Part shown: positions 1 through 64,000 of the stretch, piece by piece
Layout: the number at the start of each line of letters is the position of its first letter
How positions within the stretch are numbered: position 1 is the first letter of the stretch
Assembly: GCA_001794025.1 (NCBI GenBank)
Contig: MGJA01000012.1
Span: 8,455 to 72,454, forward strand
Direction of reading: 5' to 3'
Length of the DNA: 64,000 nucleotides
DNA from: Candidatus Yanofskybacteria bacterium RIFCSPHIGHO2_01_FULL_41_21
GTDB lineage: Bacteria; Patescibacteriota; Minisyncoccia; 2-02-FULL-40-12; GWA2-44-9
Made by a program: the position numbers and the translations under genes
Notes under the pieces: model-generated
Databases searched by the model: none
What the model was told of the DNA's origin: nothing
The model's input: the letters and a program-made list of their open reading frames with translations, nothing else

Positions 1-555
1 GTTAGTGAACCTTTCAGTTAGATTCGTTTTATCTAGGAATGCTGCGATGATGAACAGTGGCAATGTCATGCCAACTACATAGGCCAAGGTATACAATGCA
101 CCCCAGACAATTGTGCCGCTTGCCACCGAGAGCGCGAGTACTCCGGCCAACACTGGAGCACAACAGGTGGTGGCGATGGCGGAAAAAATTCCAAGGACAT
201 AAATTGAAGAAACGTGTCGTTTCATTCCGTCACGAACCAAAGTCGGGGTGGCAAACCTCTTGCCAAATAGCATCGTCAATCCCAACACAATCAAGAAAAT
301 TCCGCCGACGGTAAAGATTACATTGTGGTACTGGCTAAATAATTGAGCTAAGAAAGAAGCCCCTAATCCGATTGGCAGAAAAACCGTCAGAACACCCAAG
401 AAAAATATAAAGGTCATAAAGAAAATTTTATATTTCTCTTTGAAGATATTGCCCAAGTAGGACGGGAGCAGAACCGTGATGCAACACGGCGCAAAGAGGG
501 CGGCCACGCCGGCCACAAAAGCCGCTATCAATGATGTGCCTACAAGTATTTCCAT
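1..555 (-). CDS. CcdA/DsbD-family cytochrome c biogenesis / thiol-disulfide transporter membrane protein; partial, C-terminus runs off the window start
   Basis: Minus-strand translation from ATG at 555..553 gives MEILVGTSLIAAFVAGVAALFAPCCITVLLPSYLG... with a paired-Cys motif in the first TM helix and a polytopic membrane profile. No in-frame stop before position 1. Confidence 0.55.
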   Translation of the reverse strand, partial: MEILVGTSLIAAFVAGVAALFAPCCITVLLPSYLGNIFKEKYKIFFMTFIFFLGVLTVFLPIGLGASFLAQLFSQYHNVIFTVGGIFLIVLGLTMLFGKRFATPTLVRDGMKRHVSSIYVLGIFSAIATTCCAPVLAGVLALSVASGTIVWGALYTLAYVVGMTLPLFIIAAFLDKTNLTERFTN

Positions 556-664
556 ATAGATTTTTATATATTTATTAATCCGAGTTGGTAAACGAACAAA
601 AATACCCTTGCTAAAGGATACCTAAAGACAGCACGAAAAAGCTTGCGCTTAATGCGTGCCGTTA

Positions 665-1057
665 CTACAAAGAGGGACTGTGCTCAAATAGAGCAAGCCA
701 GGATGTAATTTTTTGCTGATGACGAGGTCTTGTCTGATTTCTATATCTGTGGAATGAAAATACGGGTTGGGGATAGAATAAATCTTTTCTTAAGATGAAA
801 AATGAAATCACCATAAGAAGCAATGAGAATAATAAAATAGAGACCGTTGACGGTATCAATGCCTGCGAAAATGTTTGTAGTACCGAAATATGATGCAGGG
901 CCATATTTAAAATGTTTGTCGGGCACACTACTCCATCTATGACGGAAGCGACGCAATCACTGCTTGGATTATGCATACTATGATCAAAAATCGCAAAACC
1001 AAAAACAGCTATCCCGATAAAGCTTATTATTAGTAGTGATGAGGTCAAATATCTCAT
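665..1057 (-). CDS. hypothetical membrane protein
   Basis: 130-aa ORF with hydrophobic segments and a CxxxxxxxxxC pair. No recognisable family. Confidence 0.3.
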   Translation of the reverse strand: MRYLTSSLLIISFIGIAVFGFAIFDHSMHNPSSDCVASVIDGVVCPTNILNMALHHISVLQTFSQALIPSTVSILLFSLLLMVISFFILRKDLFYPQPVFSFHRYRNQTRPRHQQKITSWLALFEHSPSL

Positions 1058-1106
1058 AATTCTTTGTCTTTAAAATATACCATCTTTTTTCTATTTAGTC
1101 AATAAT

Positions 1107-1328
1107 CTATAGGATCTCTCCGTGTCTTTCAAGTATTATGTGGTGAATTGTTCCGATTGCAAGCCAAATCGCGATAAGAAGAAGAATTCCAGAACAAAGC
1201 AAAGCATCGACCTTCGTGATTCCGAATACAAGATTATCGGCACTGCCGATAATTGTGAATACAAATGTAACCACTCCAGTAAGACCCGCGGCAACGCTAC
1301 CAATGTGCATTAATTTTGATAGTTTCAT
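1107..1328 (-). CDS. small hydrophobic membrane protein (hypothetical)
   Basis: 73-aa ORF with two predicted TM helices. Co-oriented with the copper operon. Preferred over the overlapping plus-strand ORF, which reads as low-complexity. Confidence 0.35.
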   Translation of the reverse strand: MKLSKLMHIGSVAAGLTGVVTFVFTIIGSADNLVFGITKVDALLCSGILLLIAIWLAIGTIHHIILERHGEIL

Positions 1329-1332
1329 AATT

Positions 1333-1956
1333 TTATTTATACCAATTATTATACCATCCTTGCATTTTAGTTATTTCCCTTGATTGAGATTCGATAATAT
1401 TATTCGCGAGAGTTAGCATCTCAAACCTATTAGTGCCAGACCTCAGCATTTGTGCCATCATAATTGCCAACTGATGATGGGGAATCATACCTTCAATAAA
1501 TGCTTCATCAAAATCTGCTGCATTTTCTAGTATTTTGATATCTTCTTTGCCACCCATATGCATTCCGCCGACCGACATCATCCCTCCACCCATTATAGAG
1601 GTATTTGTTTTTGAAACATCTTTTCCAAACCAATTTTTATACCAACTTATCATGTTTTCTATTTCCTCATTCTGCTCTTTAATAATTGTATTGGCAAGAG
1701 TTTTAATTTCTGGACGCTTTGATTTTTCAAGAGCCAACGTTGCCATGGCAATAGCTCCATCATGGTGTGGAATCATCTGCTCAATAAAATGTTTGTCAAT
1801 GTTACTCGTAATCTGAGAATTGTCAGTATTTCGATAATTACCCATCATTCTGCCACTATTATTCCAAAATACTGGAGACATCATTGACCCAAAGACACTC
1901 GCCAAAACTAACCCAACAACAACTCCTCCTATCCCAAACGAAGTTTTATTGTTCAT
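1333..1956 (-). CDS. DUF305-family periplasmic protein; copper-resistance-associated four-helix family
   Basis: Two repeats of the MIPHH motif (FIEQMIPHHDGAI and FIEGMIPHHQLAI), an N-terminal TM/signal segment and a Met/Gly-rich linker. Lies immediately downstream of copA in the same orientation. Confidence 0.75.
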   Translation of the reverse strand: MNNKTSFGIGGVVVGLVLASVFGSMMSPVFWNNSGRMMGNYRNTDNSQITSNIDKHFIEQMIPHHDGAIAMATLALEKSKRPEIKTLANTIIKEQNEEIENMISWYKNWFGKDVSKTNTSIMGGGMMSVGGMHMGGKEDIKILENAADFDEAFIEGMIPHHQLAIMMAQMLRSGTNRFEMLTLANNIIESQSREITKMQGWYNNWYK

Positions 1957-2024
1957 GTTATTTTTGTTAATTATTTTAATAAATTATCTGTTTTTCGGAA
2001 ACTTATAAATTTTTAATAATCAAT

Positions 2025-4592
2025 CTACACTCTTAAACGCAATGAATTCAAAACAACGCTGATACTGCTAAAGGCCATGGCGACACCGGCGAAAATAGGA
2101 TTGAGCAAGATTCCAAAAAACGGATAGAGGACTCCGGCAGCGACGGGGATAAAAGCAATGTTATAGAAAAATGCCCAGAATAGATTCTGTTTTATTATTT
2201 TCATCGTTTGTTTTGAAATCTTTATTACCTCGGGAATAAGCATCAAATCCCCTCTCATTAAAGTGATATTGGCCGATTCCATCGCAATATCCGTGCCTTC
2301 ACCCATGGCGATACCAATATTGGCTTGGGTAAGCGCGGGAGCGTCGTTAATACCATCGCCAATCATGGCCACAATTTTCCCTTGTTCTTGAAGCTCACGC
2401 ACTTTTTCCGACTTTTTATCGGGTAATACCTCACTCATAATATTTTCTATTCCCACCTCGGCGGCAATAGCTTTGGCGGTGCGACTATTGTCTCCGGTAA
2501 GCATCCAGACCTCTATATTACTATTTTTGAGAGCCCGGACCGCTTCAACTGATTCTTTTTTTAACACATCAGCAACGGCCAGTGCACCTTTAATCTTTTT
2601 ATCAACCGCAAGAATCATTACCGTTTTACCTTCATTTTCAAGCTTGCTAATTTCAATTTCGTATGGAGACATATCGAGACCGATATCCGCAATCAAAGCC
2701 CTATTCCCTAAGTATGCTTCAACTTTTTGAGATTGGATTTGTAAAAATCCCCGCAGACCCTTCCCGGAAATGGCCTTAAAATCTTCAAGTTTATAGAGCT
2801 CAATTTTCTCTCTGGTCGCCTCATCTATAATGGCCCTGTCCAATGGGTGTGAAGATTTTTGATCAATGCTTGCGGCATATTGCAAAATAGCTTGAGCCAA
2901 AGGGTGCTCCGACCGTTGTTCCAATGAAGCGGCAAAATTAAGAATTTCCACTTGATGTTCATAATTGAATGCGACAATATCGGTTAATTGCGGTTTCCCT
3001 TGGGTAAGAGTGCCAGTTTTATCTAAAATTACCGTGTTTATCTTGTTGGCGATTTCAAGCGAAGCGGCATCTTTTATCAAAATTCCTTTACCGGCGGCGC
3101 TACCCGAAGAAACCATAATGGCCATTGGGGTAGCCAGACCCAAAGCGCAGGGACAAGCAATTATTAAGACAGCGACAAAGTTGATTAGTGCAAAAGTAAA
3201 AGCTGGAATCGGTCCGAAAAACAACCAAGTAATAAAAGTTAAAACAGCCACAATGAATACCACCGGAACGAAATATGAAGAGACCAAATCAGCTAGACGT
3301 TGAATCGGCGCCTTAGAACCTTGGGCCTCTTCCACCATTTTAATTATTTGTGAAAGCATCGTATCTTTGCCAATCTTTGTCGCTTGGAAAGTAAACGTTC
3401 CAAATTTGTTTATAGTACTGCCGATAACCGCGCTTCCAATTTTTTTATGGACCGGCATTGATTCTCCGGTAATCATTGATTCGTCAATTTCCGATTCCCC
3501 TTCCGTTATCTTCCCGTCAACCGGAATTCTTTCTCCGGGCCGAACAATTATCATTTCTCCCACTTGCACTTCAGAGATAGGTATTTCAATTTCTTTTCCG
3601 TCTCGCAAAATCTTCGCTGTCTTGGGCTGTAACCCAATAAGTTTTTTAATGGCTTCTGAAGCTCTTCCTTTCATCAAGACCTCAAAATACTTTCCTAAAA
3701 GAATTAAGACGATAATTATCGCCGAGGTATCAAAATATATTGCAGGCGCTATCCCGCCTTTTATGAAGAAAACGGGGAAAACTGTAACCGCCACGCTGTA
3801 AAAATAAGCCGCCAAGGTGCCAATGGCAATCAAGGTGTTCATGTCGGCCGTACGGTATTTAATAAGAAGTTTAAGTCCGCTATAAAATTGGGAGCCAATC
3901 CAGAATTGGACTGGCGTCGTCAAAAGGAGAAGTATCCAATTATTATTTAAAATCTGCGGCACAAAAGAAAACCACTCCGGGAAACTGCCCAGGAATATTA
4001 AAACAGAAAGAATACCGCCAATGATAAGCTTGCGTTTCATGGTTTTTATTTGCTTCTCCCGTATAACTTTCTCTTTATCCAAAATTTCTTCTGCTTCACC
4101 TTCCTCTTCAATCGGTTTGTAGCCAGCATCAACAATAACTTTAAAAATGTTATCAACCTTTACTAAGAACGGATCAAAAACTATTTTTGCTCGCCCGTTT
4201 GAAAAATCAACGTCAATATTTTTGATACCTGACAGATTTTTAAGAGCACCTTCAACAACCATTGCGCAATGAGGAGAATCCATCCCCAAGACCTTTATTG
4301 AAATTATTTCAAATTTATTCTTGGTAGTTATTTCTTCTTTTCTATTAATAACATCTTTGGTAGACACGATTGTTTCTTTTGTTTTAATCTCAAGGTGATA
4401 ACCAACGGATTCAACAATTTTTGCGAGATCCGATTCAGAAATGATATTTTCATCAAATTCAATTAAGGCTGATTCTGAAGCGAAATTAGCCGAAGCCGAA
4501 CGCACTCCGGCAGTTTTTAAAAGAACACGCTCAATTGTGGCGACACAACTCGCACAGTGCATTCCGTGAATTTTATATGTTTCTTTTTTCAT
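2025..4592 (-). CDS. copA: copper-translocating P1B-type ATPase
   Basis: 855 aa. Two N-terminal HMA domains (GMHCASC, GMDSPHCAMVVEG). CPC motif (IIACPCALGLATP), DKTGTLT phosphorylation site, GDGINDAPAL hinge and TGE actuator region. Confidence 0.95.
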   Translation of the reverse strand: MKKETYKIHGMHCASCVATIERVLLKTAGVRSASANFASESALIEFDENIISESDLAKIVESVGYHLEIKTKETIVSTKDVINRKEEITTKNKFEIISIKVLGMDSPHCAMVVEGALKNLSGIKNIDVDFSNGRAKIVFDPFLVKVDNIFKVIVDAGYKPIEEEGEAEEILDKEKVIREKQIKTMKRKLIIGGILSVLIFLGSFPEWFSFVPQILNNNWILLLLTTPVQFWIGSQFYSGLKLLIKYRTADMNTLIAIGTLAAYFYSVAVTVFPVFFIKGGIAPAIYFDTSAIIIVLILLGKYFEVLMKGRASEAIKKLIGLQPKTAKILRDGKEIEIPISEVQVGEMIIVRPGERIPVDGKITEGESEIDESMITGESMPVHKKIGSAVIGSTINKFGTFTFQATKIGKDTMLSQIIKMVEEAQGSKAPIQRLADLVSSYFVPVVFIVAVLTFITWLFFGPIPAFTFALINFVAVLIIACPCALGLATPMAIMVSSGSAAGKGILIKDAASLEIANKINTVILDKTGTLTQGKPQLTDIVAFNYEHQVEILNFAASLEQRSEHPLAQAILQYAASIDQKSSHPLDRAIIDEATREKIELYKLEDFKAISGKGLRGFLQIQSQKVEAYLGNRALIADIGLDMSPYEIEISKLENEGKTVMILAVDKKIKGALAVADVLKKESVEAVRALKNSNIEVWMLTGDNSRTAKAIAAEVGIENIMSEVLPDKKSEKVRELQEQGKIVAMIGDGINDAPALTQANIGIAMGEGTDIAMESANITLMRGDLMLIPEVIKISKQTMKIIKQNLFWAFFYNIAFIPVAAGVLYPFFGILLNPIFAGVAMAFSSISVVLNSLRLRV

Positions 4593-4605
4593 TTTTTATT
4601 TGTTT

Positions 4606-4881
4606 TTATTTTCTTTTAAGTTTATAAACCTTTAGGATTTCGTCTCTGGCTTTATCCGTCTGGCCGGCTTTAACTTGATCCAAAATACAACTGCCCAAAT
4701 GGTTCTCAAGTAATAAGTCCTCCACGTTTGAGAGACCTTGTTTGACGGCCGAGGTTTGCGTGATGACATCAATGCAATAAGTGCCTTCTTCCACCATTTC
4801 TTGCAGTCCCCGAATCTGACCTTCAATAATCTTAAGACGACGGACAATTTGTTGTTTGTTTTTGTTGTGAGAATGTTCCAT
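4606..4881 (-). CDS. csoR: CsoR/RcnR-family metal-sensing transcriptional repressor
   Basis: Conserved C-H-C metal ligand pattern (TYCIDVITQ ... HLGSCIL) in a roughly 90-aa all-helical protein. ORF track starts at a GTG at 4887; the ATG at 4881 is the more likely start. Sits 13 nt upstream of copA. Confidence 0.85.
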   Translation of the reverse strand: MEHSHNKNKQQIVRRLKIIEGQIRGLQEMVEEGTYCIDVITQTSAVKQGLSNVEDLLLENHLGSCILDQVKAGQTDKARDEILKVYKLKRK

Positions 4882-4892
4882 ATCCACAGTAT

Positions 4893-4910
4893 ATACCCCC
4901 TAGGGGGTAT
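4893..4910. promoter_or_regulatory. candidate CsoR operator: 18-bp perfect GC-tract palindrome ATACCCCCTAGGGGGTAT overlapping a -10-like TATATA that sits 8 nt before the csoR ATG (possibly leaderless transcript)
   Basis: Perfect palindrome seen directly. The architecture ACCCCC-N-GGGGGT matches known CsoR operator types. Position is 12 nt upstream of csoR ATG. Confidence 0.55.
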
Positions 4911-4946
4911 TAGTCAAGTCGCCCTGTGGAAAACCTAACATCAATC

Positions 4947-4975
4947 ATAAAACCGCCCTAGGGCGGTTTTATGAT
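4947..4975. terminator. bidirectional rho-independent terminator downstream of hup
   Basis: AAAACCGCCC-TAG-GGCGGTTTT hairpin with A-run and T-run flanks. Confidence 0.6.
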
Positions 4976-4991
4976 TGATGAATCGGAGTCC

Positions 4992-5057
4992 CCAGGTAGT
5001 GAAATTTCCAGCGGTCTAGACCACGCGCGAAGCGCAACTGGAAATTCTACTACCTGG
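4992..5057. mobile_element. Family C MITE-like element, compact copy (C-a)
   Basis: Termini CCAGGTAGTGAAATTTCCAG ... CTGGAAATTCTACTACCTGG, same TIR family as the 14748, 53885, 55125 and 58497 copies. Inner loop contains a GCGCGAAGCGC mini-hairpin. Confidence 0.5.
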
Positions 5058-5073
5058 TCCGATACAGCATTAA

Positions 5074-5358
5074 CTAGAGAATCGCTTCTTTCAAAAGCTT
5101 ACCAGGAGTAAATCTTGGTTTCTTGGAGGCCTTAATGTGGATCGTTTCGCCGGTGCGAGGATTGCGTCCTTCGCGGGCCTTACGGTCTGCAACCTTAAAG
5201 ATACCAAAACCAGTGATATTTACTTTGTTTCCTTTGCGCATTTCGTTGGTGACGATTTCTACAAATGCGTCCACCCATTCCATGCCCTGTTTCTTAGAAA
5301 CACCCATCTTTTCGCCTAAAACGGCGCCAAGCTGACTTTTCTTCATTGCATTTGCCAT
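5074..5358 (-). CDS. hup: DNA-binding protein HU
   Basis: 94 aa with GFGIFKV...R.AREGRNPRTGE, the classic HU/IHF arm motif. Confidence 0.9.
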   Translation of the reverse strand: MANAMKKSQLGAVLGEKMGVSKKQGMEWVDAFVEIVTNEMRKGNKVNITGFGIFKVADRKAREGRNPRTGETIHIKASKKPRFTPGKLLKEAIL

Positions 5359-5756
5359 AGTTTTATAACTTGTCGGGCGCTCGACCAGTCGCCTTTGGCG
5401 ACCAAGGCCGTACGCTTTTGACCAATTTCTTCGTTAAATCCTGCGTTTACTCCTCACCATATGTTTATATGGCTCGTCGTAATACTCGGATTTTCCTTGA
5501 ACTTGGTCAAACCGACTGCGTTCTAAATTATTTGTCTTTTTCAATAGTTAACGACCAGAACTATTGTTTTCCTTGGTTATTTTAACCCTGCTTTCCAATT
5601 GTCTAGGTTTTCCGCGAAAATTGCAACCCCCCTGTTGATAATGCCCATATGCGGTCTAAAAAAAACAGGACCCATCGCGGGTATTGTTTTAAAAAAAATA
5701 AAACTAAAAGCAAGGTTAGTATTCCTGTAAAAATACCATAAAATCGGCTGGAGAAA

Positions 5757-5870
5757 CTGAAAACCTACTTTTTGACCCAGTAGCGGAAGGGGTCCCGCGA
5801 AGCGGGGAAACCGACGGTCCGCCAACTGGCGGATGGTTTCCCGGGTCTGGGGCAAATGAGCAGGTTTTCA
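5757..5870. repeat. Family A GC-rich palindromic multi-hairpin element, copy A1 (variant flanks CTGAAAACCT / AGGTTTTCAG)
   Basis: Core GACCCAGTAGCGGAAGGGGTCCCGCGAAGCGGGGAAACCGACGGTCCGCCAACTGGCGGATGGTTTCCCGGGTCTGGGG is shared with the 7583, 42909 and 59798 copies. Compensatory changes preserve the stems (GGAAACC/GGTTTCC versus GGAACC/GGTTCC; CCCGCGAAGCGGG versus CCCAGCGAAGCTGGG). Confidence 0.6.
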
Positions 5871-5872
5871 GT

Positions 5873-7405
5873 TTATCTGGCGTATTCTAATGCTCGTGTC
5901 TCTCTAATAACATTCACGCGGATTTCGCCTGGGTATTTCATTTCTTCTTCAATTTTGCGGGCGACATCTTTCGCAAGCTTGATAGCACCGAGGTCATCAA
6001 TACGGGTTGGAGTAACGAAAATACGTAATTCACGGCCGGCTTGGATAGCGTAGGATTTTTCAACGCCTTCAAAACTGGTGGCGATTCTTTCTAATTCTTC
6101 CAGACGTTTTAAGTAAACCTCAACCGTATCTTTACGCGCGCCCGGTCGAGCGCCGGAGATGGCGTCGGCGGCCTGAACAATGCGGGCTTCCAAAATCGCA
6201 TAAGGATATTCATCGTGATGGGCCTCCATAGCTTGAATCACCCGCGGGTCTACATTGAATTTTTGCAGAACTTTTCGGCCAATTTCCACGTGCGTCCCCT
6301 GCACTTCATGATCAAGAGCTTTCCCGATGTCATGGAATAAAGCGCCTTTCTTTGCCAAAGAAACATCAGCGCCTAATTCCGAAGCCAGCATGCCCGCAAT
6401 ATGAGTCATCTCTACCGAGTGGCGCAAAATATTTTGTCCGAAACTGGTTCTAAAAGCCAAACGACCTAACAAAAAAGTAAGTTTTGGATCAACTGGGCCA
6501 ACGCCGGTCTCAAATAAAGCTGCCTCCCCTTCTTCTTTAATTTTGGCATTTATCTCTTCGTTGGCCTTTTGAACTTCTTCTTCAATCTTAGCGGGATGAA
6601 TACGACCATCAGCAATAAGTTTTTCAATAGCAATTCTGGCAATTTGGCGACGAACAGGATCAAAACCGGAAATAACCAAGGCCTCCGGTGTATCATCAAT
6701 GATTACATCTACTCCCGTTAAACGTTCAATAGTTTTAATATTACGTCCCTCTTTCCCGATGATTTTACCCTTTACTTCATCTGATGGGAGACCAACAACT
6801 GTGGTCATTGAATCGGAAATATGAGAACCGGCGTAACGCTGGACAGCGAGAGTGACAATTTCACGGGCTTTCTTTTCTATTTCTTCTTGATTATCAGTAT
6901 CGAGCTTGTGTATTTTACGATAAAGTTCATCTTTTGATTCTTCTTCAATTTTAGTAATTAATTCCGCTTTGGCGGTTTCCCGATTTAAACTGGCAATACG
7001 TTCAAGTTCACTAATTTGTTTGAGACGGGTCTCTTCAATTTGAGATTTTATAACCACAACCTCTTCGGCTTTGTTTTTTAGCTGTTCTTTTTCTTGGCCC
7101 AATTCTTTGGATTTTTGTTCCAATTCGGTCTCTTTGCGGATAAGTAAACTTTCAATACGCGAAAGCTGAGCCGAACGCTCTTTTTCTTCTTTCTTTGATT
7201 CTTCCAGGGTCTTTAAAGCCGTATTCTTGGCTTCAAGAACTATGTCTTGGGCCTGCGACTTACCATCGTTGATGATTTGCTGAGCTCGTGACTCAGCGTT
7301 GGTGGCTCGTTTAGAGGCGATGAACTGTCGAGCAAAGTACCCGATTCCAATACCGAAAAGTGCGCCCAAAAGTCCCGCTACAAGCGTGGATAATACAATA
7401 GTCAT
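5873..7405 (-). CDS. rny: ribonuclease Y
   Basis: 510 aa. N-terminal TM, long coiled-coil, KH domain (VVGLPSDEVKGKIIGKEGRNIKTIE) and HD domain (HSVEMTHIAGMLASELGAD...ALFHDIGKA). Confidence 0.9.
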   Translation of the reverse strand: MTIVLSTLVAGLLGALFGIGIGYFARQFIASKRATNAESRAQQIINDGKSQAQDIVLEAKNTALKTLEESKKEEKERSAQLSRIESLLIRKETELEQKSKELGQEKEQLKNKAEEVVVIKSQIEETRLKQISELERIASLNRETAKAELITKIEEESKDELYRKIHKLDTDNQEEIEKKAREIVTLAVQRYAGSHISDSMTTVVGLPSDEVKGKIIGKEGRNIKTIERLTGVDVIIDDTPEALVISGFDPVRRQIARIAIEKLIADGRIHPAKIEEEVQKANEEINAKIKEEGEAALFETGVGPVDPKLTFLLGRLAFRTSFGQNILRHSVEMTHIAGMLASELGADVSLAKKGALFHDIGKALDHEVQGTHVEIGRKVLQKFNVDPRVIQAMEAHHDEYPYAILEARIVQAADAISGARPGARKDTVEVYLKRLEELERIATSFEGVEKSYAIQAGRELRIFVTPTRIDDLGAIKLAKDVARKIEEEMKYPGEIRVNVIRETRALEYAR

Positions 7406-7582
7406 TGGTTGGTAGAGTTAGAAAAACCATTTTGGTACTTCTAGCTAATATTAAAGGAAAGTTAACTCTACTATACCTAAAAGTTTGGTTTTATGCAAAT
7501 TGGGTTGTTAACAGTCCATTTCGCCCGATTACCATTTTATTGCGGCTTCATTGCGAGAAGTCGCACAGTAATTTAATCTTAA

Positions 7583-7762
7583 GTCACTTGGGGGTATACT
7601 CTTAGACCCAGTAGCGGAAGGGGTCCCAGCGAAGCTGGGGGAACCGACGGTCCGCCAGCTGGCGGATGGTTCCCCGGGTCTGGGGATAAGAGTATGCCCC
7701 AAGTGACGTTGATACAATTTGAGGAGCAACTGAGTCGGGAGTTGGGTGGAGGAAGTGGAATC
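7583..7762. repeat. Family A element copy A2 with 22-bp TIRs (GTCACTTGGGGGTATACTCTTA ... TAAGAGTATGCCCCAAGTGAC) and about 55-nt conserved tail
   Basis: Near-identical core to A1 and A4. Flanking TIRs and the GTTGGGTGGAGG tail are seen directly. Lies between rny and gpmI. Confidence 0.6.
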
Positions 7763-7777
7763 TGATATACTGATGAC

Positions 7778-9370
7778 ATGAGACCAATCGTTCTGACAAT
7801 TTTGGATGGGTGGGGATATTCTACTAATACAAGCGGTAATGCAATTGCCAGCGCTGAGACGCCGGTTTTAGACGAAATTTTTCAAAACTATCCATCAATG
7901 CTCTTGCAGGCCTCCGGACCGGCGGTGGGAATGACTTATGGTGAACCCGGTAACAGCGAAGTCGGCCACTTAACTATCGGTGCCGGACGAATTATATTCC
8001 AATACCTGACCAGGATTAACAAAGCAATCAATAACGGTGATTTTTTAAAAAACCCGTCCCTTGAAGAAGCGTTCCATCATATTGAAACGAACAGTTCAAC
8101 CGTCCATATTGTCGGCCTTCTAACCTCCGGAGCAGTTCATGCCCACTTTGATCACCTTGTGGCTTTAATAAAATCCGCACAAGAAAGAAAGGTCCCCTAC
8201 AAAATTCACCTTTTTACCGACGGGCGTGACTCGGGTCTTAAAGAAGCCGGGGAAATTTTAAAAAAACTTTCCGACCAAATCGGCGGACTTGAACACCTGG
8301 CCACCGTTATCGGTAGGGATTTTGCGATGGACCGAAATAATAACTGGGGAAAAACCGAGATTGCTTTTAATCTTCTGACCCAAGGTGTTGGCACCACGAG
8401 CGAAGATATTTTTAAAACACTTGAAGAATATTATAACCAAGATATACGTGACGGCGGAATTCCGGCAACAAGAATGGTAAGTAAAGGTGGTTCGCCGGTC
8501 GAAACTTTAGTGAAAGATGGTGATGCAATTGTGTTTTTTAATTTTCGGGAGGACTCCATGCATCAAATTATTCAAGTGTTCACTGATGAAACATTTGATA
8601 AATTTCCCCGTAAACTTCCAGATAATCTTTATCTTGCCTCAATGACCCGCTATATTGATCTACCAGCTGGCGGACCAATTCTACATGTATTATTTCCACC
8701 GCCACCAGTTGACCACTGTCTTTCAGAAATTTTAAGCATTAACGGGAAAAAACATTTTCATATTGCCGAGACCGAAAAATACGCTCACGCCACATTTTTT
8801 TTCAACGGTCTCCGTAATGCACCCTACGAAAACGAAACTGATTTCTTTATTGAATCACTTGAAAACCCAATTGAGCATCCGGAAATGCGAGCCATGGATA
8901 TAGCTAACAAAGTTAGCGCTGAACTGGATCGCGATGGTTATGATTTATATGTTATCAATATCGCTAACGGTGATATTTTGGCTCATCTTGGAAATCTTGA
9001 ATCAGCCACCCAAGGTGTGCGAGCAGTTGATACTGCTTTAGGGGTTATTAAAGAAAAGGTTTTAGAAAAAGATGGAATTATGATTATTACCTCCGATCAT
9101 GGCAATGTTGAATCAATGATCTACAAAAACACGGGTGCTCAAGAAACAAAACATGATGATAATCCTGTGCCATTTTATCTCGTTGCCAACGAATATAAAC
9201 ATCAACGCACAACTGAAGAAACCACTAAATCTCTAGGTCAGGCAAATGGTCTCTTGTCCGATGTCGCGCCGACGATTCTGGAATTATTAGAAATTAAAGT
9301 GCCGGTCGAGATGACCGGCACCAGCTTGCTCTCAGTCCTCAAACCGGAACTTCTTCAAGAAAGGTACTGA
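7778..9370 (+). CDS. gpmI: 2,3-bisphosphoglycerate-independent phosphoglycerate mutase
   Basis: 530 aa, N-terminus MRPIVLTILDGWGYS typical of iPGM. Full-length alkaline-phosphatase-superfamily architecture. Confidence 0.9.
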   Translation: MRPIVLTILDGWGYSTNTSGNAIASAETPVLDEIFQNYPSMLLQASGPAVGMTYGEPGNSEVGHLTIGAGRIIFQYLTRINKAINNGDFLKNPSLEEAFHHIETNSSTVHIVGLLTSGAVHAHFDHLVALIKSAQERKVPYKIHLFTDGRDSGLKEAGEILKKLSDQIGGLEHLATVIGRDFAMDRNNNWGKTEIAFNLLTQGVGTTSEDIFKTLEEYYNQDIRDGGIPATRMVSKGGSPVETLVKDGDAIVFFNFREDSMHQIIQVFTDETFDKFPRKLPDNLYLASMTRYIDLPAGGPILHVLFPPPPVDHCLSEILSINGKKHFHIAETEKYAHATFFFNGLRNAPYENETDFFIESLENPIEHPEMRAMDIANKVSAELDRDGYDLYVINIANGDILAHLGNLESATQGVRAVDTALGVIKEKVLEKDGIMIITSDHGNVESMIYKNTGAQETKHDDNPVPFYLVANEYKHQRTTEETTKSLGQANGLLSDVAPTILELLEIKVPVEMTGTSLLSVLKPELLQERY

Positions 9371-9787
9371 TGACCGATTTCGAGTGACCTTGAGGACTAT
9401 CTGGGAATACCATGGAAGAGAGTTAACATTAGAGAGGCATTCTTTGTATTCTTCCCTAAGAATTTCTCTAGCTCTAACGGAGATAGAAGAAGCGCTTACT
9501 TTATTTGGGTTTCCTAAGTTCGATACTATCTCTTCAATAACCGCTAAAATTTCTATGATGTCGCTAATCTTCCACCCAAAACGACGTTCAAGCTCACGAA
9601 TGTTACTTCTTATAACATTCTTGAGCTGAGTAGGACGATCATTGTGTTTCAAAGAACCTTTCTTATAAAATAGGGCCATCGCGTCGGTCAATCTACAAAG
9701 GGCCCTTATTCTATTCTCCTCTTCACAGAATATCTGAATGGCTTCCATGTCGATTTCATCCAACAAGAAGAATGAGTCAGTGGACAT
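9332..9787 (-). CDS. hypothetical protein
   Basis: ORF with a strong SD (GGAGG) 5 nt upstream of the ATG at 9787 (MSTDSFFLL...). The ORF-track start at 9799 is probably 4 codons too long. No family recognised. Confidence 0.45.
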   Translation of the reverse strand: MSTDSFFLLDEIDMEAIQIFCEEENRIRALCRLTDAMALFYKKGSLKHNDRPTQLKNVIRSNIRELERRFGWKISDIIEILAVIEEIVSNLGNPNKVSASSISVRAREILREEYKECLSNVNSLPWYSQIVLKVTRNRSSVPFLKKFRFED

Positions 9788-9828
9788 AGCAACCTCCAAA
9801 AAGTTGTGGGGTGCACTTCAGAAACCTA

Positions 9829-11004
9829 TCACACAATAATTCCCCCGCCAAGCATTCGTTGTCCACTGTAAAAAACAGCTGACTGACCGGAAGTAACAGC
9901 CCGTTCGGGTTTTTCAAATCTTAAAATTCCTTTTTTATTTAGAGTTGCTTTAACCGATTTAGTCCGATATCGAACTTTGATATATAAACGAGCAGGTAAA
10001 ATTGGTCTATCTAACCAATTAAAATCTTCAATTCTGGCTTCATTCCCAACAACTTGAGCGTCCGGACCAACATAAATAATATTCTTTTTTATATCTTTAG
10101 CGATGACGTAAAAAGGGCCTTTGCTAGTTTTAATATCCAGTCCATGACGTTGACCAATAGTATAATAATAGACACCATCGTGTGTACCAATCTGCGCTCC
10201 GGAAAATTCGCCTATTCGCCTATTCGCGCGAATAGGCGAATAGGGGTTCTGCTTCTTGTCAAGAAGAATGATTGGTCCTTTTTTGGGTTTGATATATGTA
10301 AGTAAAAATTCTTTCATATCTAGGGGACCAATAAAACACACCCCCTGACTGTCTTTCTTCTCGGCATTCGGTAGTTTAAATTTTTTGGCCAATTTCCTAA
10401 CTTCCGGTTTTAGTAAGTCCCCAACAGGAAATAGACAGTATTTTAACTGTTTTTGGGTCAATGTCCATAGAAAATATGATTGATCTTTATTTTTGTCTTT
10501 CGCCTGATATAATTTGTATATTTCTTTTTTTTGTATTTTTGATTTATTTAGGATTTCGTATTTAGTATTTAAAATTTCCCGCTTTATGCGGGTATAATGT
10601 CCCGTCGCAATATAATCGGCACCTTCTTTTAAGGCCCGTTTTAAAAATAGTCCAAACTTAATTTCTTTATTACACATTACATCAGGATTCGGCGTTCGAC
10701 CGGATTTGTATTCCCGAATCATATAATCGGTTACTAATTTTTTGTATTCTTTGGAAAAATCCCAAGTCAATAACGGAATCCCAATCGCTGTTGCTACCCG
10801 CATCGCATCTTCTCGATCCGCTTGCCAAAGGCAAGCAGTTTCTATTCTAGAGTTTCTAGTTTCTAGTTGTGGACTCCAGGGACGCATAAAGACCCCAACA
10901 ACATTAAATCCCTGCCTTTTCAGCAGGGCTCCTGCCACAGAACTATCTACTCCCCCTGACATCCCGACATACACTGTTTTAATTTTATGTTGACTTTTTA
11001 TCAT
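9829..11004 (-). CDS. mnmA: tRNA-specific 2-thiouridylase MnmA
   Basis: PP-loop VGMSGGVDSSV, catalytic Cys region and C-terminal barrel. Carries an in-frame palindromic insertion (see the 10207 repeat). Confidence 0.9.
   Translation of the reverse strand: MIKSQHKIKTVYVGMSGGVDSSVAGALLKRQGFNVVGVFMRPWSPQLETRNSRIETACLWQADREDAMRVATAIGIPLLTWDFSKEYKKLVTDYMIREYKSGRTPNPDVMCNKEIKFGLFLKRALKEGADYIATGHYTRIKREILNTKYEILNKSKIQKKEIYKLYQAKDKNKDQSYFLWTLTQKQLKYCLFPVGDLLKPEVRKLAKKFKLPNAEKKDSQGVCFIGPLDMKEFLLTYIKPKKGPIILLDKKQNPYSPIRANRRIGEFSGAQIGTHDGVYYYTIGQRHGLDIKTSKGPFYVIAKDIKKNIIYVGPDAQVVGNEARIEDFNWLDRPILPARLYIKVRYRTKSVKATLNKKGILRFEKPERAVTSGQSAVFYSGQRMLGGGIIV
10207..10243. repeat. intragenic perfect palindrome (CCTATTCG x2 then CGAATAGG x2) inserted in-frame in mnmA
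   Basis: Sequence ttcgCCTATTCGCCTATTCGCGCGAATAGGCGAATAGGgg. Encodes extra residues (NPYSPIRANRRIGEFSG) at a position where E. coli MnmA, from memory, has only GDE. Confidence 0.6.
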
Positions 11005-11043
11005 CTAGATGTTTAAATGTACACGAAAGGATGGACTTTTACA

Positions 11044-11817
11044 ATGTATCACAGACCACTGCCATACGTAGGAATAACTGATTTCACTCATCCGGAACAA
11101 GTTGAGCAGATGCTCGCGATTTTCAAAAAATCACTGGCAAAGCATCAACTTATGGTTGGCGTCATGATGAGCTACAAAACACTCCATGGTCTGCCAACCA
11201 AATGGACAAAAGCTTTCCCACCAAAAGAAAGTATCGCTGACATTTTCTATTCGGACGATACCTATAATTGCCTGCACTATGCAGATTACAAGGACTATTC
11301 TATTAGGCTTTGGGAAAATCTAAGTCATGTCATCTCATATGGTGGTATCGGTATTCACGCCCTGCAACTGGATATGATCTGGCCCAACCCTAATGCTATC
11401 TGGCATTCAGTCCACTCATCAAGGAAACAGTTGGAAGTCATCCTCCAACTCAATACCAACGCACTGGCGGAGGTCGGAGATAATCCAGAAGCTCTGGTTA
11501 ATAGACTGGCTGAATACGAAGGTATAGTCCATCGTGTCCTTCTCGATAAGAGTATGGGACGAGGCCTGGGAATGGACGTGAATTTCTTGCGACCATTTCT
11601 TTATGCTCTCTCAACGAAAACGCCTTGGCTATCTCTTGGGGTTGCTGGTGGACTTGGTCCAAAGACGATGCACTTATTGGGAACCTTGCCAAAAGATTTT
11701 CCCAATTTGAGTATTGATGCTCAAGGTCAACTCCGTCCAAGCGGTTCTGCTCTTGACCCAATCGATTGGGATATGGCCAGGGACTACGTTGTACAAGCAT
11801 TAACAATTTTTAGATAA
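11044..11817 (+). CDS. hypothetical protein; weak TrpF/PRAI-like TIM-barrel C-terminal motif
   Basis: ORF 11017..11817, likely starting at the second Met (MYHRPLPYVGITDF). C-terminal AGGLGPKT...IDAQGQLRPSG weakly resembles the AGGLxPxN...VDxSSGVE motif of phosphoribosylanthranilate isomerase. Confidence 0.4.
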   Translation: MYHRPLPYVGITDFTHPEQVEQMLAIFKKSLAKHQLMVGVMMSYKTLHGLPTKWTKAFPPKESIADIFYSDDTYNCLHYADYKDYSIRLWENLSHVISYGGIGIHALQLDMIWPNPNAIWHSVHSSRKQLEVILQLNTNALAEVGDNPEALVNRLAEYEGIVHRVLLDKSMGRGLGMDVNFLRPFLYALSTKTPWLSLGVAGGLGPKTMHLLGTLPKDFPNLSIDAQGQLRPSGSALDPIDWDMARDYVVQALTIFR

Positions 11818-11837
11818 ACTTTATTTACCCGCATTAA

Positions 11838-11880
11838 ACAGGAGACCCGCGCTCCAACAGTGCGGGTTTTCTGTTTTTTA
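11838..11880 (+). terminator. rho-independent terminator
   Basis: ACCCGCG-CTCCAACAG-TGCGGGT hairpin followed by TTTCTGTTTTTT. Confidence 0.55.
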
Positions 11881-11904
11881 TAAATAATCAAGTGAGGTCG
11901 TAAT

Positions 11905-12065
11905 CCAATTCGAGACAATCTAGACGTTACAGGAGTTGGTTGATATAATTAACGGTCAGCAGACCGATCAACCAACGAACTGCAATGCGAGTTTAGCTGA
12001 GGTGACGAAGGTAGCCCGAAGGGTACCAAGGAACCGGAGGCGTGTCGAGAATGGGTTACGACTCC
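11905..12065. repeat. Family B about 160-nt structured element, copy B1, immediately 3' of the 12072..13445 gene
   Basis: About 90% identical to 49908..50068. On the minus (gene-sense) strand it forms nested hairpins GUUGGUUGAU[CGGUC-UGCU-GACCG]...AUCAACCAAC and GGUACCC-UUCG-GGCUACC (UUCG tetraloop). Confidence 0.55.
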
Positions 12066-12071
12066 GCTTGA

Positions 12072-13445
12072 TTATTGAGACAGAGTTGCCAGAGATGAGG
12101 ATTGGTGTTCTTGGAGCCAGCGGAGTTTGACCAGATAGCCCTTGGTTTCGTCTTTGAGACCACCGGTCTTGGAAGTAAGGGCGTTAACCCAGTCCTGAAT
12201 ACCGCCAAGAATTGAGGCGGTGAGGGTCTTATAAACCCACCGAGGCGCGCCATTATAAGAAGAGGCCAAATATTCTTCCAACTTAGGATCATTAACAATT
12301 TCTTTACCATGAGCCAACATCAGACCTCTTAAATTCTCGTCATACAATAAGATGGCGGCCTTCATGGAATTTAAATGATCCGCAGCCCCAGTTTTAAAGT
12401 CCTTAATCAATTTGGCTGAAGGATAACTTTTTACAATATTGGCATAAGTACGGGGAGTAAATTGGAGCCAACCACAGGCGCTTGAACTATTGCAGGTGGC
12501 ATTAAAGGCCTGGTCTTGATTCGCCCCAATTATGACTTGAGCTCGTTCAATAGTATTCTGCGGGTCAATTTGAAATTCAGTAAGATCGGTTTGCTCTAGA
12601 AGTGGAATCCGACTAAAAAAATCGGAACGTGATTTAAAAACATCAATCACTAGCGTTCCGGAAATCGCGCGGGACTTAACATTAGCCACACGAAGGTCAT
12701 CAAAGGCCTTACTAATAACTGTGTTGGTGTAATCTATGCCCGATTTTACCAAATCGGATGAATGTAAATCTGGACTATACGGTGAATATAATTGATATTT
12801 TATAGTTCGTTGAGTGGAATAAACCGTCCTACCTTTTACTTTCTTAGCAACCGTAGTATCTGTTTCGTTTGGATAAACATTGGCAATAACCACACTATCC
12901 GTAGGAATATTGACTTTATAAGCGGTATTCCAGCCATTCCAAATAATTCCATTCGGACGTCGCAGAATATTAATATTAAATCCGGATGGAGCGATTAATT
13001 CTGCCCCACGTTTTATAATGGTTACAATTTTAATCTCGCCTGATGAAATATTCAAAATCGCCAGAGCAATCTCTTTTTCCGGTTCCTTGAAACTTTTTAC
13101 TGTCAGGGCCAATTTCCCTTTAACCGATGTGTAACGTGTTTCCGTGTAAGCGATAGGTTTATTCCCGACGGTTAAAGTTGTATTTCTTAAAAGTTCTTTG
13201 GCTTCTGTAATTTTTTGAGATACAGTCCAAACCGGTGTTGGAATAGGTGTTGCGGTTATAACAGGAGTCGGTGTAACTATAATTTGGCGAGGCGAAAATA
13301 GACCCATTAATATTGGAATATTTTGGGCATAAACATTAAAACTCCCCACAACAATAATAACGCCAACAATGAGGACGCCTAATAATAATTTTGTATTATA
13401 AATTTTGTTCAATTCTATTAGATAGCGCTTGTACTTTATTAGCAT
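12072..13445 (-). CDS. secreted/membrane-anchored protein with C-terminal lytic-transglycosylase-like (SLT-like) region
   Basis: N-terminal TM. C-terminal SSSACGWLQFTPRTY resembles the GxxGLMQxxPxT motif of the SLT domain. The catalytic Glu context is not evident. Confidence 0.5.
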   Translation of the reverse strand: MLIKYKRYLIELNKIYNTKLLLGVLIVGVIIVVGSFNVYAQNIPILMGLFSPRQIIVTPTPVITATPIPTPVWTVSQKITEAKELLRNTTLTVGNKPIAYTETRYTSVKGKLALTVKSFKEPEKEIALAILNISSGEIKIVTIIKRGAELIAPSGFNINILRRPNGIIWNGWNTAYKVNIPTDSVVIANVYPNETDTTVAKKVKGRTVYSTQRTIKYQLYSPYSPDLHSSDLVKSGIDYTNTVISKAFDDLRVANVKSRAISGTLVIDVFKSRSDFFSRIPLLEQTDLTEFQIDPQNTIERAQVIIGANQDQAFNATCNSSSACGWLQFTPRTYANIVKSYPSAKLIKDFKTGAADHLNSMKAAILLYDENLRGLMLAHGKEIVNDPKLEEYLASSYNGAPRWVYKTLTASILGGIQDWVNALTSKTGGLKDETKGYLVKLRWLQEHQSSSLATLSQ

Positions 13446-14736
13446 AATTTACACAATCAGCCCGAGTACTTTTAGAATTACCGCAATAATAGGCCTTGGA
13501 TGCGGCAATTTCGCCGGCTCTGGTTTTAGAATTGGCTCCACCACGAGAAAGTTTTGCCGCCGCCGCGATAAAAGCATCTTCTATATTCCAGGGATTTGCT
13601 AAGGGACGACCCGTAATTCTGGCAACCTCGTCTTTATAGCCCATCCAAGTTGAGGGAATAAACTGGGCCGGCCCCATTGCACCACCCCAACCATTACCTA
13701 TCGGACAAGACACAGCTGTCGTTTCCGGATCCATCCCTAATTCAGATGTAATTTTTAAAAATGGTTGGATATCGCGAGTAGGTTTCATAATAACTCTATA
13801 ACCCTTTGAGGGTGGATCGCCAGCCCGATTACATTTGCCGACATTTCGTCCTAACCCGGATTCAAGTTCAAGTTCAGCAATAAGAAATGCCGGGCGAATA
13901 CCGGTTGCAATTGCGGCCAGATTACCAAATTTAACAGCATCGTCAGCCGTCACGCCATTTTGCTGTAAGTAAAAAATCTCGGCTTTAATTTTTTCTATCT
14001 TAGATTGAGATTGACTTACTAATGTCTGAAATTTTGATTCTTGACCCTTTGTCTCTTTTAAAAGTTTGTCTTTTTGGGCCTTATTTTGATCAACACTTCT
14101 TTTATTAATTTCTTCCAGACCTTTCTGTTTTTCAAGATCGGTTCGTTTGTCTTCCAGTTCTTGCCCCTTTTCTTCAAGTGACACTTTGAGAGCTTGAATC
14201 CCATCTATGACCACCCTCAACTCATCTTGGGTTGTTTTAATACTATTTAAATCAGTGAAAAAATCTGAAAGCGCTTCGTGTTTGAGTAAAACAGTGGTCA
14301 ATGTCTCTTGATCGTTTTGATATAAAATTCTTAAATACTGTCCCAAGATAACCTGATTCTTGGCAATTTCTACTTCGGCTTCCTTAATTTTTTCTTGAGT
14401 GCTTTGAACTTCAGAATTTGTCTTGGCAATGGAGAGACCCAAGCTTTTTATTTCTAAGTTAAGTTGATTTATTTTGGCGTTTAATTTAGATACCTCGCTC
14501 TGAAGCGTCACTTTTGTGGGTTGAATCGCATCAATTTGTTGCTGATATTGTTCTATTTCTCGTTGAATTGCATCAATTTCAGAATATTTTTTATTTACGT
14601 CATCAGTAACAGCTGCTTGAGCCAAAAGACCGAAACACAACCCCGACATGATTATTGCCGAAAACCCGCCCAACCAGATGATTCTGGTCATTCGGGCAGG
14701 TACTAAAAACCCCCGATATTCTAATACTCGTTTCAT
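13396..14736 (-). CDS. coiled-coil protein with C-terminal lytic murein transglycosylase (SLT) domain
   Basis: ELESGLG ... GAMGPAQFIPSTW is a classic SLT catalytic motif. Long N-terminal coiled coil after a TM helix. The ORF-track start 14865 extends through Family C element C-b; the start is probably Met at 14736 (MKRVLEY) or 14691. Confidence 0.7.
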   Translation of the reverse strand: MKRVLEYRGFLVPARMTRIIWLGGFSAIIMSGLCFGLLAQAAVTDDVNKKYSEIDAIQREIEQYQQQIDAIQPTKVTLQSEVSKLNAKINQLNLEIKSLGLSIAKTNSEVQSTQEKIKEAEVEIAKNQVILGQYLRILYQNDQETLTTVLLKHEALSDFFTDLNSIKTTQDELRVVIDGIQALKVSLEEKGQELEDKRTDLEKQKGLEEINKRSVDQNKAQKDKLLKETKGQESKFQTLVSQSQSKIEKIKAEIFYLQQNGVTADDAVKFGNLAAIATGIRPAFLIAELELESGLGRNVGKCNRAGDPPSKGYRVIMKPTRDIQPFLKITSELGMDPETTAVSCPIGNGWGGAMGPAQFIPSTWMGYKDEVARITGRPLANPWNIEDAFIAAAAKLSRGGANSKTRAGEIAASKAYYCGNSKSTRADCVNYANKVQALSNRIEQNL

Positions 14737-14747
14737 CCCAGGTAGTA

Positions 14748-14872
14748 GAAATCCGACCTGCGCTTTGTTTTGCTTACTAAAACGCAAGAATAATATCTCT
14801 ATTTTATCTATTAAATGCCACAAATAGTGAAGGTTAAGCGCATGCAAAACATGTCGGATTTTCACTACCTGG
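14748..14872. mobile_element. Family C MITE-like element, long copy (C-b)
   Basis: TIRs CCAGGTAGTAGAAATCCGAC ... GTCGGATTTTCACTACCTGG. Sits 11 nt upstream of the likely start of the transglycosylase gene. Confidence 0.55.
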
Positions 14873-15008
14873 CATCCTATTCATTGTATCATATATCTAC
14901 GAGTCAAGGGATAATTAAATTACCTTTAAATATTGGTCTCAAAATGAATGGTTGATAATTATTTGGTTTTACCGTGTCAAAAAGTTATAATATATATAAC
15001 AATCCAGA

Positions 15009-17225
15009 ATGATAAAAGTCCAAAATAATCTCCGACGTTTTGTCTGTTTTCTTTTAGTTATCTTAGCATCTTTTATTTTTGTAAATTCGGTCTCAGCTGT
15101 CACTCTTGGAATTTCCGGAAATCGTTTTACTCTTGATGGCCAAGCCAAATTTTTGGTCTTAAGTGGTTATTGGGATGGCTTGGATGCTCCTAATCCATCA
15201 GCTGACCTTAATTATCTTAAATCTAAAGGGTTTGATGGTATTAGAATATTTCCTAATTTGTGGGATTATTGTGCTGGTTGTTCTTCTGAATTTACACCTG
15301 GCAACAACCCAGTTATTAAACCCGATGGAACCATAAACCAATCTAGATTAAATCAATTAATTTCAATTATAGACACGGCAAATAGTTTGGGAATGATTGT
15401 TGATGTAACATTTGCCAGAGAAACAATAGCAGGAAATTGCCAAGCTAGCGCGGGGAATCCTGTTATTTGTATCACAGAATTTAAAAATGGAGTTATATCC
15501 GTCGTTAATGCTCTTAAAAATAAAACTAATGTTTTTTACGATTTATCTAATGAATACGATCATCCAGCAATAGATGTCCCTAATGCTGATATAATAGACC
15601 TCAAAAATAGAATCCGAAGTAACGTGGGGACAAACATAATTCTCTCTGTTTCTAGTAGCCAACCCAGCGGCTCTGTAGCAATAAATAATGCCCGTTCTAT
15701 GGGTATGAATTTAGTAAGTGTTCACTGGGCTTCTGGAACAACAGAATTAAATACCAGCCTTTATCCTGGTTCAATAATTTCATCTTTGCCGACATATGTG
15801 GGAGAGCCATATAATACCCACTCTGTGTCTGGTTACACTTCAGCGGAACTTATAAATGGAGTGGTAGAAGCAAAGAAGGCCGGTATCGCCGCTTGGTTGT
15901 TCCATTCAGATGCCACTTTCTTATCAAATGGTGAATATCCAATTAGATTTCAAAGCAATGAACAAGGATTTGTAAATAGTTTTTTATCGGCTTTACAAAG
16001 TGTAACTTGGGGTGGGGGTGGGGGCGGGGGTGGGACGGTACCACCGCCAACCAGTGGGGCTTGCATAAATCCGGCACCGGCCACATCAACTGTTCCGGAC
16101 ATGAAATCGGTTGTCCAAGGGGTAGCAGCGGCTCATCCAAACTGGTTACAAGACGTGTGTAATAGTTATGATTTTATAGACGAAGTAGTAAGACAATTAA
16201 GGGCTGGCCCAGGCGGGACGAGATGGGCTTATGAAGCGAAGCGGGCCAACTTAAGTGATCCTTGGCAGGAAGGAATTTCTTATTACTACGGTTCAGGAAA
16301 CGCACCAACTCCAGGAACAATGAGTCAATATGAGGTCTTTGCAATTGATATCGTTCATCAATATTGCGGTGTTGCCGGCGGAGGCACAAATACTGCTGAT
16401 TGGAATGTTGCAGATTGGCCTTATCGCAGTCCAAACTTAGTAGAAGTCGCTTATCTCTATCCAAGAAACGCCGGTGGCTCTCTGCCTGCTCCCCAACTTT
16501 GTACGGGGCAACCCCCTCCCCAGCCGCCACCGCCGCCCACCGGTCCGCCGACAATAACCGGTATCAGTCCTCTAAGAGCGGCTATCGGTCAAACAGTAGA
16601 AATTTATGGCACGAATTTAGTTGAAGATATTAAATTAGAATTATCGGATGGAAGATTTTACACGGTAACAGGAGTAGTTGATTTTCAAAGAACAACTCTT
16701 AGTTTCACAGTCCCCGATGCTCCCGCCGGTTCCTACAAAATATCTATCACCGGACCAAGTGGTTCAGCTACCAGTCCTCAAAATTTAGAAGTAGTTGCTG
16801 GTGGTTCCGGCTTCCCCCCTCCCCTTAACCTAGGTGTGCCTTCAGAAGGTCTACCAACTGATTTAGGACAGCTTATTGAGGCAATATTCAGTTGGTCTCT
16901 TTCTTTGATTGGTTTAGTTATCTTTGTCCGTTTCTTCTATGCCGGATTCTTATGGTTTACGGCGGCGGGTAATACAAATAGGACGGGACAAGCAAAAGAT
17001 ATAATGAAAAACGCCATTTATGGCGCTTTGATTCTTTTCTCGGCTTGGTTGATTCTTAATACTATCAACCCTGATTTGGTGGGAGGGGTCTTTGATTTAC
17101 CGGGGCTATCGGGGACGGCACCAACAAGCGGGACAGGAGGAACAGGAACAGCGGTCACTTGTAACAATGGTGTTTGCAGTAATGGTTTTACTGGGCCTTG
17201 TCAGGCCCCAACTGACTGTCAATAA
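15009..17225 (+). CDS. large secreted multidomain protein: signal peptide, GH5-like glycoside hydrolase region, poly-Gly and poly-Pro linkers, IPT/TIG-like domain, C-terminal two-helix TrbC/VirB2-pilin-like module, Cys-rich tail
   Basis: Signal peptide FVCFLLVILASFIFVNSVSA. LSNEYDHP resembles the GH5 NEP acid/base motif. ITGISP...VEIYGTNL is IPT/TIG-like. The C-terminal 100 aa (LIEAIFSWSLSLIGLVIFVRFFYAGFLWFTAAGN...AKDIMKNAIYGALILFSAWLIL) has two hydrophobic helices separated by a short loop. Confidence 0.8.
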   Translation: MIKVQNNLRRFVCFLLVILASFIFVNSVSAVTLGISGNRFTLDGQAKFLVLSGYWDGLDAPNPSADLNYLKSKGFDGIRIFPNLWDYCAGCSSEFTPGNNPVIKPDGTINQSRLNQLISIIDTANSLGMIVDVTFARETIAGNCQASAGNPVICITEFKNGVISVVNALKNKTNVFYDLSNEYDHPAIDVPNADIIDLKNRIRSNVGTNIILSVSSSQPSGSVAINNARSMGMNLVSVHWASGTTELNTSLYPGSIISSLPTYVGEPYNTHSVSGYTSAELINGVVEAKKAGIAAWLFHSDATFLSNGEYPIRFQSNEQGFVNSFLSALQSVTWGGGGGGGGTVPPPTSGACINPAPATSTVPDMKSVVQGVAAAHPNWLQDVCNSYDFIDEVVRQLRAGPGGTRWAYEAKRANLSDPWQEGISYYYGSGNAPTPGTMSQYEVFAIDIVHQYCGVAGGGTNTADWNVADWPYRSPNLVEVAYLYPRNAGGSLPAPQLCTGQPPPQPPPPPTGPPTITGISPLRAAIGQTVEIYGTNLVEDIKLELSDGRFYTVTGVVDFQRTTLSFTVPDAPAGSYKISITGPSGSATSPQNLEVVAGGSGFPPPLNLGVPSEGLPTDLGQLIEAIFSWSLSLIGLVIFVRFFYAGFLWFTAAGNTNRTGQAKDIMKNAIYGALILFSAWLILNTINPDLVGGVFDLPGLSGTAPTSGTGGTGTAVTCNNGVCSNGFTGPCQAPTDCQ
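16803..17110 (+). repeat. duplicated about 308-nt C-terminal module (copy 1) shared with 19264..19571 at about 93-95% nucleotide identity
   Basis: Direct comparison of the two nucleotide stretches; they differ only at scattered positions. Confidence 0.8.
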
Positions 17226-17256
17226 AACACCTTAGAGAAAATAACAAAATAAGATA

Positions 17257-19587
17257 ATGGCAAATCGTATCCTAAAATTACTCTTAATAACGTTTCTTTT
17301 TATATTTCCCATACAATTAGTTTTTTCCAGTATTCCTCAATCTCTTCCTGCTCCGACTCATTCTATAATGTTCGGATATTATCATGTCGACTCACAATAC
17401 GGCGACTTTAAAGATGAAGTAAAGGACTACACAAACACCCAACTTATTCTTCAAGAAAGTTTTTTGAGAAGCGACCTAAATAATATCCAAGAATTTAATG
17501 ATGCTTTTGATGAGACGATAACCTTGGGACATAAAATTGTCTATGTCTTGGGGACGGACTGGAATCAAGGTCTTAATGCCGTTAAGCCCTATTGGAATAA
17601 CGTTGAGTTTATTTACTTAGCTGATGAGCCGAGTTGGGATAAAGCAACAACAGAGACCAATATTACTAATTTTAAAAATTTAGTAACCCAAGCCGGACTG
17701 GCTCAAAAACAGATAGCTATCAATTATACCCCCCAACAAATCCAAACTGGCACCAGTTATCAAGCCGTTAATCTAGACATCATCGGATTTGAAGCATATG
17801 TAGATCCGGCCAAGCAAGATGACCCCAATATCCTGACAATTTTAGAAGATCAGATAGATGCTTCCAAGCAAAAAATAGGCAATAAAAAAATGTTTATTGT
17901 TATTCAGGCCTATGACCGAAACGGTGTCTGGAAAAACATGACCTCTATTCAGGATATCCAAATTACCCCATACTTAAAATCTTACAATGATAGTAATGTC
18001 ATCGGCCTGTTTATGTTTTCTTATGCCCGATCGGGCGGAACGAGAGACAACCCGACCCTAAAAACAGCCCATCAATTAATCAGCGATACTTTGCTCGGAA
18101 AAGGACCCATTGAATCAACAATTACCGACGTCACTACAGGTTGGGGCGGTAGCTTGGCTTTTAATCCAACAAATAATACATGGATGGTTGTTAGTCACCA
18201 TCATACAATGAAAGATATATTTGCTCGTTTACTCGATAATAATGGTAACCCCTTAACCGTTATGACTACCGTTGACCAAGAACCTACATTTCTTACGGGC
18301 GGTCCAGAAGTGGCTTATTCTCCTGATATAAATAAATTCTTAATTGTCTGGTGGCAAGAAAATATTACAGACACTTCCGCGGACATTTATGGTCGTTTCA
18401 TGTCAGCTGACGGTGCTCTCTTGGGGAATGCCTTTAATCTTACCCCAAATGACTCTCGGGTTCCCTATCTCGCCGAAAGTTCAATAATGCAATACGATTC
18501 CCGCAATAAAAAATTTGTCTTTGCTTTTGAAAACAGGGCCCCAGGAAATGTGTCGGTCTATTTAAAAACGGTCGGCATAGACGGAACTGTCGGACCAACT
18601 TTGATGATAGCTGAAAATCCGCCGGATTTTTTGGGCGCACCATCATTAGCGATAAATGAAACAGGAAATGAATATTGCATAAGTTACCAAAATGCCGGCG
18701 CCAATCAACCCAATAAATTAGCCGCAGAATCAAGTAGTTTGGCTGTAAAAAGGATTGATGCCTCCACCATGCAAGTCGGACCTGAAACATTTGTTTCTAA
18801 CGATATGTACTACAACGGTGGTATCGTTTACAATTCACAAGAGGATAAATATTTTGCCACTTGGACCAACTACGCTTTAAGCACCGGACTTGCAAAAACT
18901 CTCAACTCCTGCGACGGTACAGACACTGATGATACTGAAGATATTGATATTTCTACTTCGGGAGTTATTTCTTATAACCCAAAATCAAATACTTATGCTC
19001 TGATTGCTCAAGATTGTTGTAGTGTACGCAACAACTACATTATTTTTGACACGTCTTTAAATGTCCTGGAACAAGGAACCGTGTTCACTGATTCCAAAAA
19101 ATCTGAAATAACAGGTGACCCCGAAGCTGGCGGTAATTTTGCTCCAGTAATCATGGCTAACACTAACAACGGGACATATGGTGCCACTTCCAGTATGGAT
19201 TATGCTACCACAAGATTTGCCTCCAATGTTGGTTCGACTGTTCTGCTTGGTAGAACATATAGCGGTTCCGGCTTCCCCCCTCCACTTAATCTGGGTGTAC
19301 CTTCAGAAGGTCTACCAACTGATTTAGGACAGCTTATTGAGGCAATATTCAGTTGGTCTCTTTCTTTGATTGGTTTAGTTATCTTTGTCCGTTTCTTCTA
19401 TGCCGGATTCTTATGGTTTACGGCAGCTGGTAATACATCAAATACAAGTAAAGCAAAGGATATAATGAAGAACGCCGTTTATGGCGCTTTGATTCTTTTC
19501 TCGGCTTGGTTGATTCTTAATACTATCAATCCTGACCTGGTGGGAGGGGGCTTTGATCTACCGGGATTGAGTGGTGGGATGCCTTAA
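17257..19587 (+). CDS. large secreted protein: signal peptide, glycoside-hydrolase-like region (IYLADEPSW), beta-rich repeat region, same C-terminal TrbC/VirB2-like two-helix module
   Basis: Signal peptide ILKLLLITFLFIFPIQLVFSS. C-terminal 100 aa nearly identical to the preceding gene. Confidence 0.8.
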   Translation: MANRILKLLLITFLFIFPIQLVFSSIPQSLPAPTHSIMFGYYHVDSQYGDFKDEVKDYTNTQLILQESFLRSDLNNIQEFNDAFDETITLGHKIVYVLGTDWNQGLNAVKPYWNNVEFIYLADEPSWDKATTETNITNFKNLVTQAGLAQKQIAINYTPQQIQTGTSYQAVNLDIIGFEAYVDPAKQDDPNILTILEDQIDASKQKIGNKKMFIVIQAYDRNGVWKNMTSIQDIQITPYLKSYNDSNVIGLFMFSYARSGGTRDNPTLKTAHQLISDTLLGKGPIESTITDVTTGWGGSLAFNPTNNTWMVVSHHHTMKDIFARLLDNNGNPLTVMTTVDQEPTFLTGGPEVAYSPDINKFLIVWWQENITDTSADIYGRFMSADGALLGNAFNLTPNDSRVPYLAESSIMQYDSRNKKFVFAFENRAPGNVSVYLKTVGIDGTVGPTLMIAENPPDFLGAPSLAINETGNEYCISYQNAGANQPNKLAAESSSLAVKRIDASTMQVGPETFVSNDMYYNGGIVYNSQEDKYFATWTNYALSTGLAKTLNSCDGTDTDDTEDIDISTSGVISYNPKSNTYALIAQDCCSVRNNYIIFDTSLNVLEQGTVFTDSKKSEITGDPEAGGNFAPVIMANTNNGTYGATSSMDYATTRFASNVGSTVLLGRTYSGSGFPPPLNLGVPSEGLPTDLGQLIEAIFSWSLSLIGLVIFVRFFYAGFLWFTAAGNTSNTSKAKDIMKNAVYGALILFSAWLILNTINPDLVGGGFDLPGLSGGMP
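19264..19571 (+). repeat. duplicated C-terminal module (copy 2)
   Basis: See 16803..17110. Confidence 0.8.
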
Positions 19588-20531
19588 TTTTGAAGTTTTT
19601 TCTTAAAGTCCTCTATCTCAACAACAGCAAGCGGGTCGGTGTTATTTGTTGTCGCCAATTCCAGAGCGGTCCAGTGAGCTATAATTACTGAAGAAATAAT
19701 TTTTTCAATCAAAGAAACACCAACAAGAGGTATCTTGACTACCAACATACCATGCGATTGGAATAATTTAGCGGTTAAATCCATCCGCTGACTGATACGA
19801 TTATCAATATCGTCTTGAAGAAATATAGAATGGAATCCGGCCGCCCAATCTCCTTGAAAGCCGGTAATTTCATTATGGTCTGCTTCGGGAAAACAATTGT
19901 TAAAAGCCGGCATCTTGGCGGTCTCATTTAAAATAATCTTCCAAATATACCCAAGTTCTTTTAAACTTTCTGATGTATAAATAAGGGGAATAGCCAAACC
20001 AATCTGGCGAGCAACTTGAGTACCTCCAGATTTTAACGCTTCAGCGTCAATATGTTGACATGGTGTCAATTCGGTAATATCAAAATCAATGAGAGTGGCT
20101 AATGCTATTAAATCATGAAAAACCATCATTCGTGGAGGCAAATCGCTGTGGGGTAACACGATATGAGGAACCTGGTTTTGATTGGCAATATTAATCAATT
20201 CTCCGCCAGTGGAAACAACTACTAGATTCAACCCATTTTCAATTGCTATTTTCGCCCCCGAGATTGGCTCGGTTGTATTTCCGGAATGAGAGTTTGTAAT
20301 AATAAGTGCCGAGGTAAGTACTTCTTCGTCAAATAATGGTAAATCATAATCGGAATGGATATGAATATCTAATTCCGGTTTCACCATATTTAAAATTCCG
20401 GTTGCTAACCGGGAACCGCCCATACCTAAAACGATAATTTTTTTGAACGGCCGAATCTTTTCTTTTCCGATAATTTCCGGTTTATATTCAAATTGTTTTG
20501 GAACCCCTAAAATTCCTTCTTCGTAGGTCAT
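19584..20531 (-). CDS. bifunctional phosphoglucose/phosphomannose isomerase (SIS domain, archaeal-type PGI/PMI)
   Basis: GMGGSRLATGILNMV and overall SIS-domain architecture. The ORF-track start 20561 runs through the Family D cassette; the true start is the cassette-supplied ATG at 20531 (MTYEEGILG). Confidence 0.75.
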   Translation of the reverse strand: MTYEEGILGVPKQFEYKPEIIGKEKIRPFKKIIVLGMGGSRLATGILNMVKPELDIHIHSDYDLPLFDEEVLTSALIITNSHSGNTTEPISGAKIAIENGLNLVVVSTGGELINIANQNQVPHIVLPHSDLPPRMMVFHDLIALATLIDFDITELTPCQHIDAEALKSGGTQVARQIGLAIPLIYTSESLKELGYIWKIILNETAKMPAFNNCFPEADHNEITGFQGDWAAGFHSIFLQDDIDNRISQRMDLTAKLFQSHGMLVVKIPLVGVSLIEKIISSVIIAHWTALELATTNNTDPLAVVEIEDFKKKLQN

Positions 20532-20638
20532 CCCGTTAGAAATTTTACGACCACCCACCATTTTGCGATGGTGGCTATGGTTAGTAATTTTAGTTAATAA
20601 TTTAATAAGATATTCCCGTAGGGTTAATTTCTAACGGG
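20529..20638 (-). mobile_element. Family D 112-nt promoter/leader/start-codon cassette, copy D1 (15-bp exact TIRs ATCCCGTTAGAAATT / AATTTCTAACGGGAT)
   Basis: Shared with 22202..22314 and 27780..27891. Read on the minus strand it has an entry hairpin, an AT-rich promoter-like stretch (the -10-like hexamer is poorly conserved in this copy), a conserved CCACCA-N8-UGGUGG leader hairpin and UUUCUAACGGG-ATG. It begins at the stop codon of the upstream gene and ends with the start codon of the downstream gene. Confidence 0.6.
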
Positions 20639-20639
20639 A

Positions 20640-21023
20640 TTATTGATTCAGTTTTGATTTGATTTCTTTGATATCGTTTCTAACTTCGTGAACTAAATCA
20701 TAGAGATGTTTAATATATTCATCTTCCTCACGTAAATCAATTTCTGTTTTTTCATCAATTCGTTTGTCGGCCTTGAGACCGGAGATAATTATATTTTCAC
20801 CAATAAAAAATGAGACGAATGTACCCGTCAAAAGCATAATAATAACACTTCCGACCAACCACCAACCAGGATGGATATGAGGGGCTAAATCCGCTAACTC
20901 CCAAACCGCTCGCCAGAATAAAACTATTGATACGCCACCAATTAATGCATAAGGCACTGGATGACGACTTAAGGCGTGCCGGGTTTTATCTTCTAAACGA
21001 TCAAAAAAAGAGAATAACTTCAT
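20640..21023 (-). CDS. hypothetical membrane protein
   Basis: 127 aa with two TM helices and a charged C-terminal helix. No family recognised. Confidence 0.5.
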   Translation of the reverse strand: MKLFSFFDRLEDKTRHALSRHPVPYALIGGVSIVLFWRAVWELADLAPHIHPGWWLVGSVIIMLLTGTFVSFFIGENIIISGLKADKRIDEKTEIDLREEDEYIKHLYDLVHEVRNDIKEIKSKLNQ

Positions 21024-21092
21024 GTTTTCATTGTATAGAATTTAATCGTTTTTGCCAACCTATTTAGTAACAAGAGGATATTAAATATGGAT

Positions 21093-21722
21093 TTAATCTA
21101 ATTCAAAAAATTGTATAAGGTCAAGCCAAGTTGAGAGATCGGATTGTTTTTGAACATAGCCAAGAATATTGATAGTGGAACCAATATGAATGCCCAAATG
21201 AAGATGTTTACGCTCGCCATCAGTTTCAGTGGAATAACCCTTACCGAGAATACCGAGTAAATCCCCTTTTTTTAATGATTGACCAACAACAGGATTAATA
21301 CTTTGTAATTTCAGATGACCATAAATAACCGTAACGGATTCTCCATTTAAATTACACGACTGCACGGCCACACCACCATAACCAGTGGCGTATTTTTTCA
21401 GTAACAATTTACCATCACAGAATACTGGTACAGGAATATCAATACCCGCCTCAGCGGCCGTCGTTTCAAAATCCACACCCGTATGATAACCTGCGAATTT
21501 CTCGGGTTGAACCGGAGAATTTCCCGACGTTATATAAATTCCGAAAGGTTTTTTAGTAACTCTTGTTTTGTCAAAAATGGTGTTTGTTGAGTCAGTTGTT
21601 TTACCGGGGACTAAATTTGTCGGAACAACATCTTCCGGCGCTAAAGCAATTTGATTTTTATATATAAAAATCAAAACCGCCCCAATGATAAAAACTGTGG
21701 CAACAAGAATTGTTTTCTTCAT
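21093..21722 (-). CDS. M23-family peptidoglycan metalloendopeptidase
   Basis: N-terminal TM. HTGVDF and HLHLGIHIG motifs (HxxxD ... HxH) typical of LytM/M23. Confidence 0.75.
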   Translation of the reverse strand: MKKTILVATVFIIGAVLIFIYKNQIALAPEDVVPTNLVPGKTTDSTNTIFDKTRVTKKPFGIYITSGNSPVQPEKFAGYHTGVDFETTAAEAGIDIPVPVFCDGKLLLKKYATGYGGVAVQSCNLNGESVTVIYGHLKLQSINPVVGQSLKKGDLLGILGKGYSTETDGERKHLHLGIHIGSTINILGYVQKQSDLSTWLDLIQFFELD

Positions 21723-21739
21723 ACTCTGTAAATTCTAAA

Positions 21740-22204
21740 CTACTTTACAGTAAGATTACCCTTCATACCCTGCTGGCGATGAGTGCCAATTGAACAATAA
21801 TATTCAAATGTCCCCACTTTATTGGCAACAAATTGGATGGTTTCTTGCTGACCACTTTGAAGAATTTTTGTGGCGGAATTAAACTCGTCAATTTTCCAAT
21901 CATGGGTACCCGATTCGTTTTTGAATATAATTACAACCGTATCTCCTTTGTTTACGGTTATTTGAGAAGGAGTGAAAGAAAATGGCTTACCGACAACAGT
22001 GAATGTCTTTATACTTGAGACCACGGTGGCAGTTGGAGAAGCTGAAGGAGAAACCGAAACGGTTGGAGAAACAGAGGGACTAACGGAAACTTCCGGAGAC
22101 GGACTACCGGTCGGATTGGCAACTTCTTTCGTTCCAATCTGGAACATATATGCTACCACTCCCAATAATATAACTATTACCACGAAAATGATTAATTTTT
22201 TCAT
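21740..22204 (-). CDS. cupredoxin (type-1 blue copper) domain protein with Ser/Pro-rich linker
   Basis: GTHDWKIDEF ... YYCSIGTHRQQGMKG supplies His, Cys, His and Met ligands in plastocyanin-like spacing. N-terminal TM anchor. The ORF-track N-terminus (MVCKISNG) is encoded by the Family D cassette; true start MKKLIIF at 22204. Confidence 0.7.
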   Translation of the reverse strand: MKKLIIFVVIVILLGVVAYMFQIGTKEVANPTGSPSPEVSVSPSVSPTVSVSPSASPTATVVSSIKTFTVVGKPFSFTPSQITVNKGDTVVIIFKNESGTHDWKIDEFNSATKILQSGQQETIQFVANKVGTFEYYCSIGTHRQQGMKGNLTVK

Positions 22205-22314
22205 CCCGTTAGAAATTTTACAAACCATCCACCATTTTGTAGTGGTGGAACTGGCAAGTAATCTTAATTAGTGATTTATTATAATATTCCCGTAGGGTTA
22301 ATTTCTAACGGGAT
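22202..22314 (-). mobile_element. Family D cassette, copy D2 (contains TATAAT -10-like hexamer)
   Basis: See 20529..20638. Supplies the ATG of the cupredoxin gene. Confidence 0.6.
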
Positions 22315-22362
22315 TTATAGTTTTATTGTATAATGGCTTAAGATTAATTTCAATAGAAGACA

Positions 22363-22968
22363 ATGAACAAGACAATTATTAAGCACTGTATCACTATTTT
22401 TGCCTGCCTGGCAATTATTTATCCAATTTCAGTAAACGTCGGGAATATGTCGTGGACTCTAAATTCTTCTTTAATATTCAACCTTTTCCCGATATTTGGA
22501 CTGTTTGCTTTTACACTTTTATGGCTCCACACCATCAGTGGAGCATTTGAGTCATGGCTTAGAAAATACATTGACTTTGATCAATTTGTACAGAATACGT
22601 CTATTTTGATTCTTGTTTCTATTATTCTTCATCCGCTTTTACTACTGATTCCTGTTGGTTTTAATTTTAATCAAGTATTCACTTACGGAGAAAAATATAT
22701 CTGGTTGGCGATTATCGGATGGTTTTTACTGATTACTTATGACATCGCTAAATTCTTGAAGGATAAATATGACTTTTTTGCAAAAAATTGGACTAATATT
22801 TTAATAATAAGCAACATCGGATTTTTGATAACTTTTTTTCATTCCCTTGGCGTCGGCGACGATTTACAATCAGGACCATTGAGAACTGTTTGGATTTTTT
22901 ATGGCATAACCGCCATTGTAGCCATAGTGTACACTTACGGAATCAAAAAATATCGAGCAGATAAATAG
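22363..22968 (+). CDS. polytopic membrane protein (hypothetical)
   Basis: 201 aa with 5-6 hydrophobic helices. Confidence 0.55.
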   Translation: MNKTIIKHCITIFACLAIIYPISVNVGNMSWTLNSSLIFNLFPIFGLFAFTLLWLHTISGAFESWLRKYIDFDQFVQNTSILILVSIILHPLLLLIPVGFNFNQVFTYGEKYIWLAIIGWFLLITYDIAKFLKDKYDFFAKNWTNILIISNIGFLITFFHSLGVGDDLQSGPLRTVWIFYGITAIVAIVYTYGIKKYRADK

Positions 22969-22970
22969 AA

Positions 22971-23600
22971 CTATTTTTTATTCTTATTTTCTTTATCTGT
23001 TAAAGATAAACTGGCCCACATATAACGAGCGCCATGAGTCCGGTATGGTCTCCACGTCTCTACAATCTTTTGAACCTGCTTAATAGTTGGTTCTTTTTTG
23101 AAACTATAGACCTTCTTAACACCATTCCGGAGTCCCAAATCACCATAAGAAAATACATCTTCCCGTCCAAGCGAGAAAATCATAAACATTTCTACTGACC
23201 AGATGCCAATACCTTTAATCTCCGTCAAAAGTTTTATGACTTCTTCATCGGTCAGTTTATGAACTCGTTTTATTTCTTTCTCCCGTTCCATAAAAAATCG
23301 GGCTACATTTTTAGTGTAAGCCACTTTAGAATTAGAAAACCCTGCCGAACGCAACTTCATATCGGACATTTTTAAATATTCTTGCGGGGTTGGGAATTTA
23401 TTAGATTTAAATAAGGCGACCACCCGATTCAAAATTGTCTGGGCCGCCTTACCTGATAATTGTTGGTTGGCGACGGCCCGAATAAGGGCTTCAAAATAGT
23501 TCTTCCGTAATTTGAGCGGTTGAAGTTTAACCCGCTTCATAAGAGCTCGGAGAATAGGGTCAGATTTTGCCAGATGTACTTCATTTTTATTGCTCGACAT
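22971..23600 (-). CDS. HhH-GPD DNA glycosylase (3-methyladenine DNA glycosylase II / AlkA-like)
   Basis: HhH motif LTEIKGIGIWSVEMF followed by a GDLGL region; the expected catalytic Asp is not evident. Overall length and pattern fit AlkA/HhH-GPD. Confidence 0.7.
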   Translation of the reverse strand: MSSNKNEVHLAKSDPILRALMKRVKLQPLKLRKNYFEALIRAVANQQLSGKAAQTILNRVVALFKSNKFPTPQEYLKMSDMKLRSAGFSNSKVAYTKNVARFFMEREKEIKRVHKLTDEEVIKLLTEIKGIGIWSVEMFMIFSLGREDVFSYGDLGLRNGVKKVYSFKKEPTIKQVQKIVETWRPYRTHGARYMWASLSLTDKENKNKK

Positions 23601-23610
23601 GGCAAGATAA

Positions 23611-24609
23611 TTATAACGATGCCTGATACTGGTTGGAGATATGAATCGGAATTTTTTCCAAACGATTAATCTTGGAATCTTTCAACCATACTTTAACCGC
23701 CAATCCGGTCATTGTCTCAACTGAAAAATTTTGATCAAATACAAAATTACCCAAACTATAAACAATATACTTGCCCTTATATTGCTCAACATCTTCCACC
23801 ACATGAGGATGGTGCCCAATAATTAAATCCGCTCCGGCATCAATCGCTTTGTGAGCTATTTCTTCTTGTAAAGCATTATGTACGGGAATATATTCTTCGC
23901 CCCAATGGAAAGAAACAACTACCAGTTTAGAACGACTTTTCATCAGCTGTATATCATCAACCATTTTGACCTCATCCAGTACCGCTACTCCGGCACTGTC
24001 TCCCGTAGCCGATACGGACTTGGGCAGAAGATTGGTGTACCCAAGAAAACCAACGTCTGTCTTTCCAACTTTCTTTATTACTCCCGTATGCGCTTCATAT
24101 TCATTGTGACCACCACCGACATAAGAAATCCCCGCTTCGGCAAGATGATATAAAGTATCGCTAAAGGCATCTCGGCCATAATCCCAGGCATGATTGTTGG
24201 CTACCGATAAAATATCAAAACCGGCAAAAATTAAACCACTAACTACTTTTGGGTCACTTCGAAAAGAATAAATACTGCCAACTTTAACACCCCGATTTGA
24301 TACGGGTGTTTCCAGATTGGCAAAAGTCAAATCGGCTCCATTCAAAAAATCTGCAATTTGTCTGAATGGCCATAAATAATCATTTTTAGTGGTCATGAGT
24401 GCTCCCACTGAACGCGAAAGCATAATATCACCGACAAATAACATGTTTGTTTCTGAAGGCGCCGGTGTCGGCTCGGATGATTGAGTATTTATAAAATCAA
24501 CGGAAAAAACTTTATTTAAAAATATATTTCTTTTGATACCAAAACCGACAACGACAATAACGACGACGGTTGTGAAAATGATTAAATAATTTTTGAATAT
24601 TTTAGACAT
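23611..24609 (-). CDS. CapA/PGA_cap-family metallophosphatase (poly-gamma-glutamate biosynthesis-like)
   Basis: N-terminal TM. LFVGDIML, ANNH and GHHPH motifs of the calcineurin-like CapA family. Confidence 0.75.
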   Translation of the reverse strand: MSKIFKNYLIIFTTVVVIVVVGFGIKRNIFLNKVFSVDFINTQSSEPTPAPSETNMLFVGDIMLSRSVGALMTTKNDYLWPFRQIADFLNGADLTFANLETPVSNRGVKVGSIYSFRSDPKVVSGLIFAGFDILSVANNHAWDYGRDAFSDTLYHLAEAGISYVGGGHNEYEAHTGVIKKVGKTDVGFLGYTNLLPKSVSATGDSAGVAVLDEVKMVDDIQLMKSRSKLVVVSFHWGEEYIPVHNALQEEIAHKAIDAGADLIIGHHPHVVEDVEQYKGKYIVYSLGNFVFDQNFSVETMTGLAVKVWLKDSKINRLEKIPIHISNQYQASL

Positions 24610-24836
24610 AATTGTAATTTTTGCTTTTTTGATAGTCGCTTAATTGCCACTTCACGTTTTAACGCCGTTGACCGATTTTTACATTTTTCAGTGTACACTA
24701 TTTTAATCACCTTATGCGACCTGGTATAATTTCCACCCTTCCCAAATTGATGTTCCTTAAACCTCCGCTTCATATCGGTCGTAATTCCGCAGTATAAACT
24801 GCCATCAACGCATTTTAATATATAAACAAGATACAT
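24582..24836 (-). CDS. GIY-YIG nuclease family protein
   Basis: YLVYILKCVDGSLYCGITTDMKRRFKEH: GIY...YIG with conserved Arg and Glu. Confidence 0.75.
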   Translation of the reverse strand: MYLVYILKCVDGSLYCGITTDMKRRFKEHQFGKGGNYTRSHKVIKIVYTEKCKNRSTALKREVAIKRLSKKQKLQLCLKYSKII

Positions 24837-24930
24837 TTTAAGATCTTAGCACATTCTATCACACCCTTGTATTCTATTAACCTTTTGTTACCATAAGCGC
24901 GTCAGAATGCACGCTACATAATCTTAAAAC

Positions 24931-24962
24931 AAAAACCACCTTTTGGTGGTTTTTGTTTACCT
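24931..24962. terminator. bidirectional rho-independent terminator
   Basis: AAAAACCACC-TTTT-GGTGGTTTTT hairpin downstream of the helicase gene. Confidence 0.6.
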
Positions 24963-24988
24963 GTCTAAAAAACGGAATAATTGTTTAT

Positions 24989-26203
24989 TTATTCTATAAA
25001 TGTCAGGGCCTTACCGGTCTTGTTAGCCCGACCGGTTCGGCCAATACGGTGAACATAATCATCATAAGTTGCCGGCAGGTCATAGTTAATGACATGACTG
25101 ACATCAGGAATATCAAGACCACGAGCAGCGACATCCGTTGCAATAAGAATTTGGATGTGATTTTCTTTAAACGATTTTAATGCCTTCTGACGTCGAGCAT
25201 GGTTTTTGTCACCATGAATTGACTCAGCTTTGAATCCGCTGGTAACCAAAGTGTTATATAATCGTTCAACACCATGTTTGGTTCGTCCGAATATTAAAAC
25301 CTTATTAAAACCCGGTTGAGCCAAAAGCTCTTCCAAAACTTGTAACTTGCCCTTGCCATTATTAACCCGGACAATATCTTGATCAACATTTTTAGCTGTG
25401 TCTTGGGTTTTTACCGAAATCCGAACCGGTGTTCGGAGAAATTCATTAATCAATCCTTCAATTTCACGAGTGATGGTAGCGGAAAAGAATAAAGTATGTC
25501 GTTCCTTCGGCATCGCTGCCATCATTGTGCGCATATCTTTAATAAAGCCCATATCCAACATTCTATCAGCTTCATCTAAGACAACGGTCTTGAATCTGGC
25601 TAAATTAATAAACCGACGTTCCATTAAGTCCTTAATGCGACCAGGGGTGCCGATAATAAAATTGTGCTGACGACGAAGATTAGAAATCTGATAACCGATA
25701 CTCGCCCCACCCACACAACAAACGGAAAACATTCGCATTCCCAGAGCAAATCCACGAAGTTCATCATCAATCTGAATTGCCAGTTCCCGAGTTGGAACAA
25801 CAATCAAAACATTCTCTTGTGGATTCAAAAGAACTTTATTTATCAGCGGAATAAGAAACGCGGCTGTTTTTCCGGTACCGGTATTAGCAATACCCACCAG
25901 ATCAGAACCGCGCAAAATATGCGGAATGGTTTTATCTTGGATTGGTGTTGGCTCAACGTAGCCCTTACGGGTAATGTTTGTTTTCAATCGGGTATCCACA
26001 TTAAAATCCGCGAATTTGTGTTCGGGTACAAAAACTTCAACCTGCTCGGTGATGACAGCTTTTTTGACAAAACGCGTCGGATCAATACGTTGGCCTTGAA
26101 ATCCACCACGACTTGAACGAACAGGACGACTACCTGGTTTACGACTTCCAAAACTACTTGGGCGACGACCAAAAGCCGACGCTCGGTTAAAACTTCTCTG
26201 CAT
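24989..26203 (-). CDS. DEAD-box ATP-dependent RNA helicase
   Basis: Q-motif, Walker A-like NTGTGKTAAF, DEAD, SAT, HRIGRTGR. RG-rich N-terminus. Confidence 0.9.
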   Translation of the reverse strand: MQRSFNRASAFGRRPSSFGSRKPGSRPVRSSRGGFQGQRIDPTRFVKKAVITEQVEVFVPEHKFADFNVDTRLKTNITRKGYVEPTPIQDKTIPHILRGSDLVGIANTGTGKTAAFLIPLINKVLLNPQENVLIVVPTRELAIQIDDELRGFALGMRMFSVCCVGGASIGYQISNLRRQHNFIIGTPGRIKDLMERRFINLARFKTVVLDEADRMLDMGFIKDMRTMMAAMPKERHTLFFSATITREIEGLINEFLRTPVRISVKTQDTAKNVDQDIVRVNNGKGKLQVLEELLAQPGFNKVLIFGRTKHGVERLYNTLVTSGFKAESIHGDKNHARRQKALKSFKENHIQILIATDVAARGLDIPDVSHVINYDLPATYDDYVHRIGRTGRANKTGKALTFIE

Positions 26204-26338
26204 CCTTTAATTACTCTTTGAGACCTGATGAGATAGATAAGAAAAACGATAACTCCAGATACCAAATGAGATATATTGATTGTCCTTTAATTATATCAAA
26301 AAAATATTATAAAGTCAACCGTGGTTGTTGAAAAGGTC

Positions 26339-26908
26339 TTAAACCCCTAAAAGCTTATAAATAACGAACAAAATGACGTCTTTTCCTACAAACACATAGA
26401 GGGCACAAGATATACTCTCGCCTATAAAAACGCCCAGAAGAAATTTCCGAATGTTAACCCTTAATGATCCGCACATATAACACATCAGGTCTGTCGGGGT
26501 AAAAGGGAAGAAACTCCAACTGATAACAATGGGTAATTCATTTTTTTTAAGCACTAATCTTAGCTGGGCAATTTGACGAGAGTATCGACGTTCAAAATAA
26601 TTGGCCAAGCCCAAATATTCAGCAAAATAATAAATACAAGCCGAAGAAACCATTACACCAACCATTATTAAAATATAGGCCGGAAGAGCAGGTAAAAATA
26701 TCAGACCGAGAAAAATTATATATGTAACGGGAATTAGAGTAAAACCGCGCAGACATCCCAAAATCAGAAAAACAGCATAACGCCACGATAGAGGCCTACT
26801 CATTAACCAAGATACACCTAATCGGACTAAATCATTCTGAAAAAAATAAAAATAAAAAGCGGTCAGGATAACTAAGACCCACAACAAAAATACAATGCGC
26901 TTATTCAC
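26339..26908 (-). CDS. TVP38/TMEM64 (DedA-related) family membrane protein
   Basis: Polytopic. Pattern RGFTLIPVTYIIFLGLIF ... SFFPFTPTDLMCYMCG resembles VTT-domain proteins. Confidence 0.55.
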   Translation of the reverse strand: MNKRIVFLLWVLVILTAFYFYFFQNDLVRLGVSWLMSRPLSWRYAVFLILGCLRGFTLIPVTYIIFLGLIFLPALPAYILIMVGVMVSSACIYYFAEYLGLANYFERRYSRQIAQLRLVLKKNELPIVISWSFFPFTPTDLMCYMCGSLRVNIRKFLLGVFIGESISCALYVFVGKDVILFVIYKLLGV

Positions 26909-26923
26909 TTTTACGGAGATGCT

Positions 26924-27322
26924 TTATTCGCTCGTCACACCGTCAAAATGTTCATCTTCATCGGCAATAGCATCAGCTTTAGTTGTGTGCACCACACCGT
27001 CCCGATGATTAGGCGGGGAATAAACTGTATAAAGTTTAAGAGGAGTATCCGAAGACGTATTGATAATATTATGTTTGGCTCCAGCCGGAACTACGACTGC
27101 AAATCCATCTTTAACATCATGTTCCACTCCGTCTAAAATTGCTTTGCCTTGGCCGGCCTCAACCCGTATAAACTGATCCAGCTGATGAATTTCTTCACCA
27201 ATATCTTCATTGGGATTTAAACTCATAACTACAAGCTGACTGTTTTTGGCAGTGTATAAAACCCTACGAAAATTTTCGTTTTTAATTGATTCCTCCTCTA
27301 TGTTTATAATATATCCTTTCAT
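26924..27322 (-). CDS. cupin domain protein
   Basis: HQLDQFIRVEAGQG ... VVVPAGAKHNIIN: two cupin motifs, G(X)5HXH-like and PxGxxHxxxN. Confidence 0.7.
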   Translation of the reverse strand: MKGYIINIEEESIKNENFRRVLYTAKNSQLVVMSLNPNEDIGEEIHQLDQFIRVEAGQGKAILDGVEHDVKDGFAVVVPAGAKHNIINTSSDTPLKLYTVYSPPNHRDGVVHTTKADAIADEDEHFDGVTSE

Positions 27323-27335
27323 TTATTTATTTTTA

Positions 27336-27782
27336 TTATTTATTTTTTCTAAAATATTTTTCTAACCCCCAATAATTACCGGCCCTGAAAACGGCTAGTA
27401 CAATCAAGACCGCAATGTAAATAATATGCTCATCAACAATAAACGAATTTAAACTTGGAAAACCCGGGTAAGGAAACTTGAGAATTGGAAGATAATACAA
27501 AACCATAAGTAAAACCCCGAGAGGAGCACTCCAGCGAACAAATATACCTAAAATTAACGAAGCCCCCAGTAATGTTAAGCCCCATTCATTCATAAAATTA
27601 GTAATTGGCAACATTCCTGGAGAAGCAAACCAACTAAATAATTCCGGAAATGTTTTGGCCCCCTGTAAAAATTTCTCTGCTGACCAGGCCGGATTTAATA
27701 CCTTAGTAATCCCCGCCCAGAAAAAAACCCAGCCCAGCCCGATTCGTAAAACAAATAATGAAATTCTTTGTAATTTATTCAT
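27336..27782 (-). CDS. DoxX-family membrane protein
   Basis: LFVLRIGLGWVFFWAGITK is the DoxX signature. Start codon is the terminal CAT of the Family D cassette. Confidence 0.7.
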   Translation of the reverse strand: MNKLQRISLFVLRIGLGWVFFWAGITKVLNPAWSAEKFLQGAKTFPELFSWFASPGMLPITNFMNEWGLTLLGASLILGIFVRWSAPLGVLLMVLYYLPILKFPYPGFPSLNSFIVDEHIIYIAVLIVLAVFRAGNYWGLEKYFRKNK

Positions 27783-27891
27783 CCCGTTAGAAATTCACAA
27801 ACCGTTCACCATTTTGTGGTGGTAGGACCGGCAAGCAAATTTAATTAGTAATTTATTATGATATTCCCGTAGGGTTAATTTCTAACGGGAT
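27780..27891 (-). mobile_element. Family D cassette, copy D3 (CATAAT -10-like)
   Basis: See 20529..20638. Confidence 0.6.
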
Positions 27892-27952
27892 TAATTTATT
27901 GCTTGCTATAATTATAATACTAACAAAAACCCGACACAAGCTAAAAAAGTGG

Positions 27953-29350
27953 TTATTTTTGAGATGGTAAATTACGAACTTCTTTTCGTCTTTCTTTAAT
28001 ATCAATCGGGTATTTACCAGTAAAACAAGAAGTACAAAACAAGGACTCTTTAAGCCCGGTGGCTTTAACCATGCCCGAATATGATAGGAAGTTGAGCGAA
28101 GTTGAGCCAAGGTAAGTATTCATCTGTTCAATGGTTTTATCAACAACCAGAAGGCCATATTGCCAAGGTAAATCAATGCCATAAAAATCCGGGAATCGGA
28201 CCGGCGGCGAACTGACCAGAAAATGAACTTCTTTCGCGCCGGTTTCAAAAAGCATCTTTACGATTTGGCGTGATGTCGTCCCCCGAACAATAGAATCATC
28301 AATCACAATTACCCGTTTTCCTTTTATAATTTCTTTGAGAGGCGCGAGTTTTAATTTTACGCCCTGCTCCCGAATATGTTGTTCCGGCTCAATAAATGTC
28401 CGGTGAATATACCGACTTTTTATCAATCCCATTTCAAAAGGAATACCGGAAGCATTGGCATAACCGATTGCTACAGGGATGGCGGTCTCGGGAACCGGAA
28501 TGACTACATCTGCAGAAATTTTATTTTCTTCAAATAATTTTTCCCCGAATTTTTTTCTGACATCATAAACCGATTGTCCCAATAAAATACTGTCCGGCCG
28601 AGAAAAATAAACAAATTCAAAGATGTCCAGTTTTTGAATGCTTTTAACAATCTGTTTTTTGTGAATTCCATTTTTATCAACTACGACTATCTCGCCCGGT
28701 TTTACAACACCTATAAATTCTGCGCCAATTGGATGAAAAGCGCATGTCTCGGAAGCAAAAACATAACCCCCATTTAATTTACCGATGGAAAGCGGGCGGA
28801 TACCATATTGGTCACGCACGGCAATTAGTTTGTCTTTGGTCATAATTAAAAGCGAAAAAGACCCCGTCATTAGGGGAAAAATTTCTTCAAGGGCTTTTTC
28901 TATTTTCATTCCTTCCTTCGTGAGGCAATAGAGCGCTTCAGTGATGAGTTTTGAATCAGAAACATCCGACAAGACCACACCTTTTTTCTTTAAAAAACTA
29001 TTAAGCGCTTTTACCGACGGTAAATTACCATTATGAGCCAAGGCGATTGAATGATCGGCGGTTTCAATGGGTTGGGCGTGTTTTACATCAGTACCCGATG
29101 AAGTAGAATAGCGATTATGTCCAATGGCGCAATGGCCAAATAAACTCCTGATTATTTCTTCATTAAAAACTTGAGCGACAAGACCATTATCTTTATAGCA
29201 GTAAATATTATTGCCGTCAGTTGAGGCAATTCCGGAACTCTCCTGTCCCCGATGTTGTAAGGCATATAAACCAAAAAAGGTCAGGCGACTTACATCCAGA
29301 CCTTTCCCATAAATCCCGAAAACAGCGCATTTTTCTCCAATGCTTTTCAT
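27953..29350 (-). CDS. purF: amidophosphoribosyltransferase
   Basis: Propeptide then nucleophile Cys (EKCAVFGIYG), glutamine amidotransferase type-2 N-domain, PRTase motif VVIDDSIVRGTT and C-terminal Cys cluster CFTGKYP. Confidence 0.9.
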   Translation of the reverse strand: MKSIGEKCAVFGIYGKGLDVSRLTFFGLYALQHRGQESSGIASTDGNNIYCYKDNGLVAQVFNEEIIRSLFGHCAIGHNRYSTSSGTDVKHAQPIETADHSIALAHNGNLPSVKALNSFLKKKGVVLSDVSDSKLITEALYCLTKEGMKIEKALEEIFPLMTGSFSLLIMTKDKLIAVRDQYGIRPLSIGKLNGGYVFASETCAFHPIGAEFIGVVKPGEIVVVDKNGIHKKQIVKSIQKLDIFEFVYFSRPDSILLGQSVYDVRKKFGEKLFEENKISADVVIPVPETAIPVAIGYANASGIPFEMGLIKSRYIHRTFIEPEQHIREQGVKLKLAPLKEIIKGKRVIVIDDSIVRGTTSRQIVKMLFETGAKEVHFLVSSPPVRFPDFYGIDLPWQYGLLVVDKTIEQMNTYLGSTSLNFLSYSGMVKATGLKESLFCTSCFTGKYPIDIKERRKEVRNLPSQK

Positions 29351-29386
29351 ATAATTTCAGTATACCGCACTACTATAAAACAATAA

Positions 29387-29632
29387 TTAAATTAATTTCT
29401 TCGTCCTTCGGCCACGAAAATAAGCGACTAAAATCCAAATGATCAAAGAAATTATACACAAAATTCCAAAAATAGTCACGTAAATTAGGGCTACTACTGG
29501 CATAACAATTACGCCACCCAAACCTGCCTTACTTGACGGAGACGCTAAGTGATAAAAAACGTACACGATAATACTCAGTGAACCCAAAACAAAAACGATA
29601 AAATGATAAATGAATATTTTAGCTTTTTTCAT
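29387..29632 (-). CDS. small membrane protein (hypothetical)
   Basis: 81 aa with 2 TM helices. Confidence 0.4.
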   Translation of the reverse strand: MKKAKIFIYHFIVFVLGSLSIIVYVFYHLASPSSKAGLGGVIVMPVVALIYVTIFGILCIISLIIWILVAYFRGRRTKKLI

Positions 29633-29931
29633 TATATATTTTCCAACCTAGGTTTAAGCCACTTTATAAGCCGATCGTATAAATTAGTTAAATGTGCGTA
29701 TTCCTCAGGAGAAGTGCTTTGAAGAAAAGATTTTTCAACGAATAAAACATTGGAAAGGTTTTCCAGGGCCAGAACATCCTCTTCTTCTATTGCTCTAATA
29801 TGAACATTTTTGAGATCTTCACCATAACGGTCAGTTTTGTCCTTATATCGCCCTTCAACCCAAATTCTAAGGCCTTCCTTAGGAAGAGTTGGACCTAATT
29901 CATTTATTTCTATAGATTTTTCGGGAGACAT
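29632..29931 (-). CDS. hypothetical protein
   Basis: 99-aa soluble ORF. Start overlaps the stop of the upstream gene (operon-like). Confidence 0.4.
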   Translation of the reverse strand: MSPEKSIEINELGPTLPKEGLRIWVEGRYKDKTDRYGEDLKNVHIRAIEEEDVLALENLSNVLFVEKSFLQSTSPEEYAHLTNLYDRLIKWLKPRLENI

Positions 29932-29940
29932 GGATTGCTT

Positions 29941-30171
29941 TTAGGTATTATTCTTTTTAAAATATTTTTTCCAGAGATTAAGACAATTATTCTTTGTCTT
30001 TTGCCACCTCGGCCAACGGTCACCAAAAACCATATCCAGTCCAATAATAAGCAAGATTGACCCGGGCGTGAACGGAGTAATTAAAATTAGAAAACCAACG
30101 ATAATAAAAAAGATGCCGAGCAATTTTTTCGTCTTTGCTGGCTGGTTTATCTCTTGCTGGTAGGTCATCAA
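29941..30171 (-). CDS. small membrane protein (hypothetical)
   Basis: 76 aa with one TM hairpin. Confidence 0.4.
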   Translation of the reverse strand: MMTYQQEINQPAKTKKLLGIFFIIVGFLILITPFTPGSILLIIGLDMVFGDRWPRWQKTKNNCLNLWKKYFKKNNT

Positions 30172-30234
30172 AGATATTATATGTCTTTTAAATAATATCT
30201 CCTAGTGACAAATTATTCGTACTGGCTAGGTCTT

Positions 30235-30798
30235 TTATTTGTTTATCATTTTGCTTATCAATAATTTACTGACGAGAATTCCCAATACCAACAAAATAAG
30301 ATAGGTACCCGCAAAATATAGAATATGCGGTCTGAATGTCCTCGGTAATTGGGTAATCACGAATATACTGTACCAAGACAAAATTGAGACGGTTCCGGAA
30401 AACGCAAGTCGCCATGATATTTTTTTTATTTTTTCTGCAGTCAAAGAAGAATCAACCAACTGTTTCAATCTTGGAAAAATATAAAATTTAAAAAACAGTC
30501 CATTTAAAAATACGATCCCTACCAACGACAATTTCGTTTGCCAACGTGGAGAAGACAACAAGGCCAAAGAACCCTGCTCTGCATAAATCAAAGCGAAGAT
30601 AATCAATCCGGATACAATTAATAATCCCAGACCAACCCAAATAACTTTTGATAAAATGCCCAGAAACTCCAAATTTTCACGGGATAAGTATCGCTTCCGC
30701 AATACTTTGAAAAAAGTGATATCACTCACAGTTGCCCCGCCAAGACCAAGAGCAAACCCCACAAGATGCACAGCCAACAAAATTTTTTGTATATCCAT
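30235..30798 (-). CDS. membrane protein (hypothetical)
   Basis: 187 aa with 4-5 TM helices. Confidence 0.5.
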   Translation of the reverse strand: MDIQKILLAVHLVGFALGLGGATVSDITFFKVLRKRYLSRENLEFLGILSKVIWVGLGLLIVSGLIIFALIYAEQGSLALLSSPRWQTKLSLVGIVFLNGLFFKFYIFPRLKQLVDSSLTAEKIKKISWRLAFSGTVSILSWYSIFVITQLPRTFRPHILYFAGTYLILLVLGILVSKLLISKMINK

Positions 30799-30926
30799 AT
30801 TTATTAATACTTTAACTAAGTTATAACTTTAGCTGCTGCCGAGCCGCGATTCGAACTAATGTTAAATTTCCTCTTAAAACCTTGATTTTTTATTCTATAT
30901 TTCAGTTCAAATCTTAGACCCAGTCC

Positions 30927-32744
30927 TTATTTAAAAGTTGCTTCAAAAAAATCTGCTATTCTTTGATATAAAACTTTTTGATTCTTCGGTTTTGAAATTC
31001 CGTGCCCCTCATCATCAAAAATTAATTTTTCGTAAGGGATATCATACTCTTTTAGTTTCTCCTCGACCGCTTTTACATTTTCTGGAGTAACGTTTGGGTC
31101 TCGAGCGCCTTGAACGATTAAAAGTTTGCCTTTTATATTTTCAATAAAGTTAATTGGAGACCGTTCTTTATAAATTTCAGGAACTTGAGTCGGTGAACCA
31201 CCCATCATTTCCTCACCGTAAACCCTAAGGTCTGGTCGAGTTGTATTATAATCCACCACCAAATCGGTCATTCCACAAATAGGAGCTGCGACTGAAATAT
31301 ACTCCAACGGAAAATGAGTAATCGCATACCACGAAGAATACCCGCCATACGAAGTACCGGTCATGGCAACTTTAAATGGCTCGGCAATCCCATCTTTGAT
31401 TAATGCTTTAATACCCTCGAGTATATCCAGTTGTTCTTTACCACCCCAACTATCTTTTTTAATTAACTCTTGAAATTCTAACCCGAATCCCGTGCTGCCC
31501 CGGTAATTTGGGTCAAAGACATTAAAGCCACGAGAAACATAGTATTGGATTTCTCGATCAAAAGAATCATCACTATGGCTGGTTGGTCCACCATGAACTG
31601 AAACAATAGTCCCTCTTGTTTTTCCTTGTACCTTGTATAGCCATCCTTGAATTTTTAATCCATCAACTGATTGCCAATAGTACGGTTCTGCTTTAGCCAA
31701 GTCTTCTTGAGAATATGGCACATGTTTAAAAACATCGGTTATATTTTTAATAACTTGTCCTGAGTTAGTATTCCATAAAACCAAAGTGTCTGGCTGTTTT
31801 GAATTAAAATATCTACTTAACCAAGTATCTTCTAATACTGGGGTAATCGGTAGTATTGTTCTTGTTTTAGGAAGGGCTGTCTCTTTAAAAGAAATGGGAT
31901 TAACAAATAAAGTTTTATATTGAGCATCTTCGATTTCAGTAATTTTAAATAAATCAGTACCATATGGATTCACAATAGAAGTTATGTTTCTTTTGGGGTC
32001 ATCGACGATCCATTTGATTTGATCAGTTTCAATATTGTATATGCCGGCCCTACGAAATTTATTTTCTTCAGTGGTGAAAAGAATATCTTTGCCGTTGTTA
32101 TGCCAAGATGCCCAGACTTTTGAAGTTGGGCCAAAGTTTAAGATCTCTTTGTCTTTTTTGCCATCAATATCCACGAGCCAAATTTGGACACCTGCAGGAT
32201 TAATATCATTGCGAGTGTAGAAAATATAGATACCGGTATAGTTCATCTCGACATCTGTATATCCTGGTTTTTGAGGTTTAGCCAACGCAATCCGTTCATC
32301 TGTTTCGAGATTGTGTTTATAAATAAACGCTATTTCAGTTTCTTTCTGTTCTCCAAAATCATAGTTAGCAGCATAAACTAAAAATTTTCCGTCGGGAGTA
32401 ACCTGCCCGCCATGGATATAATAATTTGGGTGCTCTGGCGTTAATGGTTTTGTTTCCAATGTCTCGGTATTCACCAAATATAGCCGGGCGCGCTCATCGC
32501 CATCATAATCATGGCTTACTACCACATGTTTGTTATCTGTAAACCATGAACGGAATCTGGTATGTTGTTTAAAGTCAGTTATCTTTTTCGCAGGAGCAGA
32601 ACCATCACTTGGAGAAAAATATAAATCCCTTACTGGGGCAAGGTTAACCCAATTCCAAACAACCCATTTGGCATCTGGGCTCGTACTAACATTGCCGATC
32701 TTAGGTGTTTTTAATAAATTATCTAGATTTAATTCCATAGTCAT
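30927..32744 (-). CDS. S9-family serine peptidase (prolyl oligopeptidase / acylaminoacyl-peptidase-like)
   Basis: N-terminal beta-propeller region. C-terminal alpha/beta hydrolase with GTSYGGYSS nucleophile elbow and DDEGHG near the C-terminus. Confidence 0.85.
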   Translation of the reverse strand: MTMELNLDNLLKTPKIGNVSTSPDAKWVVWNWVNLAPVRDLYFSPSDGSAPAKKITDFKQHTRFRSWFTDNKHVVVSHDYDGDERARLYLVNTETLETKPLTPEHPNYYIHGGQVTPDGKFLVYAANYDFGEQKETEIAFIYKHNLETDERIALAKPQKPGYTDVEMNYTGIYIFYTRNDINPAGVQIWLVDIDGKKDKEILNFGPTSKVWASWHNNGKDILFTTEENKFRRAGIYNIETDQIKWIVDDPKRNITSIVNPYGTDLFKITEIEDAQYKTLFVNPISFKETALPKTRTILPITPVLEDTWLSRYFNSKQPDTLVLWNTNSGQVIKNITDVFKHVPYSQEDLAKAEPYYWQSVDGLKIQGWLYKVQGKTRGTIVSVHGGPTSHSDDSFDREIQYYVSRGFNVFDPNYRGSTGFGLEFQELIKKDSWGGKEQLDILEGIKALIKDGIAEPFKVAMTGTSYGGYSSWYAITHFPLEYISVAAPICGMTDLVVDYNTTRPDLRVYGEEMMGGSPTQVPEIYKERSPINFIENIKGKLLIVQGARDPNVTPENVKAVEEKLKEYDIPYEKLIFDDEGHGISKPKNQKVLYQRIADFFEATFK

Positions 32745-32843
32745 TAGTTTTAACTTTTTAAAACCTATGGGTCTAGGTCATGGGGTCTAGGACTAGAACC
32801 AAAATAACCCGCAATACACCTAGGTCCTCGATACTTCCAACCT

Positions 32844-32917
32844 TGGCTGCGGGGGAAGGAATCGAACCTTCATTTTAGGATTCAAAGTCCCGCGTCCTAC
32901 CGTTAGACGACCCCGCA
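32844..32917 (-). tRNA. tRNA-Gln (anticodon TTG), CCA encoded
   Basis: Minus strand: UGCGGGG-UC-GUCUAACGGUAGGAC-G-CGGGA-CUUUGAA-UCCUA-AAAU-GAAGG-UUCGAUU-CCUUC-CCCCGCA-G-CCA. Cloverleaf folds with a 7-bp acceptor, GG-containing D-loop, UUCGAUU T-loop and anticodon UUG. One C-A mismatch closes the anticodon stem. Confidence 0.75.
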
Positions 32918-32921
32918 AATA

Positions 32922-33617
32922 TTATTTTTTTGGAATAGAATTTATTATACCATTTGTCCAGCCAGAAATCTTTCTATTTAATTCAGAACTTGCCAATATG
33001 TTAATCCTCAATACCCCATAATAATCGTTACCAACATTCATTCTCCTTGTATTAATCTTATTCTTTTTAAAATAGATGTGCCTGAACTTATCCACCAAAA
33101 TAGATGTTTCTTTTGACCAAAACTTTATCACTGCCGGTATTCTATCTCTGTGACTTTCATGTATGTAGATTTCTGGAATAATCCTTTCTTTAGAAATACC
33201 GCATACTTTAACTAACCAAAACATGAAAAATCTTATCATATTTTGGTCAGAATTGCTAAATTTAGCTGAAGACCCCGGACGCAACTCTTTTTCTTTAGAT
33301 CCTTCTGCCCAATAAAGAGCAACGCCTATGAGCCACAATTCCCTTTTGGATAATACTCCTATTTCTTCTTCAGCTATTGTTTTAATTCTATAACTTCGTT
33401 CAATTCTTTGTTCCTTTTTTTTAAGGCCCCCTCGCAATGCAGAAGCTAATTTTTTGTCAGTAAGTCGTTGTTTCTGTTTTTTAGATAATCCAACGGACTG
33501 TAACCAAAGAGCTAAACTAGATTTTGCAACCGGAATTTGAGCAAGAATTTCAGAATAAGAAAGACCTTGTTTTCTCAATTCTACGGCCTTAATTTTTTCT
33601 GATTCTTTTTTAATCAT
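32922..33617 (-). CDS. HTH-domain protein with degenerate single-motif LAGLIDADG-like endonuclease fold
   Basis: N-terminal resolvase-type HTH (GLSYSEILAQIPVAKSSLALWL). WLIGVALYWAEGSKE ... FFMFWLVKVCGI parallels the LAGfvDGDGS ... fLdkLvdeiGvG of I-CreI-like proteins. Stop codon is 5 nt from the tRNA-Gln 5' end. Confidence 0.45.
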   Translation of the reverse strand: MIKKESEKIKAVELRKQGLSYSEILAQIPVAKSSLALWLQSVGLSKKQKQRLTDKKLASALRGGLKKKEQRIERSYRIKTIAEEEIGVLSKRELWLIGVALYWAEGSKEKELRPGSSAKFSNSDQNMIRFFMFWLVKVCGISKERIIPEIYIHESHRDRIPAVIKFWSKETSILVDKFRHIYFKKNKINTRRMNVGNDYYGVLRINILASSELNRKISGWTNGIINSIPKK

Positions 33618-33760
33618 CCGAACCTAGGTTATACACTTAAGTATATCATCTAGGTTTTTGGTTGCAAGTGTATAATTTTTATTATGCATTATTCTTAAAC
33701 TTCTCAAATAAATTTGACAGATGTTAATAATGATTATATATTCCACAAAGGGGGCACATA

Positions 33761-34030
33761 ATGTCAATATACAGTTTGGTCAGAACTAGAATATTGCAAG
33801 TTATTATATACTCACTCATTCTTGGTCTGGGTGTAACTTCACCGTTTCTTTCGTTTCAATTGGCGATTTTAATTATCGTTGCCGTATCAACGCTCTTCAC
33901 CACATACTGGCTTCGAGGCCGGTTCATGAGTTTCATTGAAATATGGATAATTCCCCTGCTGTTTTACTCGGGATTTATCTTGGGAACAATCGTAAAATTC
34001 GTTTTATACCTGTACTTCCCCTCTGGTTAA
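33761..34030 (+). CDS. small membrane protein (hypothetical)
   Basis: 89 aa with 3 TM helices. Preceded by SD GGGGG and an extended -10 TGTATAAT about 70 nt upstream. Confidence 0.45.
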   Translation: MSIYSLVRTRILQVIIYSLILGLGVTSPFLSFQLAILIIVAVSTLFTTYWLRGRFMSFIEIWIIPLLFYSGFILGTIVKFVLYLYFPSG

Positions 34031-34112
34031 CAAACCAGCAACCGCCCGGCGCATTGCGCCGGGCCATTTCTTTTTTAACTAAATTTGAAACTACCAATCA
34101 AGGATGAATCCT

Positions 34113-35183
34113 TTACAAGGACATCACCGCGAGTTCCAGGGGTAGTTGAGGAATAGGAGAGAATTTTATTTGGCTTCGGGCTAAAGTAAACGTATTTATA
34201 ATTTTGATGAGTTTTTCGTTATCTATAGTATTAAGGGCAGAGAATTGTTGGTGAGCTTCGGGACCTTCAATGGAGGCCGAGAGGGTTGGATTTACCCGTG
34301 AAAGCAAAGCGCTTCGGGCGTAAGATATAAATTCCTTAGTAAAATGTTCCAAGTCCATGCCCGCATCATGAATGGTATGAATAAGGGCTACAGCCGAGGC
34401 CTTGTCGCCCGAAGCAAGAAATCCTAATAATTTAGGATGATAGGAAATAGGTATTAAACCCAAGACATCTGCCACTTCTTTTTCTCCAATTGGACCCGAA
34501 GGAATCATGCTTCGGATTTTGGTTAATGCCACTTCGGCGTCACGAAGCGCGCCATCGGATGATTTGGCAATCGCCAACAAGGCCAAGTCATCAATCTGAA
34601 TTTTTTCGGCTTGAGCGATGGATTTTAATTTAGTGACCATTTCGGCGGGAGTAATGCGTTTGAAATCAAAACGCTGGACGCGGGAAAGAACCGTCGCTAA
34701 AATTTTATGGGGTTCGGTTGTGGCGAGAATAAACACCACGTGAGCCGGCGGTTCTTCAAGAATTTTTAATAAGGCATTAAAAGAATCCTTAGTAAGCATA
34801 TGAACCTCGTCAATCAAAAAGACCTTATATCCGCCCGACGGCGCAGAGACCTGGGCCGATTCTTTGAGAGCACGAATTTCATCAATTCCGCGATTAGAAG
34901 CGGCATCTATTTCAATTAAATCCAACGAGGTGCCATTATTGACCGAGAGACAGGCCTCACATGTATTACAGGGTAGGATAGTCCCCTTCTTCCCAAAATC
35001 TGCGCAATTGAGCGCCTTCGCAAAGATTCTCGCTATTGTTGTCTTTCCTGTCCCTCGCGGGCCCGTAAATAAATAGGCCTGACCCACTCGGCCAGACGAA
35101 AGCGCCCCTTCAAGAGTTCTGACCACATGCTCTTGTCCTACTAATTGTGAGAATACTTGAGGTCGGTATTTTCTGTACAGCAT
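34113..35183 (-). CDS. dnaX: DNA polymerase III subunit gamma/tau (short form)
   Basis: MLYRKYRPQVFSQLVGQEHV, Walker A GPRGTGKTT, zinc module CNTCEAC, SRC motif. Confidence 0.9.
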   Translation of the reverse strand: MLYRKYRPQVFSQLVGQEHVVRTLEGALSSGRVGQAYLFTGPRGTGKTTIARIFAKALNCADFGKKGTILPCNTCEACLSVNNGTSLDLIEIDAASNRGIDEIRALKESAQVSAPSGGYKVFLIDEVHMLTKDSFNALLKILEEPPAHVVFILATTEPHKILATVLSRVQRFDFKRITPAEMVTKLKSIAQAEKIQIDDLALLAIAKSSDGALRDAEVALTKIRSMIPSGPIGEKEVADVLGLIPISYHPKLLGFLASGDKASAVALIHTIHDAGMDLEHFTKEFISYARSALLSRVNPTLSASIEGPEAHQQFSALNTIDNEKLIKIINTFTLARSQIKFSPIPQLPLELAVMSL

Positions 35184-35188
35184 AAAAT

Positions 35189-35218
35189 AGTAATTAGCGA
35201 TTAGAACCTAGGACTTAG
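35189..35218. repeat. left inverted repeat / heptamer array (AGTAATTAG-CGATTAG-AACCTAG-GACTTAG) flanking the four-helix-bundle gene
   Basis: Matches 35573..35602 in inverted orientation, with the two middle heptamers swapped. Confidence 0.45.
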
Positions 35219-35558
35219 CCCTTTTTATCATACTATTCAACATTTTCCTAACTTCAGTAAGTAAGTTAACTATATCAGTATAACCTGACTTTATATAGTT
35301 CAGTTCATATGCCAATATTAATTGGGATTCAATTTCACTTGTTGAACCAAATGCCATAGAAAGAAACTGCTGTCCCTCTTTAAATGTTCTTCTACTAAAT
35401 CCTTCTGCAATATTGGACATAACTGAAACAGAAGCTCTTCTGAGCTGATTAGTGAGCCCGTATATTTCAGACCTAGGAAATGATTCTGTTACCCGATATA
35501 TTTCCTTAGTAAGGACCAGCGATTTCTGCCAAACAATTAGATCTTTGTAAGAATTCAT
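35208..35558 (-). CDS. four-helix-bundle protein (family commonly found in 23S rRNA intervening sequences)
   Basis: DLIVWQKS...E.YGLTNQLRRASVSVMSNIAEGFSR...E..QFL.MA.GS..E...QL.LA is the characteristic pattern of this family. Confidence 0.8.
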   Translation of the reverse strand: MNSYKDLIVWQKSLVLTKEIYRVTESFPRSEIYGLTNQLRRASVSVMSNIAEGFSRRTFKEGQQFLSMAFGSTSEIESQLILAYELNYIKSGYTDIVNLLTEVRKMLNSMIKRAKS

Positions 35559-35572
35559 ATCCTTCTGTTTTT

Positions 35573-35602
35573 CTAAGTCCTAATCGCTAGGTTCTAATTA
35601 CT
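35573..35602. repeat. right inverted repeat of the four-helix-bundle cassette
   Basis: CTAAGTC-CTAATCG-CTAGGTT-CTAATTACT. Confidence 0.45.
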
Positions 35603-36269
35603 TCCTGAAGACGGCGAGTTTGAAGCCGACGAAACTGAAGACCAAAGCTATTGCCGAACCGGCGACAGCACCGACGTTAGCCCAGATATGGGCGTTCAAA
35701 CCGGCAAAAGGTTGAATATAATTTACAACCAATGTGGCGATGCCAACATTAATAGAGAATGAAACAACAGTGACTATAAAAAACTTACCGAATTCAGTGG
35801 CTCCGCCTTCGTTATTTTTGGAGTGAAAAGCCCAATATTTATTCCAAATATAACTGGAACAAAGAGCAATCAGAAACGAGATTGATTTCATGGCCGAATA
35901 ACCCTTGCCGTCAACGAAACCAGTTTGCGAGATAAGAATATTTAAAATTCCAAAATCAACGGCAGCATTTGTAAAGCCAATAGCCGAAAATTTTCCGAAT
36001 TGGTTGAAAAATTCCAACCACTCCCCAAGAAGGTACCCCAACAATACACCAAGAATCCAAAGAACAGGAACCAGAAATATTAACCAAGTCCAAGAAATGC
36101 CATCTGTCGCAGACCCGAAACAATAACCCATATCACAATTTATTCCACTGGAAAGTAATTCCGGTATTTTTAAAAACTCAAATATCTTCCACCCAATCGT
36201 GCCCGTGAGCAATCCTGTCAACACCGCAAACCCCAGATCACGCTTAGTAAATTTTCGCAAAAAATTCAT
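35598..36269 (-). CDS. GtrA-like family membrane protein
   Basis: C-terminal half has the GtrA pattern (G..N...DF..LN.L ... NKYWAF) with 4 TM helices. N-terminal extra TM region. Confidence 0.5.
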   Translation of the reverse strand: MNFLRKFTKRDLGFAVLTGLLTGTIGWKIFEFLKIPELLSSGINCDMGYCFGSATDGISWTWLIFLVPVLWILGVLLGYLLGEWLEFFNQFGKFSAIGFTNAAVDFGILNILISQTGFVDGKGYSAMKSISFLIALCSSYIWNKYWAFHSKNNEGGATEFGKFFIVTVVSFSINVGIATLVVNYIQPFAGLNAHIWANVGAVAGSAIALVFSFVGFKLAVFRK

Positions 36270-36271
36270 GA

Positions 36272-36622
36272 TTAAATGTTATTCTGTTTTAATTTTTCTT
36301 TTTTCGCTTCATAAGCAGCTTGATACACTGCCTGTTTACGCCATAATTCTGTATTTAGTATATCTAACTCCTCTTTTCGTGGTCCAACCGCATTTTCCCA
36401 TTCTTCATAAAATTCATTATCGAGAAGCATGGTCTTTTTAGCATTAAGTTCTGCAGGGGAAGAATCTCCGTTTAATAATTCATTAAACAACTGAATCTCT
36501 TCAGCAGTCACTTCAAGTTTAAATATACTATTCTGGCGTTCATGCCACGCAAATACTTCTTTTAATTTTGTTGGGACTTCTTCTTTCTTTTCTGTTGAAT
36601 TGTCAGGCATTTCATGACTCAT
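36272..36622 (-). CDS. hypothetical acidic protein
   Basis: 116-aa soluble ORF translationally coupled (3-nt gaps) between the VirB4-like and GtrA-like genes. Confidence 0.45.
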   Translation of the reverse strand: MSHEMPDNSTEKKEEVPTKLKEVFAWHERQNSIFKLEVTAEEIQLFNELLNGDSSPAELNAKKTMLLDNEFYEEWENAVGPRKEELDILNTELWRKQAVYQAAYEAKKEKLKQNNI

Positions 36623-36625
36623 GAT

Positions 36626-39061
36626 TTATTTTGTTAATTTATTTTGATTGAATTTGGCTTTGATTTCGTCTTCAACTTCTTGGCGATGGCGGGCAAATTT
36701 GGAACGGGATAATTGCTTGAGGTACGCAGTCATCTCAGGATTGCCGGCGCCAAAGACCCGTTCGGTTTCCAATTTAATATTGAACGGTAAAGCGGTTTGA
36801 CCGCCGATAAGCAAATTAACATATGCGTTCAAATTATCAATGTTCATAATATCTTGGGCATTAAAAACGGGTTCAAATTTATTCTTCATAAACTCGGCAT
36901 CGTCGGGACCGATACGGAAGGAAGCAATTGAACCGACATTGCCGAAGACGGCGTCGCGAATCCCATCTTTTAATTGTTTGACGAACTGGTGGGCAATAAT
37001 CAAGTCCAAATGATATTTGCGGGCTTCGGACAGAATTGTGGAAATGCTGTCGGTGGTAAAGTTTTGGAATTCATCAATATACAAATACATGTCCTTACGG
37101 GCGGATTCGTCGGCAATATCAACCCGCGACAGCGCCGACATGAGAAGTTTGCCCACAATAATCATACCCAAAAGATTGGCGTTGAGGTCGCCGATGCGAC
37201 CTTTAGACAGATTGACGACCAAAATTTTCTGACTATCCATAACTTCTCGGAAATTGAATGAACTCTTTTGTTGATTGATAATCGGTCGGAGAAATTCATT
37301 AAAAACAAATGACGTAATCTTTGAGGTGATATACGGCGCCATACTGGCTAAACTTTGTTCACCTTGAGCTTTCTCGGCTTCAAGTTGCCAAAATTGAACA
37401 ACGAGCGGATTTGTTTCCCGAGTTAATTTGTCAGCCCGATAAGCGTCGTCCACTAACACGCGAGAAATATCCGCCAAGGTCGGCACTTCATGCGCGTAAT
37501 CATCCAACAAAAGTAAAGCTGAATTTTTGAAATATTTTTCAAACATCGGTCCGCCGGTTGTTTTTAAGTCGTACAATTTATCAAAAATCCCAAACAACTC
37601 ATCAATAACCATAGATTTTTGTTCGGGATGAGTCGGGTCAATTTCAAACATATTTAGACCCATGGGAAAATCAATATCACCGGGGTCAAAATAAATGACA
37701 TCTTCGGCCCGTTCGGGTGGAACGATTGAAAGGACGAATTCAGCAAAATCACCGTGAGGATCAATCACACAAACACCTTTACCATTCTCCACATCTTGTC
37801 TAAGCATGGATTTCATAAAGACGGTTTTGCCCGTACCCGTCTGTCCGATAACATACAAATGACGTCGGCGGTCGGCATCGGACATCCGAACCTCTTTTTC
37901 AATCCCCCGAAAAACACTTTTGCCAAGCACCACGCCTTCATTGGGAAGATTCAAGGGAGCGGGAGCGGATTTTGAATTGACAAATTTTACGCCCGCCGAA
38001 GTGGTGGAAATCGGAAAATGATATAAACTGGCGAGTTCTTCAGATGAAAGTAAGACCTTCTGACTTTCGTTAAACATTCGAAATGAAAAATTAAAAAGGA
38101 AAGAACGCAGATAGCGACCCGTCATTTTGTTAAGCGAAAATTCATTTTGATCAGTCGTTGAAAATTGAGCCAGCGCACCCGCCAAAATATCTAACAATTG
38201 ACTGGCCCGCGGTTCTGATTCAGCGGAGACAACCAATCGGATATTGGCATCAAACCATGGTTTGGATGCTTTCGTTTGAATACCTTTAATCACTTCTTCC
38301 TCAAAAGGCGTAACGACTTTGGGTGGTTGTTTGGCTAATTCTTCAGGAGTCGGTTCTTTGGGTGGATTCTTAGTCCGTTTTATGGCGTCTTTGAGTTGGT
38401 GGCCATGTTGCATTTGCCGAACCACTTTTTCCGCAAATTTACGTTGACCATCTTGATGAGATGGTCTGAATAAAATTTGAAGTGCGGCACCCTCTCCTTG
38501 ATGATTGATTTTAGAAAGACAAGCTAAAATTTCTCCCAGCGGATCGCTTTCTAATTTTTGATAGGTCTTGATAGGCAAGATTGAATCATTTTTCTGGGTG
38601 ACAGAAGCGCCTAGGGCCACACCTCCGGGATGAAAAACGGAATAATCCTGCACCGGTTCAATGTGGGCTTCGGGATACAGGCCGTGAATTTGTTTTTCAA
38701 AAATATCTTCAATGCTTCTGGGTACGGCCATATAGAATTGAATATCCTGGCCGATATGTCTCACGGCAATTTCTAAAACTAGATATGGCTCACCATATAT
38801 AAACTTGTTCCAACCCTTGGTGTGGATATTGGTAAAAGACCCGTATAACTGTTCCATGATGCCAATAAGTTCTTTTTCGGGACGTTGAGGAGCACCTTGA
38901 AAACCCGGCAATGTCGGTCGTGGAAGCGTAATTGAAAAAAGCGCCATATTCAGCGCCCGAGCGATTGAACCCTTAGAACGTAAAGAATTAAGCGTAACTA
39001 GCGCTGAAACAATAATCAAAACCAGAACGACACCATATACAATCAGAAGAAATATAGACAC
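36626..39061 (-). CDS. VirB4/TrbE/CagE-family type IV secretion ATPase-like protein
   Basis: 811 aa. N-terminal TM. Walker A GQTGTGKT at about residue 405, Walker B LYIDEFQNF, and downstream AHQ region. Placement of the NTPase domain in the C-terminal half is typical of VirB4. Confidence 0.65.
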   Translation of the reverse strand: MSIFLLIVYGVVLVLIIVSALVTLNSLRSKGSIARALNMALFSITLPRPTLPGFQGAPQRPEKELIGIMEQLYGSFTNIHTKGWNKFIYGEPYLVLEIAVRHIGQDIQFYMAVPRSIEDIFEKQIHGLYPEAHIEPVQDYSVFHPGGVALGASVTQKNDSILPIKTYQKLESDPLGEILACLSKINHQGEGAALQILFRPSHQDGQRKFAEKVVRQMQHGHQLKDAIKRTKNPPKEPTPEELAKQPPKVVTPFEEEVIKGIQTKASKPWFDANIRLVVSAESEPRASQLLDILAGALAQFSTTDQNEFSLNKMTGRYLRSFLFNFSFRMFNESQKVLLSSEELASLYHFPISTTSAGVKFVNSKSAPAPLNLPNEGVVLGKSVFRGIEKEVRMSDADRRRHLYVIGQTGTGKTVFMKSMLRQDVENGKGVCVIDPHGDFAEFVLSIVPPERAEDVIYFDPGDIDFPMGLNMFEIDPTHPEQKSMVIDELFGIFDKLYDLKTTGGPMFEKYFKNSALLLLDDYAHEVPTLADISRVLVDDAYRADKLTRETNPLVVQFWQLEAEKAQGEQSLASMAPYITSKITSFVFNEFLRPIINQQKSSFNFREVMDSQKILVVNLSKGRIGDLNANLLGMIIVGKLLMSALSRVDIADESARKDMYLYIDEFQNFTTDSISTILSEARKYHLDLIIAHQFVKQLKDGIRDAVFGNVGSIASFRIGPDDAEFMKNKFEPVFNAQDIMNIDNLNAYVNLLIGGQTALPFNIKLETERVFGAGNPEMTAYLKQLSRSKFARHRQEVEDEIKAKFNQNKLTK

Positions 39062-39079
39062 GGATTGAATTTATAAAAA

Positions 39080-39487
39080 CTACTTAACGACCTCTACTCG
39101 CTTCTGTTCCACGAGCATTTGATAGAGGTTGCCCGTCAGAGCGCTGTGAAATGCATCAATCAGAGCAATGTCATTAGAGTCCTTGGCAGTTTTAATCCCC
39201 TCGGCCAAACTTTTGGTAAAAGCGATATTAACCCAGCCCTGAATTTTTTCTTGAGCATCCGGAGGTAAAGAATCGTCAGTCGTGGTCGTATGAGACGAGG
39301 CCTTAAATTCCGGGACGTGTTGTTGAATCGCTCCCTCAATAACTTGAGACATTGTCTCATGTTCAGTTGGTGATGGTGCCTCGGCACCCAATTCGCCCCG
39401 TTCTTTCATTTGTTGCTCAATCTCCGCCCGCTTCTGCTGGTATTCCTGTTCCACTTGCTGTAATTGTTCGGCCGATGTTCCTTCCAT
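39080..39487 (-). CDS. hypothetical protein (Gln/Glu-rich N-terminus)
   Basis: 135-aa ORF, first gene of the minus-strand cluster ending at 35598. Confidence 0.45.
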   Translation of the reverse strand: MEGTSAEQLQQVEQEYQQKRAEIEQQMKERGELGAEAPSPTEHETMSQVIEGAIQQHVPEFKASSHTTTTDDSLPPDAQEKIQGWVNIAFTKSLAEGIKTAKDSNDIALIDAFHSALTGNLYQMLVEQKRVEVVK

Positions 39488-39568
39488 TCCTATATTCTAT
39501 AATACCAGCCAGAATTAACTATCGGTATGTGTGGATAAAAATCACGTAAATTCTGATATTATTAATAC

Positions 39569-41083
39569 ATGCAAAGATACTCGCACAGAGAAATATTAAT
39601 TATTGTTGGTATTCTTATTATCGCATCATTCTTCCGGTTCTATCAATTAGATAAATATCCGCCGGGTCTCTATCCCGACGAAGCCATGAATGGTTCCAAC
39701 GCTCTCGTCGCCAATGCTACGGGTGATTATAAAATTTTCTATCCTGAAAATTTTGGCCGAGAGGGCTTATTTATTAATATCCAAGCCCTCTCAATTAAGT
39801 GGTTCGACGTCAATTCGTGGTCGCTACGAAGCGTTTCCGCCATTTTCGGAATTCTAACTGTCTTGGGTCTTTTTCTGTTGGCCCGAGAACTATTTAGTTG
39901 GCAGGTTGGAGCAGTATCAAGTTTTTTGCTGGCAATTTCATTTTGGCATGTAAATTTTTCTCGGATTGGATTCAGGGCAATTATGTTGCCTTTTATTTTG
40001 GTCTATTTATTTTATTTCCTCTGGAAGGGTCTGAAACATTCAAGTTGGATAGATTTCTTTTGGGCTGGAATTTTAGGTGGATTGGGATTTTATACCTATA
40101 CCTCATACCGTATCGCGCCTTTAATCGCCATCCTTATCTTCATTAACTACTGGATGTTTATAAAAAAGGACTTTCATCACGAAAATTACGAACATACCCG
40201 CAATCGTTTTTTGGGTGGTTTCTCTCTTTTTATGATTACTGTCTTTTTTGTTGCTCTGCCAATTGGTATCTACTTCTTGAAAAATCCGGAAAACTTTATG
40301 CAACGCAACACGCAATCGGTGTTTGCTCAAGAACAATCATTTCGTGAGCTTGGGGGTAGCGTCATTAAAACACTAGGCATGTTTACCTTTCAAGGTGATG
40401 GTAATGTCCGCCATAATCTAGATAGTCAACCCATGTTGGGCTGGCCAATTGCTATTTTGTTTGCTATTGGATTTTTAAAAGAGTTATATCATTGGTTAAG
40501 ACGAAAACACGGTCATTTTTCACCCGTCCATACGTTATTGTTTGTCTGGTTCTTCGTGTTTCTTATTCCGGGATTTCTTTCAACCGAAGCACCTCACGCC
40601 TTGCGCGCTGTCGGCGTAATTCCCGTCGTTATGATATTTGCTGCGAGGGGTTTTATGTGGTTATTTAACGCCGCTGAAGGATGGGAAAAAATTACTCATC
40701 CCTGGATGGCCCAAGGCCACCGTCAATTTGTTTTACCAATTTTAGTAGCATTTTCCCTCTTGGGCGCATTCAGTTTCTACGAATACAACCGGTATTTTAA
40801 TATTTGGGGACCAAGCCAAAAAACGGCCGATTCTTTCTCTGTAAATTATGTTGAGATTGCCAATGAAATAAATGCCTCACCAATAACTAAAAAGAAATAT
40901 GTTATTGTAAGCCCTTCATCAGTTGATGCTTATGGTTTACCAATTCGTGCCGAAACGGTTATGTTTTTAACTGACACGGTTTTACCTCCCACTCAGCGCG
41001 CTAAAAATTTAACCTACCTAACAGTTGACCAAGCAAAAAATTATAAATTCAGCCCAAACGCTTCGGTTTGGTATGTTAAATAA
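39569..41083 (+). CDS. GT39/ArnT-like (PMT-family) polyprenyl-phosphate-sugar-dependent glycosyltransferase
   Basis: N-terminal YPPGLYPDEAMNGSNA (DE motif in first loop) and about 11 TM helices. Confidence 0.75.
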   Translation: MQRYSHREILIIVGILIIASFFRFYQLDKYPPGLYPDEAMNGSNALVANATGDYKIFYPENFGREGLFINIQALSIKWFDVNSWSLRSVSAIFGILTVLGLFLLARELFSWQVGAVSSFLLAISFWHVNFSRIGFRAIMLPFILVYLFYFLWKGLKHSSWIDFFWAGILGGLGFYTYTSYRIAPLIAILIFINYWMFIKKDFHHENYEHTRNRFLGGFSLFMITVFFVALPIGIYFLKNPENFMQRNTQSVFAQEQSFRELGGSVIKTLGMFTFQGDGNVRHNLDSQPMLGWPIAILFAIGFLKELYHWLRRKHGHFSPVHTLLFVWFFVFLIPGFLSTEAPHALRAVGVIPVVMIFAARGFMWLFNAAEGWEKITHPWMAQGHRQFVLPILVAFSLLGAFSFYEYNRYFNIWGPSQKTADSFSVNYVEIANEINASPITKKKYVIVSPSSVDAYGLPIRAETVMFLTDTVLPPTQRAKNLTYLTVDQAKNYKFSPNASVWYVK

Positions 41084-42897
41084 TGAAAAGATATTCGCTC
41101 ATCGCTGGCGTATTGATTGTTGTCACCAGTATTATCGCCATTGCCAGTGCTTGGCATGATTCCCCTATTGTTGACGAAATTCCTCACATCGGCGCCGGTT
41201 ATTCATACGTTTCCGGTCATACATATCAATTCAATCCCGAACATCCTCCGCTGGCAAAAGATTTTGCCGGTCTAGCCCTTCTGACACTCAAGATTAATCC
41301 CAACTTTCTTTCATCTTATAATATTTCTCACCAAGGAATAGTAAACGACCAATGGAATTTTGGACGACAACTGATATACCACTCCGGCGTTGATCCGGCT
41401 ACTATTGTTCATACTGCTAAACTCCCCCTTATATTATTCTTTATTTTATCCGGTTGGCTTATCTATGCTTGGGGAAAACGAACATATAATCACCGTACCG
41501 CTCTTCTGGCGGTATTTCTGTTTGCATTTTCTCCGACTATAATCGCTCACAGTCGATTTGTGACAACCGATGTCCCCGCTCTCTTTGGAATTTTATTCGC
41601 GACCTATTTTTTTCTTCGTTACCTGCGAGAACATAACACTTTAAATTTTTGGTTGGCTTCAGTCACATTCGGCGTCGCCCTGCTCACTAAGTTTTCAACA
41701 TTTCTCCTTATTCCCTACTTCTTACTCTTGGCTCTTGTTTGGGTCTGGATTCAAAACAATGAGTATATTAAACCCACTTTTCGTTTGCTTACAAGGACCG
41801 CCCTCGTAATGGTGGTGGGATTCGTTGTAATTGTTGGACCGATTTATCAATTACAAATTTTTAATTATCCACCCACTCAGCAAAAAAATGACACTGAAAT
41901 AATTCTTAGAAATTATCCCGTCCCCACCCTTTCTAAAGCCGTCATCTGGGCGTCGGACAAACCAGTACTTCGGTCATACGCTCAATGGGGTCTGGGAATG
42001 GCAATGGTTTTTCAACGCGCCGAAGGCGGTAACAATACTTATTTCCTTGGTCAATTCTCTAATAAATCATTTAAAGCATATTTCCCAGTTGTCTATGTCC
42101 TTAAAGAACCAATTCCGTTTTTAATTCTTCTTTTAAGCGCAATCTGGCTCGGTTGGAGGGCGTGGCGTAATAATCGCGAACCATTTAAAAATAAACTGCG
42201 TGACCGCTTTCCGGTTTTTGCTATGCTTCTTTGGATTTTTATCTATGTCGCCACAAGTATCAACGCCAATCTTAATATCGGCGTTCGCCATCTTATTCCA
42301 ATCTACGGATTTATCTTTATTCTAACGGCCGGGGCAATTGAAAAAATGATTACGGATTACGGATTACGGATTAAAACCGGATCGGGTAAATTCGTAATTC
42401 GTAATTCGCAATTCGTAATTGTTGGATTATTAATTTGGTATTTGGTTGAATTTATCTCCTTCTATCCTAACTACCTAACCTACTTTAATCAATTTGCTCT
42501 TTTCCGTCCTTCTTGGGTTTCAGAAGAACAAAAAAATTGGCCGAGAGGCGGATATAATTATGTCGTTGATTCTAATCTTGATTGGGGTCAAGATCTCTGG
42601 CGTTTGGACGATTTTATAAAACAAAATAAAATTCAAAAGATATATCTTGATTATTTCGGCTGGGCTGATCCAACCTTTTATCTCGGTGACGCCTTTGTTT
42701 GGATAGTGGGCGGAAAATACACCAGCGCCGAGTCCTTTCTTAAAGACAACCCCGCCGGCGGTTGGCTTGGCGTCTCCGCCAGTTTCTACCAAGAATCAAC
42801 CGTTAATCCCGCCAGTCCATATACCTGGCTTGAAAATATAAAACCGACGGCGATGGTTGGTAACTCAATTTTCGTCTGGCATATCACTCAACCTTAG
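41083..42897 (+). CDS. GT39/GT83-like membrane glycosyltransferase, second copy
   Basis: N-terminal HDSPIVDEIPHIGAGYSY...EHPPLAK, polytopic. Start overlaps the stop of the upstream gene. Contains an in-frame tandem/inverted heptamer insertion (see 42355). Confidence 0.7.
   Translation: MKRYSLIAGVLIVVTSIIAIASAWHDSPIVDEIPHIGAGYSYVSGHTYQFNPEHPPLAKDFAGLALLTLKINPNFLSSYNISHQGIVNDQWNFGRQLIYHSGVDPATIVHTAKLPLILFFILSGWLIYAWGKRTYNHRTALLAVFLFAFSPTIIAHSRFVTTDVPALFGILFATYFFLRYLREHNTLNFWLASVTFGVALLTKFSTFLLIPYFLLLALVWVWIQNNEYIKPTFRLLTRTALVMVVGFVVIVGPIYQLQIFNYPPTQQKNDTEIILRNYPVPTLSKAVIWASDKPVLRSYAQWGLGMAMVFQRAEGGNNTYFLGQFSNKSFKAYFPVVYVLKEPIPFLILLLSAIWLGWRAWRNNREPFKNKLRDRFPVFAMLLWIFIYVATSINANLNIGVRHLIPIYGFIFILTAGAIEKMITDYGLRIKTGSGKFVIRNSQFVIVGLLIWYLVEFISFYPNYLTYFNQFALFRPSWVSEEQKNWPRGGYNYVVDSNLDWGQDLWRLDDFIKQNKIQKIYLDYFGWADPTFYLGDAFVWIVGGKYTSAESFLKDNPAGGWLGVSASFYQESTVNPASPYTWLENIKPTAMVGNSIFVWHITQP
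42355..42420. repeat. intragenic tandem-inverted heptamer repeat (GATTACG x2.5 then AATTCGT x4) in-frame within the GT39-like gene
   Basis: acggattacggattacggattaaaaccggatcgggtaaattcgtaattcgtaattcgcaattcgtaatt, encoding ITDYGLRIKTGSGKFVIRNSQFVIV. Confidence 0.45.
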
Positions 42898-42908
42898 TGG
42901 TTTTCTTG

Positions 42909-43127
42909 CGGCTTCCGCTCGGAGTTCGCTCCCTCCACCCCAAACTCGATTATCCATCAAATTGTGTCAACGTCACTTGGGGTATACTCTTATCCCCAGA
43001 CCCAGGGAACCAGTCCCGTCGGTTCCCGAGGCGATTCTAGAGGCGGCTAAAGCACGCCTCCAAGAAACTTCGCCTTGACCAAAGGGTCCCCTTCCGCTAC
43101 TGGGTCTAAGAGTATACCCCAAGTGAC
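42909..43127. repeat. Family A element copy A3 (inverted orientation; GCGAAGC hairpin replaced by a 56-nt nested-hairpin insert)
   Basis: TIRs GTCACTTGGGGTATACTCTTA ... TAAGAGTATACCCCAAGTGAC. Core and tail match A2/A4 in reverse complement. Confidence 0.6.
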
Positions 43128-43171
43128 TTAAAATTAAATTACTCTCTTTTTTGGGTATTTTTTTAAATAAA

Positions 43172-43210
43172 AAAAGACCCCGTCGGAAGTCGCAATGTGG
43201 ACGGGGCTTT
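43172..43210 (-). terminator. rho-independent terminator (strong on minus strand)
   Basis: GACCCCGTC-GGAAGTCGCAATGTG-GACGGGGC. On the minus strand it is followed by UCUUUUUUUAUUU. Confidence 0.6.
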
Positions 43211-43700
43211 GTAGATTTTGGAGAGTAACGGGTCCGGACGGTGCGAACGAGTGATTTCCTCGTCGCACCGTCCGGCCGCCAGCCGGGCGATCGGCACGGA
43301 TCTTGGGCGCGGAGGTGTCACACCGCCCTCACCTTTAGCCGACCGCCCCGACTTCGTTTTCTCTGGCCGCCACAGAATTGTCATTGGTGCCGGTACGGGT
43401 ACGGGGAGCTCTCCCGACCCATGCGGCCCACCAAGCAATTGGTGAGGGCCAGACGTTCATCGCGATTGAGTCGCGACACTTACAGACCGGGTAAATAAAG
43501 GTCTCTATGAGAACATCGTCGAACCCCTCCTGGGGTGTACCTTTATCCACACACGGTCTTTTTAATGACCTGGGTTGCTGGAGACAGTTGGACGTCTCGG
43601 AGTTTTTTATTTCTCCGGCTCCCTTAGGCCCAGGTCAATTCATGAGCAACGGGCTCGCAAAAACCAATACCTACTCGCCCGTCCGTAGTTATACGGAGGA
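43211..43700 (-). ncRNA. GC-rich (about 60% GC) roughly 500-nt non-coding island with multiple stable hairpins; candidate structured ncRNA of unknown class, or a decayed GC-rich mobile insertion
   Basis: No credible ORF. Composition is very different from the roughly 38% GC surroundings. Has a 15-bp hairpin GGACGGUGCGAACGAG/CUCGUCGCACCGUCC and ends at the 43172 terminator on the minus strand. I tested tmRNA, RNase P and SRP consensus motifs by eye and could not place them. Confidence 0.3.
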
Positions 43701-44031
43701 GGGCTAACGCTCGCTATATATACGAACTTCTCTATGTTTCTATCGGCCTATTCAACTAAATAAAGTGATGATGCCTGAAAATAGCGTATTTACTGGTTTT
43801 TGCGAGCCCATTACTGGGCTCTTTATAAAGAACAGACCTATACAACCATTATAGCACCCTGCGCCTAGGAAGTCAACCCCGCCGTTGAGAAGCGACATTT
43901 AGGGCTAATTAATGGCTTTAAACCTATGTAAATTGTTCCCACCATTATTTTACCTATAGTCCATTTGAAGAATATTCATCGCTTCTCAACGGCGGGGTCA
44001 ATACCCCACAAAATTGGTATAACATAAGGGG

Positions 44032-44886
44032 CTATTTGAAGTATACTCGGTCATCAAAGCGTAAATCTATGTATTGGGGTTTAAGTGTTCCATTGGCCAT
44101 TTTCTGGGTTCTAAATATACGAAACGTATCAAGCTGGTTTTGAAGATTTGAATCAATACTAAACTTAACTAAATAACTTGCTCCAATCGGTAAGATGGGG
44201 TCATTAACCAGAACATCAAACTCTGTGTATGTATCAACGGGGATGGTAATATTTTTAACTTTAACACCTTGCTCAATCAAAATTGGGACGACAGTTTGGA
44301 TGGCTTTAAGAAATTTTGAATAGACCGTTAATGGAGACGTTGATGCCGATTGAATTCGCATATCATTAACGTTGAGTAAAAGCACGCCCGATGATTGAAT
44401 CGCTTGGCCAAACGTCACACCATCGTGGTCAAAGTATCGACAATCGGGAATTTCTTGAGATGAACCCGTAGAAACAAAACACCAGACCCCTTCTGCCCGA
44501 CGTTCGGTCACGGATATTTTTAAGGTATGCAAATATTTTTTCTTAACGGAAACATTCTCTATAAATGAGAATCGGGAAATTAATTCAGCGACTAAAGAAT
44601 CAGATTGAACAAAAAATATATCTCGTCCTATTGGAATACCGAACACTTTACGATTCAGATTCTCATCAATGACCCCCTGAACATCTCTCTGGTGCCCGTC
44701 AGTCAATCCTTCATATGAAATAGTGGTTACTCTCAACCACGGCGCATAAAAAAGAGCGTAACCAATGCCGACAAGAATAACGACAACAACAAAAATAATT
44801 AATCCTATTTTTATCTCAAAACGATGGCGTCGTTTAGACGCCAATTTATCGTTGTGTTTAAATTTTTTAATATCAACAGGACGCAT
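44032..44886 (-). CDS. ftsQ: cell division protein FtsQ/DivIB-like (TM + POTRA)
   Basis: Single TM (IGLIIFVVVVILVGIGYALF) followed by a POTRA-like region. The ORF-track N-terminus MAVMCG is encoded by the TIR of the 44885 element; start is probably MRPVDIKKF at 44886. Confidence 0.6.
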   Translation of the reverse strand: MRPVDIKKFKHNDKLASKRRHRFEIKIGLIIFVVVVILVGIGYALFYAPWLRVTTISYEGLTDGHQRDVQGVIDENLNRKVFGIPIGRDIFFVQSDSLVAELISRFSFIENVSVKKKYLHTLKISVTERRAEGVWCFVSTGSSQEIPDCRYFDHDGVTFGQAIQSSGVLLLNVNDMRIQSASTSPLTVYSKFLKAIQTVVPILIEQGVKVKNITIPVDTYTEFDVLVNDPILPIGASYLVKFSIDSNLQNQLDTFRIFRTQKMANGTLKPQYIDLRFDDRVYFK

Positions 44887-45022
44887 CCCGCACATAACAG
44901 CCATAAATTGCTTTAAGGCAGTACTACGTGTTTAGTACTCGCATGCAACTTCACTATAGCTGTGATTATTAAACTAAGTTAGTCCCGCAATTAGTACTGC
45001 AAATGGCTGTTATGTGCGGGAT
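44885..45022. mobile_element. about 138-nt element with perfect 20-bp TIRs (ATCCCGCACATAACAGCCAT / ATGGCTGTTATGTGCGGGAT) bridging the serS stop and ftsQ start
   Basis: TIRs seen directly. The right TIR contains the last 3 codons and stop of serS; the left TIR overlaps the ftsQ ATG. The interior has AT-rich -10-like hexamers on the minus strand. Confidence 0.55.
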
Positions 45023-46281
45023 TTGATTTCTTTGAATCCGCAATATTTTTGGAGGACTTTGGGGATTTTAATGGAACCGTTTTTTTGTTGGAAGTTTTCT
45101 ATGATGGCAATTGGCCAGCGACTTGAATAATTAATGGCCGTGCCGTTAAGTGTGTGAACAAATTCAGTATCGCCGTTTTCTTTTCGGTAACGAATATTTA
45201 ATCGGCGGGCCTGAAAGTCAGTGCAATTAGAAGCACTGGTAATTTCTCCGTATCCGCCGGTTGATGAGGCGGAGTCGCCTTTCATGACCATCCAGGCCTC
45301 AATATCAAATTTACGGTAAGCCGGCCCACCTAGATCTTGGCTCGCCACGTCTATCACACGATATGGGAATCCAAGTCCACTAGCAATTTCACGTTCAATG
45401 GTTAAAATTTCCTGATGCATTACTTCACTTTCTTCGGGTTTACAAAAAACAAACATCTCTAATTTCACGAATTGATGGACCCGATACATACCTTTTGAAG
45501 TCCGACCATAAGCTCCGGCTTCGGTACGAAAACAATGAGACAAAGCCACATATTTCTTTGGACCCTTAGAAAGATCTAGAATTTCGTTGGCGTGATATCC
45601 CCCGATTGTAATCTCGGCTGTTCCTATTAAAGATAGGTCATTATTATCAATTGAATATATTTGTGTTTCCGGGCCGCGGGGATTAAATCCGATTCCTTCC
45701 AAAATTTCGTCTTTGGCTAAATCGGGGGTCTCCATTAATTCATAACCATGTTTGGTAACAATATCAATGCCGTACTGAATCAGGGCCTGATTTAATCGGA
45801 CCAAGTCACCTTTAGAAAAGAAAAACTTATTACCGGCTACTTTGGTACCACGTTCAAAATCTATCAGACCTAAATCCAGCAAAATGGCTTCGTGGTCTTT
45901 TGGTTCAAAATTAAACTTTGGTATTTTGCCTTCGGTTGCCAGGACTTTGAAATCCTCCTCTCCACCGATGGGAGTTTCGGGATGGGTTAAATTGGGTACT
46001 GCTTTTAATAATTTATTATAATCAATCTCAATAGTTGCCAACTCTTTTTCAAGCGTCGCTATCTGATCACCGACTTGGCGCATTTTGGCGATATCTTCCT
46101 CGCTCGGTTTGCCTTTGGAACCCTGATTTCTTTGGGCCCGTAATTCTTCAATTTGAGCCATATGCGCCCGACGATCACGATCAAGCGTTAAAAGATTATC
46201 CAAATCCAAAACCACACCTCTGTTTTTCAAATTTTCTTTTATCAGTTCCGCGTGTTCGCGAATATATTTTATATCAAGCAT
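45010..46281 (-). CDS. serS: seryl-tRNA synthetase
   Basis: N-terminal coiled-coil arm. Class II motifs 2 (FRTEAGAYGR-like: CFRTEAGAYGRTSKGMYRVHQF) and 3 (GGYG...). 423 aa. Confidence 0.9.
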   Translation of the reverse strand: MLDIKYIREHAELIKENLKNRGVVLDLDNLLTLDRDRRAHMAQIEELRAQRNQGSKGKPSEEDIAKMRQVGDQIATLEKELATIEIDYNKLLKAVPNLTHPETPIGGEEDFKVLATEGKIPKFNFEPKDHEAILLDLGLIDFERGTKVAGNKFFFSKGDLVRLNQALIQYGIDIVTKHGYELMETPDLAKDEILEGIGFNPRGPETQIYSIDNNDLSLIGTAEITIGGYHANEILDLSKGPKKYVALSHCFRTEAGAYGRTSKGMYRVHQFVKLEMFVFCKPEESEVMHQEILTIEREIASGLGFPYRVIDVASQDLGGPAYRKFDIEAWMVMKGDSASSTGGYGEITSASNCTDFQARRLNIRYRKENGDTEFVHTLNGTAINYSSRWPIAIIENFQQKNGSIKIPKVLQKYCGFKEIKSRT

Positions 46282-46282
46282 T

Positions 46283-46322
46283 TTTTAGGATTTAGAACTT
46301 AGGAATTAGGACTTAGAACTTA
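46283..46322. repeat. tandem heptamer array NNNNTAG (GATTTAG-AACTTAG-GAATTAG-GACTTAG-AACTTAG) between serS and lysS
   Basis: Same heptamer family as the arrays flanking the four-helix-bundle gene. Confidence 0.35.
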
Positions 46323-46353
46323 GTTTCTGACCCTATGTCCTAATGGCTAATTA

Positions 46354-47688
46354 CTAGTGGCTATCTTTGGGTCGCATGGTTGGGAAAAGAATAACTTCGC
46401 GCAGGGAATGGGAATCGGTTAAAAGGGCGACGAGGCGGTCAATGCCGATACCGAAGCCGGCTGAAGGTGGCATGCCGTATTCAAGGGCTTCAATGAAATC
46501 ATTGTCCATGCGTTGAGCTTCTTCATCACCTTTGGCGCGCATATTTTCTTGGGCCTTAAATCTTTCCTGTTGATCAATCGGGTCGTTTAATTCGGTGAAG
46601 GCCTTAACTAGCTCTGTTCCGCCGGCATAAAATTGAAAGGCCTCTACGACATCCGTACCGGGCTTTAATTTAGTAAGAGGTAACATATCTTTTGGATAGT
46701 CCATAACAAATGTTGGTTCAATCAGTGTCCCCCGAATTTTTTCTTTAAAAACAGTGTCCTCCAAACTGCCAACGTCCTGCATGAGTTCTTTGTAGGTAAT
46801 TCGGCGAAATGGTTTTTTGAATCTTTCAGGCGCAATTGTAACCATTAAGTCCTCAATAAAATCCATACCCCAATTATAGTCCTTATAAGCGACATAAAAT
46901 TCTACGGCTGAAAATTCAGGATTGTGTTCTCGATCAATGCCTTCATTTCTAAAATTAGTGGTAAATTCAAAAACCCGATCTAACCCGCCAACCAAAAGAC
47001 GCTTTAAATATAGTTCCGGCGCAATACGAAGAAACATATCTTGATCAAGAGCATTTAAATGGGTCTTGAACGGGCGGGCAGAAGCACCACCATATAACGG
47101 TTGCAGAGTCGGTGTGGTTACTTCCAAAAATTCATGTTTCATTAAATAGTGACGAATGGCTTGGATAATCTCGGCGCGCTTGATAAATTTCTCGCGAACT
47201 TCAGTACTCATCAATAAATCAAGATAGCGTTTACGGAAACGTTCTTCCACATCAATCAATCCGTGCCACTTTTCCGGCAACGGCAAAAGGGTCTTGGTCA
47301 ATATCCCTATTTCGGTGGCTTCTATAGTGCGTTCGTCTTTTTTGGTTTTGAAAAGAGTTCCCCTAACCTCAATGATGTCACCAATATCAATCAGTTCATT
47401 AAAAAATTTAAACCCATCCGCGCCAAGGGTGTCTTCTTTGGCACAACCTTGGATTTTTGAACCATCTTCATTCAAGTCAAAGAAAATAAGTCCGCCATGT
47501 CCACGTTGGGCCATAATCCTGCCAGCTAGGGTTACCTCTTTTTTTGACTCTGCAAGTTCATCAAATCTTTCCAATGCTTCAACCACGCTCATTGAGCGTT
47601 TTGTTGTCGCCGGATACGGATCTATCCCCATCTTCCGTATTTCCTTCAACTTATCCATTTTTACTTGCCGAATATCATCAAGAGCCAT
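46354..47688 (-). CDS. lysS: lysyl-tRNA synthetase (class II)
   Basis: OB-fold N-domain and class II catalytic core (motif 2 FRNEG, motif 3 GIGIDRL). Start is likely the internal Met (MALDDIRQ) rather than the ORF-track 47727. Confidence 0.9.
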   Translation of the reverse strand: MALDDIRQVKMDKLKEIRKMGIDPYPATTKRSMSVVEALERFDELAESKKEVTLAGRIMAQRGHGGLIFFDLNEDGSKIQGCAKEDTLGADGFKFFNELIDIGDIIEVRGTLFKTKKDERTIEATEIGILTKTLLPLPEKWHGLIDVEERFRKRYLDLLMSTEVREKFIKRAEIIQAIRHYLMKHEFLEVTTPTLQPLYGGASARPFKTHLNALDQDMFLRIAPELYLKRLLVGGLDRVFEFTTNFRNEGIDREHNPEFSAVEFYVAYKDYNWGMDFIEDLMVTIAPERFKKPFRRITYKELMQDVGSLEDTVFKEKIRGTLIEPTFVMDYPKDMLPLTKLKPGTDVVEAFQFYAGGTELVKAFTELNDPIDQQERFKAQENMRAKGDEEAQRMDNDFIEALEYGMPPSAGFGIGIDRLVALLTDSHSLREVILFPTMRPKDSH

Positions 47689-47878
47689 CCGAGTAGTAGA
47701 AGTTCCGGAATAATAATACAGACCCAAGCAGCCGGAACTTCACTACTTGGTTCATAGTATTAAGTATATAGTATTACGTATTATGTATCCAGAGCTTTAA
47801 AATATCAAATAAAACTAAACGCCGTCTCGGAACACCTCCTTGTTAGTGATGGCGTTTAGTGAGACGGCGGAAATTTGG

Positions 47879-49222
47879 CTAAGAGGGGGTGGGCAACGAG
47901 ATTCCCAGTTCTTCAACAAGAACACGCTTTACTTCAGCGACTGGGTCTTTTTCGTTAAGGACTTGGCGACCTAACACGATGTAATTAGCACCGTTTTCAA
48001 TGGCCCGTTTCGGCCTAGCAATCTCATCTGACCTGACTCCCGGCGTGACAAAAATCTTATCGAACGGGAACATTGCTTTCAGGCGTGAAACCTCTTGCGG
48101 TGGGCATACAAAACCGTCTGTCCTACCATTGTCAGCTTCAGTTGCCAGTCGTTTGACAGTATTGAGCAAAGTTTTTCTGTAGATCATCTTGCAGTCATCG
48201 TCACTCAAAGACGTCAGAGCCGTAATTGCCAAGACCTTGGTATTAGTATTGAATAATGCTTCCTTAGCAGCCCTGACCATTCTCATACCGCCCGAGGCGT
48301 GAACTGTTACGGCCCACACATTATGTTTGGCCAGACGCCGACAAGTGTTTTCAACGGTATTGGGAATATCGTGACACTTGAGATCAACCATGATTCGTCC
48401 ATAGACGGACAGTTCCGGCAACAAGTGATCCATTCCTTCAGCAAACAATAAATCATTCACCTTAAGAATGCACCCCATTGTCCGCAACTGTTCTACGATT
48501 GGCAGAATTTCATCCCACGACTTGCCATCAAGGGCAACAATGATTGGGTTTTGTTCTTTGACCGCCTCGTCGCATTGCTTCATCTCGCCCATATTGATGA
48601 GCTCACGGCGGACGTCATGAAGTGTCATCCCAGACCAAACATCAACACCCAAAATTCGCATGGTTTCTTTCCAGCCCTGCTGACGATCAACCAGAACCAC
48701 CAGAGCCAGGACGTCAAGACCAAGATTGAAGCACTCATTACAAGGAATGAACTTCGTCGTGCCATCGGTAATAACGTCGTCAATCAGACAGACCTGTTCG
48801 CCTTTGACGGCATCACCAATCACTTTTGCATTGCCGACACGGCCTTCTTTGGCCTCGCCCCGAATCGTGAGATACGGGATATTTGAAGCCACCGATAGTG
48901 TTCCGGCAAAACAAGAAACCGAGTCCGGTATTTCTACGAACCGCTGAACATTGAGCCGTTGCAACGGCTCCATGAACAGTTCTGTAAGAAAACTGATAGC
49001 TTTGGAATTATTTCGCGCATCACGCAAGTTGATATAGATGTCCGTTTTGCCACCACTCGCCAAGGGTAGGTTCCGACCGTTATCAAACTCCAACAATCCG
49101 AAGTCAAGTAGACGCCTGACAACTTCCCGTTGGTGCTCGCGCGGAATCCACGGCTGTTTCATTGATAATAGTTTCAAGGTACACACTCCTCCAGCCAAAT
49201 TTGGCTGGCCATATTCTGCCAT
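47879..49222 (-). CDS. bifunctional orotate phosphoribosyltransferase / orotidine-5'-phosphate decarboxylase (PyrE-PyrF fusion, UMP-synthase-like order)
   Basis: N-terminal PRTase motif VCLIDDVITDGTT. C-terminal ODCase motifs IVALDG, DLKCHDIPNT, VHASGG, VTPGVR, LGRQV. Local GC is visibly higher than the surroundings. Confidence 0.85.
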   Translation of the reverse strand: MAEYGQPNLAGGVCTLKLLSMKQPWIPREHQREVVRRLLDFGLLEFDNGRNLPLASGGKTDIYINLRDARNNSKAISFLTELFMEPLQRLNVQRFVEIPDSVSCFAGTLSVASNIPYLTIRGEAKEGRVGNAKVIGDAVKGEQVCLIDDVITDGTTKFIPCNECFNLGLDVLALVVLVDRQQGWKETMRILGVDVWSGMTLHDVRRELINMGEMKQCDEAVKEQNPIIVALDGKSWDEILPIVEQLRTMGCILKVNDLLFAEGMDHLLPELSVYGRIMVDLKCHDIPNTVENTCRRLAKHNVWAVTVHASGGMRMVRAAKEALFNTNTKVLAITALTSLSDDDCKMIYRKTLLNTVKRLATEADNGRTDGFVCPPQEVSRLKAMFPFDKIFVTPGVRSDEIARPKRAIENGANYIVLGRQVLNEKDPVAEVKRVLVEELGISLPTPS

Positions 49223-49328
49223 TTCGTATAAATAAAATCAAGCAAACCCCTTAAAAATCCAAGGTGGAACCTTATATTTTTAAGTTGACATTATAACTAT
49301 CCTAGTATATAATACGCAACAGACGGCT

Positions 49329-49823
49329 TTGTTTCCGCCCACAATGGGCAAGGAGGTTGCGATGGGTTTGAAAAAGTTGAATCGGTTGACACCAGTGATG
49401 ATGGACGATATCGTTGCTGGTCAGACGTACATCAGAGTAATTGTAGATGTGTACGGCTGGATGAGATTGTCGTACCAAGTTTTCTACGGAAGGGCTTTCA
49501 AAGACAAAGCGATTGTTGTGGATTCTTGGTGGATTAGAATCTCTGAAAACGGGAGAGCAGTTCAGGTTCAGTCATTAACGGATATGGGTATGGATCCATC
49601 CCATTTTCACAACGACCATCGAACCTTCAGAAACACGGGGAAAAACGAGCAGAAGCTCAATGATCTCGTAGAACGCCAAGCTCTCGCCGAGTACCTTACT
49701 CTCATTGGTTACAGTGACCCAAAAGATGAGGTTGCCAAGATTAAGGTTCAAGGTGAAGATCACCGTAGATTCGCTCGCGTGTTAGACAGCATGAAATATG
49801 AATCGGATGATCTTTCGCTTTAA
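49329..49823 (+). CDS. hypothetical protein
   Basis: 164-aa ORF in the GC-richer patch. No family recognised. Confidence 0.4.
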   Translation: MFPPTMGKEVAMGLKKLNRLTPVMMDDIVAGQTYIRVIVDVYGWMRLSYQVFYGRAFKDKAIVVDSWWIRISENGRAVQVQSLTDMGMDPSHFHNDHRTFRNTGKNEQKLNDLVERQALAEYLTLIGYSDPKDEVAKIKVQGEDHRRFARVLDSMKYESDDLSL

Positions 49824-49907
49824 CCGAACCACCCCCCGGACGACTAGGACGTCCGGGGGTAAATTATTTTATACAAAAAAATCACTTAAAGTAACCAGGA
49901 GTCCTTG

Positions 49908-50068
49908 CCAATTTGAGACAATCGAGACGTTGCAGGAGTTGGTTGATATAATATTTGGTCAGCAGACCGATCAACCAACGAACTGCAATGCGAGTTTAGC
50001 TGAGGTGACGAAGGTAGCCCGAAGGGTACCGAGGAGCCGGAGGCGTGTCGAGAATGGTAAGGACTCTT
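49908..50068. repeat. Family B structured element, copy B2, ending 2 nt before the greA stop codon
   Basis: See 11905..12065. Confidence 0.55.
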
Positions 50069-50070
50069 GG

Positions 50071-50532
50071 TTACTTAACTTCCAAAATCTTGTACTGCTC
50101 TATACCGCGAGGGGTGCGGACTTCGACAGTGTCGCCTTTTTTGTGGCCGAGGAAGGCCTTACCAAGAGGTGACTCATTGGAGATAAACCCGGCGGTTGGG
50201 TTTGATTCGGTCACGCCGACAATAACAAATTGCTGAGAACCTTTACCGGATTCAACCTTAACATTTGAACCGACAACAACAACTCCACCGGACTTGGCGC
50301 CGTCAGATACAATAATGGCATTTTCAATGGTTTGACGGATTTCTTCTATTCGCCCTTCATTGATTGATTGGGCTTCTTTGGCGGCATCAAACTCGGCATT
50401 TTCGGATAAGTCGCCCTGTTCTTTTGCCTCTTTGATACGCTTGGAAATTTCCGGGCGAAGAACACTAGTTCTTTCCAAAAGCTCATTTTTAAGTTTTTCC
50501 AGACCTTCCTTGCTAAAATATTGGTTAGACAT
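50071..50532 (-). CDS. greA: transcription elongation factor GreA
   Basis: 153 aa. N-terminal coiled-coil with acidic tip (DLSENAEFD), C-terminal FKBP-like domain. Confidence 0.9.
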   Translation of the reverse strand: MSNQYFSKEGLEKLKNELLERTSVLRPEISKRIKEAKEQGDLSENAEFDAAKEAQSINEGRIEEIRQTIENAIIVSDGAKSGGVVVVGSNVKVESGKGSQQFVIVGVTESNPTAGFISNESPLGKAFLGHKKGDTVEVRTPRGIEQYKILEVK

Positions 50533-50701
50533 TCAATAAATGGGGTTATATTGCTTTTATGATACCGAACTATACTACGATTATTATCATTCTGCAAGAT
50601 GATGTGGATAAATATATCTTTCCTACTAATTACAAATATTTACTAATGTACAAATAAAGAATTCTGTATTCGTATATTTGTATTGATTAGTAATTAGTAG
50701 T

Positions 50702-52651
50702 TCATCGTGTGAAGTACCATTTCAAAACATTATTGGCGGTGCGGATGGCTAAACCATCAATGATGGGATTTTCCACCAATATTGTCATAGCGATTTGGGG
50801 ATGATCAAACGGCGCAAAAACTGTAAAAAGAGAATTGATTTGTTGGCCACTAACTACCTGTGTAGTACCGGTTTTGGCTCCGACCGTAACGGGTAAGTCA
50901 TTTAATAAGGTTGCGGTTCCTGATAAAATTGTTTCTCTCATATCTTCTTTCATGATTGTCATATTCTGATCACTGAAAGGAAGTTTACCGATAATTTTAG
51001 GATCAAAAGTTTCAAGAGTATCTTTATTATTATCAACGATCCGGCTCGCGACTTGGGGCTTATAAATTGTTCCACCATTTGCAATCGCGGAGAGATAGGT
51101 GTTAAGCCAAAGAGGAGTAACGGATAAATCGCCCTGACCAATAGAGATGTTGTAGGTGTCTCCTTGATACCATGGCTCGCCTCTTGTCTCTTCTTTCCAA
51201 TCCGGTGTAGGCACAAAACCACGGCCTTCACCGGGCAAATCAATACCCAAAACCTTATCAACAAAACTATTTTTAAAATATTGCACCATTTTGTTAACCC
51301 CGAGACCAACAATGTCACCGAATCCACCGCCCACAGAAGCAAAGAAAATATTGCAGGAATTAGCGATAGAACGACGCAAATTAAATGGGCCAAGATCTAC
51401 TCGCCAGTTATGAAAAGTATAGGCATCATCGGGATTAAATGGATTAAGAATAGAAATACTAATACAATCCTGAATTGTGGTATTAGGTGTAATTACATGC
51501 TCCTGTAAACCCATTAAACCGATTAAGGGCTTAATGGTTGAACCCGGATTATAGATACCGCTTACAACCCTATTAAATAAGGGTCGGCCTGGATTTTTAA
51601 ATATTAAATTATATTCGGCTTGAGATAGAGTGCCTGAAAAAATATTATTATCAAATCCCGGGAAACTGACCATTGCCAAAACTGCGCCCGTTTGAGGGTT
51701 TTGAATAATCGCTGCTCCCCGAGATAAACCCGCACCAACCAAAACACTTCGAAGTTCTTTATAAAGATGTTCCTGGAGTTCCGAATCAATATTCAAAACA
51801 ATATTCCCTCCATTTTTGGCATCAATATTTATTGTATTGGTTGTATCGCCAAAAAATATCCGACCATGTTCACCGCGAAGTATTGATTCATATTGGGCCT
51901 CAATACCCATTCGACCGATAGTGTCAGTGGCCATATAATATTGGTCTTCTTTGAGATCGTCTTTATTTACTTTACCAACATACCCAAGCACAGTTGAAAA
52001 TTCCGGCCCATTTACATAAACCCGCTGAACATCGGGAATGATATAGATACCCGGAGTATTAAGGCCTTGAATGGCCAGAATTTGTTCTTTTTTTAAATTA
52101 TTGGAAATGAAAAAGACATTTGCCTGTTGAACTTGTTCATTAAGCATCGTCCTAAGAGTATCGGCGTCCATATTCAAGGCCGAGCCAAGTTGCTCAAGGT
52201 TAAGTGTTTCATTCTTGAGAGCTGTTTTAACTTCCTTAGAAACAGCAACCACATCAAATTGAGGAATATTTTTAACTAACGGTTGACCAAGTTTATCAAA
52301 AATAATTCCCCGAGCCGGTGGAATGGAAAAATTTGCAGAGCGATTTTGAAAAGCAAGATTTGAATAATATGAATGGTTAATAATACTCAAATTAGCGCTC
52401 GCCAAAAACATAAACCCCAGTACTCCCGTCACGCCCCAAAATATCACCCTAAAGATAGTGGGGCGAATTGGCCGTTCAATATCCGAAAACGTACTATCAC
52501 CATCCAAAAGGGTCTCCTCCGGAGCAATGACATGATCCTCAATGTTGACATGGTATTCTTTAGGCATAGTTAAATTTTCACTACCCGGCATTTTTGGGGT
52601 AATAAATAAAACGAAATATAAAAAGTGCGACAACGAGCTCAATCGCGACAA
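50702..52651 (-). CDS. mrdA: penicillin-binding protein 2 (elongasome transpeptidase)
   Basis: SxxK (GSTIKP), SxN (ANSCN) and KTGT (GAKTGTTQ) motifs. N-terminal TM and dimerisation domain. N-terminal codons MPGSENLT are encoded by a Family C half-element, so the true start may be the internal Met at about 52561. Confidence 0.85.
   Translation of the reverse strand: MSRLSSLSHFLYFVLFITPKMPGSENLTMPKEYHVNIEDHVIAPEETLLDGDSTFSDIERPIRPTIFRVIFWGVTGVLGFMFLASANLSIINHSYYSNLAFQNRSANFSIPPARGIIFDKLGQPLVKNIPQFDVVAVSKEVKTALKNETLNLEQLGSALNMDADTLRTMLNEQVQQANVFFISNNLKKEQILAIQGLNTPGIYIIPDVQRVYVNGPEFSTVLGYVGKVNKDDLKEDQYYMATDTIGRMGIEAQYESILRGEHGRIFFGDTTNTINIDAKNGGNIVLNIDSELQEHLYKELRSVLVGAGLSRGAAIIQNPQTGAVLAMVSFPGFDNNIFSGTLSQAEYNLIFKNPGRPLFNRVVSGIYNPGSTIKPLIGLMGLQEHVITPNTTIQDCISISILNPFNPDDAYTFHNWRVDLGPFNLRRSIANSCNIFFASVGGGFGDIVGLGVNKMVQYFKNSFVDKVLGIDLPGEGRGFVPTPDWKEETRGEPWYQGDTYNISIGQGDLSVTPLWLNTYLSAIANGGTIYKPQVASRIVDNNKDTLETFDPKIIGKLPFSDQNMTIMKEDMRETILSGTATLLNDLPVTVGAKTGTTQVVSGQQINSLFTVFAPFDHPQIAMTILVENPIIDGLAIRTANNVLKWYFTR
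52573..52588. repeat. Family C half-element (solo TIR AATTTTCACTACCCGG) at the PBP2 start
   Basis: Matches the right-hand TIR of C-c and C-e. No partner TIR within 150 nt. Confidence 0.35.
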
Positions 52652-53102
52652 TAATAATTACTACCGGAGAAAATACAATCCGGAACAAAGTTGACGGACT
52701 AAGTCCTGATTCATATGCCAAACGACTTATTACCCACAGCGCCCCTTCACCAACAGCAAAAATAACAATTCCGAATAAAGTAAACGGGATAATAGTTCCG
52801 AAGAAATTATTTTCGTTCATTGATTCTATATTTAAAAATTTAAAAAAAACATGTCCGATCCATGCCATCACTAGCCATGTCCCTATAATCACACCGAAAT
52901 ATGCTCCAAGAATTAGTTCGGTAACGCCAGCGATAATTATTCCGGAACCAATCACCCAACGATGAACACCGAAAGTTATCATTAAAGCCAATAAAAACAC
53001 CAGTATTCCAAAACCAGCAGGTAAACTGGTTAACGCCGGTAGAATGATACCGTCACTGACAAAGATAATAAACCAAATAACAACAACTAGGAGACGTCTC
53101 AT
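52581..53102 (-). CDS. mreD: rod shape-determining protein MreD
   Basis: 173-aa polytopic membrane protein in the conserved position between mreC and mrdA. Confidence 0.55.
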   Translation of the reverse strand: MRRLLVVVIWFIIFVSDGIILPALTSLPAGFGILVFLLALMITFGVHRWVIGSGIIIAGVTELILGAYFGVIIGTWLVMAWIGHVFFKFLNIESMNENNFFGTIIPFTLFGIVIFAVGEGALWVISRLAYESGLSPSTLFRIVFSPVVIIIVAIELVVALFIFRFIYYPKNAG

Positions 53103-53884
53103 TACCGTATAACAACGACCGAACCTTGACCAGGTTGAACCGAAGGATTAACACTTATTTTTTTAAAAAGTTGGGTGTCATTATTATCAATATTCCGAAC
53201 AACCCCAATCACTAAACCGGCCGGAGTTGTATCGTCTCCTGTTGTAATAATTATATCTTCTTCCGAAATGACATCGACCTGGGTGATAAGGTTAAAATTC
53301 ATGCCATCAGCCAATGCGCCATGGATAATACCGCTGGTTTGACCGTTTAATACACGGGCGGTAACTGAAAAGGCGGGATCAGTTATAAGCATCACTCGAG
53401 ATGACGTTGAAAAAACTGAACTTATTTTACCGATAAGCTCTCCATTCAAAGAAACAGCCATTTGGTCCACAGTGACTCCATCCGTCAATCCCTTGTTAAT
53501 CAACGCGTAATGGCCATCGGGTCCAAGAGAGATGTTAAATATTCCGGCCGACAACAAATCACGTTTTAAACGGGTCTTCAGACCAATTGCTTTTTTTAAA
53601 ATATCATTTTCGTTTTGGAGCGCTTCAATAGTCGCCAAGGTTGAGACCTGATTGGCGATTAAATCACGGAGCTTGGCGTTTTCAGTAGATAAATTTTTCC
53701 ATTGTTTAACATATCCGAACCATTCCCTTGTCTGGCCGACAATATCAAATAACGAAACCCCCGCAGATATCCCCGGCGCATATTGACGACGCACAGCGTG
53801 AAGCAAAACAATGTTTAGGGCGATTAGGACCGTAAGAATTATGGCTGAAATAAATAATAGTTTAGAAATATTTTCACTGCGCAT
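53102..53884 (-). CDS. mreC: rod shape-determining protein MreC
   Basis: N-terminal TM, coiled-coil, then beta-domains with G-rich motifs (LINKGLTDGVTVDQMAV ... GQTSGIIHG). Confidence 0.8.
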   Translation of the reverse strand: MRSENISKLLFISAIILTVLIALNIVLLHAVRRQYAPGISAGVSLFDIVGQTREWFGYVKQWKNLSTENAKLRDLIANQVSTLATIEALQNENDILKKAIGLKTRLKRDLLSAGIFNISLGPDGHYALINKGLTDGVTVDQMAVSLNGELIGKISSVFSTSSRVMLITDPAFSVTARVLNGQTSGIIHGALADGMNFNLITQVDVISEEDIIITTGDDTTPAGLVIGVVRNIDNNDTQLFKKISVNPSVQPGQGSVVVIR

Positions 53885-54020
53885 CCGGGATAGTAGAAAT
53901 TCGACCTGCGCTTTAGGTTTTTATACCTAAATGCGTACTATCGAATATCATTAAAAACATAATTATGACAAATATTTAATCTAGGCGCCAAAAAAACCCA
54001 GTCGAATTTTCACTACCCGG
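53885..54020. mobile_element. Family C MITE-like element, long copy (C-c), abutting the mreC ATG
   Basis: TIRs CCGGGATAGTAGAAATTCGAC ... GTCGAATTTTCACTACCCGG. Interior shares GACCTGCGCTTTAGGTTTTT and AAACCCAGTCG with C-e. Confidence 0.55.
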
Positions 54021-54025
54021 CATCG

Positions 54026-55075
54026 TTAAAACAAATTATCGCTTTGCGTGGATAAAAGCATCGGACGAAGTTCATCAAGATGTTCAAGCACAAAACCACA
54101 ACCACGAGCGACCGCCGTCAGTGGATCATCTACAATTTTAACATCTAATTTTGTTTCATGAGAAATCAATTCATCAAAACCTTTCAGAAGCGCGCCCCCA
54201 CCAGCTAAGTAAATGTTGCGATTAACTAAGTCGGCCGTCAGTTCTGGTGGAATTTCTTCAATTGTATTTTTAATGGCGGACACAATACTCTTAACCGACC
54301 TTTGCATAGCTGTCCTAATTTCTTCTGAAGTAACCACAACTTCTTTTGGTAATCCCGAAACCAAATCCCGGCCTCGAATTCGGCCTTCAAGTTCTTCCTC
54401 CAGCGGATAGGCGGAACCGAGATGAATTTTTAAATTTTCGGCCGTTGCTTCGCCGACCAGCAGATTTCGTTCTTGACGCATATAACGAAGAATATCGTCA
54501 GTGAGCTTGTCTCCGGCAACCCGAAGAGAGCGTGAAGCAATCATCCCGCCCATTGAAATCACCGCCACTTCCGTAGTGCCACCACCCATATCAACAATTA
54601 CGTTAGCTACTGCATCTTGAACGGGCAGACGCGAACCAATCGCGGCGGCCATCGGTTCTTCAATTAAATAGACCTCTCGGGCGCCGGCGCTATAAGCAGC
54701 ATCTTCAACCGCACGCTTTTCCACTTCGGTCACACCTGATGGTACACCAATCACAACTCTTGGCCGAGGTAATAATGAAAATCGGCCCTGATGAACTTTG
54801 TCAATAAAATATTTGAGCATCTGCTCGGTAACTTCAAAATCCGAAACGACACCGTTCACCAACGGACGGGTAACAGTAATATAACCGGGTGTCCGGCCAA
54901 CCATGGTTCGGGCTTGAGTACCGATTGCCAGAATTTTTCCTGTTTTTTGATTTAAGGCGACAATTGACGGTTCATTGATTGTAATCCCCTTGTCATGCAC
55001 ATAAACCAGCGTATTTGCGGTTCCTAAATCAATCCCGATATCTTGTGACCAGAAGCTAAAAAGCTTATTTAACAT
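54026..55075 (-). CDS. mreB: rod shape-determining protein MreB
   Basis: Actin-fold motifs IGIDLGTANT, DMGGGTTEVAVIS, GGGALL. Confidence 0.95.
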   Translation of the reverse strand: MLNKLFSFWSQDIGIDLGTANTLVYVHDKGITINEPSIVALNQKTGKILAIGTQARTMVGRTPGYITVTRPLVNGVVSDFEVTEQMLKYFIDKVHQGRFSLLPRPRVVIGVPSGVTEVEKRAVEDAAYSAGAREVYLIEEPMAAAIGSRLPVQDAVANVIVDMGGGTTEVAVISMGGMIASRSLRVAGDKLTDDILRYMRQERNLLVGEATAENLKIHLGSAYPLEEELEGRIRGRDLVSGLPKEVVVTSEEIRTAMQRSVKSIVSAIKNTIEEIPPELTADLVNRNIYLAGGGALLKGFDELISHETKLDVKIVDDPLTAVARGCGFVLEHLDELRPMLLSTQSDNLF

Positions 55076-55124
55076 ATAAAAATAGTGTGCATTTTTATGA
55101 CAATCTCCAACGTGGATACCTTAG

Positions 55125-55191
55125 CCAGGTAGTGAAAGTTGTTGAGTATCTTCAGCGACTTTCAGTCGCAACAGCAACTTCTACTACCTGG
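55125..55191. mobile_element. Family C element, compact copy (C-d)
   Basis: CCAGGTAGTGAAAGTTG ... CAACTTCTACTACCTGG with internal GCGACTTTCAGTCGC hairpin. Lies between proS and mreB. Confidence 0.5.
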
Positions 55192-55233
55192 TTAGGATAT
55201 CAGAAAAAAGTGAGGAAACAAGAGGATAAAAAA

Positions 55234-56694
55234 CTAGTAGGACTGGGCAAAGAGCCACTTATGGAGAGCGGGTTTGCCACAGTGGACACAGGGCGTGTCG
55301 GAGAGAACTTCTTGGATGCGGTCCAATTCAAGACAACGGGTACCGGCTTTGGTTTCTTCCTTGATAGTCGCTTCGCAGGATGCATCTTCACACCAAGGAG
55401 CGCGAATAAACATTTTCTTATCGGTCATGACTGATTTAAATTCATCCCAAGTTGAAACTTCTGTAGTCAGGTCATTACGGGACTGCTCCGATTTTTTGTA
55501 TAAGTCCTTTTGAATAATTTCCAACAAAGCCGGCACTTCCAATGACAATAAGTCGGTGTTGGTCTGATGCTTCGCGAAAGTATCACGTCGGACTAGGGTG
55601 GTATTTTGGGCTTCTAATTCTTTACCACCGACTTCAATCCGCAAAGGCACACCTTTCAATTCCCAATCATTAATTCTAAAACCAAGTGTTTTTCTGAAAT
55701 CAATATCGGAGACCACACGGACACCGGCATCTTTAAGTATTTTATGAATATGGCCGACATAAGTAGCCACTTTTTCTTCCATTTCTTGATCTTTACCGGC
55801 TATACCAATAATTACAACTTGTTGGGGCGCGACAGCCGGAGGCAAGACCAATCCTGAATCATCACCGTGGACAAATATCAGTCCACCAATGGCCCGAGTT
55901 GAAAGACCCCATGATGTTTGATGGGCCAATTTTTTATTCCCTTCTTCGTCTAAATATTCAACATTAAAGACCTTAGTGAAATGGTCGGCGAGATAATGAG
56001 AAGTAGCCGACTGTAATGCTTTGCCGTCCGGGACAACAATTTCCACTGAATAAGTATCTTCTGCGCCGGCGAACTTTTCTGATTGACTTTTTAGACCAAC
56101 ATACGGGGCAATGGCGAAATATCCACGATAAAATTTGGAATACCATTCAAGCGCGGTCATAACCATAACCATGGCATCTTTTTTGTCAGCATGAACGGTG
56201 TGACCTTCTTGCCACAAAAATTCCGAGGTTCTTAAAAACGGATAGGTACGTTTTTCCCAACGGACAATATTGCACCATTGGTTAAGCTTCATAGGTAAAT
56301 CACGATGACTCTGAACCCAATCGGAGAATTTTTGCGTAATAACAATTTCTGAAGTTGGGCGAACGGCCAGTGGTTCGGCCAGTTCTTCTCCGCCGGCGTG
56401 AGTAACAACCGCCAGTTCCGGGGAAAATCCTTCCACGTGTTCTTTTTCTTTTTGAAACGCACTCATGGGAATAAAGACCGGGAAATAACAATTCTGGACA
56501 CCATCTTCTTTAAACCAACCATCTAACACGCTTTGAGTTTTCTCCCATAACGCATAACCGTGGGGTTTGATAATCATGCAACCCTTAACGTCAGCGTACT
56601 CCGCCAAACCAGCCCGCAATACGACATCATGATACCAATCCGAAATATTTTCGGATTTTTTGGTCAGACCTTTTTTTCCAAAAACTTTAGACAT
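55234..56694 (-). CDS. proS: prolyl-tRNA synthetase (archaeal/eukaryotic-type, C-terminal zinc-binding domain)
   Basis: Class II core, anticodon-binding domain, C-terminal CVHCGKP. No bacterial-type INS editing domain. Confidence 0.9.
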   Translation of the reverse strand: MSKVFGKKGLTKKSENISDWYHDVVLRAGLAEYADVKGCMIIKPHGYALWEKTQSVLDGWFKEDGVQNCYFPVFIPMSAFQKEKEHVEGFSPELAVVTHAGGEELAEPLAVRPTSEIVITQKFSDWVQSHRDLPMKLNQWCNIVRWEKRTYPFLRTSEFLWQEGHTVHADKKDAMVMVMTALEWYSKFYRGYFAIAPYVGLKSQSEKFAGAEDTYSVEIVVPDGKALQSATSHYLADHFTKVFNVEYLDEEGNKKLAHQTSWGLSTRAIGGLIFVHGDDSGLVLPPAVAPQQVVIIGIAGKDQEMEEKVATYVGHIHKILKDAGVRVVSDIDFRKTLGFRINDWELKGVPLRIEVGGKELEAQNTTLVRRDTFAKHQTNTDLLSLEVPALLEIIQKDLYKKSEQSRNDLTTEVSTWDEFKSVMTDKKMFIRAPWCEDASCEATIKEETKAGTRCLELDRIQEVLSDTPCVHCGKPALHKWLFAQSY

Positions 56695-56857
56695 ATATCT
56701 TATAATACTATAACGTAGCTGGCTTGACTAAGTTCGAGGCAAAATCGAGCACCAGGCCGAGCCATATAGACATATGGTGAGGACTGGGCGGAGATTTTAA
56801 CGAAGGAATTGGTCAAGAGCGTCCTCGCCAAAGATTGTGGCGAGAGCGGCCAGCAAG

Positions 56858-57940
56858 TTATTTGATAAAAAATCTAGCAATATCTTTATAGGTAATATAG
56901 AGCATAAGGACAATAAGAAGATAAAAACCGGCGATGTTAATCAAATTTTCAGCGCTCTTGTGAACCGGCGAACCCTTGGCTTTTTCAATCAAGAGAAGCA
57001 CGACTCGGCCACCATCAAGCGCGGGAAAGGGAATAATGTTTAGGACGGCTAAGTTAATTGAAATCATCGCCACGAACTGTAAAAGATAATTAAATCCCAC
57101 CCGAGCAGCTTGCCCCGTTAGGCCGGCGATACCAATCGGTCCTGAAACATCTGCAATCAATCTACCATGAATAAACAAGGTTTTCAAAAGCGAATAATAG
57201 CCCTGGACTGTGGCGATAGTCAAAAAAGCAGCATCAGAAATACCCCGCCAAATTGCCTCATGCCATGGATAAACAATTGTCCCCGTTAAAGCCAGCGAGA
57301 TTCCAATCGCTCCTTGACCCTCGGGTGGATTAACACGAGGAGTCAATGTCTTTTCCACGACGCCGGTTCCGCTTTCAATCTCCAATGTTAAAGGACGACC
57401 CAAATGAGAGGCGACGGCATCTTGAACATCTTGAGTTGTATGAATCGGCACAACGACGCCGTTTTCTTTATAACCCTCAATCGCATCAAGAGGTCGCAAA
57501 CCGGCAATTTCAGCGGGACTGCCGGCCGTAACGCTGACGATTTGAACTTTTATATTTTGGGCCGAACCGGTATCGCCGTCTATAAGACCAATCCGCAATC
57601 CGAAGAAATTTACAATCATCAGCAAGACCGCCGCCAAAAAGAAATTCATAACGACACCGGCTACCAACACCAGTAACCGATTTAAAAAAGACGCCGAAGC
57701 AAAACTGTGTGGAGCGCGTGTGTCACCGTCTTCTCCTAAAATTTTCACAAACCCGCCGAAAGGAATCCAATTAAAAGAATAAACGGTCTCACCTTTTTTC
57801 CAACTAAACAAACGGGGTGGAAATCCAAATCCAAATTCCTCCACTTTCATCCCCGCTCTTTTGGCCATTATAAAATGACCAAACTCGTGCACCAGCACGA
57901 GCACCCCAATCACAATAATAAAAATAATCGCGGTTAACAC
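56858..57940 (-). CDS. rseP: RIP metalloprotease RseP (site-2 protease)
   Basis: HEFGHF zinc motif in TM1, PDZ domain, C-terminal LDGG motif. Confidence 0.85.
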   Translation of the reverse strand: MLTAIIFIIVIGVLVLVHEFGHFIMAKRAGMKVEEFGFGFPPRLFSWKKGETVYSFNWIPFGGFVKILGEDGDTRAPHSFASASFLNRLLVLVAGVVMNFFLAAVLLMIVNFFGLRIGLIDGDTGSAQNIKVQIVSVTAGSPAEIAGLRPLDAIEGYKENGVVVPIHTTQDVQDAVASHLGRPLTLEIESGTGVVEKTLTPRVNPPEGQGAIGISLALTGTIVYPWHEAIWRGISDAAFLTIATVQGYYSLLKTLFIHGRLIADVSGPIGIAGLTGQAARVGFNYLLQFVAMISINLAVLNIIPFPALDGGRVVLLLIEKAKGSPVHKSAENLINIAGFYLLIVLMLYITYKDIARFFIK

Positions 57941-58518
57941 TAGCTTGTCATTAATTCTTGCTCTTTTTTCTTAACCATCTCGTCAATCTTTTTTTGGAGG
58001 TCGTCTACGATTTTTTGAAGTTCGTCTTTGGCTTTGAAGGCCTCATCTTCGCGGGCAGTTTTTTCTTTGACGGCGGTTTGAACTTTTTTAAGAATATCTT
58101 CACGGGTTTGGCGGATGCGGATGCGGACTTCTTCTATTTTTTGATGGAGAATTTTGGTGAATTCTTTGCGTCGTTCTTCATTTAAGGGTGGAATAGTGAG
58201 ACGAATAGTATGACCGTCATTAGCCGGATTCAAACCCAACGAGCTTTCACGAATCGCTTTTTCAATTAATGGCACGACAGTCGCATCCCAGGGTTGAATC
58301 ACAATCACCCGCGGTTCCGGCGCACTAATACTGGCCAGTTCTTTGACTCGTGAACGCGCGCCCAAATATTCAACTTGAATATCTTCTACCAATGATGGGT
58401 TAGCTCGGCCTGTCCGAATTGAGGCCGCTTCCATTTTGGCCATTTCTAAAGCCGAATCAAAATCCTTTTTCCTAGATGCGATTAATTCCTTATACACCAG
58501 GTAGTAGAAATCCGACAT
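57940..58518 (-). CDS. frr: ribosome recycling factor
   Basis: IRTGRANPSLVEDIQVEYLG and C-terminal helical arm. First 8 codons (MSDFYYLV) are encoded by the TIR of Family C element C-e. Confidence 0.85.
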   Translation of the reverse strand: MSDFYYLVYKELIASRKKDFDSALEMAKMEAASIRTGRANPSLVEDIQVEYLGARSRVKELASISAPEPRVIVIQPWDATVVPLIEKAIRESSLGLNPANDGHTIRLTIPPLNEERRKEFTKILHQKIEEVRIRIRQTREDILKKVQTAVKEKTAREDEAFKAKDELQKIVDDLQKKIDEMVKKKEQELMTS

Positions 58519-58632
58519 GCACCTTAGGTTTTAGACCTAACCATGCAACATCAAATTACTTGTTTATATTTAAATTCCCAGATAGTTGATATAATCGGTG
58601 CTACTAAAACCCAGTCGGATTTTCACTACCTG
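58497..58632. mobile_element. Family C MITE-like element, long copy (C-e), overlapping the frr start
   Basis: TIRs CCAGGTAGTAGAAATCCGAC ... GTCGGATTTTCACTACCTGG. Interior contains TTGATATAAT (a -10-like sequence). Confidence 0.55.
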
Positions 58633-58647
58633 GTACATAATCTTATC

Positions 58648-59502
58648 TTAGAGGTTTATTAAAGTATTTTCAAGGAGGGCGCGATGGTTGTATTGAGGTT
58701 GGTTTATGTACTGATGGAGCATTAAGAGCTGACTAAGAACGTGGTGGGCGTTGGTAAGGGTGGCGCGGTTGGTGTAGGCCCAAGCAAGCCAATAATTAAC
58801 CTGTTCTTGGTAGGGCTGTTTTTCAAAAAGTGTTTTAGCAAAAAGCATTCGTTCGGCGAGCGGACTTTTTAAAATCGTACTGAAATCGACGACGGCCTGT
58901 TTGATATCTTTTATATTTCCACTCTCACTGGCGGTAATAGCCCAGCCAATCCGACCCCGAGCCAAAGCGGTGACTAATTCTTGATCGGTTTTGGATAATT
59001 TAGTGATTACAAGTGATTGAGCAACAATTTTATCGTTGTGAGGCAAAAAAGAAATATGTTGACCACGAGAACTGATGGTCTGGAGTAATTCTTGGGGTTG
59101 GCTAGTAACTAATACGAAAACGACCTTGCCCGTCGGTTCTTCTAAAAGTTTTAAAAACGCATTTGACGCTTCAGGGGTCAGACGATGGGCGTCATCAATA
59201 ATCACAAATTGATAGGGGCCATAATAGGGCCGAAACGAAAGAAATGTTTTTAAATCACGGATGTCTTCTATGTATATTTTTGTATCCCCCTCGGTCACGC
59301 GCGGAGCGATATTAAATAAATCCGGGTCGGTAGAATCAAATTTTTCTCGCCCATTTACCTGTACAAATAAGTCCTGGGCAAACATTTTCTTCCCGATATG
59401 TTTGGGCCCCTGAAAAATATAAGCGTGCGACAAAGCACCTTGTTTAATCAGGTCTTCAAACGTCTTTTTCTGATTATCAAATCCGATTGTTCGCCAAGTC
59501 AT
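58648..59502 (-). CDS. holB: DNA polymerase III delta-prime subunit
   Basis: AAA+ fold with degenerate Walker A (GPKHIGKKMFA), hhhhDDAH box (FVIIDDAHRL) and SRC-like TISSRGQ. Confidence 0.75.
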   Translation of the reverse strand: MTWRTIGFDNQKKTFEDLIKQGALSHAYIFQGPKHIGKKMFAQDLFVQVNGREKFDSTDPDLFNIAPRVTEGDTKIYIEDIRDLKTFLSFRPYYGPYQFVIIDDAHRLTPEASNAFLKLLEEPTGKVVFVLVTSQPQELLQTISSRGQHISFLPHNDKIVAQSLVITKLSKTDQELVTALARGRIGWAITASESGNIKDIKQAVVDFSTILKSPLAERMLFAKTLFEKQPYQEQVNYWLAWAYTNRATLTNAHHVLSQLLMLHQYINQPQYNHRALLENTLINL

Positions 59503-59797
59503 ATGATAATTTAACCATATCTAGAATCACTTCGCCACTGGGTTTATTATCGCGGCTTCCTCTTGGACTATTTCTACTCGCTTCTCCTAATTTCTCTGAC
59601 CGCCCGAAGCAACTCCTGTCGGGCCATGCGGCTTCGCTTCGCTCACCCGTTCCCGACATCCTCGGAACGGTTCCCAGAGAAATAGCGTTGAAACTCGTGA
59701 AATAGAACCAATCGTGCAGATGCTCAATAAACCCAGTGGCTCAGTGCTTTTTCTAGAAAAACCCAAAGCGAGAAGTCACGTAGCAATTTAATTCTAA

Positions 59798-59958
59798 GTC
59801 ACTTGGGGTATACTCTTAGACCCAGTAGCGGAAGGGGTCCCAGCGAAGCTGGGGGAACCGACGGGACTGGTTCCCCGGGTCTGGGGATAAGAGTGTACTC
59901 CAAGTGACGTTGATACAGACGGATAATCAAGTCGGGGGTTGGGGTGGAGGGAGCGGAG
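59798..59958. repeat. Family A element copy A4 (TIRs + core + tail; tail overlaps the last codons of murG)
   Basis: Near-identical to A2, with a shortened central hairpin (GGAACCGACGGGACTGGTTCC). Confidence 0.6.
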
Positions 59959-61098
59959 CTATTGCAGCAAAATTTGGGCTATATTTTGGGCGGCGTTGGG
60001 TTTGGCGAAGGTTTTTATTTTGGCGCTTACTTCCGCATAACGAGTGGGCTCAAGGAGTTCTTGAATTTGGTTGACGATAATGTGGGGGGTGATATTGGCT
60101 TCTTCAATGACCACGGCACCATATTTATGAAATTCATTAGCGTTATCAATTTGGTCGCCCCGGCTAGCAGAAGTGGAAAGTGGAATAATAATCGCCGGTT
60201 TCCCAAGAGAAGCAATCTCAAATAAATTAGAAGCGCCACCCCGAGAAATAATAATATCTGTCACCGAATAAGCCATGCCCATATCTTGAGGATTTAAAAA
60301 CGGATAGAGACGATAGTTGGCGCTAATCATGGGACCATAGGAATTCTCTCCTTCTTTTGTATATTGGTCAACGACGGTCTTCACATTTTCGTATTGGGAA
60401 TCACCGCACTGATGAATAATTTGAAAATTCTGAACCAACGGAACTAGGGCCTCAAGGATGGCCTCATTGATTCGCTTGGCACCCTGACTGCCTCCGGTAA
60501 CTAGAATTGTTTTCTTATCCGCCAGAAAATTAAACTGCTGAAGAGCAACTGCTTTATCCCCCGTCAATAATTCCGGCCGGACAGGATTACCGACAAGAAT
60601 TGCTTTACCCGGTTTACCCCGCCCATCCGGGCGGGGCGAGAAATATTTGGCCGTGGATTCAAATGATGTAAATACTGTTTTTGCGACCTTACTGATAACC
60701 TTATTAGCCAGACCGGGAACAGAATCCGATTCGTGGGTATAAACGGGAATAAAATATAACCTAGCAACAAAAGAAGGCATTATTGATGTGTAACCACCCT
60801 TGGTAAAGATAGCGTCTGGCATATATACAAATAGAATCCAAAGAGATTGAAAAAATCCGATAATTGCCTGAAATGGCGCCAGAAAAGTCCAGAAACTAAA
60901 ATAACGACGAAGTTTGCCGGCTTTGACTGTTTTATATGGTAAACCAGCTGCTGTTACAGCATCAGCGAGAAATGGGCCATTACCAAGCACGAGGAGTTCA
61001 ACTCCTGCATCAGCCGTACGCAAGGCCTCCGCCACCGCTATGAGCGGAAAAACGTGGCCACCGGAACCACCACCGACAAGTAAGATTCGTTTAGACAT
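59959..61098 (-). CDS. murG: UDP-N-acetylglucosamine--N-acetylmuramyl-(pentapeptide) pyrophosphoryl-undecaprenol N-acetylglucosamine transferase
   Basis: RILLVGGGSGGHVFP N-terminal G-loop, GT28 fold. The ORF-track start 61209 overlaps ogt; likely start MSKRILL at 61098. Confidence 0.85.
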   Translation of the reverse strand: MSKRILLVGGGSGGHVFPLIAVAEALRTADAGVELLVLGNGPFLADAVTAAGLPYKTVKAGKLRRYFSFWTFLAPFQAIIGFFQSLWILFVYMPDAIFTKGGYTSIMPSFVARLYFIPVYTHESDSVPGLANKVISKVAKTVFTSFESTAKYFSPRPDGRGKPGKAILVGNPVRPELLTGDKAVALQQFNFLADKKTILVTGGSQGAKRINEAILEALVPLVQNFQIIHQCGDSQYENVKTVVDQYTKEGENSYGPMISANYRLYPFLNPQDMGMAYSVTDIIISRGGASNLFEIASLGKPAIIIPLSTSASRGDQIDNANEFHKYGAVVIEEANITPHIIVNQIQELLEPTRYAEVSAKIKTFAKPNAAQNIAQILLQ

Positions 61099-61102
61099 TA
61101 AA

Positions 61103-61381
61103 TTACTTAAATACTTTTTCTCCTTTAAGTAATTGTAACTTTTTATTGGGCCCGGACGCAAATCCTCCAATAGTGCCATCAGACCTGATAACACGATGAC
61201 ATGGGACATTCCCTCCCAAATTAAAAGAAAAAGGATTTTTATTTAAAACATTCCCGACAGCCCGATACGCTTTGGGTCTGCCAACCCCAACGGCGACCTG
61301 TTTGTATGTTAAAACTTTCCCTTTAGGAATTTTACGAACAAATTCATATACTTCTTTTTGAAATTGAGTAATAGATGGCAA
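61103..61381 (-). CDS. ogt: methylated-DNA--protein-cysteine methyltransferase (C-terminal DNA-binding domain only)
   Basis: PCHRVIRSDG active-site motif, 92 aa. Confidence 0.8.
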   Translation of the reverse strand: MPSITQFQKEVYEFVRKIPKGKVLTYKQVAVGVGRPKAYRAVGNVLNKNPFSFNLGGNVPCHRVIRSDGTIGGFASGPNKKLQLLKGEKVFK

Positions 61382-61384
61382 AAT

Positions 61385-62005
61385 CTAGGTAACCTTATCT
61401 GGTTCGGCTTTAACTTGACCTTGAGGAACTTTTTTCTTTAAGTCCTTAAAAATAAGAATTTGCATCAATCCACCGAAGATGGCAAAAATCCCGCCAATAA
61501 TAAATACGAAATTAAAACCGAATCTTTGGGCAATAATACCGCCCAAAGCGGCTGCGCCCGCCGCCGCTAAACCAATAGACACCGAATCAAGCGTCCATTC
61601 AAAACTTTCGTGCATTTTATCTAAGTGTCTGGAAAAAATCGCGTACCAAGGGGGCACGACAAACGCGATACCGACCCCATATATTGCCTGTATAATATAG
61701 ATGTGAATTATTGAATTAGCAAAAAGATAAGCAAAAGGGACCATAGCAATAAGGGTACTACCGATAATAAGAGAATAAAAATCATCATACTCGCCATGGT
61801 TTTTATCTAAAATTTTAGCCAAAGGTAACTCAACAATTATTTTACACAATTGAACAATGGCCGCACCAAAACCTATTGCTTCAATGGTTCCGCCGGAAAT
61901 TTGGCGGGTAATAAAAATCGCCACCACGGGCGCAAAGACACTAAATCCGGCATTCACAAAAAAATCAGCTAGAACTAAAGTTCTAATAACGCGATTAATA
62001 CGCAT
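61385..62005 (-). CDS. MFS-type transporter (6-TM half-size)
   Basis: 206 aa with 6 TM helices and MFS-like loops. Confidence 0.5.
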   Translation of the reverse strand: MRINRVIRTLVLADFFVNAGFSVFAPVVAIFITRQISGGTIEAIGFGAAIVQLCKIIVELPLAKILDKNHGEYDDFYSLIIGSTLIAMVPFAYLFANSIIHIYIIQAIYGVGIAFVVPPWYAIFSRHLDKMHESFEWTLDSVSIGLAAAGAAALGGIIAQRFGFNFVFIIGGIFAIFGGLMQILIFKDLKKKVPQGQVKAEPDKVT

Positions 62006-62104
62006 GCAAGTTTACGGTTTACAGTTTCTTGTTTACAGTATAGCAAAATTAAAACAGCCAGCAAATCGCTGATCTGTAAACTGTGAACTAGAAACTAGAA
62101 ACTT

Positions 62105-63295
62105 TTACAACTGTGGCATCCCCCAACCGGAATCGGAATCATCGCCGGAAGGAAGGATATCCAAAGAAAATTTATGTAAAAGTTCGCGCGTGGCTTGGGC
62201 TGGCTTTTTAGCATATGTCTCCCATTCTTTAGCGGCTAAGCCGGTAATGTGAGCAGCAGCCATAGAAGCACCGGATGAAGTCGTATAGTAACCATTGTTT
62301 GCGGTTGATTCAATATTTACTCCCGGTCCGACAAGTTCCAAATCGCCGAAATTTCTTTCATATGAAGTGGAGGCCTCATTATTCCCTCGAGCGCTCCAAT
62401 CAGGAACAACAAGAATTTCATCAACCACTCCGACACTTACAACATCTACGTTGGAGGCCGGATAATCAATACTGTTCTTGTAAGGGCCATCGTTGCCGGC
62501 GGCACCGATAATCATTACTCCTTTTTCTGTGGCATAAGAAATTGCATCATTAATAAGTGAGCTTTCGGAATCAGAACCCAAACTCAAGAGGATGATATTA
62601 GCTCCAGTGTCAACGCTTTGTCTGATTGCTTCGGCAACGTCATCCGTGAAACAAGTACCGTCATTATTACAGACCTTATAAATCATTAATCCGGATTGAG
62701 GGGCGACGCCATAAATACCTTTACCCATCGGTCCGCCATTGCCGGCGACAACACCCGCCACCAAAGTTCCGTGACCGTTTTTATCTTCGCAACTTTCTTC
62801 AACAAAGGAATCAAAGCCCGACAAATCGTTGCAAGCGATAATTTGATCTTTTAAATCAGGATGATTGACTAAAACACCCGTATCTAAGATTGCAACCTTA
62901 ATTCCATCGCCACCGGATGGTACTGCATCATTAAGAGTATCACCGTAAATGGCCTTAACACCCCAGCCAATCTGACTCGTTGGGGTCTTGATAACAGGTT
63001 TCGTAGTTGTCTTTTTAACTGCTACTGTCGTGGCTAGAATATTTAACCTTTTGACTGGAGTCACTTCAACGCCAAAGACCTTGGCGACTTTTAATTGCCA
63101 ATCTGTGAGATTAGCCGTAAATCCGGAATCAAAAACATTCCGTACTTGAAACGATTTTTTCCAGAATTGAGAGGTGGATTTTACGAAATAACGACTATCG
63201 GTCCCTTGGTTAGATTGACTAGCTGCCTGGACACCCGACGTCGCCACAAAAAACAAGGTAAAGACCAAGCAAACTAGGGCTTTCTTTATATTCAT
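62105..63295 (-). CDS. secreted subtilisin-like serine protease (S8 family)
   Basis: Catalytic triad contexts ILDTGV (Asp), HGTLVAGVVAG (His), GTSMAAAHITG-like GASMAAAHITG (Ser). Signal peptide MNIKKALVCLVFTLFFVATSGVQA; start is the internal Met at 63295 rather than 63454. Confidence 0.85.
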   Translation of the reverse strand: MNIKKALVCLVFTLFFVATSGVQAASQSNQGTDSRYFVKSTSQFWKKSFQVRNVFDSGFTANLTDWQLKVAKVFGVEVTPVKRLNILATTVAVKKTTTKPVIKTPTSQIGWGVKAIYGDTLNDAVPSGGDGIKVAILDTGVLVNHPDLKDQIIACNDLSGFDSFVEESCEDKNGHGTLVAGVVAGNGGPMGKGIYGVAPQSGLMIYKVCNNDGTCFTDDVAEAIRQSVDTGANIILLSLGSDSESSLINDAISYATEKGVMIIGAAGNDGPYKNSIDYPASNVDVVSVGVVDEILVVPDWSARGNNEASTSYERNFGDLELVGPGVNIESTANNGYYTTSSGASMAAAHITGLAAKEWETYAKKPAQATRELLHKFSLDILPSGDDSDSGWGMPQL

Positions 63296-63355
63296 GGTTA
63301 TGCTGGCTAGTATAGCATAATGGGGGCAAGCCAGCAATCCACAGGGGTCGCTCGA

Positions 63356-63546
63356 CCATTGTATTCTTCTCGCTGTTCTCTCCGCCTGTCTCGTAACCTC
63401 AATTTCCTCATTGCTTCCGAACAAATAGGCCACCTTGCCTTCAGCCACCCTCAAAGGGTGGCTTTCGGTTCCTATTTGTTACCGAAAGAATTTCGGAAAT
63501 TTTCGGACGAGAAGACGGCGTCGTTCAGCGCTCAAGAATACAATGG
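63356..63546. repeat. about 190-nt nested palindromic intergenic element (outer IR CCATTGTATTCTTCTCGCTG / CAGCGCTCAAGAATACAATGG with inner hairpins)
   Basis: Outer 20-bp imperfect IR, inner GAACAAATAGG...CCTATTTGTT and GCCACCC-TCAAA-GGGTGGC hairpins. Between the S8 protease start and the DedA stop. Confidence 0.4.
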
Positions 63547-63573
63547 CCTCACTCTTTTTAAAAAAGATGGTGT

Positions 63574-64000
63574 TTACGACAAAAACTTATCAATGCCGTC
63601 TCGGAATTTGTCGCCGAGGTCGTGGAGGTGTTCGGTGGTGGTGAGGGACTGGATGAATTTTGATTTAAATATCACTTTGAATACATAGACGAGGATAATG
63701 GCGCTGGCCAAGAAAAGCGCAATGTAACCGATATTATTAACGAGAGTAACCGCGCGATAGCCCTTCCCGAAAACATATCCCACAGTAAACGTGATCGTAA
63801 CCCAACCAAGACCGCCGATAAAATTGTAGTACGAAAATTTTCTAAAATTGTATTTAAATGAGCCGGCCATAATCATGGTTGCAATCGTGAGGGACCAAGT
63901 TAATTTTGTAAAAACAATAGCCCGCCCGCTATAGCGATGGAAATAACGTTCAACGGTCTCAATAATTTTTCGGCTCTTGGGATCTTTTCGTCCCCACTTA
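63574..64000 (-). CDS. DedA-family membrane protein (partial; N-terminus beyond window end)
   Basis: The reading frame stays open upstream of the listed Met to the window edge. C-terminal region FKYNFRKFSYYNFIGGLGWVTITFTVGY fits the DedA conserved segment. Confidence 0.55.
   Translation of the reverse strand, partial: KWGRKDPKSRKIIETVERYFHRYSGRAIVFTKLTWSLTIATMIMAGSFKYNFRKFSYYNFIGGLGWVTITFTVGYVFGKGYRAVTLVNNIGYIALFLASAIILVYVFKVIFKSKFIQSLTTTEHLHDLGDKFRDGIDKFLS

Follow-up and report, generated by a model that had tools for sequence, protein, structure and literature searches.

The question raised by this locus is whether a large ATPase in a genome of Candidatus Yanofskybacteria (Patescibacteria) forms, together with three small neighbouring genes, a minimal type IV secretion (T4SS) apparatus. 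A preliminary description of the window (the whole analysed stretch of 64,000 nucleotides) had proposed a translationally coupled operon of four minus-strand ORFs coding for 135, 811, 116 and 223 aa around a VirB4-like ATPase. All four ORFs were found, next to a pair of oppositely oriented glycosyltransferase genes:

35598..36269, minus strand: GtrA-family polytopic membrane protein, 223 aa
36272..36622, minus strand: p116, acidic protein, 116 aa, pI 4.9
36626..39061, minus strand: ATPase of the coupling protein (T4CP) type, DUF8128 family, 811 aa, GTG start
39080..39487, minus strand: p135, Q/E-rich protein (24 % Q+E), 135 aa, pI 4.7
39569..42897, plus strand: two PMT_2/PMT (GT-C) glycosyltransferases, 504 and 604 aa (Pfam PMT_2 and PMT), divergent from the p135 and ATPase genes

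The Q/E-richness and acidity ascribed to the 135-aa and 116-aa proteins are thereby borne out. The described 3-nt gaps apply exactly between the ATPase and p116 genes (3 nt) and nearly between the p116 and GtrA genes (2 nt), but not between the p135 and ATPase genes (18 nt). A functional unit of four genes was not recovered: p135 is the only conserved partner of the ATPase, while p116 and GtrA are not kept with it. What remains as the core of the locus is a module of two genes, p135 and the 811-aa ATPase, rather than a T4SS operon of four.

The ATPase is composed of the following elements:

38990..39055, minus strand: N-terminal membrane anchor, about residues 3–24 (hydropathy and AF2), followed by the basic stretch RSKGSIAR
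38012..38947, minus strand: DUF8128 (PF26449) α/β N-terminal domain, about residues 39–350
36752..37933, minus strand: RecA-like P-loop ATPase domain, about residues 377–770
37823..37846, minus strand: Walker A motif GQTGTGKT, residues 406–413
37070..37075, minus strand: Walker B motif, D663-E664

Hydropathy analysis revealed a single strong N-terminal hydrophobic helix (residues 3–21, KD 3.16), and in the AF2 model (pLDDT 89) residues 2–37 form one continuous helix, in agreement with the transmembrane (TM) segment noted earlier. Due to the positive charges following this helix, an N-out, C-in topology is predicted, which places most of the protein in the cytoplasm. The DUF8128 domain, assigned from precomputed Pfam annotation of the identical and of related proteins, has α/β secondary structure in the AF2 model and is colinear with plasmid-encoded DetA-like proteins from residue 70 on. 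The ATPase domain harbours an all-α insert at about residues 481–609 and a T4CP-like HQxxKQL motif (residues 691–697), and the catalytic motifs are invariant across the homologues compared.

Sequence comparison assigns the ATPase to the coupling-protein branch (T4CP; VirD4/TrwB/MobB/DetA-like) and not to VirB4. Pfam matches were obtained for TrwB_AAD_bind (38.4 bits, cut-off 20.5) and DUF87 (43.3 bits), and the top NCBIfam matches are TraD coupling proteins, while the protein falls well short of the full-length cut-off curated for every named T4CP family (e.g., 46 vs 366 bits for TIGR03743). Among PDB sequences, the family profile retrieved TrwB (2.3e-7) and DotL (8.6e-7), and no VirB4 at E <= 1. 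A tblastn search against plasmids yielded 238 records, in which every annotated match is of the VirD4/TraG/TraD (T4CP) class. Full-length plasmid homologues are encoded directly upstream of a Replic_Relax (MOB_C-type) relaxase, heading clusters with their own AAA_10 VirB4. Likeness to DetA of the staphylococcal conjugative plasmid pWBG4 and to “DUF87 domain-containing” proteins of Bacillus plasmids is full-length and colinear (residues 70–765, 20–27 % identity, E = 9e-46) and comprises the DUF8128-type N-domain, the ATPase domain with its all-α insert and the Pfam DUF87 signature. These plasmid relatives are MobB-like T4CPs paired with MOB_C relaxases, the relaxase gene being followed by a complete Tcp/ICEBs1-like channel including VirB4. 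They possess long acidic C-terminal tails and no TM helix, whereas the ATPase of the window is TM-anchored, chromosomally encoded, without relaxase and paired with p135; no p135 partner was found near the DetA-like plasmid genes. With the canonical T4CPs TrwB (R388), VirD4, DotL and Cagβ the ATPase shares the Walker A/B and Q..xQL motifs as well as an N-terminal membrane anchor. Canonical T4CPs usually have two TM helices; the ATPase of the window has one, and differs further by about 300 additional residues, the DUF8128 domain, that separate anchor and ATPase domain, and by the missing relaxase or channel context.

The partner p135 is a small acidic all-helical protein and the sole conserved ATPase partner among the four genes. 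Its Q/E-rich N-terminal helix is joined by a variable linker to a conserved C-terminal module of two helices bearing the motif KG..A...A.K..DPyiLD.FHD.L; no TM helix was detected, and the family has no match in Pfam or among PDB sequences. A homologue is encoded directly upstream of a TM-anchored ATPase in about 30 of 85 loci; in another 35, it is joined to a TM-less ATPase as its N-terminal part. The anchor is present in 30 of the 31 loci with separate p135 and absent from all 35 fused ones. For a fused relative, AF2 models the p135 region as helical (helices 15–36, 42–58, 73–82, 89–114 and 117–134; pLDDT about 90 over residues 90–140). Position and fusion suggest that p135 may act as adaptor or regulator of the ATPase motor. 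A comparable arrangement is known for CagZ, which is encoded next to cagβ. CagZ is likewise a small all-helical protein and regulates the T4CP Cagβ (title of PDB entry 8dol); the likeness is one of analogy only, with no sequence similarity detected, and p135, unlike CagZ, also occurs as an N-terminal fusion to the ATPase.

In Patescibacteria, the ATPase gene lies on the chromosome, has a very wide distribution and surpasses dnaX and serS in conservation. Clustering at 90 % yielded more than 7,266 homologues and clustering at 50 % gave 21,013 representative clusters (5,111 of these at E <= 1e-30), in addition to more than 600 matching stretches in GTDB species genomes. In the same genome pairs, identities amount to 65–68 % for the ATPase, 47–61 % for DnaX and 38–40 % for SerRS. 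Genes for relaxase, VirB4, VirB6 or VirB8 were not detected within about 6 kb of the ATPase gene in 80 related loci. A scan of the window for T4SS families, covering ORFs of at least 110 aa except for a few, several of which overlap larger genes, revealed no VirB4, VirB6, VirB8 or VirD4 beyond the ATPase itself; a relaxase was likewise not detected in the window. The earlier statement that VirB6, VirB8 and VirD4 are lacking thus stands for the first two among the scanned ORFs, but not for VirD4, since the ATPase itself is VirD4-like.

The reading preferred here, to which a probability of roughly 0.55 is given, is that of a chromosomal T4CP-type (VirD4/DetA-like) motor with p135, most likely serving a T4SS and merely flanked by p116, GtrA and the PMT_2 enzymes. 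The ATPase would be anchored in the cytoplasmic membrane by its single N-terminal helix, with the DUF8128 and ATPase domains in the cytoplasm. By analogy to TrwB and other T4CPs, we infer that it may assemble into a ring, hydrolyze NTP via its intact Walker A/B and Q-x-x-x-Q-L motifs and, at the membrane, receive or translocate nucleic acid or protein as its macromolecular substrate. In Firmicutes, members of its family are encoded on conjugative plasmids beside a MOB_C-type relaxase and would feed a Tcp/ICEBs1-like channel. In Patescibacteria, the gene would have lost the relaxase, turned into a vertically inherited, very slowly evolving chromosomal core gene and gained the lineage-specific helical partner p135. 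The latter may take the membrane-proximal N-terminal position, either, as in the window, as a separate protein with the TM-anchored ATPase or fused in place of the TM helix. The most likely client would be a Patescibacteria-type T4SS encoded elsewhere in the genome.

The main alternative is an exapted, T4SS-independent role, in which the T4CP-derived ATPase and p135 would act as a housekeeping motor on cellular DNA or RNA, be it in a replication-linked handling of the chromosome or in taking up and processing nucleic acids of the host to salvage nucleotides. Conservation beyond that of DnaX and SerRS and the absence of relaxase and T4SS genes from the surveyed neighbourhoods are consistent with such a role, as are the housekeeping genes flanking the ATPase in related loci: in 17 of 50 non-fused loci, from distant classes, dnaX follows downstream at a distance of about 1 kb, and the loci of the fused class are bordered by SecY-Adk-MAP on one side and by NDK and a β-CASP RNase on the other. 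Since the fused ATPases (35 of 85 loci) lack the membrane anchor, a soluble enzyme fits as well as a channel-docked coupling protein. Exaptation of patescibacterial VirD4-like homologues was left as a possibility by Quinonero-Coronel et al. 2025 (PMC12102498), and uptake of host RNA, by an unresolved mechanism, is on record for one cultivated patescibacterium (bioRxiv 10.64898/2026.06.21.733656). On the other hand, the gene order may be mere inherited synteny within lineages, the ATPase of the window is anchored in the membrane as T4CPs are, and its closest characterised relatives are conjugative coupling proteins. Exaptation is regarded as possible, yet rather unlikely, and any binding of nucleic acid by the ATPase as putative.

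A role of the ATPase and p135 in envelope glycosylation together with GtrA and PMT_2, e.g., by driving the export of surface proteins or pilins or their glycosylation, is suggested by gene order in the Yanofskybacteria-like lineage, where the pair is flanked on one side by the divergent PMT_2 genes and on the other by GtrA, which is tightly packed or overlaps. The divergent PMT_2 arrangement is kept upstream in 9–12 non-fused loci and GtrA downstream in 8–9 of the 85 loci (Yanofskybacteria-like and few others), but all 35 loci of the fused class, and most of the others, lack this association. Moreover, conservation of GtrA (33–58 % identity across relatives) and PMT (42–57 %) is unrelated to that of the ATPase, and GtrA with a GT-C enzyme is a known self-sufficient arrangement (Gtr systems), which makes this joint role improbable. 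GtrA and the divergent PMT_2 enzymes are lineage-specific neighbours of the module, not partners. The earlier assignment of the 223-aa protein was corroborated by GtrA_DPMS_TM (PF04138; 62.8 bits, cut-off 26.1, E = 4.4e-17; residues 93–221). As in three-component GtrA/GT-C surface glycosylation, a GtrA domain occurs beside GT-C (PMT_2) enzymes; the 223-aa protein differs by an N-terminal extension of about 90 aa with hydrophobic segments, and the scanned ORFs of the window included no GtrB-type GT2. GtrA probably functions in envelope glycosylation alongside the PMT_2 enzymes, and the three would form a separate unit flanking the module in the Yanofskybacteria-like lineage. The intervening p116 is a lineage-restricted ORFan inserted between ATPase and GtrA and not a conserved component: the database search retrieved its own 100 %-identical entry and no other homologue, L001, the closest relative, has a weak positional homologue (26 % identity, E = 1e-5), and p116 is absent at five other loci (L002, L003, L005, L086 and L087). 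It may represent a fast-evolving local insertion.

The initial proposal, a VirB4/TrbE-type assembly ATPase forming a minimal or divergent T4SS or pilus-assembly operon with p135, p116 and GtrA, is largely refuted and considered very improbable. Its correct part is the membership in the type IV secretion ATPase superfamily, and several similarities speak for it: the ATPase, at about 800 aa, resembles VirB4, TrwK and ConE in size and in the layout of N-terminal α/β and C-terminal ATPase domains, the best Foldseek E-values were to full-length TrwK/VirB4 (TrwK, 1.4e-14 over about 900 columns), and T4SS_pilin-domain proteins are encoded in the window about 17 kb from the ATPase locus, with which they may or may not form a dispersed apparatus as suggested earlier. 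The TM-scores to TrwK are only about 0.29, however. Fold scores do not tell T4CPs from the VirB4 C-terminal domain, DptH or HerA, which, like the Foldseek ranking, tells against the T4CP reading. Remote profile similarity to plasmid VirB4s (hhalign, 85 % probability) includes only the last β-α unit of the N-domain, most of which is unaligned. The VirB4 model TIGR00929 scored 15.5 bits against a cut-off of 643, no Pfam match to AAA_10 or CagE_TrbE_VirB was found, and BLASTP to a genuine plasmid VirB4 was not significant (E = 0.43), as opposed to E = 9e-46 (residues 70–765) for the T4CP-position protein of the same plasmid. Plasmids with members of the ATPase family carry a separate VirB4, and p135 and p116 lack TM segments and are therefore unlike VirB3 or VirB8.

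Least probable is a remnant of an integrated conjugative element or an anti-phage defence ATPase (DndH/DptH-, HerA- or MADS-like), for, despite plasmid-borne closest characterised relatives and domain-level PADLOC matches (mad8, 3e-16; DndH and HerA, 1e-8), no integrase, relaxase or channel genes and no defence partners were detected in the neighbourhood of the ATPase gene, the GC content of its region (0.41–0.42) is unremarkable and resembles that of the flanks, and its wide distribution in the phylum, stable synteny and evolution slower than that of housekeeping genes are opposite to the behaviour of mobile and defence genes.

The T4CP-type motor with p135 preferred here belongs to a family of orphan T4CP homologues that is known but has not been characterised. 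According to Quinonero-Coronel et al. 2025 (PMC12102498), 2,918 of 3,035 Patescibacteria genomes together contain 5,713 VirD4-like homologues, and in only 148 cases is virB4 close by; the ATPase of the window is very probably one of these mostly virB4-distant, functionally uncharacterised profile matches. According to the same study, a T4CP homologue of Southlakia epibionticum, not necessarily of the DUF8128 family, is non-essential for epibiotic growth. DUF87 and GtrA are not mentioned there; term searches retrieved no literature naming DUF8128, and neither the DUF8128 subfamily and its DetA/MOB_C affinity nor p135 and the fusion/TM swap in that study. What is newly recognised with the present locus is the partner module p135 of the orphan T4CP homologues.

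All four minus-strand ORFs of the preliminary description were present in the window, and the Q/E-rich character of the 135-aa protein and the acidic character of the 116-aa protein were borne out by their composition. A protein of a Candidatus Yanofskybacteria MAG matches p135 at 100% identity, which marks the window as patescibacterial.

ORFs of the locus in order of transcription
39080–39487, minus strand, p135: 135 aa, pI 4.7, 24% Q+E
36626–39061, minus strand, ATPase: 811 aa, GTG start
36272–36622, minus strand, p116: 116 aa, pI 4.9
35598–36269, minus strand, GtrA: 223 aa

The tight spacing described as 3-nt gaps holds for ATPase/p116 (3 nt) and, at 2 nt, for p116/GtrA, and does not extend to p135/ATPase (18 nt). 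The 223-aa protein is GtrA-like as proposed (PF04138 over residues 93–221, 62.8 bits vs. a gathering score of 26.1), and the large protein carries a single strong hydrophobic helix at its N-terminus, modelled by AF2 as a helix over residues 2–37. Downstream of GtrA on the same strand follow a gene for a 23S-rRNA-IVS four-helix-bundle protein (35208–35558, minus strand; PF05635, 127 bits, weak bAvd-like match) and dnaX; no PF05635-domain gene was found at the corresponding place in the related loci L001, L002 and L005. Upstream of p135, two PMT_2/PMT glycosyltransferase genes are located in divergent orientation. As described, no VirB6- or VirB8-like protein, and likewise no VirB3-like protein, was detected among the scanned window ORFs. 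The small proteins p135 and p116 could not be related to VirB3, VirB7 or VirB8: both are devoid of a TM segment or lipobox-type N-terminus and yielded no Pfam or PDB sequence match.

The 811-aa protein had been regarded as a VirB4-like T4SS ATPase, an assignment which holds for the superfamily; for the family, VirB4 HMMs, BLASTP and profile alignments, and the gene context on plasmids all speak to the contrary, and VirB4 identity was dropped. The VirB4 model TIGR00929 scored 15.5 bits (cut-off, 643.1) and matched the Walker A region only, and neither PF03135 (CagE_TrbE_VirB) nor PF12846 (AAA_10) matched at E ≤ 0.01, whereas AAA_10 matches plasmid VirB4s at 1e-64 to 1e-116. Alignment of the ATPase family with plasmid VirB4s by hhalign (85% probability) was restricted to columns 268–757, and VirB4 was absent at E ≤ 1 when the family profile was compared with PDB sequences. 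All Pfam and NCBIfam matches on the ATPase fall within the Walker A region, where models of coupling proteins (T4CP, VirD4/TrwB class) and HerA/DUF87 outscore VirB4 (DUF87, 43.3 bits; TrwB_AAD_bind, 38.4; TraD-type models, up to 46). Named T4CP models remained below their full-length cut-offs (TIGR03743, 46.4 vs. 366; TIGR03754, 36.6 vs. 647; CD1115-type, 26.9 vs. 250; TIGR02759, 17.3 vs. 521). Among PDB entries, the family profile matched TrwB (2.3e-7) and DotL (8.6e-7).

Plasmid relatives were retrieved by tblastn against 72,556 plasmids. Matches were obtained in 238 records, covering at least 80% of the ATPase length in 28 of them, and all annotated matches belong to the T4CP class (VirD4, TraG/TraD, TraM-recognition or T4SS DNA-binding). 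The homologue carried by Bacillus plasmids and by pWBG4, a staphylococcal conjugative plasmid, is encoded directly upstream of a Replic_Relax relaxase and heads a Tcp/ICEBs1-like conjugation cluster that carries a separate AAA_10 VirB4. BLASTP aligned residues 70–765 of the ATPase colinearly with the homologue of a Bacillus licheniformis plasmid (E = 9e-46), compared to E = 0.43 for the VirB4 of the same plasmid. From these sequence comparisons, the 811-aa protein is classed as a DUF8128/DetA-type T4CP homologue and not as VirB4. The plasmid proteins differ from the window's TM-anchored ATPase in having no TM helix and in their acidic C-terminal tails, and the plasmid loci differ from the patescibacterial ones in their linkage to relaxase and channel genes and in the absence of p135. 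The DUF8128 domain (PF26449, missing from the local Pfam copy) is a precomputed database annotation, present on the identical protein P0001 and on 120 of 120 homologues among the matches listed; a literature search retrieved no paper naming DUF8128.

The AF2 model of the ATPase (pLDDT 89.2; based on a 40-sequence alignment) comprises the TM helix, an α/β domain (~39–350) and a RecA-like ATPase domain with an all-α insert (~481–609). Features in common with T4CPs are the P-loop domain with this insert, the conserved Walker A/B and Q motifs, and the N-terminal anchor of one TM helix (residues 3–24), the latter missing in 35 fused relatives; invariant residues are G406, G409 and K412 of Walker A, D663-E664 of Walker B, and Q692/Q696 of a T4CP-like motif. 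The RecA-like C-terminal fold is likewise shared with VirB4. Fold scores were 29.6 for the VirB4 C-terminal domain, 28.5 for TrwB (363 residues aligned), 28.5 for the DptH C-domain, 26.0 for HerA, 23.4 for DotL and 22.4 for Cagβ, and in Foldseek searches full-length TrwK/VirB4 gave the best E-values, yet TM-scores of only ~0.29, as compared to 0.65 for TrwB. Since these measures are mixed, fold alone cannot separate T4CP from VirB4; sequence, by contrast, discriminates, in that PDB profile matches and plasmid matches both point to the T4CP class. Membership in the HerA/FtsK group was not indicated either: NF040819 (HerA) scored 18.6 bits vs. 970 and HerA_C 17.2 vs. 22, no NurA-like gene neighbours the ATPase gene, and the N-domain is modelled as α/β DUF8128 rather than as HAS barrel or FtsK γ.

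The ATPase family falls into 21,013 clusters at 50% identity, 5,111 of which match at E ≤ 1e-30. GTDB species genomes, scanned by pattern, gave at least 600 matches; the best 80 of these loci all look patescibacterial, although a few records bear other taxon labels. For the same pairs of genomes, identity is 65–68% for the ATPase, as compared to 47–61% for DnaX and 38–40% for SerRS; constraint on the gene thus exceeds that on essential housekeeping genes, and it is among the slowest-evolving of its neighbourhood. Seven homologues of 1,400–2,000 aa (P0166, P0170, P0175, P0182, P0189, P0190 and P0196) contain the whole DUF8128-ATPase N-terminally, followed by an unassigned extension of 600–1,200 aa. 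Neither in the window nor in 80+ patescibacterial loci was a Replic_Relax homologue found, and the gene is not adjacent to a MOB_C relaxase; a ConE-type VirB4 was likewise not detected there with a low-sensitivity profile built from three Firmicutes sequences. The missing nearby relaxase and VirB4 agree with a survey of 3,035 genomes, which reported 5,713 VirD4-like homologues in 2,918 of them, counted just 148 homologues close to virB4, and left exaptation of the orphan homologues possible (Quinonero-Coronel et al. 2025, PMC12102498). The T4SS cluster of Southlakia itself has no recognisable coupling protein or relaxase (PMC10633639). VirB4 is missing from about 20% of assemblies.

For neighbour analysis, ORFs were called in 85 related loci and searched with the window's proteins. 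A p135 homologue lies directly upstream of the ATPase gene in ~30 loci (jackhmmer) and is fused to the ATPase N-terminus in 35 of the 85, yielding ORFs of 900–970 aa with the match at ~14–135. The N-terminal TM helix is present in 30 of 31 split forms and in none of the 35 fused forms. When a fused relative was modelled with AF2 (pLDDT 85), the p135 region was helical, with a confident C-terminal helical hairpin immediately before the first DUF8128 strand. No Pfam family or PDB sequence matched the p135 family, whose C-terminal part carries the conserved motif KG..A...A.K..DPyiLD.FHD.L. Thus p135 is the only conserved partner of the ATPase, an obligatory helical one on its N-terminal, membrane-proximal side.

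A non-homologous small protein occupies the upstream position of p135 in 11 loci of the Uhrbacteria, Falkowbacteria and Komeilibacteria types. The Uhrbacteria-type protein (cluster 7) was considered as a divergent p135 and rejected; because the hhalign probability was only 0.2%, it is apparently a non-homologous replacement. This unannotated family (L017:5396-5911 and 10 similar loci) consists of ~170-aa proteins with the motif IPGVNrFFLEQEAKIKTD, whose genes overlap or abut the ATPase start in most of their loci. Other unannotated genes were observed nearby: in loci of these same types, one for a ~230-aa protein between the ATPase gene and dnaX (L017:8457-9158 and 7 similar loci), and, in close relatives, genes for a large 616–979-aa protein and a ~100–110-aa protein in the interval between PMT_2 and p135 (L001:4274-7560, L086:1427-3588, L087:1103-3596), both absent from the window. 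A DUF5663 protein of ~100 aa is encoded near the ATPase in 7 other loci, mostly just upstream of p135.

The remaining two genes of the proposed four-gene functional operon are bound to lineage. The sole database match of p116 is its own 100%-identical entry; a weak positional counterpart exists in the closest relative (L001), and p116 is missing from relatives at 65–87% ATPase identity, so it was rejected as a conserved component. GtrA, confined to one lineage, was rejected likewise: it follows the ATPase in 8–9 of 85 loci, and PMT_2 is divergently upstream in 9–12, all of them in the class without fusion. In L086:6436-7667 (87% ATPase identity) two tandem GtrA paralogues replace p116 and GtrA. 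Accordingly, p116 and GtrA are bystanders of the ATPase/p135 pair. The preliminary description is confirmed as an observation and supported in part as an interpretation, the superfamily being right, the family and the operon concept wrong.

In the fused class (L019-L080; e.g., L028:1773-4514 and L025:4127-6626), the gene order is SecY-Adk-MAP, fused ATPase, NDK, a 148-aa protein, β-CASP nuclease and SLOG protein, while dnaX is located downstream of the ATPase in 17 of 50 non-fused loci. The nucleotide- and RNA-metabolism neighbours of the fused class may be meaningful or else inherited synteny.

Elsewhere in the window, two proteins of 738 and 776 aa (15009–17225 and 17257–19587, plus strand) each end in a T4SS_pilin domain (PF18895), the former also having TIG and cellulase-like regions; they are probably the pilin-like modules mentioned in the preliminary description. 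Beside them on the minus strand are genes for an SLT_2 lytic-transglycosylase-like protein of 489 aa (13396–14865) and a 457-aa protein without Pfam match (12072–13445); no accompanying VirB4 was detected within the window. A 1.1-kb gap without ORFs and with raised GC (0.46; 42898–44031) yielded no credible Rfam match. It contains a perfect 20-nt inverted repeat (43876–43895/43979–43998) and a ~200-bp self-complementary element (42927–43143), which looks MITE- or REP-like because of diverged copies at 59782–59955 and 7567–7722 and a fragment at 5766–5796.

The ATPase is a membrane-anchored protein with DUF8128 and ATPase domains predicted to be cytoplasmic. By analogy to TrwB and other T4CPs, it would assemble into a ring and could use NTP to receive or translocate a macromolecular substrate, and p135 may be its adaptor or regulator, as CagZ is for Cagβ (PDB 8dol); the client of the motor may be a patescibacterial T4SS encoded elsewhere in the genome. 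This reading of a T4CP with its partner, taken as a whole, is favoured at slightly better than even odds (about 0.55). Less probable, albeit a serious contender, is exaptation of the ATPase for DNA handling near dnaX or for import and processing of host nucleic acids; the NDK and RNase neighbourhood and the reported uptake of host RNA (bioRxiv 10.64898/2026.06.21.733656) hint at the latter. Weakly supported, and conceivable for this lineage only, is a functional link with the glycosylation genes GtrA and PMT_2. Quite speculatively, and with low probability, p135 and the DUF8128-ATPase could form a core machine peculiar to Patescibacteria, descended from the coupling protein of a conjugative system but working "in reverse" or for the cell's own purposes: a cytoplasmic motor that would pull host RNA or DNA, arriving via T4SS or pilus, into the epibiont to supply nucleotide salvage. 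The very wide distribution and extreme conservation of the gene in the phylum, the loss of the relaxase, and the position between Adk and NDK plus β-CASP RNase in one large lineage fit this picture. Unlikely are a role in anti-phage defence (DndH/DptH, HerA-based, MADS), for which PADLOC matches were partial, confined to the ATPase domain and lacking for neighbouring genes, and membership in a mobile element, against which speak the absence of relaxase and integrase and the stable synteny.

Patescibacteria are host-dependent, and epibiotic growth requires their T4SS, whose gene clusters contain no recognisable coupling protein or relaxase (PMC10633639). Elsewhere in their genomes, thousands of "orphan" VirD4-like genes have no assigned role (PMC12102498). 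The present family was already catalogued (DUF8128, "DUF87 domain-containing") and counted among these orphan T4CP homologues; new, as far as our searches show, are its specific kinship with coupling proteins of the DetA/MobB type, p135 as a partner together with the fusion/TM swap, and the bystander status of p116 and GtrA. A mis-annotation is thereby averted: it would be wrong to label the locus a VirB4 operon or to list GtrA and p116 among secretion components. One orphan gene is tied to the DUF8128/DetA-like T4CPs, partners of MOB_C relaxases on Gram-positive plasmids, and with p135 a previously unannotated, obligatory partner domain is at hand, whose fusion/TM swap offers a handle for interaction, localisation and depletion experiments.

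Follow-up and report, generated by a model that had tools for sequence, protein, structure and literature searches.

Large bacterial non-coding RNAs (ncRNAs) such as OLE, GOLLD, ROOL, raiA and HEARO are several hundred nucleotides long, contain many helices, are GC-enriched relative to the genome and are restricted to particular lineages. They were recognized by comparing long intergenic regions, and their genomic context gives no obvious function. RNase P RNA, tmRNA and SRP RNA are single-copy RNAs that join a conserved core to lineage-specific helical expansions and have a strong promoter and an intrinsic terminator. BoxA is an RNA site with an 8-nt core at which the binding of NusB-NusE starts processive antitermination, in rRNA operons and at phage nut sites; boxA elements also shield long untranslated CRISPR-array transcripts from Rho, and a boxA lies upstream of CRISPR arrays in 52 of 187 genera. 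The locus described here is like both groups of RNAs in the respects just listed, and it has a boxA-like sequence near its 5' end.

The locus lies on the minus strand of a 64-kb window (the whole stretch of DNA that was analyzed), and it is probably an independently transcribed, single-copy gene for a large structured ncRNA belonging to a family outside Rfam 15. This candidate ncRNA gene carries its own predicted promoter and terminator and is conserved in related groundwater Parcubacteria (Table 1). The promoter is of the sigma-70 type, with 11 of 12 consensus matches plus a TG before TATAAT, and it puts the predicted start near 43841. TTGAC and TG.TATAATG are retained in the relatives of a 7-sequence alignment, and three other relatives read TGATACAAT. 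At the opposite end a GC-rich hairpin directly precedes a U-run on the transcribed strand, with a larger hairpin spanning 43210-43176, and a hairpin followed by a T-run, differing in sequence, closes the unit in every relative. Every member is bracketed by a predicted consensus promoter and a terminator. The stretch 43848-43876 presumably acts as a promoter; it, the start site and the terminator are consensus predictions.

Table 1. Features of the predicted transcription unit and its neighbors. Positions are those of the 64-kb window; (-) denotes the minus strand.
Feature	Position	Strand	Description
FtsQ-like ORF, 290 aa	44032-44904	same strand as unit	directly upstream of unit
Predicted promoter	43848..43876	(-)	-35 TTGACT (43876-43871), 17-nt spacer, extended -10 TGCTATAAT (43856-43848)
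Whole predicted transcription unit	43170..43841	(-)	about 672 nt; from promoter and terminator scan and alignments with relatives
BoxA-like UGUUCUUUAUAA	43823..43834	(-)	about +8 to +19 of predicted transcript
H1 hairpin GAGCCCA-GUAA-UGGGCUC	43804..43821	(-)	7 pairs, GNRA loop
H2 5' strand GCAAAAACCAGUAAAUAC	43786..43803	(-)	pairs with 43657-43674
Inner domain	43675..43785	(-)	enclosed by H2; alignments A4 and A8
Near-invariant stretch GCUAUUUUCAGGCAUCAUCAC	43785-43765	(-)	part of inner domain; generalized GCUAUUUUCAGGCA(A/U)CA(A/U)CAC
Helix UUUC-GGC/GCC-GAAA	within 43675..43785	(-)	inner domain
Hairpin GUUCG/CGAGC	43727-43709	(-)	inner domain
Optional module GCCCUCCUCCGUAUAACUACGGACGGGC	43704-43677	(-)	inner domain; missing from 8 of 13 sequences
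H2 3' strand GUAGGUAUUGGUUUUUGC	43657..43674	(-)	GTATTGGTTTTTG invariant in 13 sequences of alignment A4
H6 hairpin GAGC-CCGUU-GCUC	43644..43656	(-)	GAGCCC..GGGUUC in most relatives
GC-rich variable expansion region	43278..43643	(-)	core of the island first noticed; set of long hairpins
Small hairpin	43477-43459	(-)	in GC-rich expansion region
Helix GUCUGGCC/GGCCAGAG	43454-43447 with 43368-43361	(-)	in GC-rich expansion region
H8 hairpin GGCCGGACGG...CCGUCCGGACC (15-bp stem) and conserved tail CCCGUUAC	43225..43277	(-)	
Intrinsic terminator	43170..43210	(-)	GC-rich hairpin, then U7; scan picks 43191..43176 plus T7
Family A repeat copy	42958-43136		adjoins locus

A preliminary description of this DNA had reported a GC-rich island with many stable helices and without a plausible ORF, ending on the minus strand at a hairpin and U7 terminator (located here at 43210-43170), near ftsQ and next to a Family A repeat copy. 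Each of these observations was reproduced. G+C is 0.569 over 43170-43700 (0.50-0.635 in 200-nt windows) against a background of 0.36-0.44, about 41%, in the window, and the 15-bp stem that had been mentioned is at 43231-43277. The minus-strand fold of 43160-43720 has a minimum free energy (MFE) z of -7.0 relative to shuffled controls (z = -5.9 for the plus-strand fold of the island), and the whole unit, 43170-43841, reaches -293.4 kcal/mol with z = -11.7 in a predicted multi-branched fold with separate domains. The boundaries first drawn need to be revised, since the gene begins about 140 nt further 5' (near 43841, with the promoter extending to 43876) and the missed stretch holds most of a conserved 5' domain (43841-43641). 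The G+C content of this domain is 43%, which is probably why it was left out of the box. Nor do the "several GNRA-closed stems" of the preliminary description appear in our fold: the MFE structure has 14 hairpin loops with no GNRA loop among them, and the sole conserved one, the H1 loop GUAA (43814-43811), is outside the box. The proposal of a large structured ncRNA on the minus strand stands, but the GC-rich island seems to be its variable periphery and not its conserved core. The unit occurs once in the window and is outside the window's repeat families. Palindromic repeat families abut it. The sole Rfam 15 match in the whole window is a tRNA-Gln at 32847-32917.

A search of relatives for syntenic conservation, as had been proposed, recovered homologues in a fixed slot. 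Contigs with FtsQ homologues (51-74% identity) have a common gene order of lysS, serS, ftsQ, a gap of 575-1135 nt and a convergent PMT/GT39-type pair, and a homologue of the unit is found in the gap at 10 of 10 ftsQ-syntenic loci with DNA. When the pattern-scan loci and the ftsQ-syntenic loci were combined and duplicates removed, there were 18 distinct copies, each with an ftsQ-like gene on one side and a convergent gene for a PMT-type glycosyltransferase on the other. A strict exact pattern occurred in 4 of 185,579 GTDB species representatives, which are labelled Paceibacterota, Taylorbacteria, "Patescibacteria group" and Yanofskybacteria; these labels are the depositors' own, at least one being attached to a small contig from a bin, and the members form a narrow clade. 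A second exact pattern gave 16 metagenome loci, or 13 after removal of three chance matches within a protein-coding gene (L026, L034 and L035). Both scans were single exact-pattern searches that missed true members such as L038 and L040, and so the family is wider than they suggest. With a covariance model, each locus has one copy, which scores 120-213 bits on the forward strand versus 16-42 bits on the reverse strand. The unit had no match in viral contigs or in phage or plasmid collections (blastn and a viral scan), and no description of it was found in the literature on ncRNAs of the Candidate Phyla Radiation (CPR) or Parcubacteria.

Conservation is unevenly distributed along the unit. Between non-sister genomes, identity in the 5' domain, counted over aligned positions, is 84-96%, compared with 68-75% for serS, 62-70% for ftsQ and 65-73% for the PMT gene; this domain of about 200 nt is therefore far better conserved than the neighboring housekeeping genes. 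What lies 3' of H2, from H6 through the terminator and with the island in it, is 43-62% identical between the same kinds of pairs and varies among members from 118 to 504 nt, with a G+C content of 0.49-0.61, against 38-46% in the 5' domain. Among members the full length runs from about 265 nt to 675 nt, and the window copy is the longest version seen.

Several lines of evidence point to a folded RNA. When the 18 sequences are placed on the covariance model of the 5' domain, 97% of the cells in its 36 proposed pairs are standard pairs, and this falls to 28-47% in a control in which partners are slid by 1-3 columns. Two-sided changes occur at five pairs, a number reached by none of 500 shuffles, although 23 of the 36 pairs never vary, so the 5' fold rests mainly on conservation and energy and the support from covariation is modest. 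A joint fold of the window copy and L011 (85% identical) has 139 pairs, with eight one-sided and seven two-sided changes and none broken. In the structure of the window copy alone, the substitutions relative to L011 affect 43 of 180 unpaired columns (24%) and 27 of 303 paired columns (9%); 20 pairs of that MFE structure are changed, of which 13 stay paired and 7 are broken. The GC-rich island consists of self-contained helices that are quick to change in length and sequence while pairing is kept. The strand is fixed as the minus strand by G.U pairs in H1, H2 and H6, together with the covariance-model scores and the terminator.

The boxA-like element, the first conserved one after the predicted start, has the consensus UGUUCUUUAYAA among members, i.e., UGUUCUUUA(C/U)AA, also written UGUUCUUUAC, and its G.UCUUU is invariant in 7 of 7 aligned sequences. 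No other exact occurrence of TGTTCTTTAYAA exists in the window. The element agrees at 9 of 12 positions with the rrn boxA (UGCUCUUUAACAA; E. coli consensus UGCUCUUUAACA). The match to the boxA core is 7 of 8 in the unit and 8 of 8 (GCUCUUUA) in L017; the resemblance was noticed after the fact, with the core size taken from the literature. Judged by sequence, a boxA-consensus 8-12-mer thus stands close to the start of a long predicted transcript that is not translated, as expected of a boxA. Part of the element is paired in the MFE structure (GUUCUU/AAGAGC).

Downstream of the boxA-like element, H1 is paired in 99% of cells across the 18 sequences; the loop is not constant at its N position, and in one member UUAA(A) takes its place. 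Across the 16 pairs of H2 pairing holds at 94-100%, and both G-C to A-U and G.U/A-U exchanges occur; within the inner domain the hairpin GUUCG/CGAGC has compensatory changes at three of its five pairs, including C-G to G-C. H6 has a local complement just downstream in every member, with a loop and register that differ and, by eye, only one-sided changes. The segments GAGCCC, GGGCUC, GAGCCC and GGGUUC (GCUC in the window) can form either two flanking hairpins or a pairing of the middle two, which lengthens H2 to 20-25 contiguous bp and is favored by both RNAalifold and the MFE fold. H1 competes with this extended form of H2, and the two mutually exclusive GAGCCC/GGGCUC pairings suit the data equally well. 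At the far end of the unit a conserved hairpin, CCGGACGG/CCGUCCGG, and its tail stand before the terminator. The basal 8 bp of this hairpin (H8) are conserved in sequence in 12 members, and with the strands trimmed by hand, pairs 8-12 (5 of the 12 tested) covary among C-G, U-A, G-C and U.G, with 14 two-sided cells, which none of 500 shuffles reached.

Could the unit be a highly divergent form of a known RNA (RNase P RNA, tmRNA, SRP RNA, 6S RNA, or one of OLE, GOLLD, ROOL, HEARO and raiA) that current models do not recognize? RNAs of this sort typically share its size range, its GC enrichment over the genome, its strong promoter and its variable peripheral helices. In the window copy there are also the GGGG..UUCGACG string and the ORF ending VGAVG that had been noted before, and by our own comparison AAGUCGGGC and GGACCCGUUAC loosely recall CR-I and CR-V of RNase P RNA. 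We nevertheless regard this explanation as very unlikely, because at gathering and permissive thresholds no Rfam 15 family approached its threshold when the window was searched (E up to 10), and nothing was found in six relatives (E up to 0.1), 15 further loci (gathering) or L039, a member that is short but complete (E up to 10). The best sub-threshold scores, 30 bits for the trpB motif (threshold 59) and 25 for Atu_C8 (threshold 50), came from hairpin-plus-terminator look-alikes. A tmRNA, which should have a tRNA-like domain (acceptor stem, T-arm and 3' CCA) and a tag frame with a resume codon, is opposed by the lack of an ARAGORN prediction in the window and 17 relatives and of an Rfam match at E up to 10, by candidate tag frames that a 1-nt indel breaks, and by UUCGACG, which recurs in L011 but is missing from six more distant aligned relatives. 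For RNase P RNA (bacterial A/B and archaeal), in which the conserved regions CR-I to CR-V form the P4 pseudoknot, there was no match at E up to 10 in the window and L039 or at E up to 0.1 in the six relatives. An RNase P-like P4 between AAGUCGGG (CR-I-like) and CCCGUU lacks covariation, and AAGUCGGG pairs locally; AAGUC..GG likewise pairs with the strand just upstream of H8 and not with the 3' tail, with which it does not covary. In addition, no more than about 120-200 nt follow the 5' domain in the shortest members, which is too little for an RNase P core. SRP RNA, marked by its domain IV (helix 8) motif, and 6S RNA, a single long irregular hairpin with a central bubble, are set aside by the Rfam result and by the separate domains of the predicted fold. 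The covariance models of OLE, GOLLD, ROOL, HEARO and raiA matched neither the window nor the relative loci searched, whether the threshold was gathering or permissive. Nor is the conserved 5' domain similar to any of these RNAs. Rfam and ARAGORN thus uphold the earlier rejection of tmRNA, RNase P and SRP, and the Rfam check that had been suggested gives no reason to reclassify the locus, while the 18 syntenic copies, the predicted promoter and terminator and the compensatory changes favor the earlier idea of a novel or lineage-specific structured ncRNA. The preliminary description had also considered a remnant of GC-rich mobile DNA; in this case the locus would be a horizontally acquired or MITE-like insertion that has no RNA function. 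A mobile element or MITE would be expected in multiple dispersed copies, with terminal inverted repeats and at varying genomic locations. A G+C content unlike that of the genome, the adjacent palindromic repeat families, a GC-rich part that varies greatly in length and sequence and the many metagenome contigs that break inside it would all fit inert DNA of this kind. We consider it very improbable, given that there is a single copy in the window and at each locus, in an identical syntenic slot in every relative examined and with no plasmid, phage or viral match, that conserved promoter, junction and H8 hairpin sequences and a terminator frame the region, and that substitutions avoid paired positions or compensate for one another.

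A different possibility is that the 5' domain is a cis-acting element, either a sensor or attenuator that operates through the alternative GAGCCC/GGGCUC pairings or a 3' UTR or terminator region of ftsQ, with the GC-rich part as a readout or as an insulator between convergent genes. Four consecutive segments that pair 1:2 plus 3:4, or 2:3, are indeed attenuator-like, and ftsQ lies immediately 5' of the unit on its own strand, with the convergent PMT gene facing it from the other side. This explanation is nonetheless improbable, as the unit has its own strong, conserved predicted promoter, no member has a gene downstream before the terminator, no U-run follows the 3:4 hairpin, no riboswitch or leader family matches in Rfam, and conservation of the H8 hairpin and tail at the far 3' end speaks for a single folded RNA. 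A role in encoding one or more small proteins, from an ORF of 19-36 aa that begins at the AUG of AAUGGGCUC or from the island ORFs of 71-91 aa, is scarcely credible. ORFs do exist mechanically (66-91 aa in the island), and some relatives have AAGGAGG and a 3-codon mini-ORF before the terminator, but the mini-ORF is missing from the window and the five ORFs searched had no Pfam match. Indels of 1, 2 and 5 nt in the nearest relative interrupt the frames of the island ORFs, and members differ by a 1-nt indel that throws the only ATG-started ORF of the 5' domain (MGSQKPV...) out of frame. All three codon positions of that domain are equally invariant, and tblastx detected no protein-level similarity between distant members and scored all six frames alike in a close pair. 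Readings of GGCAACAACAC..UAG and AUGGGCUCG... as tag peptides or small ORFs were dropped since the frames differ between members.

Other candidate identities were rejected along the way. A replication origin or terminus does not agree with a GC skew that is uniformly negative and a gene orientation that does not switch here; a perfect DnaA box at 43543-43551 is not conserved. Splice-site-like strings (CAG|GUAAGU and UUUUUCAG|G) and a weak reverse-strand match to U5 were treated as chance.

How might such an RNA be made, and what might it do? The boxA-like element and the succession of boxA, hairpin and long helix, as in an rRNA leader, led us to a proposal in three parts: transcription by a Nus-modified polymerase, a 5' domain that acts as the core and GC-rich helices that are peripheral. 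By analogy with known boxA sites, UGUUCUUUAYAA would recruit NusB/NusE, a step on which we are nearly evenly divided and lean slightly toward doubt. A Nus-modified polymerase could finish the long untranslated transcript, and it may hold the 5' strand of H2 nearby until the partner strand emerges 110-150 nt later, in the manner of rRNA leaders and CRISPR-array leaders. The 5' domain would be the functional, partner-binding core, on which proteins or a second RNA would dock in a sequence-specific way, and the GC-rich part would be a peripheral scaffold or stabilizing 3' body in which lineage-specific expansions need only fold on themselves. We favor this division into core and periphery with reasonable confidence. 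The extended H2 (20-25 bp) has the length needed for an RNase III substrate, and it is possible that it serves as an RNase III site, though processing by RNase III is doubtful.

The RNA is presumably abundant and stable, and our best guess is a scaffold of RNA and protein that is present in quantity and whose RNA is produced with the help of boxA antitermination. A more specific and speculative suggestion, which we hold to be rather unlikely as a whole, is an undescribed housekeeping RNP RNA of a Parcubacteria clade that is made in an rRNA-like manner, with a boxA complex, a leader-trailer-type helix and possibly release by RNase III of an inner RNA of about 110 nt and a GC-rich 3' RNA, and that has a core role in, e.g., ribosome biogenesis, translation or ribozyme activity. 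Under that suggestion, multiple macromolecular contacts would explain why about 185 nt of primary sequence are nearly invariant. The genomes of CPR bacteria are tiny, and hardly any of their ncRNAs have been studied by experiment. In a reduced genome, an RNA domain of about 200 nt that is more conserved than a tRNA synthetase gene, has a near-consensus promoter and is found in every relative examined argues for an important function. The series of variants from 265 to 675 nt separates the core from dispensable expansions and should be useful for structural work.

Set against the systems with which we began, the unit has neither a sequence nor a structure match to OLE, GOLLD, ROOL, raiA or HEARO, and its host belongs to the CPR. 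Those RNAs occur in prophages, plasmids or operons, whereas the unit occupies a fixed, housekeeping-like chromosomal slot, and it differs from them further in its lopsided conservation, with an almost invariant AU-rich 5' domain and a fast-changing GC-rich body, and in its rRNA-leader-like 5' end. None of the motifs or models of RNase P RNA, tmRNA and SRP RNA matches, and the core of the unit is at the 5' end and AU-rich. The likeness to rRNA operon leaders lies in a boxA-like 12-mer within about 20 nt of the predicted start that is followed by the 5' strand of a helix of 20-25 bp, and the H1 hairpin that follows the boxA-like element repeats the boxA-then-hairpin order of lambda nut. In contrast to an rRNA leader, the helix encloses about 110 nt and not an rRNA, and neither rRNA nor CRISPR repeats are present, although the unit would yield a long untranslated structured transcript like those of rRNA operons and boxA-led CRISPR arrays. 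The cases of boxA antitermination described so far are, to our knowledge, those of rRNA, phage nut sites, CRISPR arrays and a few mRNAs. If the boxA reading is true, a free-standing ncRNA gene would here be drawing on the antitermination and folding machinery of rRNA.

One variation within the RNA, the predicted structured non-coding RNA studied here, concerns an optional hairpin module of 28 nt, GCCCUCCUCCGUAUAACUACGGACGGGC, whose hairpin exposes an anti-Shine-Dalgarno-like CCUCC. In the alignment, the module is near-identical among distant members of the RNA family yet missing from most others, and this distribution points to repeated gain or loss of the module, or to its mobility within the family. 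In two relatives, L019 and L021, one of the RNA's expansion helices ends in an A-rich low-complexity loop.

The GC-rich island that forms the 3' part of the RNA gene contains a perfect DnaA-box 9-mer, TTATCCACA. The 9-mer is not kept in the relative at locus L011, where the sequence is TTATTCACA, and no skew change was found at its position in the window. The box is therefore probably a chance occurrence.

A perfect inverted repeat lies upstream of the RNA gene, and its proximal arm contains the -35 hexamer of the RNA promoter. Since the repeat is not present in the aligned relatives, it is probably a palindromic insertion specific to the window, or else the terminator of the ftsQ-like gene. 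On the downstream side, the RNA terminator is directly adjoined by one copy (42958-43136) of the palindromic repeat that the preliminary description named Family A. The RNA is bordered by similar elements in L011 and L019, and a palindromic element of another type follows the RNA terminator in L027, L030, L033 and L039. Additional repeats occur elsewhere in the window.

Features in and around the RNA gene and other repeats in the window
Feature	Size or form	Location	Strand or context
Family A	GC-rich palindromic repeat	window 42958-43136, 7570-7742, 59784-59917, 5739-5889	
DnaA box	perfect 9-mer	window 43543-43551	+; within island
Shine-Dalgarno-like element	AAGGAGG or GGGAGG, 6 nt, UUG or AUG	L019 ~3020-2990; L030 ~325-360; L011 ~5520-5550; L015 ~5420-5450	L019, minus strand
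A-rich loops	40-50 nt, AAAAAAAGAAAAAAAAGAAAACAG...	L019 3275-3215; L021 5575-5525	minus strand
Optional module	28 nt	window 43704-43677; also L015, L017, L019	
Inverted repeat	20 bp, spacer ~83 nt	window 43873-43895 + 43979-44001	between ftsQ stop codon and RNA promoter
Direct repeat	300 nt, 92%	window 16803-17102 / 19264-19563	by coordinates inside two adjacent large ORFs
Repeat	150 nt, 94%	window 11905-12054 / 49908-50057	copies 38 kb apart
Third palindromic family	short	window 14734-14872, 53882-54020, 58493-58633	

Eight of the ten same-strain metagenome contigs (L001-L010) break off within the RNA gene at differing positions (corresponding to window 43305-43877), a pattern that points to strain heterogeneity, or to GC-rich hairpins that are poorly assembled or poorly covered.

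The window copy of the RNA is without an element that lies just upstream of the RNA terminator in several relatives. The UUG or AUG of this element is followed by two codons and UGA in L019, L030 and L011, whereas the frame continues in L015. The element resembles a Shine-Dalgarno site followed by a mini-ORF of three codons.

Follow-up and report, generated by a model that had tools for sequence, protein, structure and literature searches.

Bacterial MITEs such as the Correia elements (CREE) of Neisseria and the ERIC sequences of enterobacteria are 100-200 bp long, carry terminal inverted repeats (TIRs) of about 20-26 bp that are perfect or nearly so, lack a transposase gene and form long hairpins in mRNA. 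They are multi-copy, co-transcribed, polymorphic among strains and accompanied by a short target duplication (PMC10969869, PMC3184786); the TIR duplex of Correia is a substrate of RNase III (PMC10969869). Length, TIRs, absence of a transposase gene, multiple copies and polymorphism recur in a family of elements, one copy of which lies between the serS and ftsQ genes in the 64-kb stretch of Yanofskybacteria DNA analysed here (the window); most copies of the family also have a short flanking repeat, and co-transcription and a duplex open to RNase III may be expected by analogy. The copy itself (138 bp, TIRs matching at 20/20 positions) satisfies the definition of a MITE in that its TIRs bound a core of less than about 400 bp without a transposase gene; the family does so through its multiple dispersed copies (14 junctions in 22 loci) and through presence/absence polymorphism at serS|ftsQ, PMT|PMT and infA|rpmJ. 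It is not, however, a Correia family. Correia elements have a characteristic 26-bp TIR and duplicate TA. They insert in both orientations, for the most part in ordinary intergenic DNA, and carry promoters and an IHF site, whereas the window family has unrelated arms (ATCCCGCACATAACAGCCAT), TGNN repeats that include a start codon, a single orientation at 14/14 sites and no promoter match, and its ends rebuild an ATG and supply stop codons.

Neisseria REP2 and the Borrelia upstream repeats are likewise 120-150 bp sequences upstream of unrelated genes, with the start codon inside and stem-loops (PMC3184786). REP2 differs in that it lacks TIRs, has neither a described target duplication nor evidence from empty sites, and supplies a promoter and ribosome binding site; the window family, in contrast, contributes no more of the ATG than the A or AT at the end of the element, without a ribosome binding site, and a 20-bp helix is predicted to enclose the start. 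The Rickettsia elements known as RPE are also palindromic, mobile and tolerated in or at the ends of coding sequences, to which they add residues (PMC3184786, PMC10969869). However, RPE are inserted in frame within ORFs and translated through, whereas the window family sits at gene boundaries, where the incoming frame ends after three codons (SRT-stop) and the next gene is restarted. Integron attC sites, which mark the 3' end of a cassette, are characterised by the core sites R''/R' (RYYYAAC...GTTRRRY) and served by the IntI integrase; the termini found here (TCCCGC...GCGGGA) do not conform to this pattern and no integrase was found among the window ORFs. PATEs have subterminal hairpins, are not known to carry TIRs or to give target duplications, and insert 3' of a fixed tetra- or pentanucleotide. 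An IS200/IS605-derived PATE is not compatible with the perfect TIRs, the repeats co-varying with the target and the lack of TnpA/TnpB among the window ORFs. Rfam searches of the window at gathering threshold returned one tRNA only, and nothing significant was obtained in the 42800-45100 interval with E values up to 5; the neighbouring GC-rich region matched no Rfam family. In the literature searched (MITEs, start codons, leaderless mRNAs, CPR, COG2827/YhbQ) no description was found of TIR elements of this kind, associated with start codons and GIY-YIG genes.

The window copy spans positions 44885..45022 on the minus strand. It separates serS, encoding seryl-tRNA synthetase (45010..46281, minus strand; Pfam Seryl_tRNA_N and tRNA-synt_2b), from an ftsQ-like gene (44032..44886, minus strand; FtsQ-type Pfam POTRA_1 and the N-termini of homologues). 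In the direction of the genes, the 5' arm is at 45003..45022 (ATGGCTGTTATGTGCGGGAT) and the 3' arm at 44885..44904 (ATCCCGCACATAACAGCCAT), both on the minus strand; they are complementary at every position and enclose 98 nt, which bears out the perfect TIRs and approximate interior length given by an initial annotation made from the sequence alone. Comparison across families tips the balance toward 19-bp arms, TCCCGC...GCGGGA, at 44886-45021. The arm 20-mer is found in the window solely at its two arm positions, and 0/100 shuffles matched the arm with 3 mismatches tolerated. Folding of the element region as RNA gives -58.4 kcal/mol (z = -6.75). A family model (R1) scores the element at 143 bits on the minus strand versus 55 bits on the plus strand, and the copy in a relative (L001) is identical at 137/138 positions. 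The interior, described in the initial annotation as AT-rich, is marginally so at best (36.7% GC versus 40.9% for the whole window). It contains no ORF: each sense-strand frame meets a TAA at or before element position 52 (positions 11, 30 and 52); throughout the short family, the 5' arm side gives a stop codon in every frame within the first 52 nt.

The element reaches into the genes on both sides. The end of serS, ...AAA TCC CGC ACA TAA, falls within the 5' arm, which supplies the last three codons (S-R-T) and the stop at 45012-45010; in relatives without the element the protein ends in ...KSKK or ...KAKK. At the other end, the terminal AT of the 3' arm and the G at 44884 make up the ftsQ start codon. 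In the ORF track, ftsQ extends over 44032-44904 and begins MAVMCG-MRPVD. Its start in 19 element-less relatives reads M/V-RP(V/I/T/F)D, the sole exception being a shorter prediction (P0025); the true ftsQ start is therefore the ATG at 44886-44884. MAVMCG is the element arm read in frame and no real FtsQ N-terminus. The initial annotation had proposed both the S-R-T-stop within the right TIR and the overlap of the left TIR with the ftsQ ATG, including the origin of MAVMCG, and these claims held. Its statement that the element donates the ftsQ start codon held only in part, as the element gives the terminal A (or AT) and the G comes from the duplicated target. The serS stop and the beginning of the ftsQ ATG (its first one or two bases) therefore come from a single element.

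The inserted nature of this DNA, also claimed in the initial annotation, is supported by empty sites and by the multiplicity of the arms. The check suggested there, a search for an uninterrupted serS|ftsQ junction in related genomes, was positive: in three relatives (L005, L007 and L008, with FtsQ 62-69% identical to that of the window) the serS stop abuts the ftsQ start, the junctions reading TAGATG, TAGGTG and TAAGAGTG. Three different palindromic inserts were observed at the serS|ftsQ junction in three lineages. The window copy has no flanking direct repeat (its flanks are CAAA and TGCG). Its insertion is thus likely but inferred, from the family and from the empty sites in relatives, not from a repeat of its own. 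The missing repeat is inferred to result from normal insertion at ATGCG followed by a 17-nt deletion between two TCC/ATCC microhomologies.

The exact 20-mer was found at 8 loci in GTDB genomes and the two-arm pattern at 14 metagenome loci, with 2-3 copies per MAG. The 20-mer is thus not unique, as it would have had to be for the initial annotation to be refuted; between them these loci represent 14 unrelated junctions at which it delimits an element. Elements ending in these arms measure 128-145 bp and come from at least four other Yanofskybacteria MAGs as well as from metagenomes. These searches demanded exact matches to 15-20 nt of the arm, and perfect arm conservation is partly a matter of ascertainment. 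The window's own genome was outside the scanned set; the window carries 1 copy only. A scan of viral contigs for an 18-mer of the arm gave 0 matches. Every copy scores 114-176 bits in the forward orientation versus 37-62 bits in reverse with model R1, in keeping with the single orientation at all short-family sites. The uniformity of orientation is unexplained, given that the element ends are symmetric. At 13/14 of these sites, the ...GCGGGAT|G junction is the start codon of the downstream gene. The downstream genes are unrelated (Pfam: SSB, L36, GTPase, UvrD, RHH, HPF, YidD, RluA, DoxX); gene names among them include ssb, rpmJ, uvrD, hpf, yidD and rluA.

Family members have perfect TIRs of about 19-20 bp, TCCCGCACATAA...TTATGTGCGGGA, and a perfect flanking repeat, 4 nt long except for one of 5 nt, is present at 9/14 short elements and at 2/4 of the longer elements described below. 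The repeats vary with the target (TGAA, TGGA, TGAG, TGTG), which conforms to TGNN, the final two bases of a start codon and the two bases that follow. Joined to the duplicated TGNN, the terminal A of the element forms an in-frame ATG for the downstream gene, and the old ATG remains upstream. Empty and filled versions of two further sites were identified. PMT|PMT is empty in the window and filled in L001, whose genome is about 93-98% identical; infA|rpmJ is empty in L026 (TAATATGAAAGT) and filled in L011 (TAATATGAA|TCCCGC...GCGGGA|TGAAAGT), and the TGNN repeat was verified against this empty site. With target ATGAA, boundaries and repeat length (2, 4 or 6 bp) are rotationally ambiguous. Duplications of 6 bp (ATGAAT) or 2 bp (GA) were considered and set aside in favour of a 4-bp repeat with 19-bp arms, which accommodates L015 and L031 with no need for a mutated first base and also suits two other element types of the window, Family C and I9; 2 bp cannot be excluded at ATGAA. 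Independent cases of an upstream gene ending ...SRT-stop within the arm number three (the window, L017/L021 and L033); at the L017/L021 site the element separates two genes with a stop and a start that are both new. The rpmJ and uvrD insertions are kept at orthologous sites across diverged genomes. The arm sequence is invariant, whereas interiors drop to 42-60% identity; short elements at different sites have interiors that are 86-93% identical.

Two inner helices are predicted within the element. Helix X, found in the RNAalifold consensus, pairs GCAGUAC (44994..45000, minus strand) with GUACUGC (44918..44924, minus strand); it shows covariation, with 3/7 pairs changed on both sides and 95% of cells paired. 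Helix Y joins AAUUGC (44987..44992, minus strand) to GCAAUU (44906..44911, minus strand), and crosses helix X, a predicted pseudoknot topology. Compensatory changes in helix Y are GUUGC/GCAAC, AUUGC/GCAAU and AGUGC/GCACU; at column 40/131, 10 copies have GC and 6 have AU, and at column 41/130, 15 have UA and 2 have GC. Changes in the left arm across copies are for the most part G-U compatible.

Longer relatives of the family carry a gene. Four elements of about 294 bp (L029, L031/L032, L033, L034) encode an 84-aa ORF of the PF01541 (GIY-YIG) type (E = 2.4e-12 for the L029 protein, whose homologues also match PF01541), with a weak match to PDB 1ZG2, a UPF0213 protein. The ORF starts 3-5 nt past the 5' arm and stops within the 3' arm; in 4/4 the ...GCGGGA|TG junction then forms the start codon of the gene that follows. 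Long and short elements have the outer 13 nt of the arm in common, and the inner 7 nt vary by subfamily with complementarity kept (CAGCCAT/ATGGCTG, ACACTAT/ATAGTGT, ATACTAC/GTAGTAT). Free-standing GIY-YIG homing endonuclease genes (T4 seg) and genes for UPF0213/YhbQ-like proteins resemble these long relatives in encoding a stand-alone GIY-YIG protein between conserved host genes. Free-standing homing endonuclease genes are not known to have 20-bp TIRs or to give target duplications, and they home to one cognate site. The long relatives differ from them in that hairpin arms frame the ORF, different junctions are occupied, and ORF-less companions have the same ends.

The initial annotation had suggested that an insertion preference, or a role as start-codon donor, might be common to this element and to Families C and D of the window. 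This is supported by the architecture of the two families, which is that of the serS|ftsQ element, and by the presence of C-type arms around GIY-YIG ORFs (L014, L038, L035). Family D gave a weak score with the covariance model, and of the window and the fetched loci only the window yielded copies of the two families. A sister element, I9 (43876-43998), has a 4-bp duplication, TTGA, checked against empty sites; a first alignment with this neighbouring hairpin showed weak similarity (AYCCCGC ends and a GGACUA motif). A simple origin of the short elements by internal deletion of GIY-YIG elements was considered and rejected for lack of interior similarity.

Altogether, these data make it likely (probability around 0.75) that the element is non-autonomous, MITE-like mobile DNA, belonging to a family confined to Yanofskybacteria and related Patescibacteria. 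What mobilises it is less clear. No transposase, integrase, recombinase, TnpA or TnpB was detected by Pfam among some 45 window ORFs, nor was a transposase found beside any copy in the fetched loci; when all these loci were screened for arms standing singly or far apart, no autonomous IS emerged, but the GIY-YIG element of L029 did. The 84-aa nuclease of the longer elements is a possible candidate, a lead rather than something shown. GIY-YIG enzymes are not known as DNA transposases, and homing by double-strand-break repair is not expected to yield target duplications.

We envisage that the hairpin ties ftsQ initiation to serS translation. This is probable but inferred, with no expression, transcript 5'-end or ribosome data behind it. 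In the serS-ftsQ mRNA the arms would pair over 20 bp, shutting the ftsQ AUG inside the helix. The serS UAA lies at arm positions 11-13, and a ribosome that stops there would cover and melt the whole 5' arm and release the AUG, so that the original stop/start translational coupling may be preserved across 105 added nucleotides. Where the old ATG is kept, as in canonical copies, it would open a 15-21-codon uORF with an equivalent role. RNase III cutting of the perfect duplex may be an alternative or added route. In computed folds, the probability of being unpaired near the ftsQ AUG rises from 0.09 to 0.46 once the 5' arm is held single-stranded. Almost no window gene has a Shine-Dalgarno sequence, and the anti-SD motif is missing in part of the Parcubacteria (PMC9297842); start-codon accessibility should therefore dominate initiation. 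The literature consulted on Parcubacteria, leaderless mRNA and Shine-Dalgarno sequences offered only general background on leaderless translation. In phage MS2, coat-replicase coupling works through a downstream start that is sequestered by pairing with the upstream ORF and opened by ribosomes; unlike there, the helix in our case would come from a mobile element and would not have evolved in place.

Among other explanations, the one that survives best is that the 20-bp duplex is an RNase III site that splits the serS and ftsQ messages and leaves a short unstructured ftsQ leader, as in Correia. The helix is perfect and bulge-free, and in Correia elements the TIRs are known to be cut by RNase III (PMC10969869); however, the upstream ATG and uORF kept in most copies would have no role. 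This possibility, inferred from the predicted duplex and by analogy, does not exclude the MITE-like reading. A cis-regulatory RNA of benefit to the host (a structured leader or translational switch), spread by recombination, appears unlikely. Speaking for it are the constant sense orientation directly 5' of a start codon, the inner helices, one of them pseudoknotted, with their compensatory changes and the mostly G-U compatible changes in the left arm, and the persistence of orthologous rpmJ and uvrD insertions in diverged genomes. Against it, the downstream genes have no function in common, insertion events are indicated by empty sites and by direct repeats that depend on the target, the contrast between invariant arms and interiors of 42-60% identity is typical of transposon ends recognised by a protein, and no Rfam family matches.

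Also improbable is a mobile promoter cassette, in which ftsQ would be transcribed from inside the element and the hairpin would never form on that transcript. The initial annotation had noted -10-like hexamers facing ftsQ. The 3' arm, TGTTAT-GTGCGGG-ATG, has a spacing like that of native leaderless-type promoters of the clade (for example TAATAT-CAGCGGGA-ATG in L034), and promoters are known in Correia and other MITEs. However, a promoter scan gave no sigma-70-type match within the element, none of the candidate hexamers has the A that is critical at position 2, and the family does not conserve the TATAGT seen in the window copy; the suggested promoter is not supported. A decayed, in-place remnant of a GIY-YIG homing-endonuclease cassette is very unlikely. 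GIY-YIG elements with matching outer arm sequence and junction architecture do exist, but short-element interiors show no similarity to theirs (z between -1.4 and 2.5), and the 86-93% identity of interiors at different sites indicates that the short elements multiplied as such. Finally, a locus-specific serS terminator or attenuator stem reaching over both gene ends, suggested by the very stable hairpin directly after serS and the single copy within the window, is all but excluded, since the loop is 98 nt long, the stem is followed by GCGUCC, with the ATG in place of a U-tract, a terminator scan finds none at the element, other genomes have identical arms at 14 junctions that are unrelated, and relatives have no intergenic space at serS|ftsQ.

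The MITE-like reading can be extended into a bolder one, which we advance tentatively and as a single joint claim, judging the odds to be slightly against it. The element and Families C and D would be ORF-less members of an undescribed, compact class of mobile DNA in Patescibacteria. Its autonomous form would be the element of about 294 bp, composed of 19-20-bp arms and the 84-aa GIY-YIG gene. Insertion would be directional, at A|TGNN of start codons, with a 4-bp duplication, regeneration of host stops and starts and maintenance of coupling, and the nuclease would be used in a transposition-like manner, possibly acting on an extruded hairpin or cruciform.

Some consequences of these elements are practical. 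They corrupt annotation, adding MAVMCG N-terminal extensions and SRT C-termini to unrelated proteins; they also create new gene boundaries and mark hot spots of turnover. Should the 84-aa GIY-YIG protein prove to mobilise them, this would amount to a new and extremely small type of autonomous DNA element, with the protein as a candidate for a minimal structure-guided nuclease. The elements are, besides, natural experiments on start-codon choice where Shine-Dalgarno sequences are largely missing. Genomes of the candidate phyla radiation are tiny and nearly devoid of intergenic DNA, and how selfish DNA persists in them is poorly understood. The family shows one route: it lands on a start codon, duplicates it, stops the incoming frame, restarts the next gene with its own final base and probably keeps the two coupled through its hairpin.

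The element at the serS/ftsQ junction (44885-45022, minus strand) is bounded by arms at 45003-45022 (5', serS side) and 44885-44904 (3', ftsQ side) that are complementary at 20 of 20 positions and spaced 98 nt apart. The arms are found nowhere else in the window, and no chance match occurred in 100 shuffles. The RNA of the element has a folding energy of -58.4 kcal/mol (z = -6.75), and no Rfam family corresponds to it. serS (45010-46281, minus strand), preceded by lysS (46354-47727, minus strand), ends within the 5' arm with AAA TCC CGC ACA TAA (protein end ...KSRT*); the ATG of the ftsQ-like gene, directly downstream on the minus strand, is made of the end of the 3' arm (...GCGGGAT) and the next G. 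Thus, the claim of the initial annotation that perfect 20-bp terminal inverted repeats (TIRs) provide the serS stop and the ftsQ start held, TAA lying in the 5' arm and the AT of ATG in the 3' arm. So did its claim that the annotated MAVMCG of ftsQ is the arm read in frame, since homologues without the element begin M/V-RP(V/I)D. It had also described an AT-rich interior (36.7% GC versus 40.9% for the window) with -10-like hexamers facing ftsQ; a promoter and terminator scan found no match to a sigma-70-type promoter or a terminator inside the element.

The window belongs to Candidatus Yanofskybacteria (Parcubacteria, CPR), and its FtsQ-like protein shows no difference from that of a RIFCSPHIGHO2_01_FULL Yanofskybacteria entry. 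The order lysS-serS-ftsQ-(long non-coding region)-PMT is kept in relatives. An empty site, whose search had been proposed, was found in three of the loci fetched from other genomes and metagenomes (L005, L007 and L008), where the serS stop is followed directly by the start of ftsQ without insert (e.g. ...AAGTCCAAGAAATAGATGAGACCC), and likewise, as judged from gene coordinates, in the contig of a further relative (P0011). L001, whose serS is about 90-98% identical to that of the window, carries the same element at this junction (identity 137/138). Other, AT-rich inserts occupy it in L002 and L006; in L002 the insert likewise forms a fold that reaches from the end of serS to the beginning of ftsQ (z = -3.6), and in L006 it folds not significantly better than shuffles (z = -1.1). 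These inserts (L002:2868-3000 and L006:2400-2500, from two other lineages) are built from AAATCCTAAA / TTTAGGATTT units, and the window has similar TCCTAA repeats on the upstream side of serS (46282-46353). An extra gene (102-127 aa) separates lysS from serS in L001 (373-681), L007 and L008 and is absent from the window.

The exact 20-mer was found elsewhere, in three other Yanofskybacteria MAGs (2-3 loci per MAG) and on a single contig assigned to a Saccharibacteria bin (L015, CAYTBY010000043.1), a case of either a binning error or transfer from one CPR lineage to another. The L015 copy follows a perfect TTGACA-17-TAATAT promoter, which lies 7 nt ahead of the old ATG of the RHH gene at that site. 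Searching with two 15-nt arm cores as a pattern yielded 14 metagenome loci; both searches together, with duplicates removed, gave 14 distinct junctions. Downstream genes are unrelated (ssb, rpmJ, GTPase, uvrD, RHH gene, hpf, yidD, rluA, doxX, PMT, ftsQ), and at 13 of the 14 sites their start codon is ...GCGGGAT + G. All copies have a single orientation, scoring 114-176 bits forward versus 37-62 bits in reverse with R1, the covariance model of the family. The upstream gene independently ends in the arm in L017/L021 (...EESRT*, followed by rluA starting at the element-made ATG) and in L033 (...TKSRT*). A second L001 copy lies between its two PMT genes, a site empty in the window (GTTAAATAATGAAAAG); the infA/rpmJ junction is empty in L026 (TAATATGAAAGT) and filled in L011, L018, L019, L022 and L027.

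Copies usually read ...ATGAA|TCCCGC...GCGGGA|TGAA..., and the direct repeat changes together with the target, being TGAA at six junctions and TGGA, TGGAA or TGAG at others. Filled infA/rpmJ sites, compared with the empty one, have gained the element and the repeat; therefore, the old ATG remains upstream, where it opens a small ORF of 15-21 codons ending within the element, and the new ATG consists of the last A of the element and the duplicated TG. The boundary is rotationally ambiguous (a GA repeat with 20-bp arms or a TGAA repeat with 19-bp arms). With a 4-bp repeat, L015 and L031 are explained without any additional mutation, and this reading also fits two other hairpin element types of the window, Family C (GATG, TGTA) and I9 (TTGA, compared with four empty sites). 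The window copy has no flanking direct repeat (flanks CAAA and TGCG); by inference, normal insertion at ATGCG followed by a 17-nt deletion between TCC/ATCC microhomologies would yield the observed sequence exactly.

In A2, an alignment of 17 copies, the arms are invariant, in part due to searches that demanded them. Interior identity between subfamilies falls to 42-60%, and no other subfamily exceeds 66% identity to that of the window and L001. Compensatory changes support two inner helices on the minus strand, X (44994-45000 with 44918-44924) and Y (44987-44992 with 44906-44911), which cross each other. Covariation of the whole structure is higher than in any of 500 shuffles and in any slid control. 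Across subfamilies and in longer, GIY-YIG-encoding relatives, the arm keeps its outer 13 nt (ATCCCGCACATAA), and the inner 7 nt vary yet stay complementary, a pattern pointing to recognition of the arm tip by sequence together with selection for pairing.

The element, a piece of mobile DNA, is tolerated where genes meet because frames that read into it are stopped and the start is re-created. The 20-bp helix is predicted to bury the ftsQ AUG (P(unpaired) = 0.09). When a ribosome reaches the serS UAA (arm positions 11-13) and terminates there, the entire 5' arm should be unwound, as expected from what is established about the mRNA channel and helicase activity of ribosomes, and this probability would rise to 0.46. 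Alternatively or in addition, RNase III could plausibly act here by cleavage, as is documented for Correia elements (PMC10969869). Shine-Dalgarno sequences are missing from almost all window genes, and the anti-SD motif is absent in part of Parcubacteria (PMC9297842); AUG accessibility should therefore be decisive. In many window genes a -10-like box precedes the ATG by 6-8 nt, a spacing that suggests leaderless or very short-leader mRNAs, and about 42% of gene starts are ATGA.

The resemblance to Families C and D that had been proposed held for the architecture, namely hairpins of about 60-140 nt with a 3' arm that runs up to a start codon. The three 111-nt Family D elements (27781-27891, 22203-22314 and 20530-20640, minus strand; ATCCCGUUAGAAAUU...AAUUUCUAACGGGAU) end at the starts of the unrelated doxX, cupredoxin and pgi genes, have an inner hairpin with compensatory changes, and show the upstream ATG copy mutated to ATT or ATA; their R1 score is weak (E about 0.005). 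At doxX, a Family D element in the window corresponds to a serS/ftsQ-type element in L012 with an identical left flank, hinting at turnover at occupied sites. Family C elements (14738-14872, 53885-54020, 47689-47750 and 58497-58633, minus strand; arms CCNGGUAGUGAAA...UUUCUACUACCNGG) end at start codons, among them the mreC and lysS starts, and in one the last G creates a GTG start. I9 (43876-43998), a sister hairpin element with a TTGA duplication, has arms ACCCCGCCGTTGAGAAGCGA that match at 20/20 positions around a loop of 83 nt; it sits in the -35 box of a promoter downstream of ftsQ and regenerates that box; it is missing from L002, L005, L007 and L008, and a shorter relative (arms ACCCCGCACATAAACTGCCC) occupies the site in L001.

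This promoter, TTGACT-17-TGCTATAAT (~43876-43845), is conserved and belongs to a 1.1-kb minus-strand region without ORF (42898-44031; 50% GC versus 41% for the window), conserved in five relatives and possibly an unknown large ncRNA. About 600 nt of conserved GC-rich sequence follow, with a conserved long-range helix (inverted repeat 43645-43674 / 43786-43815) and a closing terminator (~43190-43150); the region has no match in Rfam. Just past the terminator lies a palindromic element (42972-43127; 28-nt arms, 93% complementary, GTCACTTGGGGTATACTCTTA...) common to the window and L002 only. Elsewhere, a 24-bp inverted repeat (ATTAGAACCTAGGACTTAGCCCTT...) bounds another single-gene cassette (35200-35598), which lies between dnaX and a gtrA-like gene and encodes a 116-aa '23S rRNA intervening sequence protein' (PF05635), and a repeat of about 50 nt (GGGGAACCGACGGTCCGCCAGCTGGCGGATGGTTCCCCGGGTCTGG; 5800-5860 and 7630-7690) flanks the RNase Y gene.

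The element meets the generic definition of a MITE in all but an identified transposase. It differs from Correia and ERIC elements in target, orientation and the lack of a promoter. REP2 is distinct in lacking TIRs, although it donates an ATG (PMC3184786), and RPEs are distinct in that translation continues through them, whereas this element terminates incoming frames. Neither start-codon-regenerating MITEs nor TIR-bounded GIY-YIG mini-elements were described in the literature searched, whose coverage was incomplete, so that this is absence of evidence only. Altogether, the main interpretation of the initial annotation held, and we consider it likely (probability about 0.75) that this is a MITE-like palindromic element, unusual in its start-codon specificity, single orientation and internal pseudoknot.

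No transposase was found in the window. A search for diverged arms in the fetched loci identified, in L029, a 294-bp element with perfect arms (ATCCCGCACATAAACACTAT/ATAGTGTTTATGTGCGGGAT) around an 84-aa GIY-YIG ORF (PF01541, E = 2.4e-12). Homologous elements of the same layout occur in L031/L032, L033 and L034, two of them flanked by TGTG and TGGA repeats. In these long relatives the ORF begins 3-5 nt past the 5' arm, its stop codon lies inside the 3' arm, and the next gene begins at ...GCGGGA|TG. Arms of the type found in Family C (CCNGGTAGTG...CTACTACCNGG) likewise surround GIY-YIG ORFs in L014 and L038, and in L035, a Harrisonbacteria contig, such an element and a short C-type element are arranged in tandem. 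More than 230 homologues of the small GIY-YIG protein exist, and among the hits with a named source nearly every one comes from a Patescibacteria lineage. The GIY-YIG ORF of the window itself (24639-24836, minus strand) is free-standing between the PGA_cap and DEAD-helicase genes, with no arms of this kind flanking it; it has its own extended -10 box, and its 3' end overlaps the start of the next gene. Short-element interiors show no similarity to the GIY-YIG elements. A link between the short elements and these GIY-YIG-only elements remains a possibility, a credible lead which, if true, could establish a mobile DNA class of a new type.
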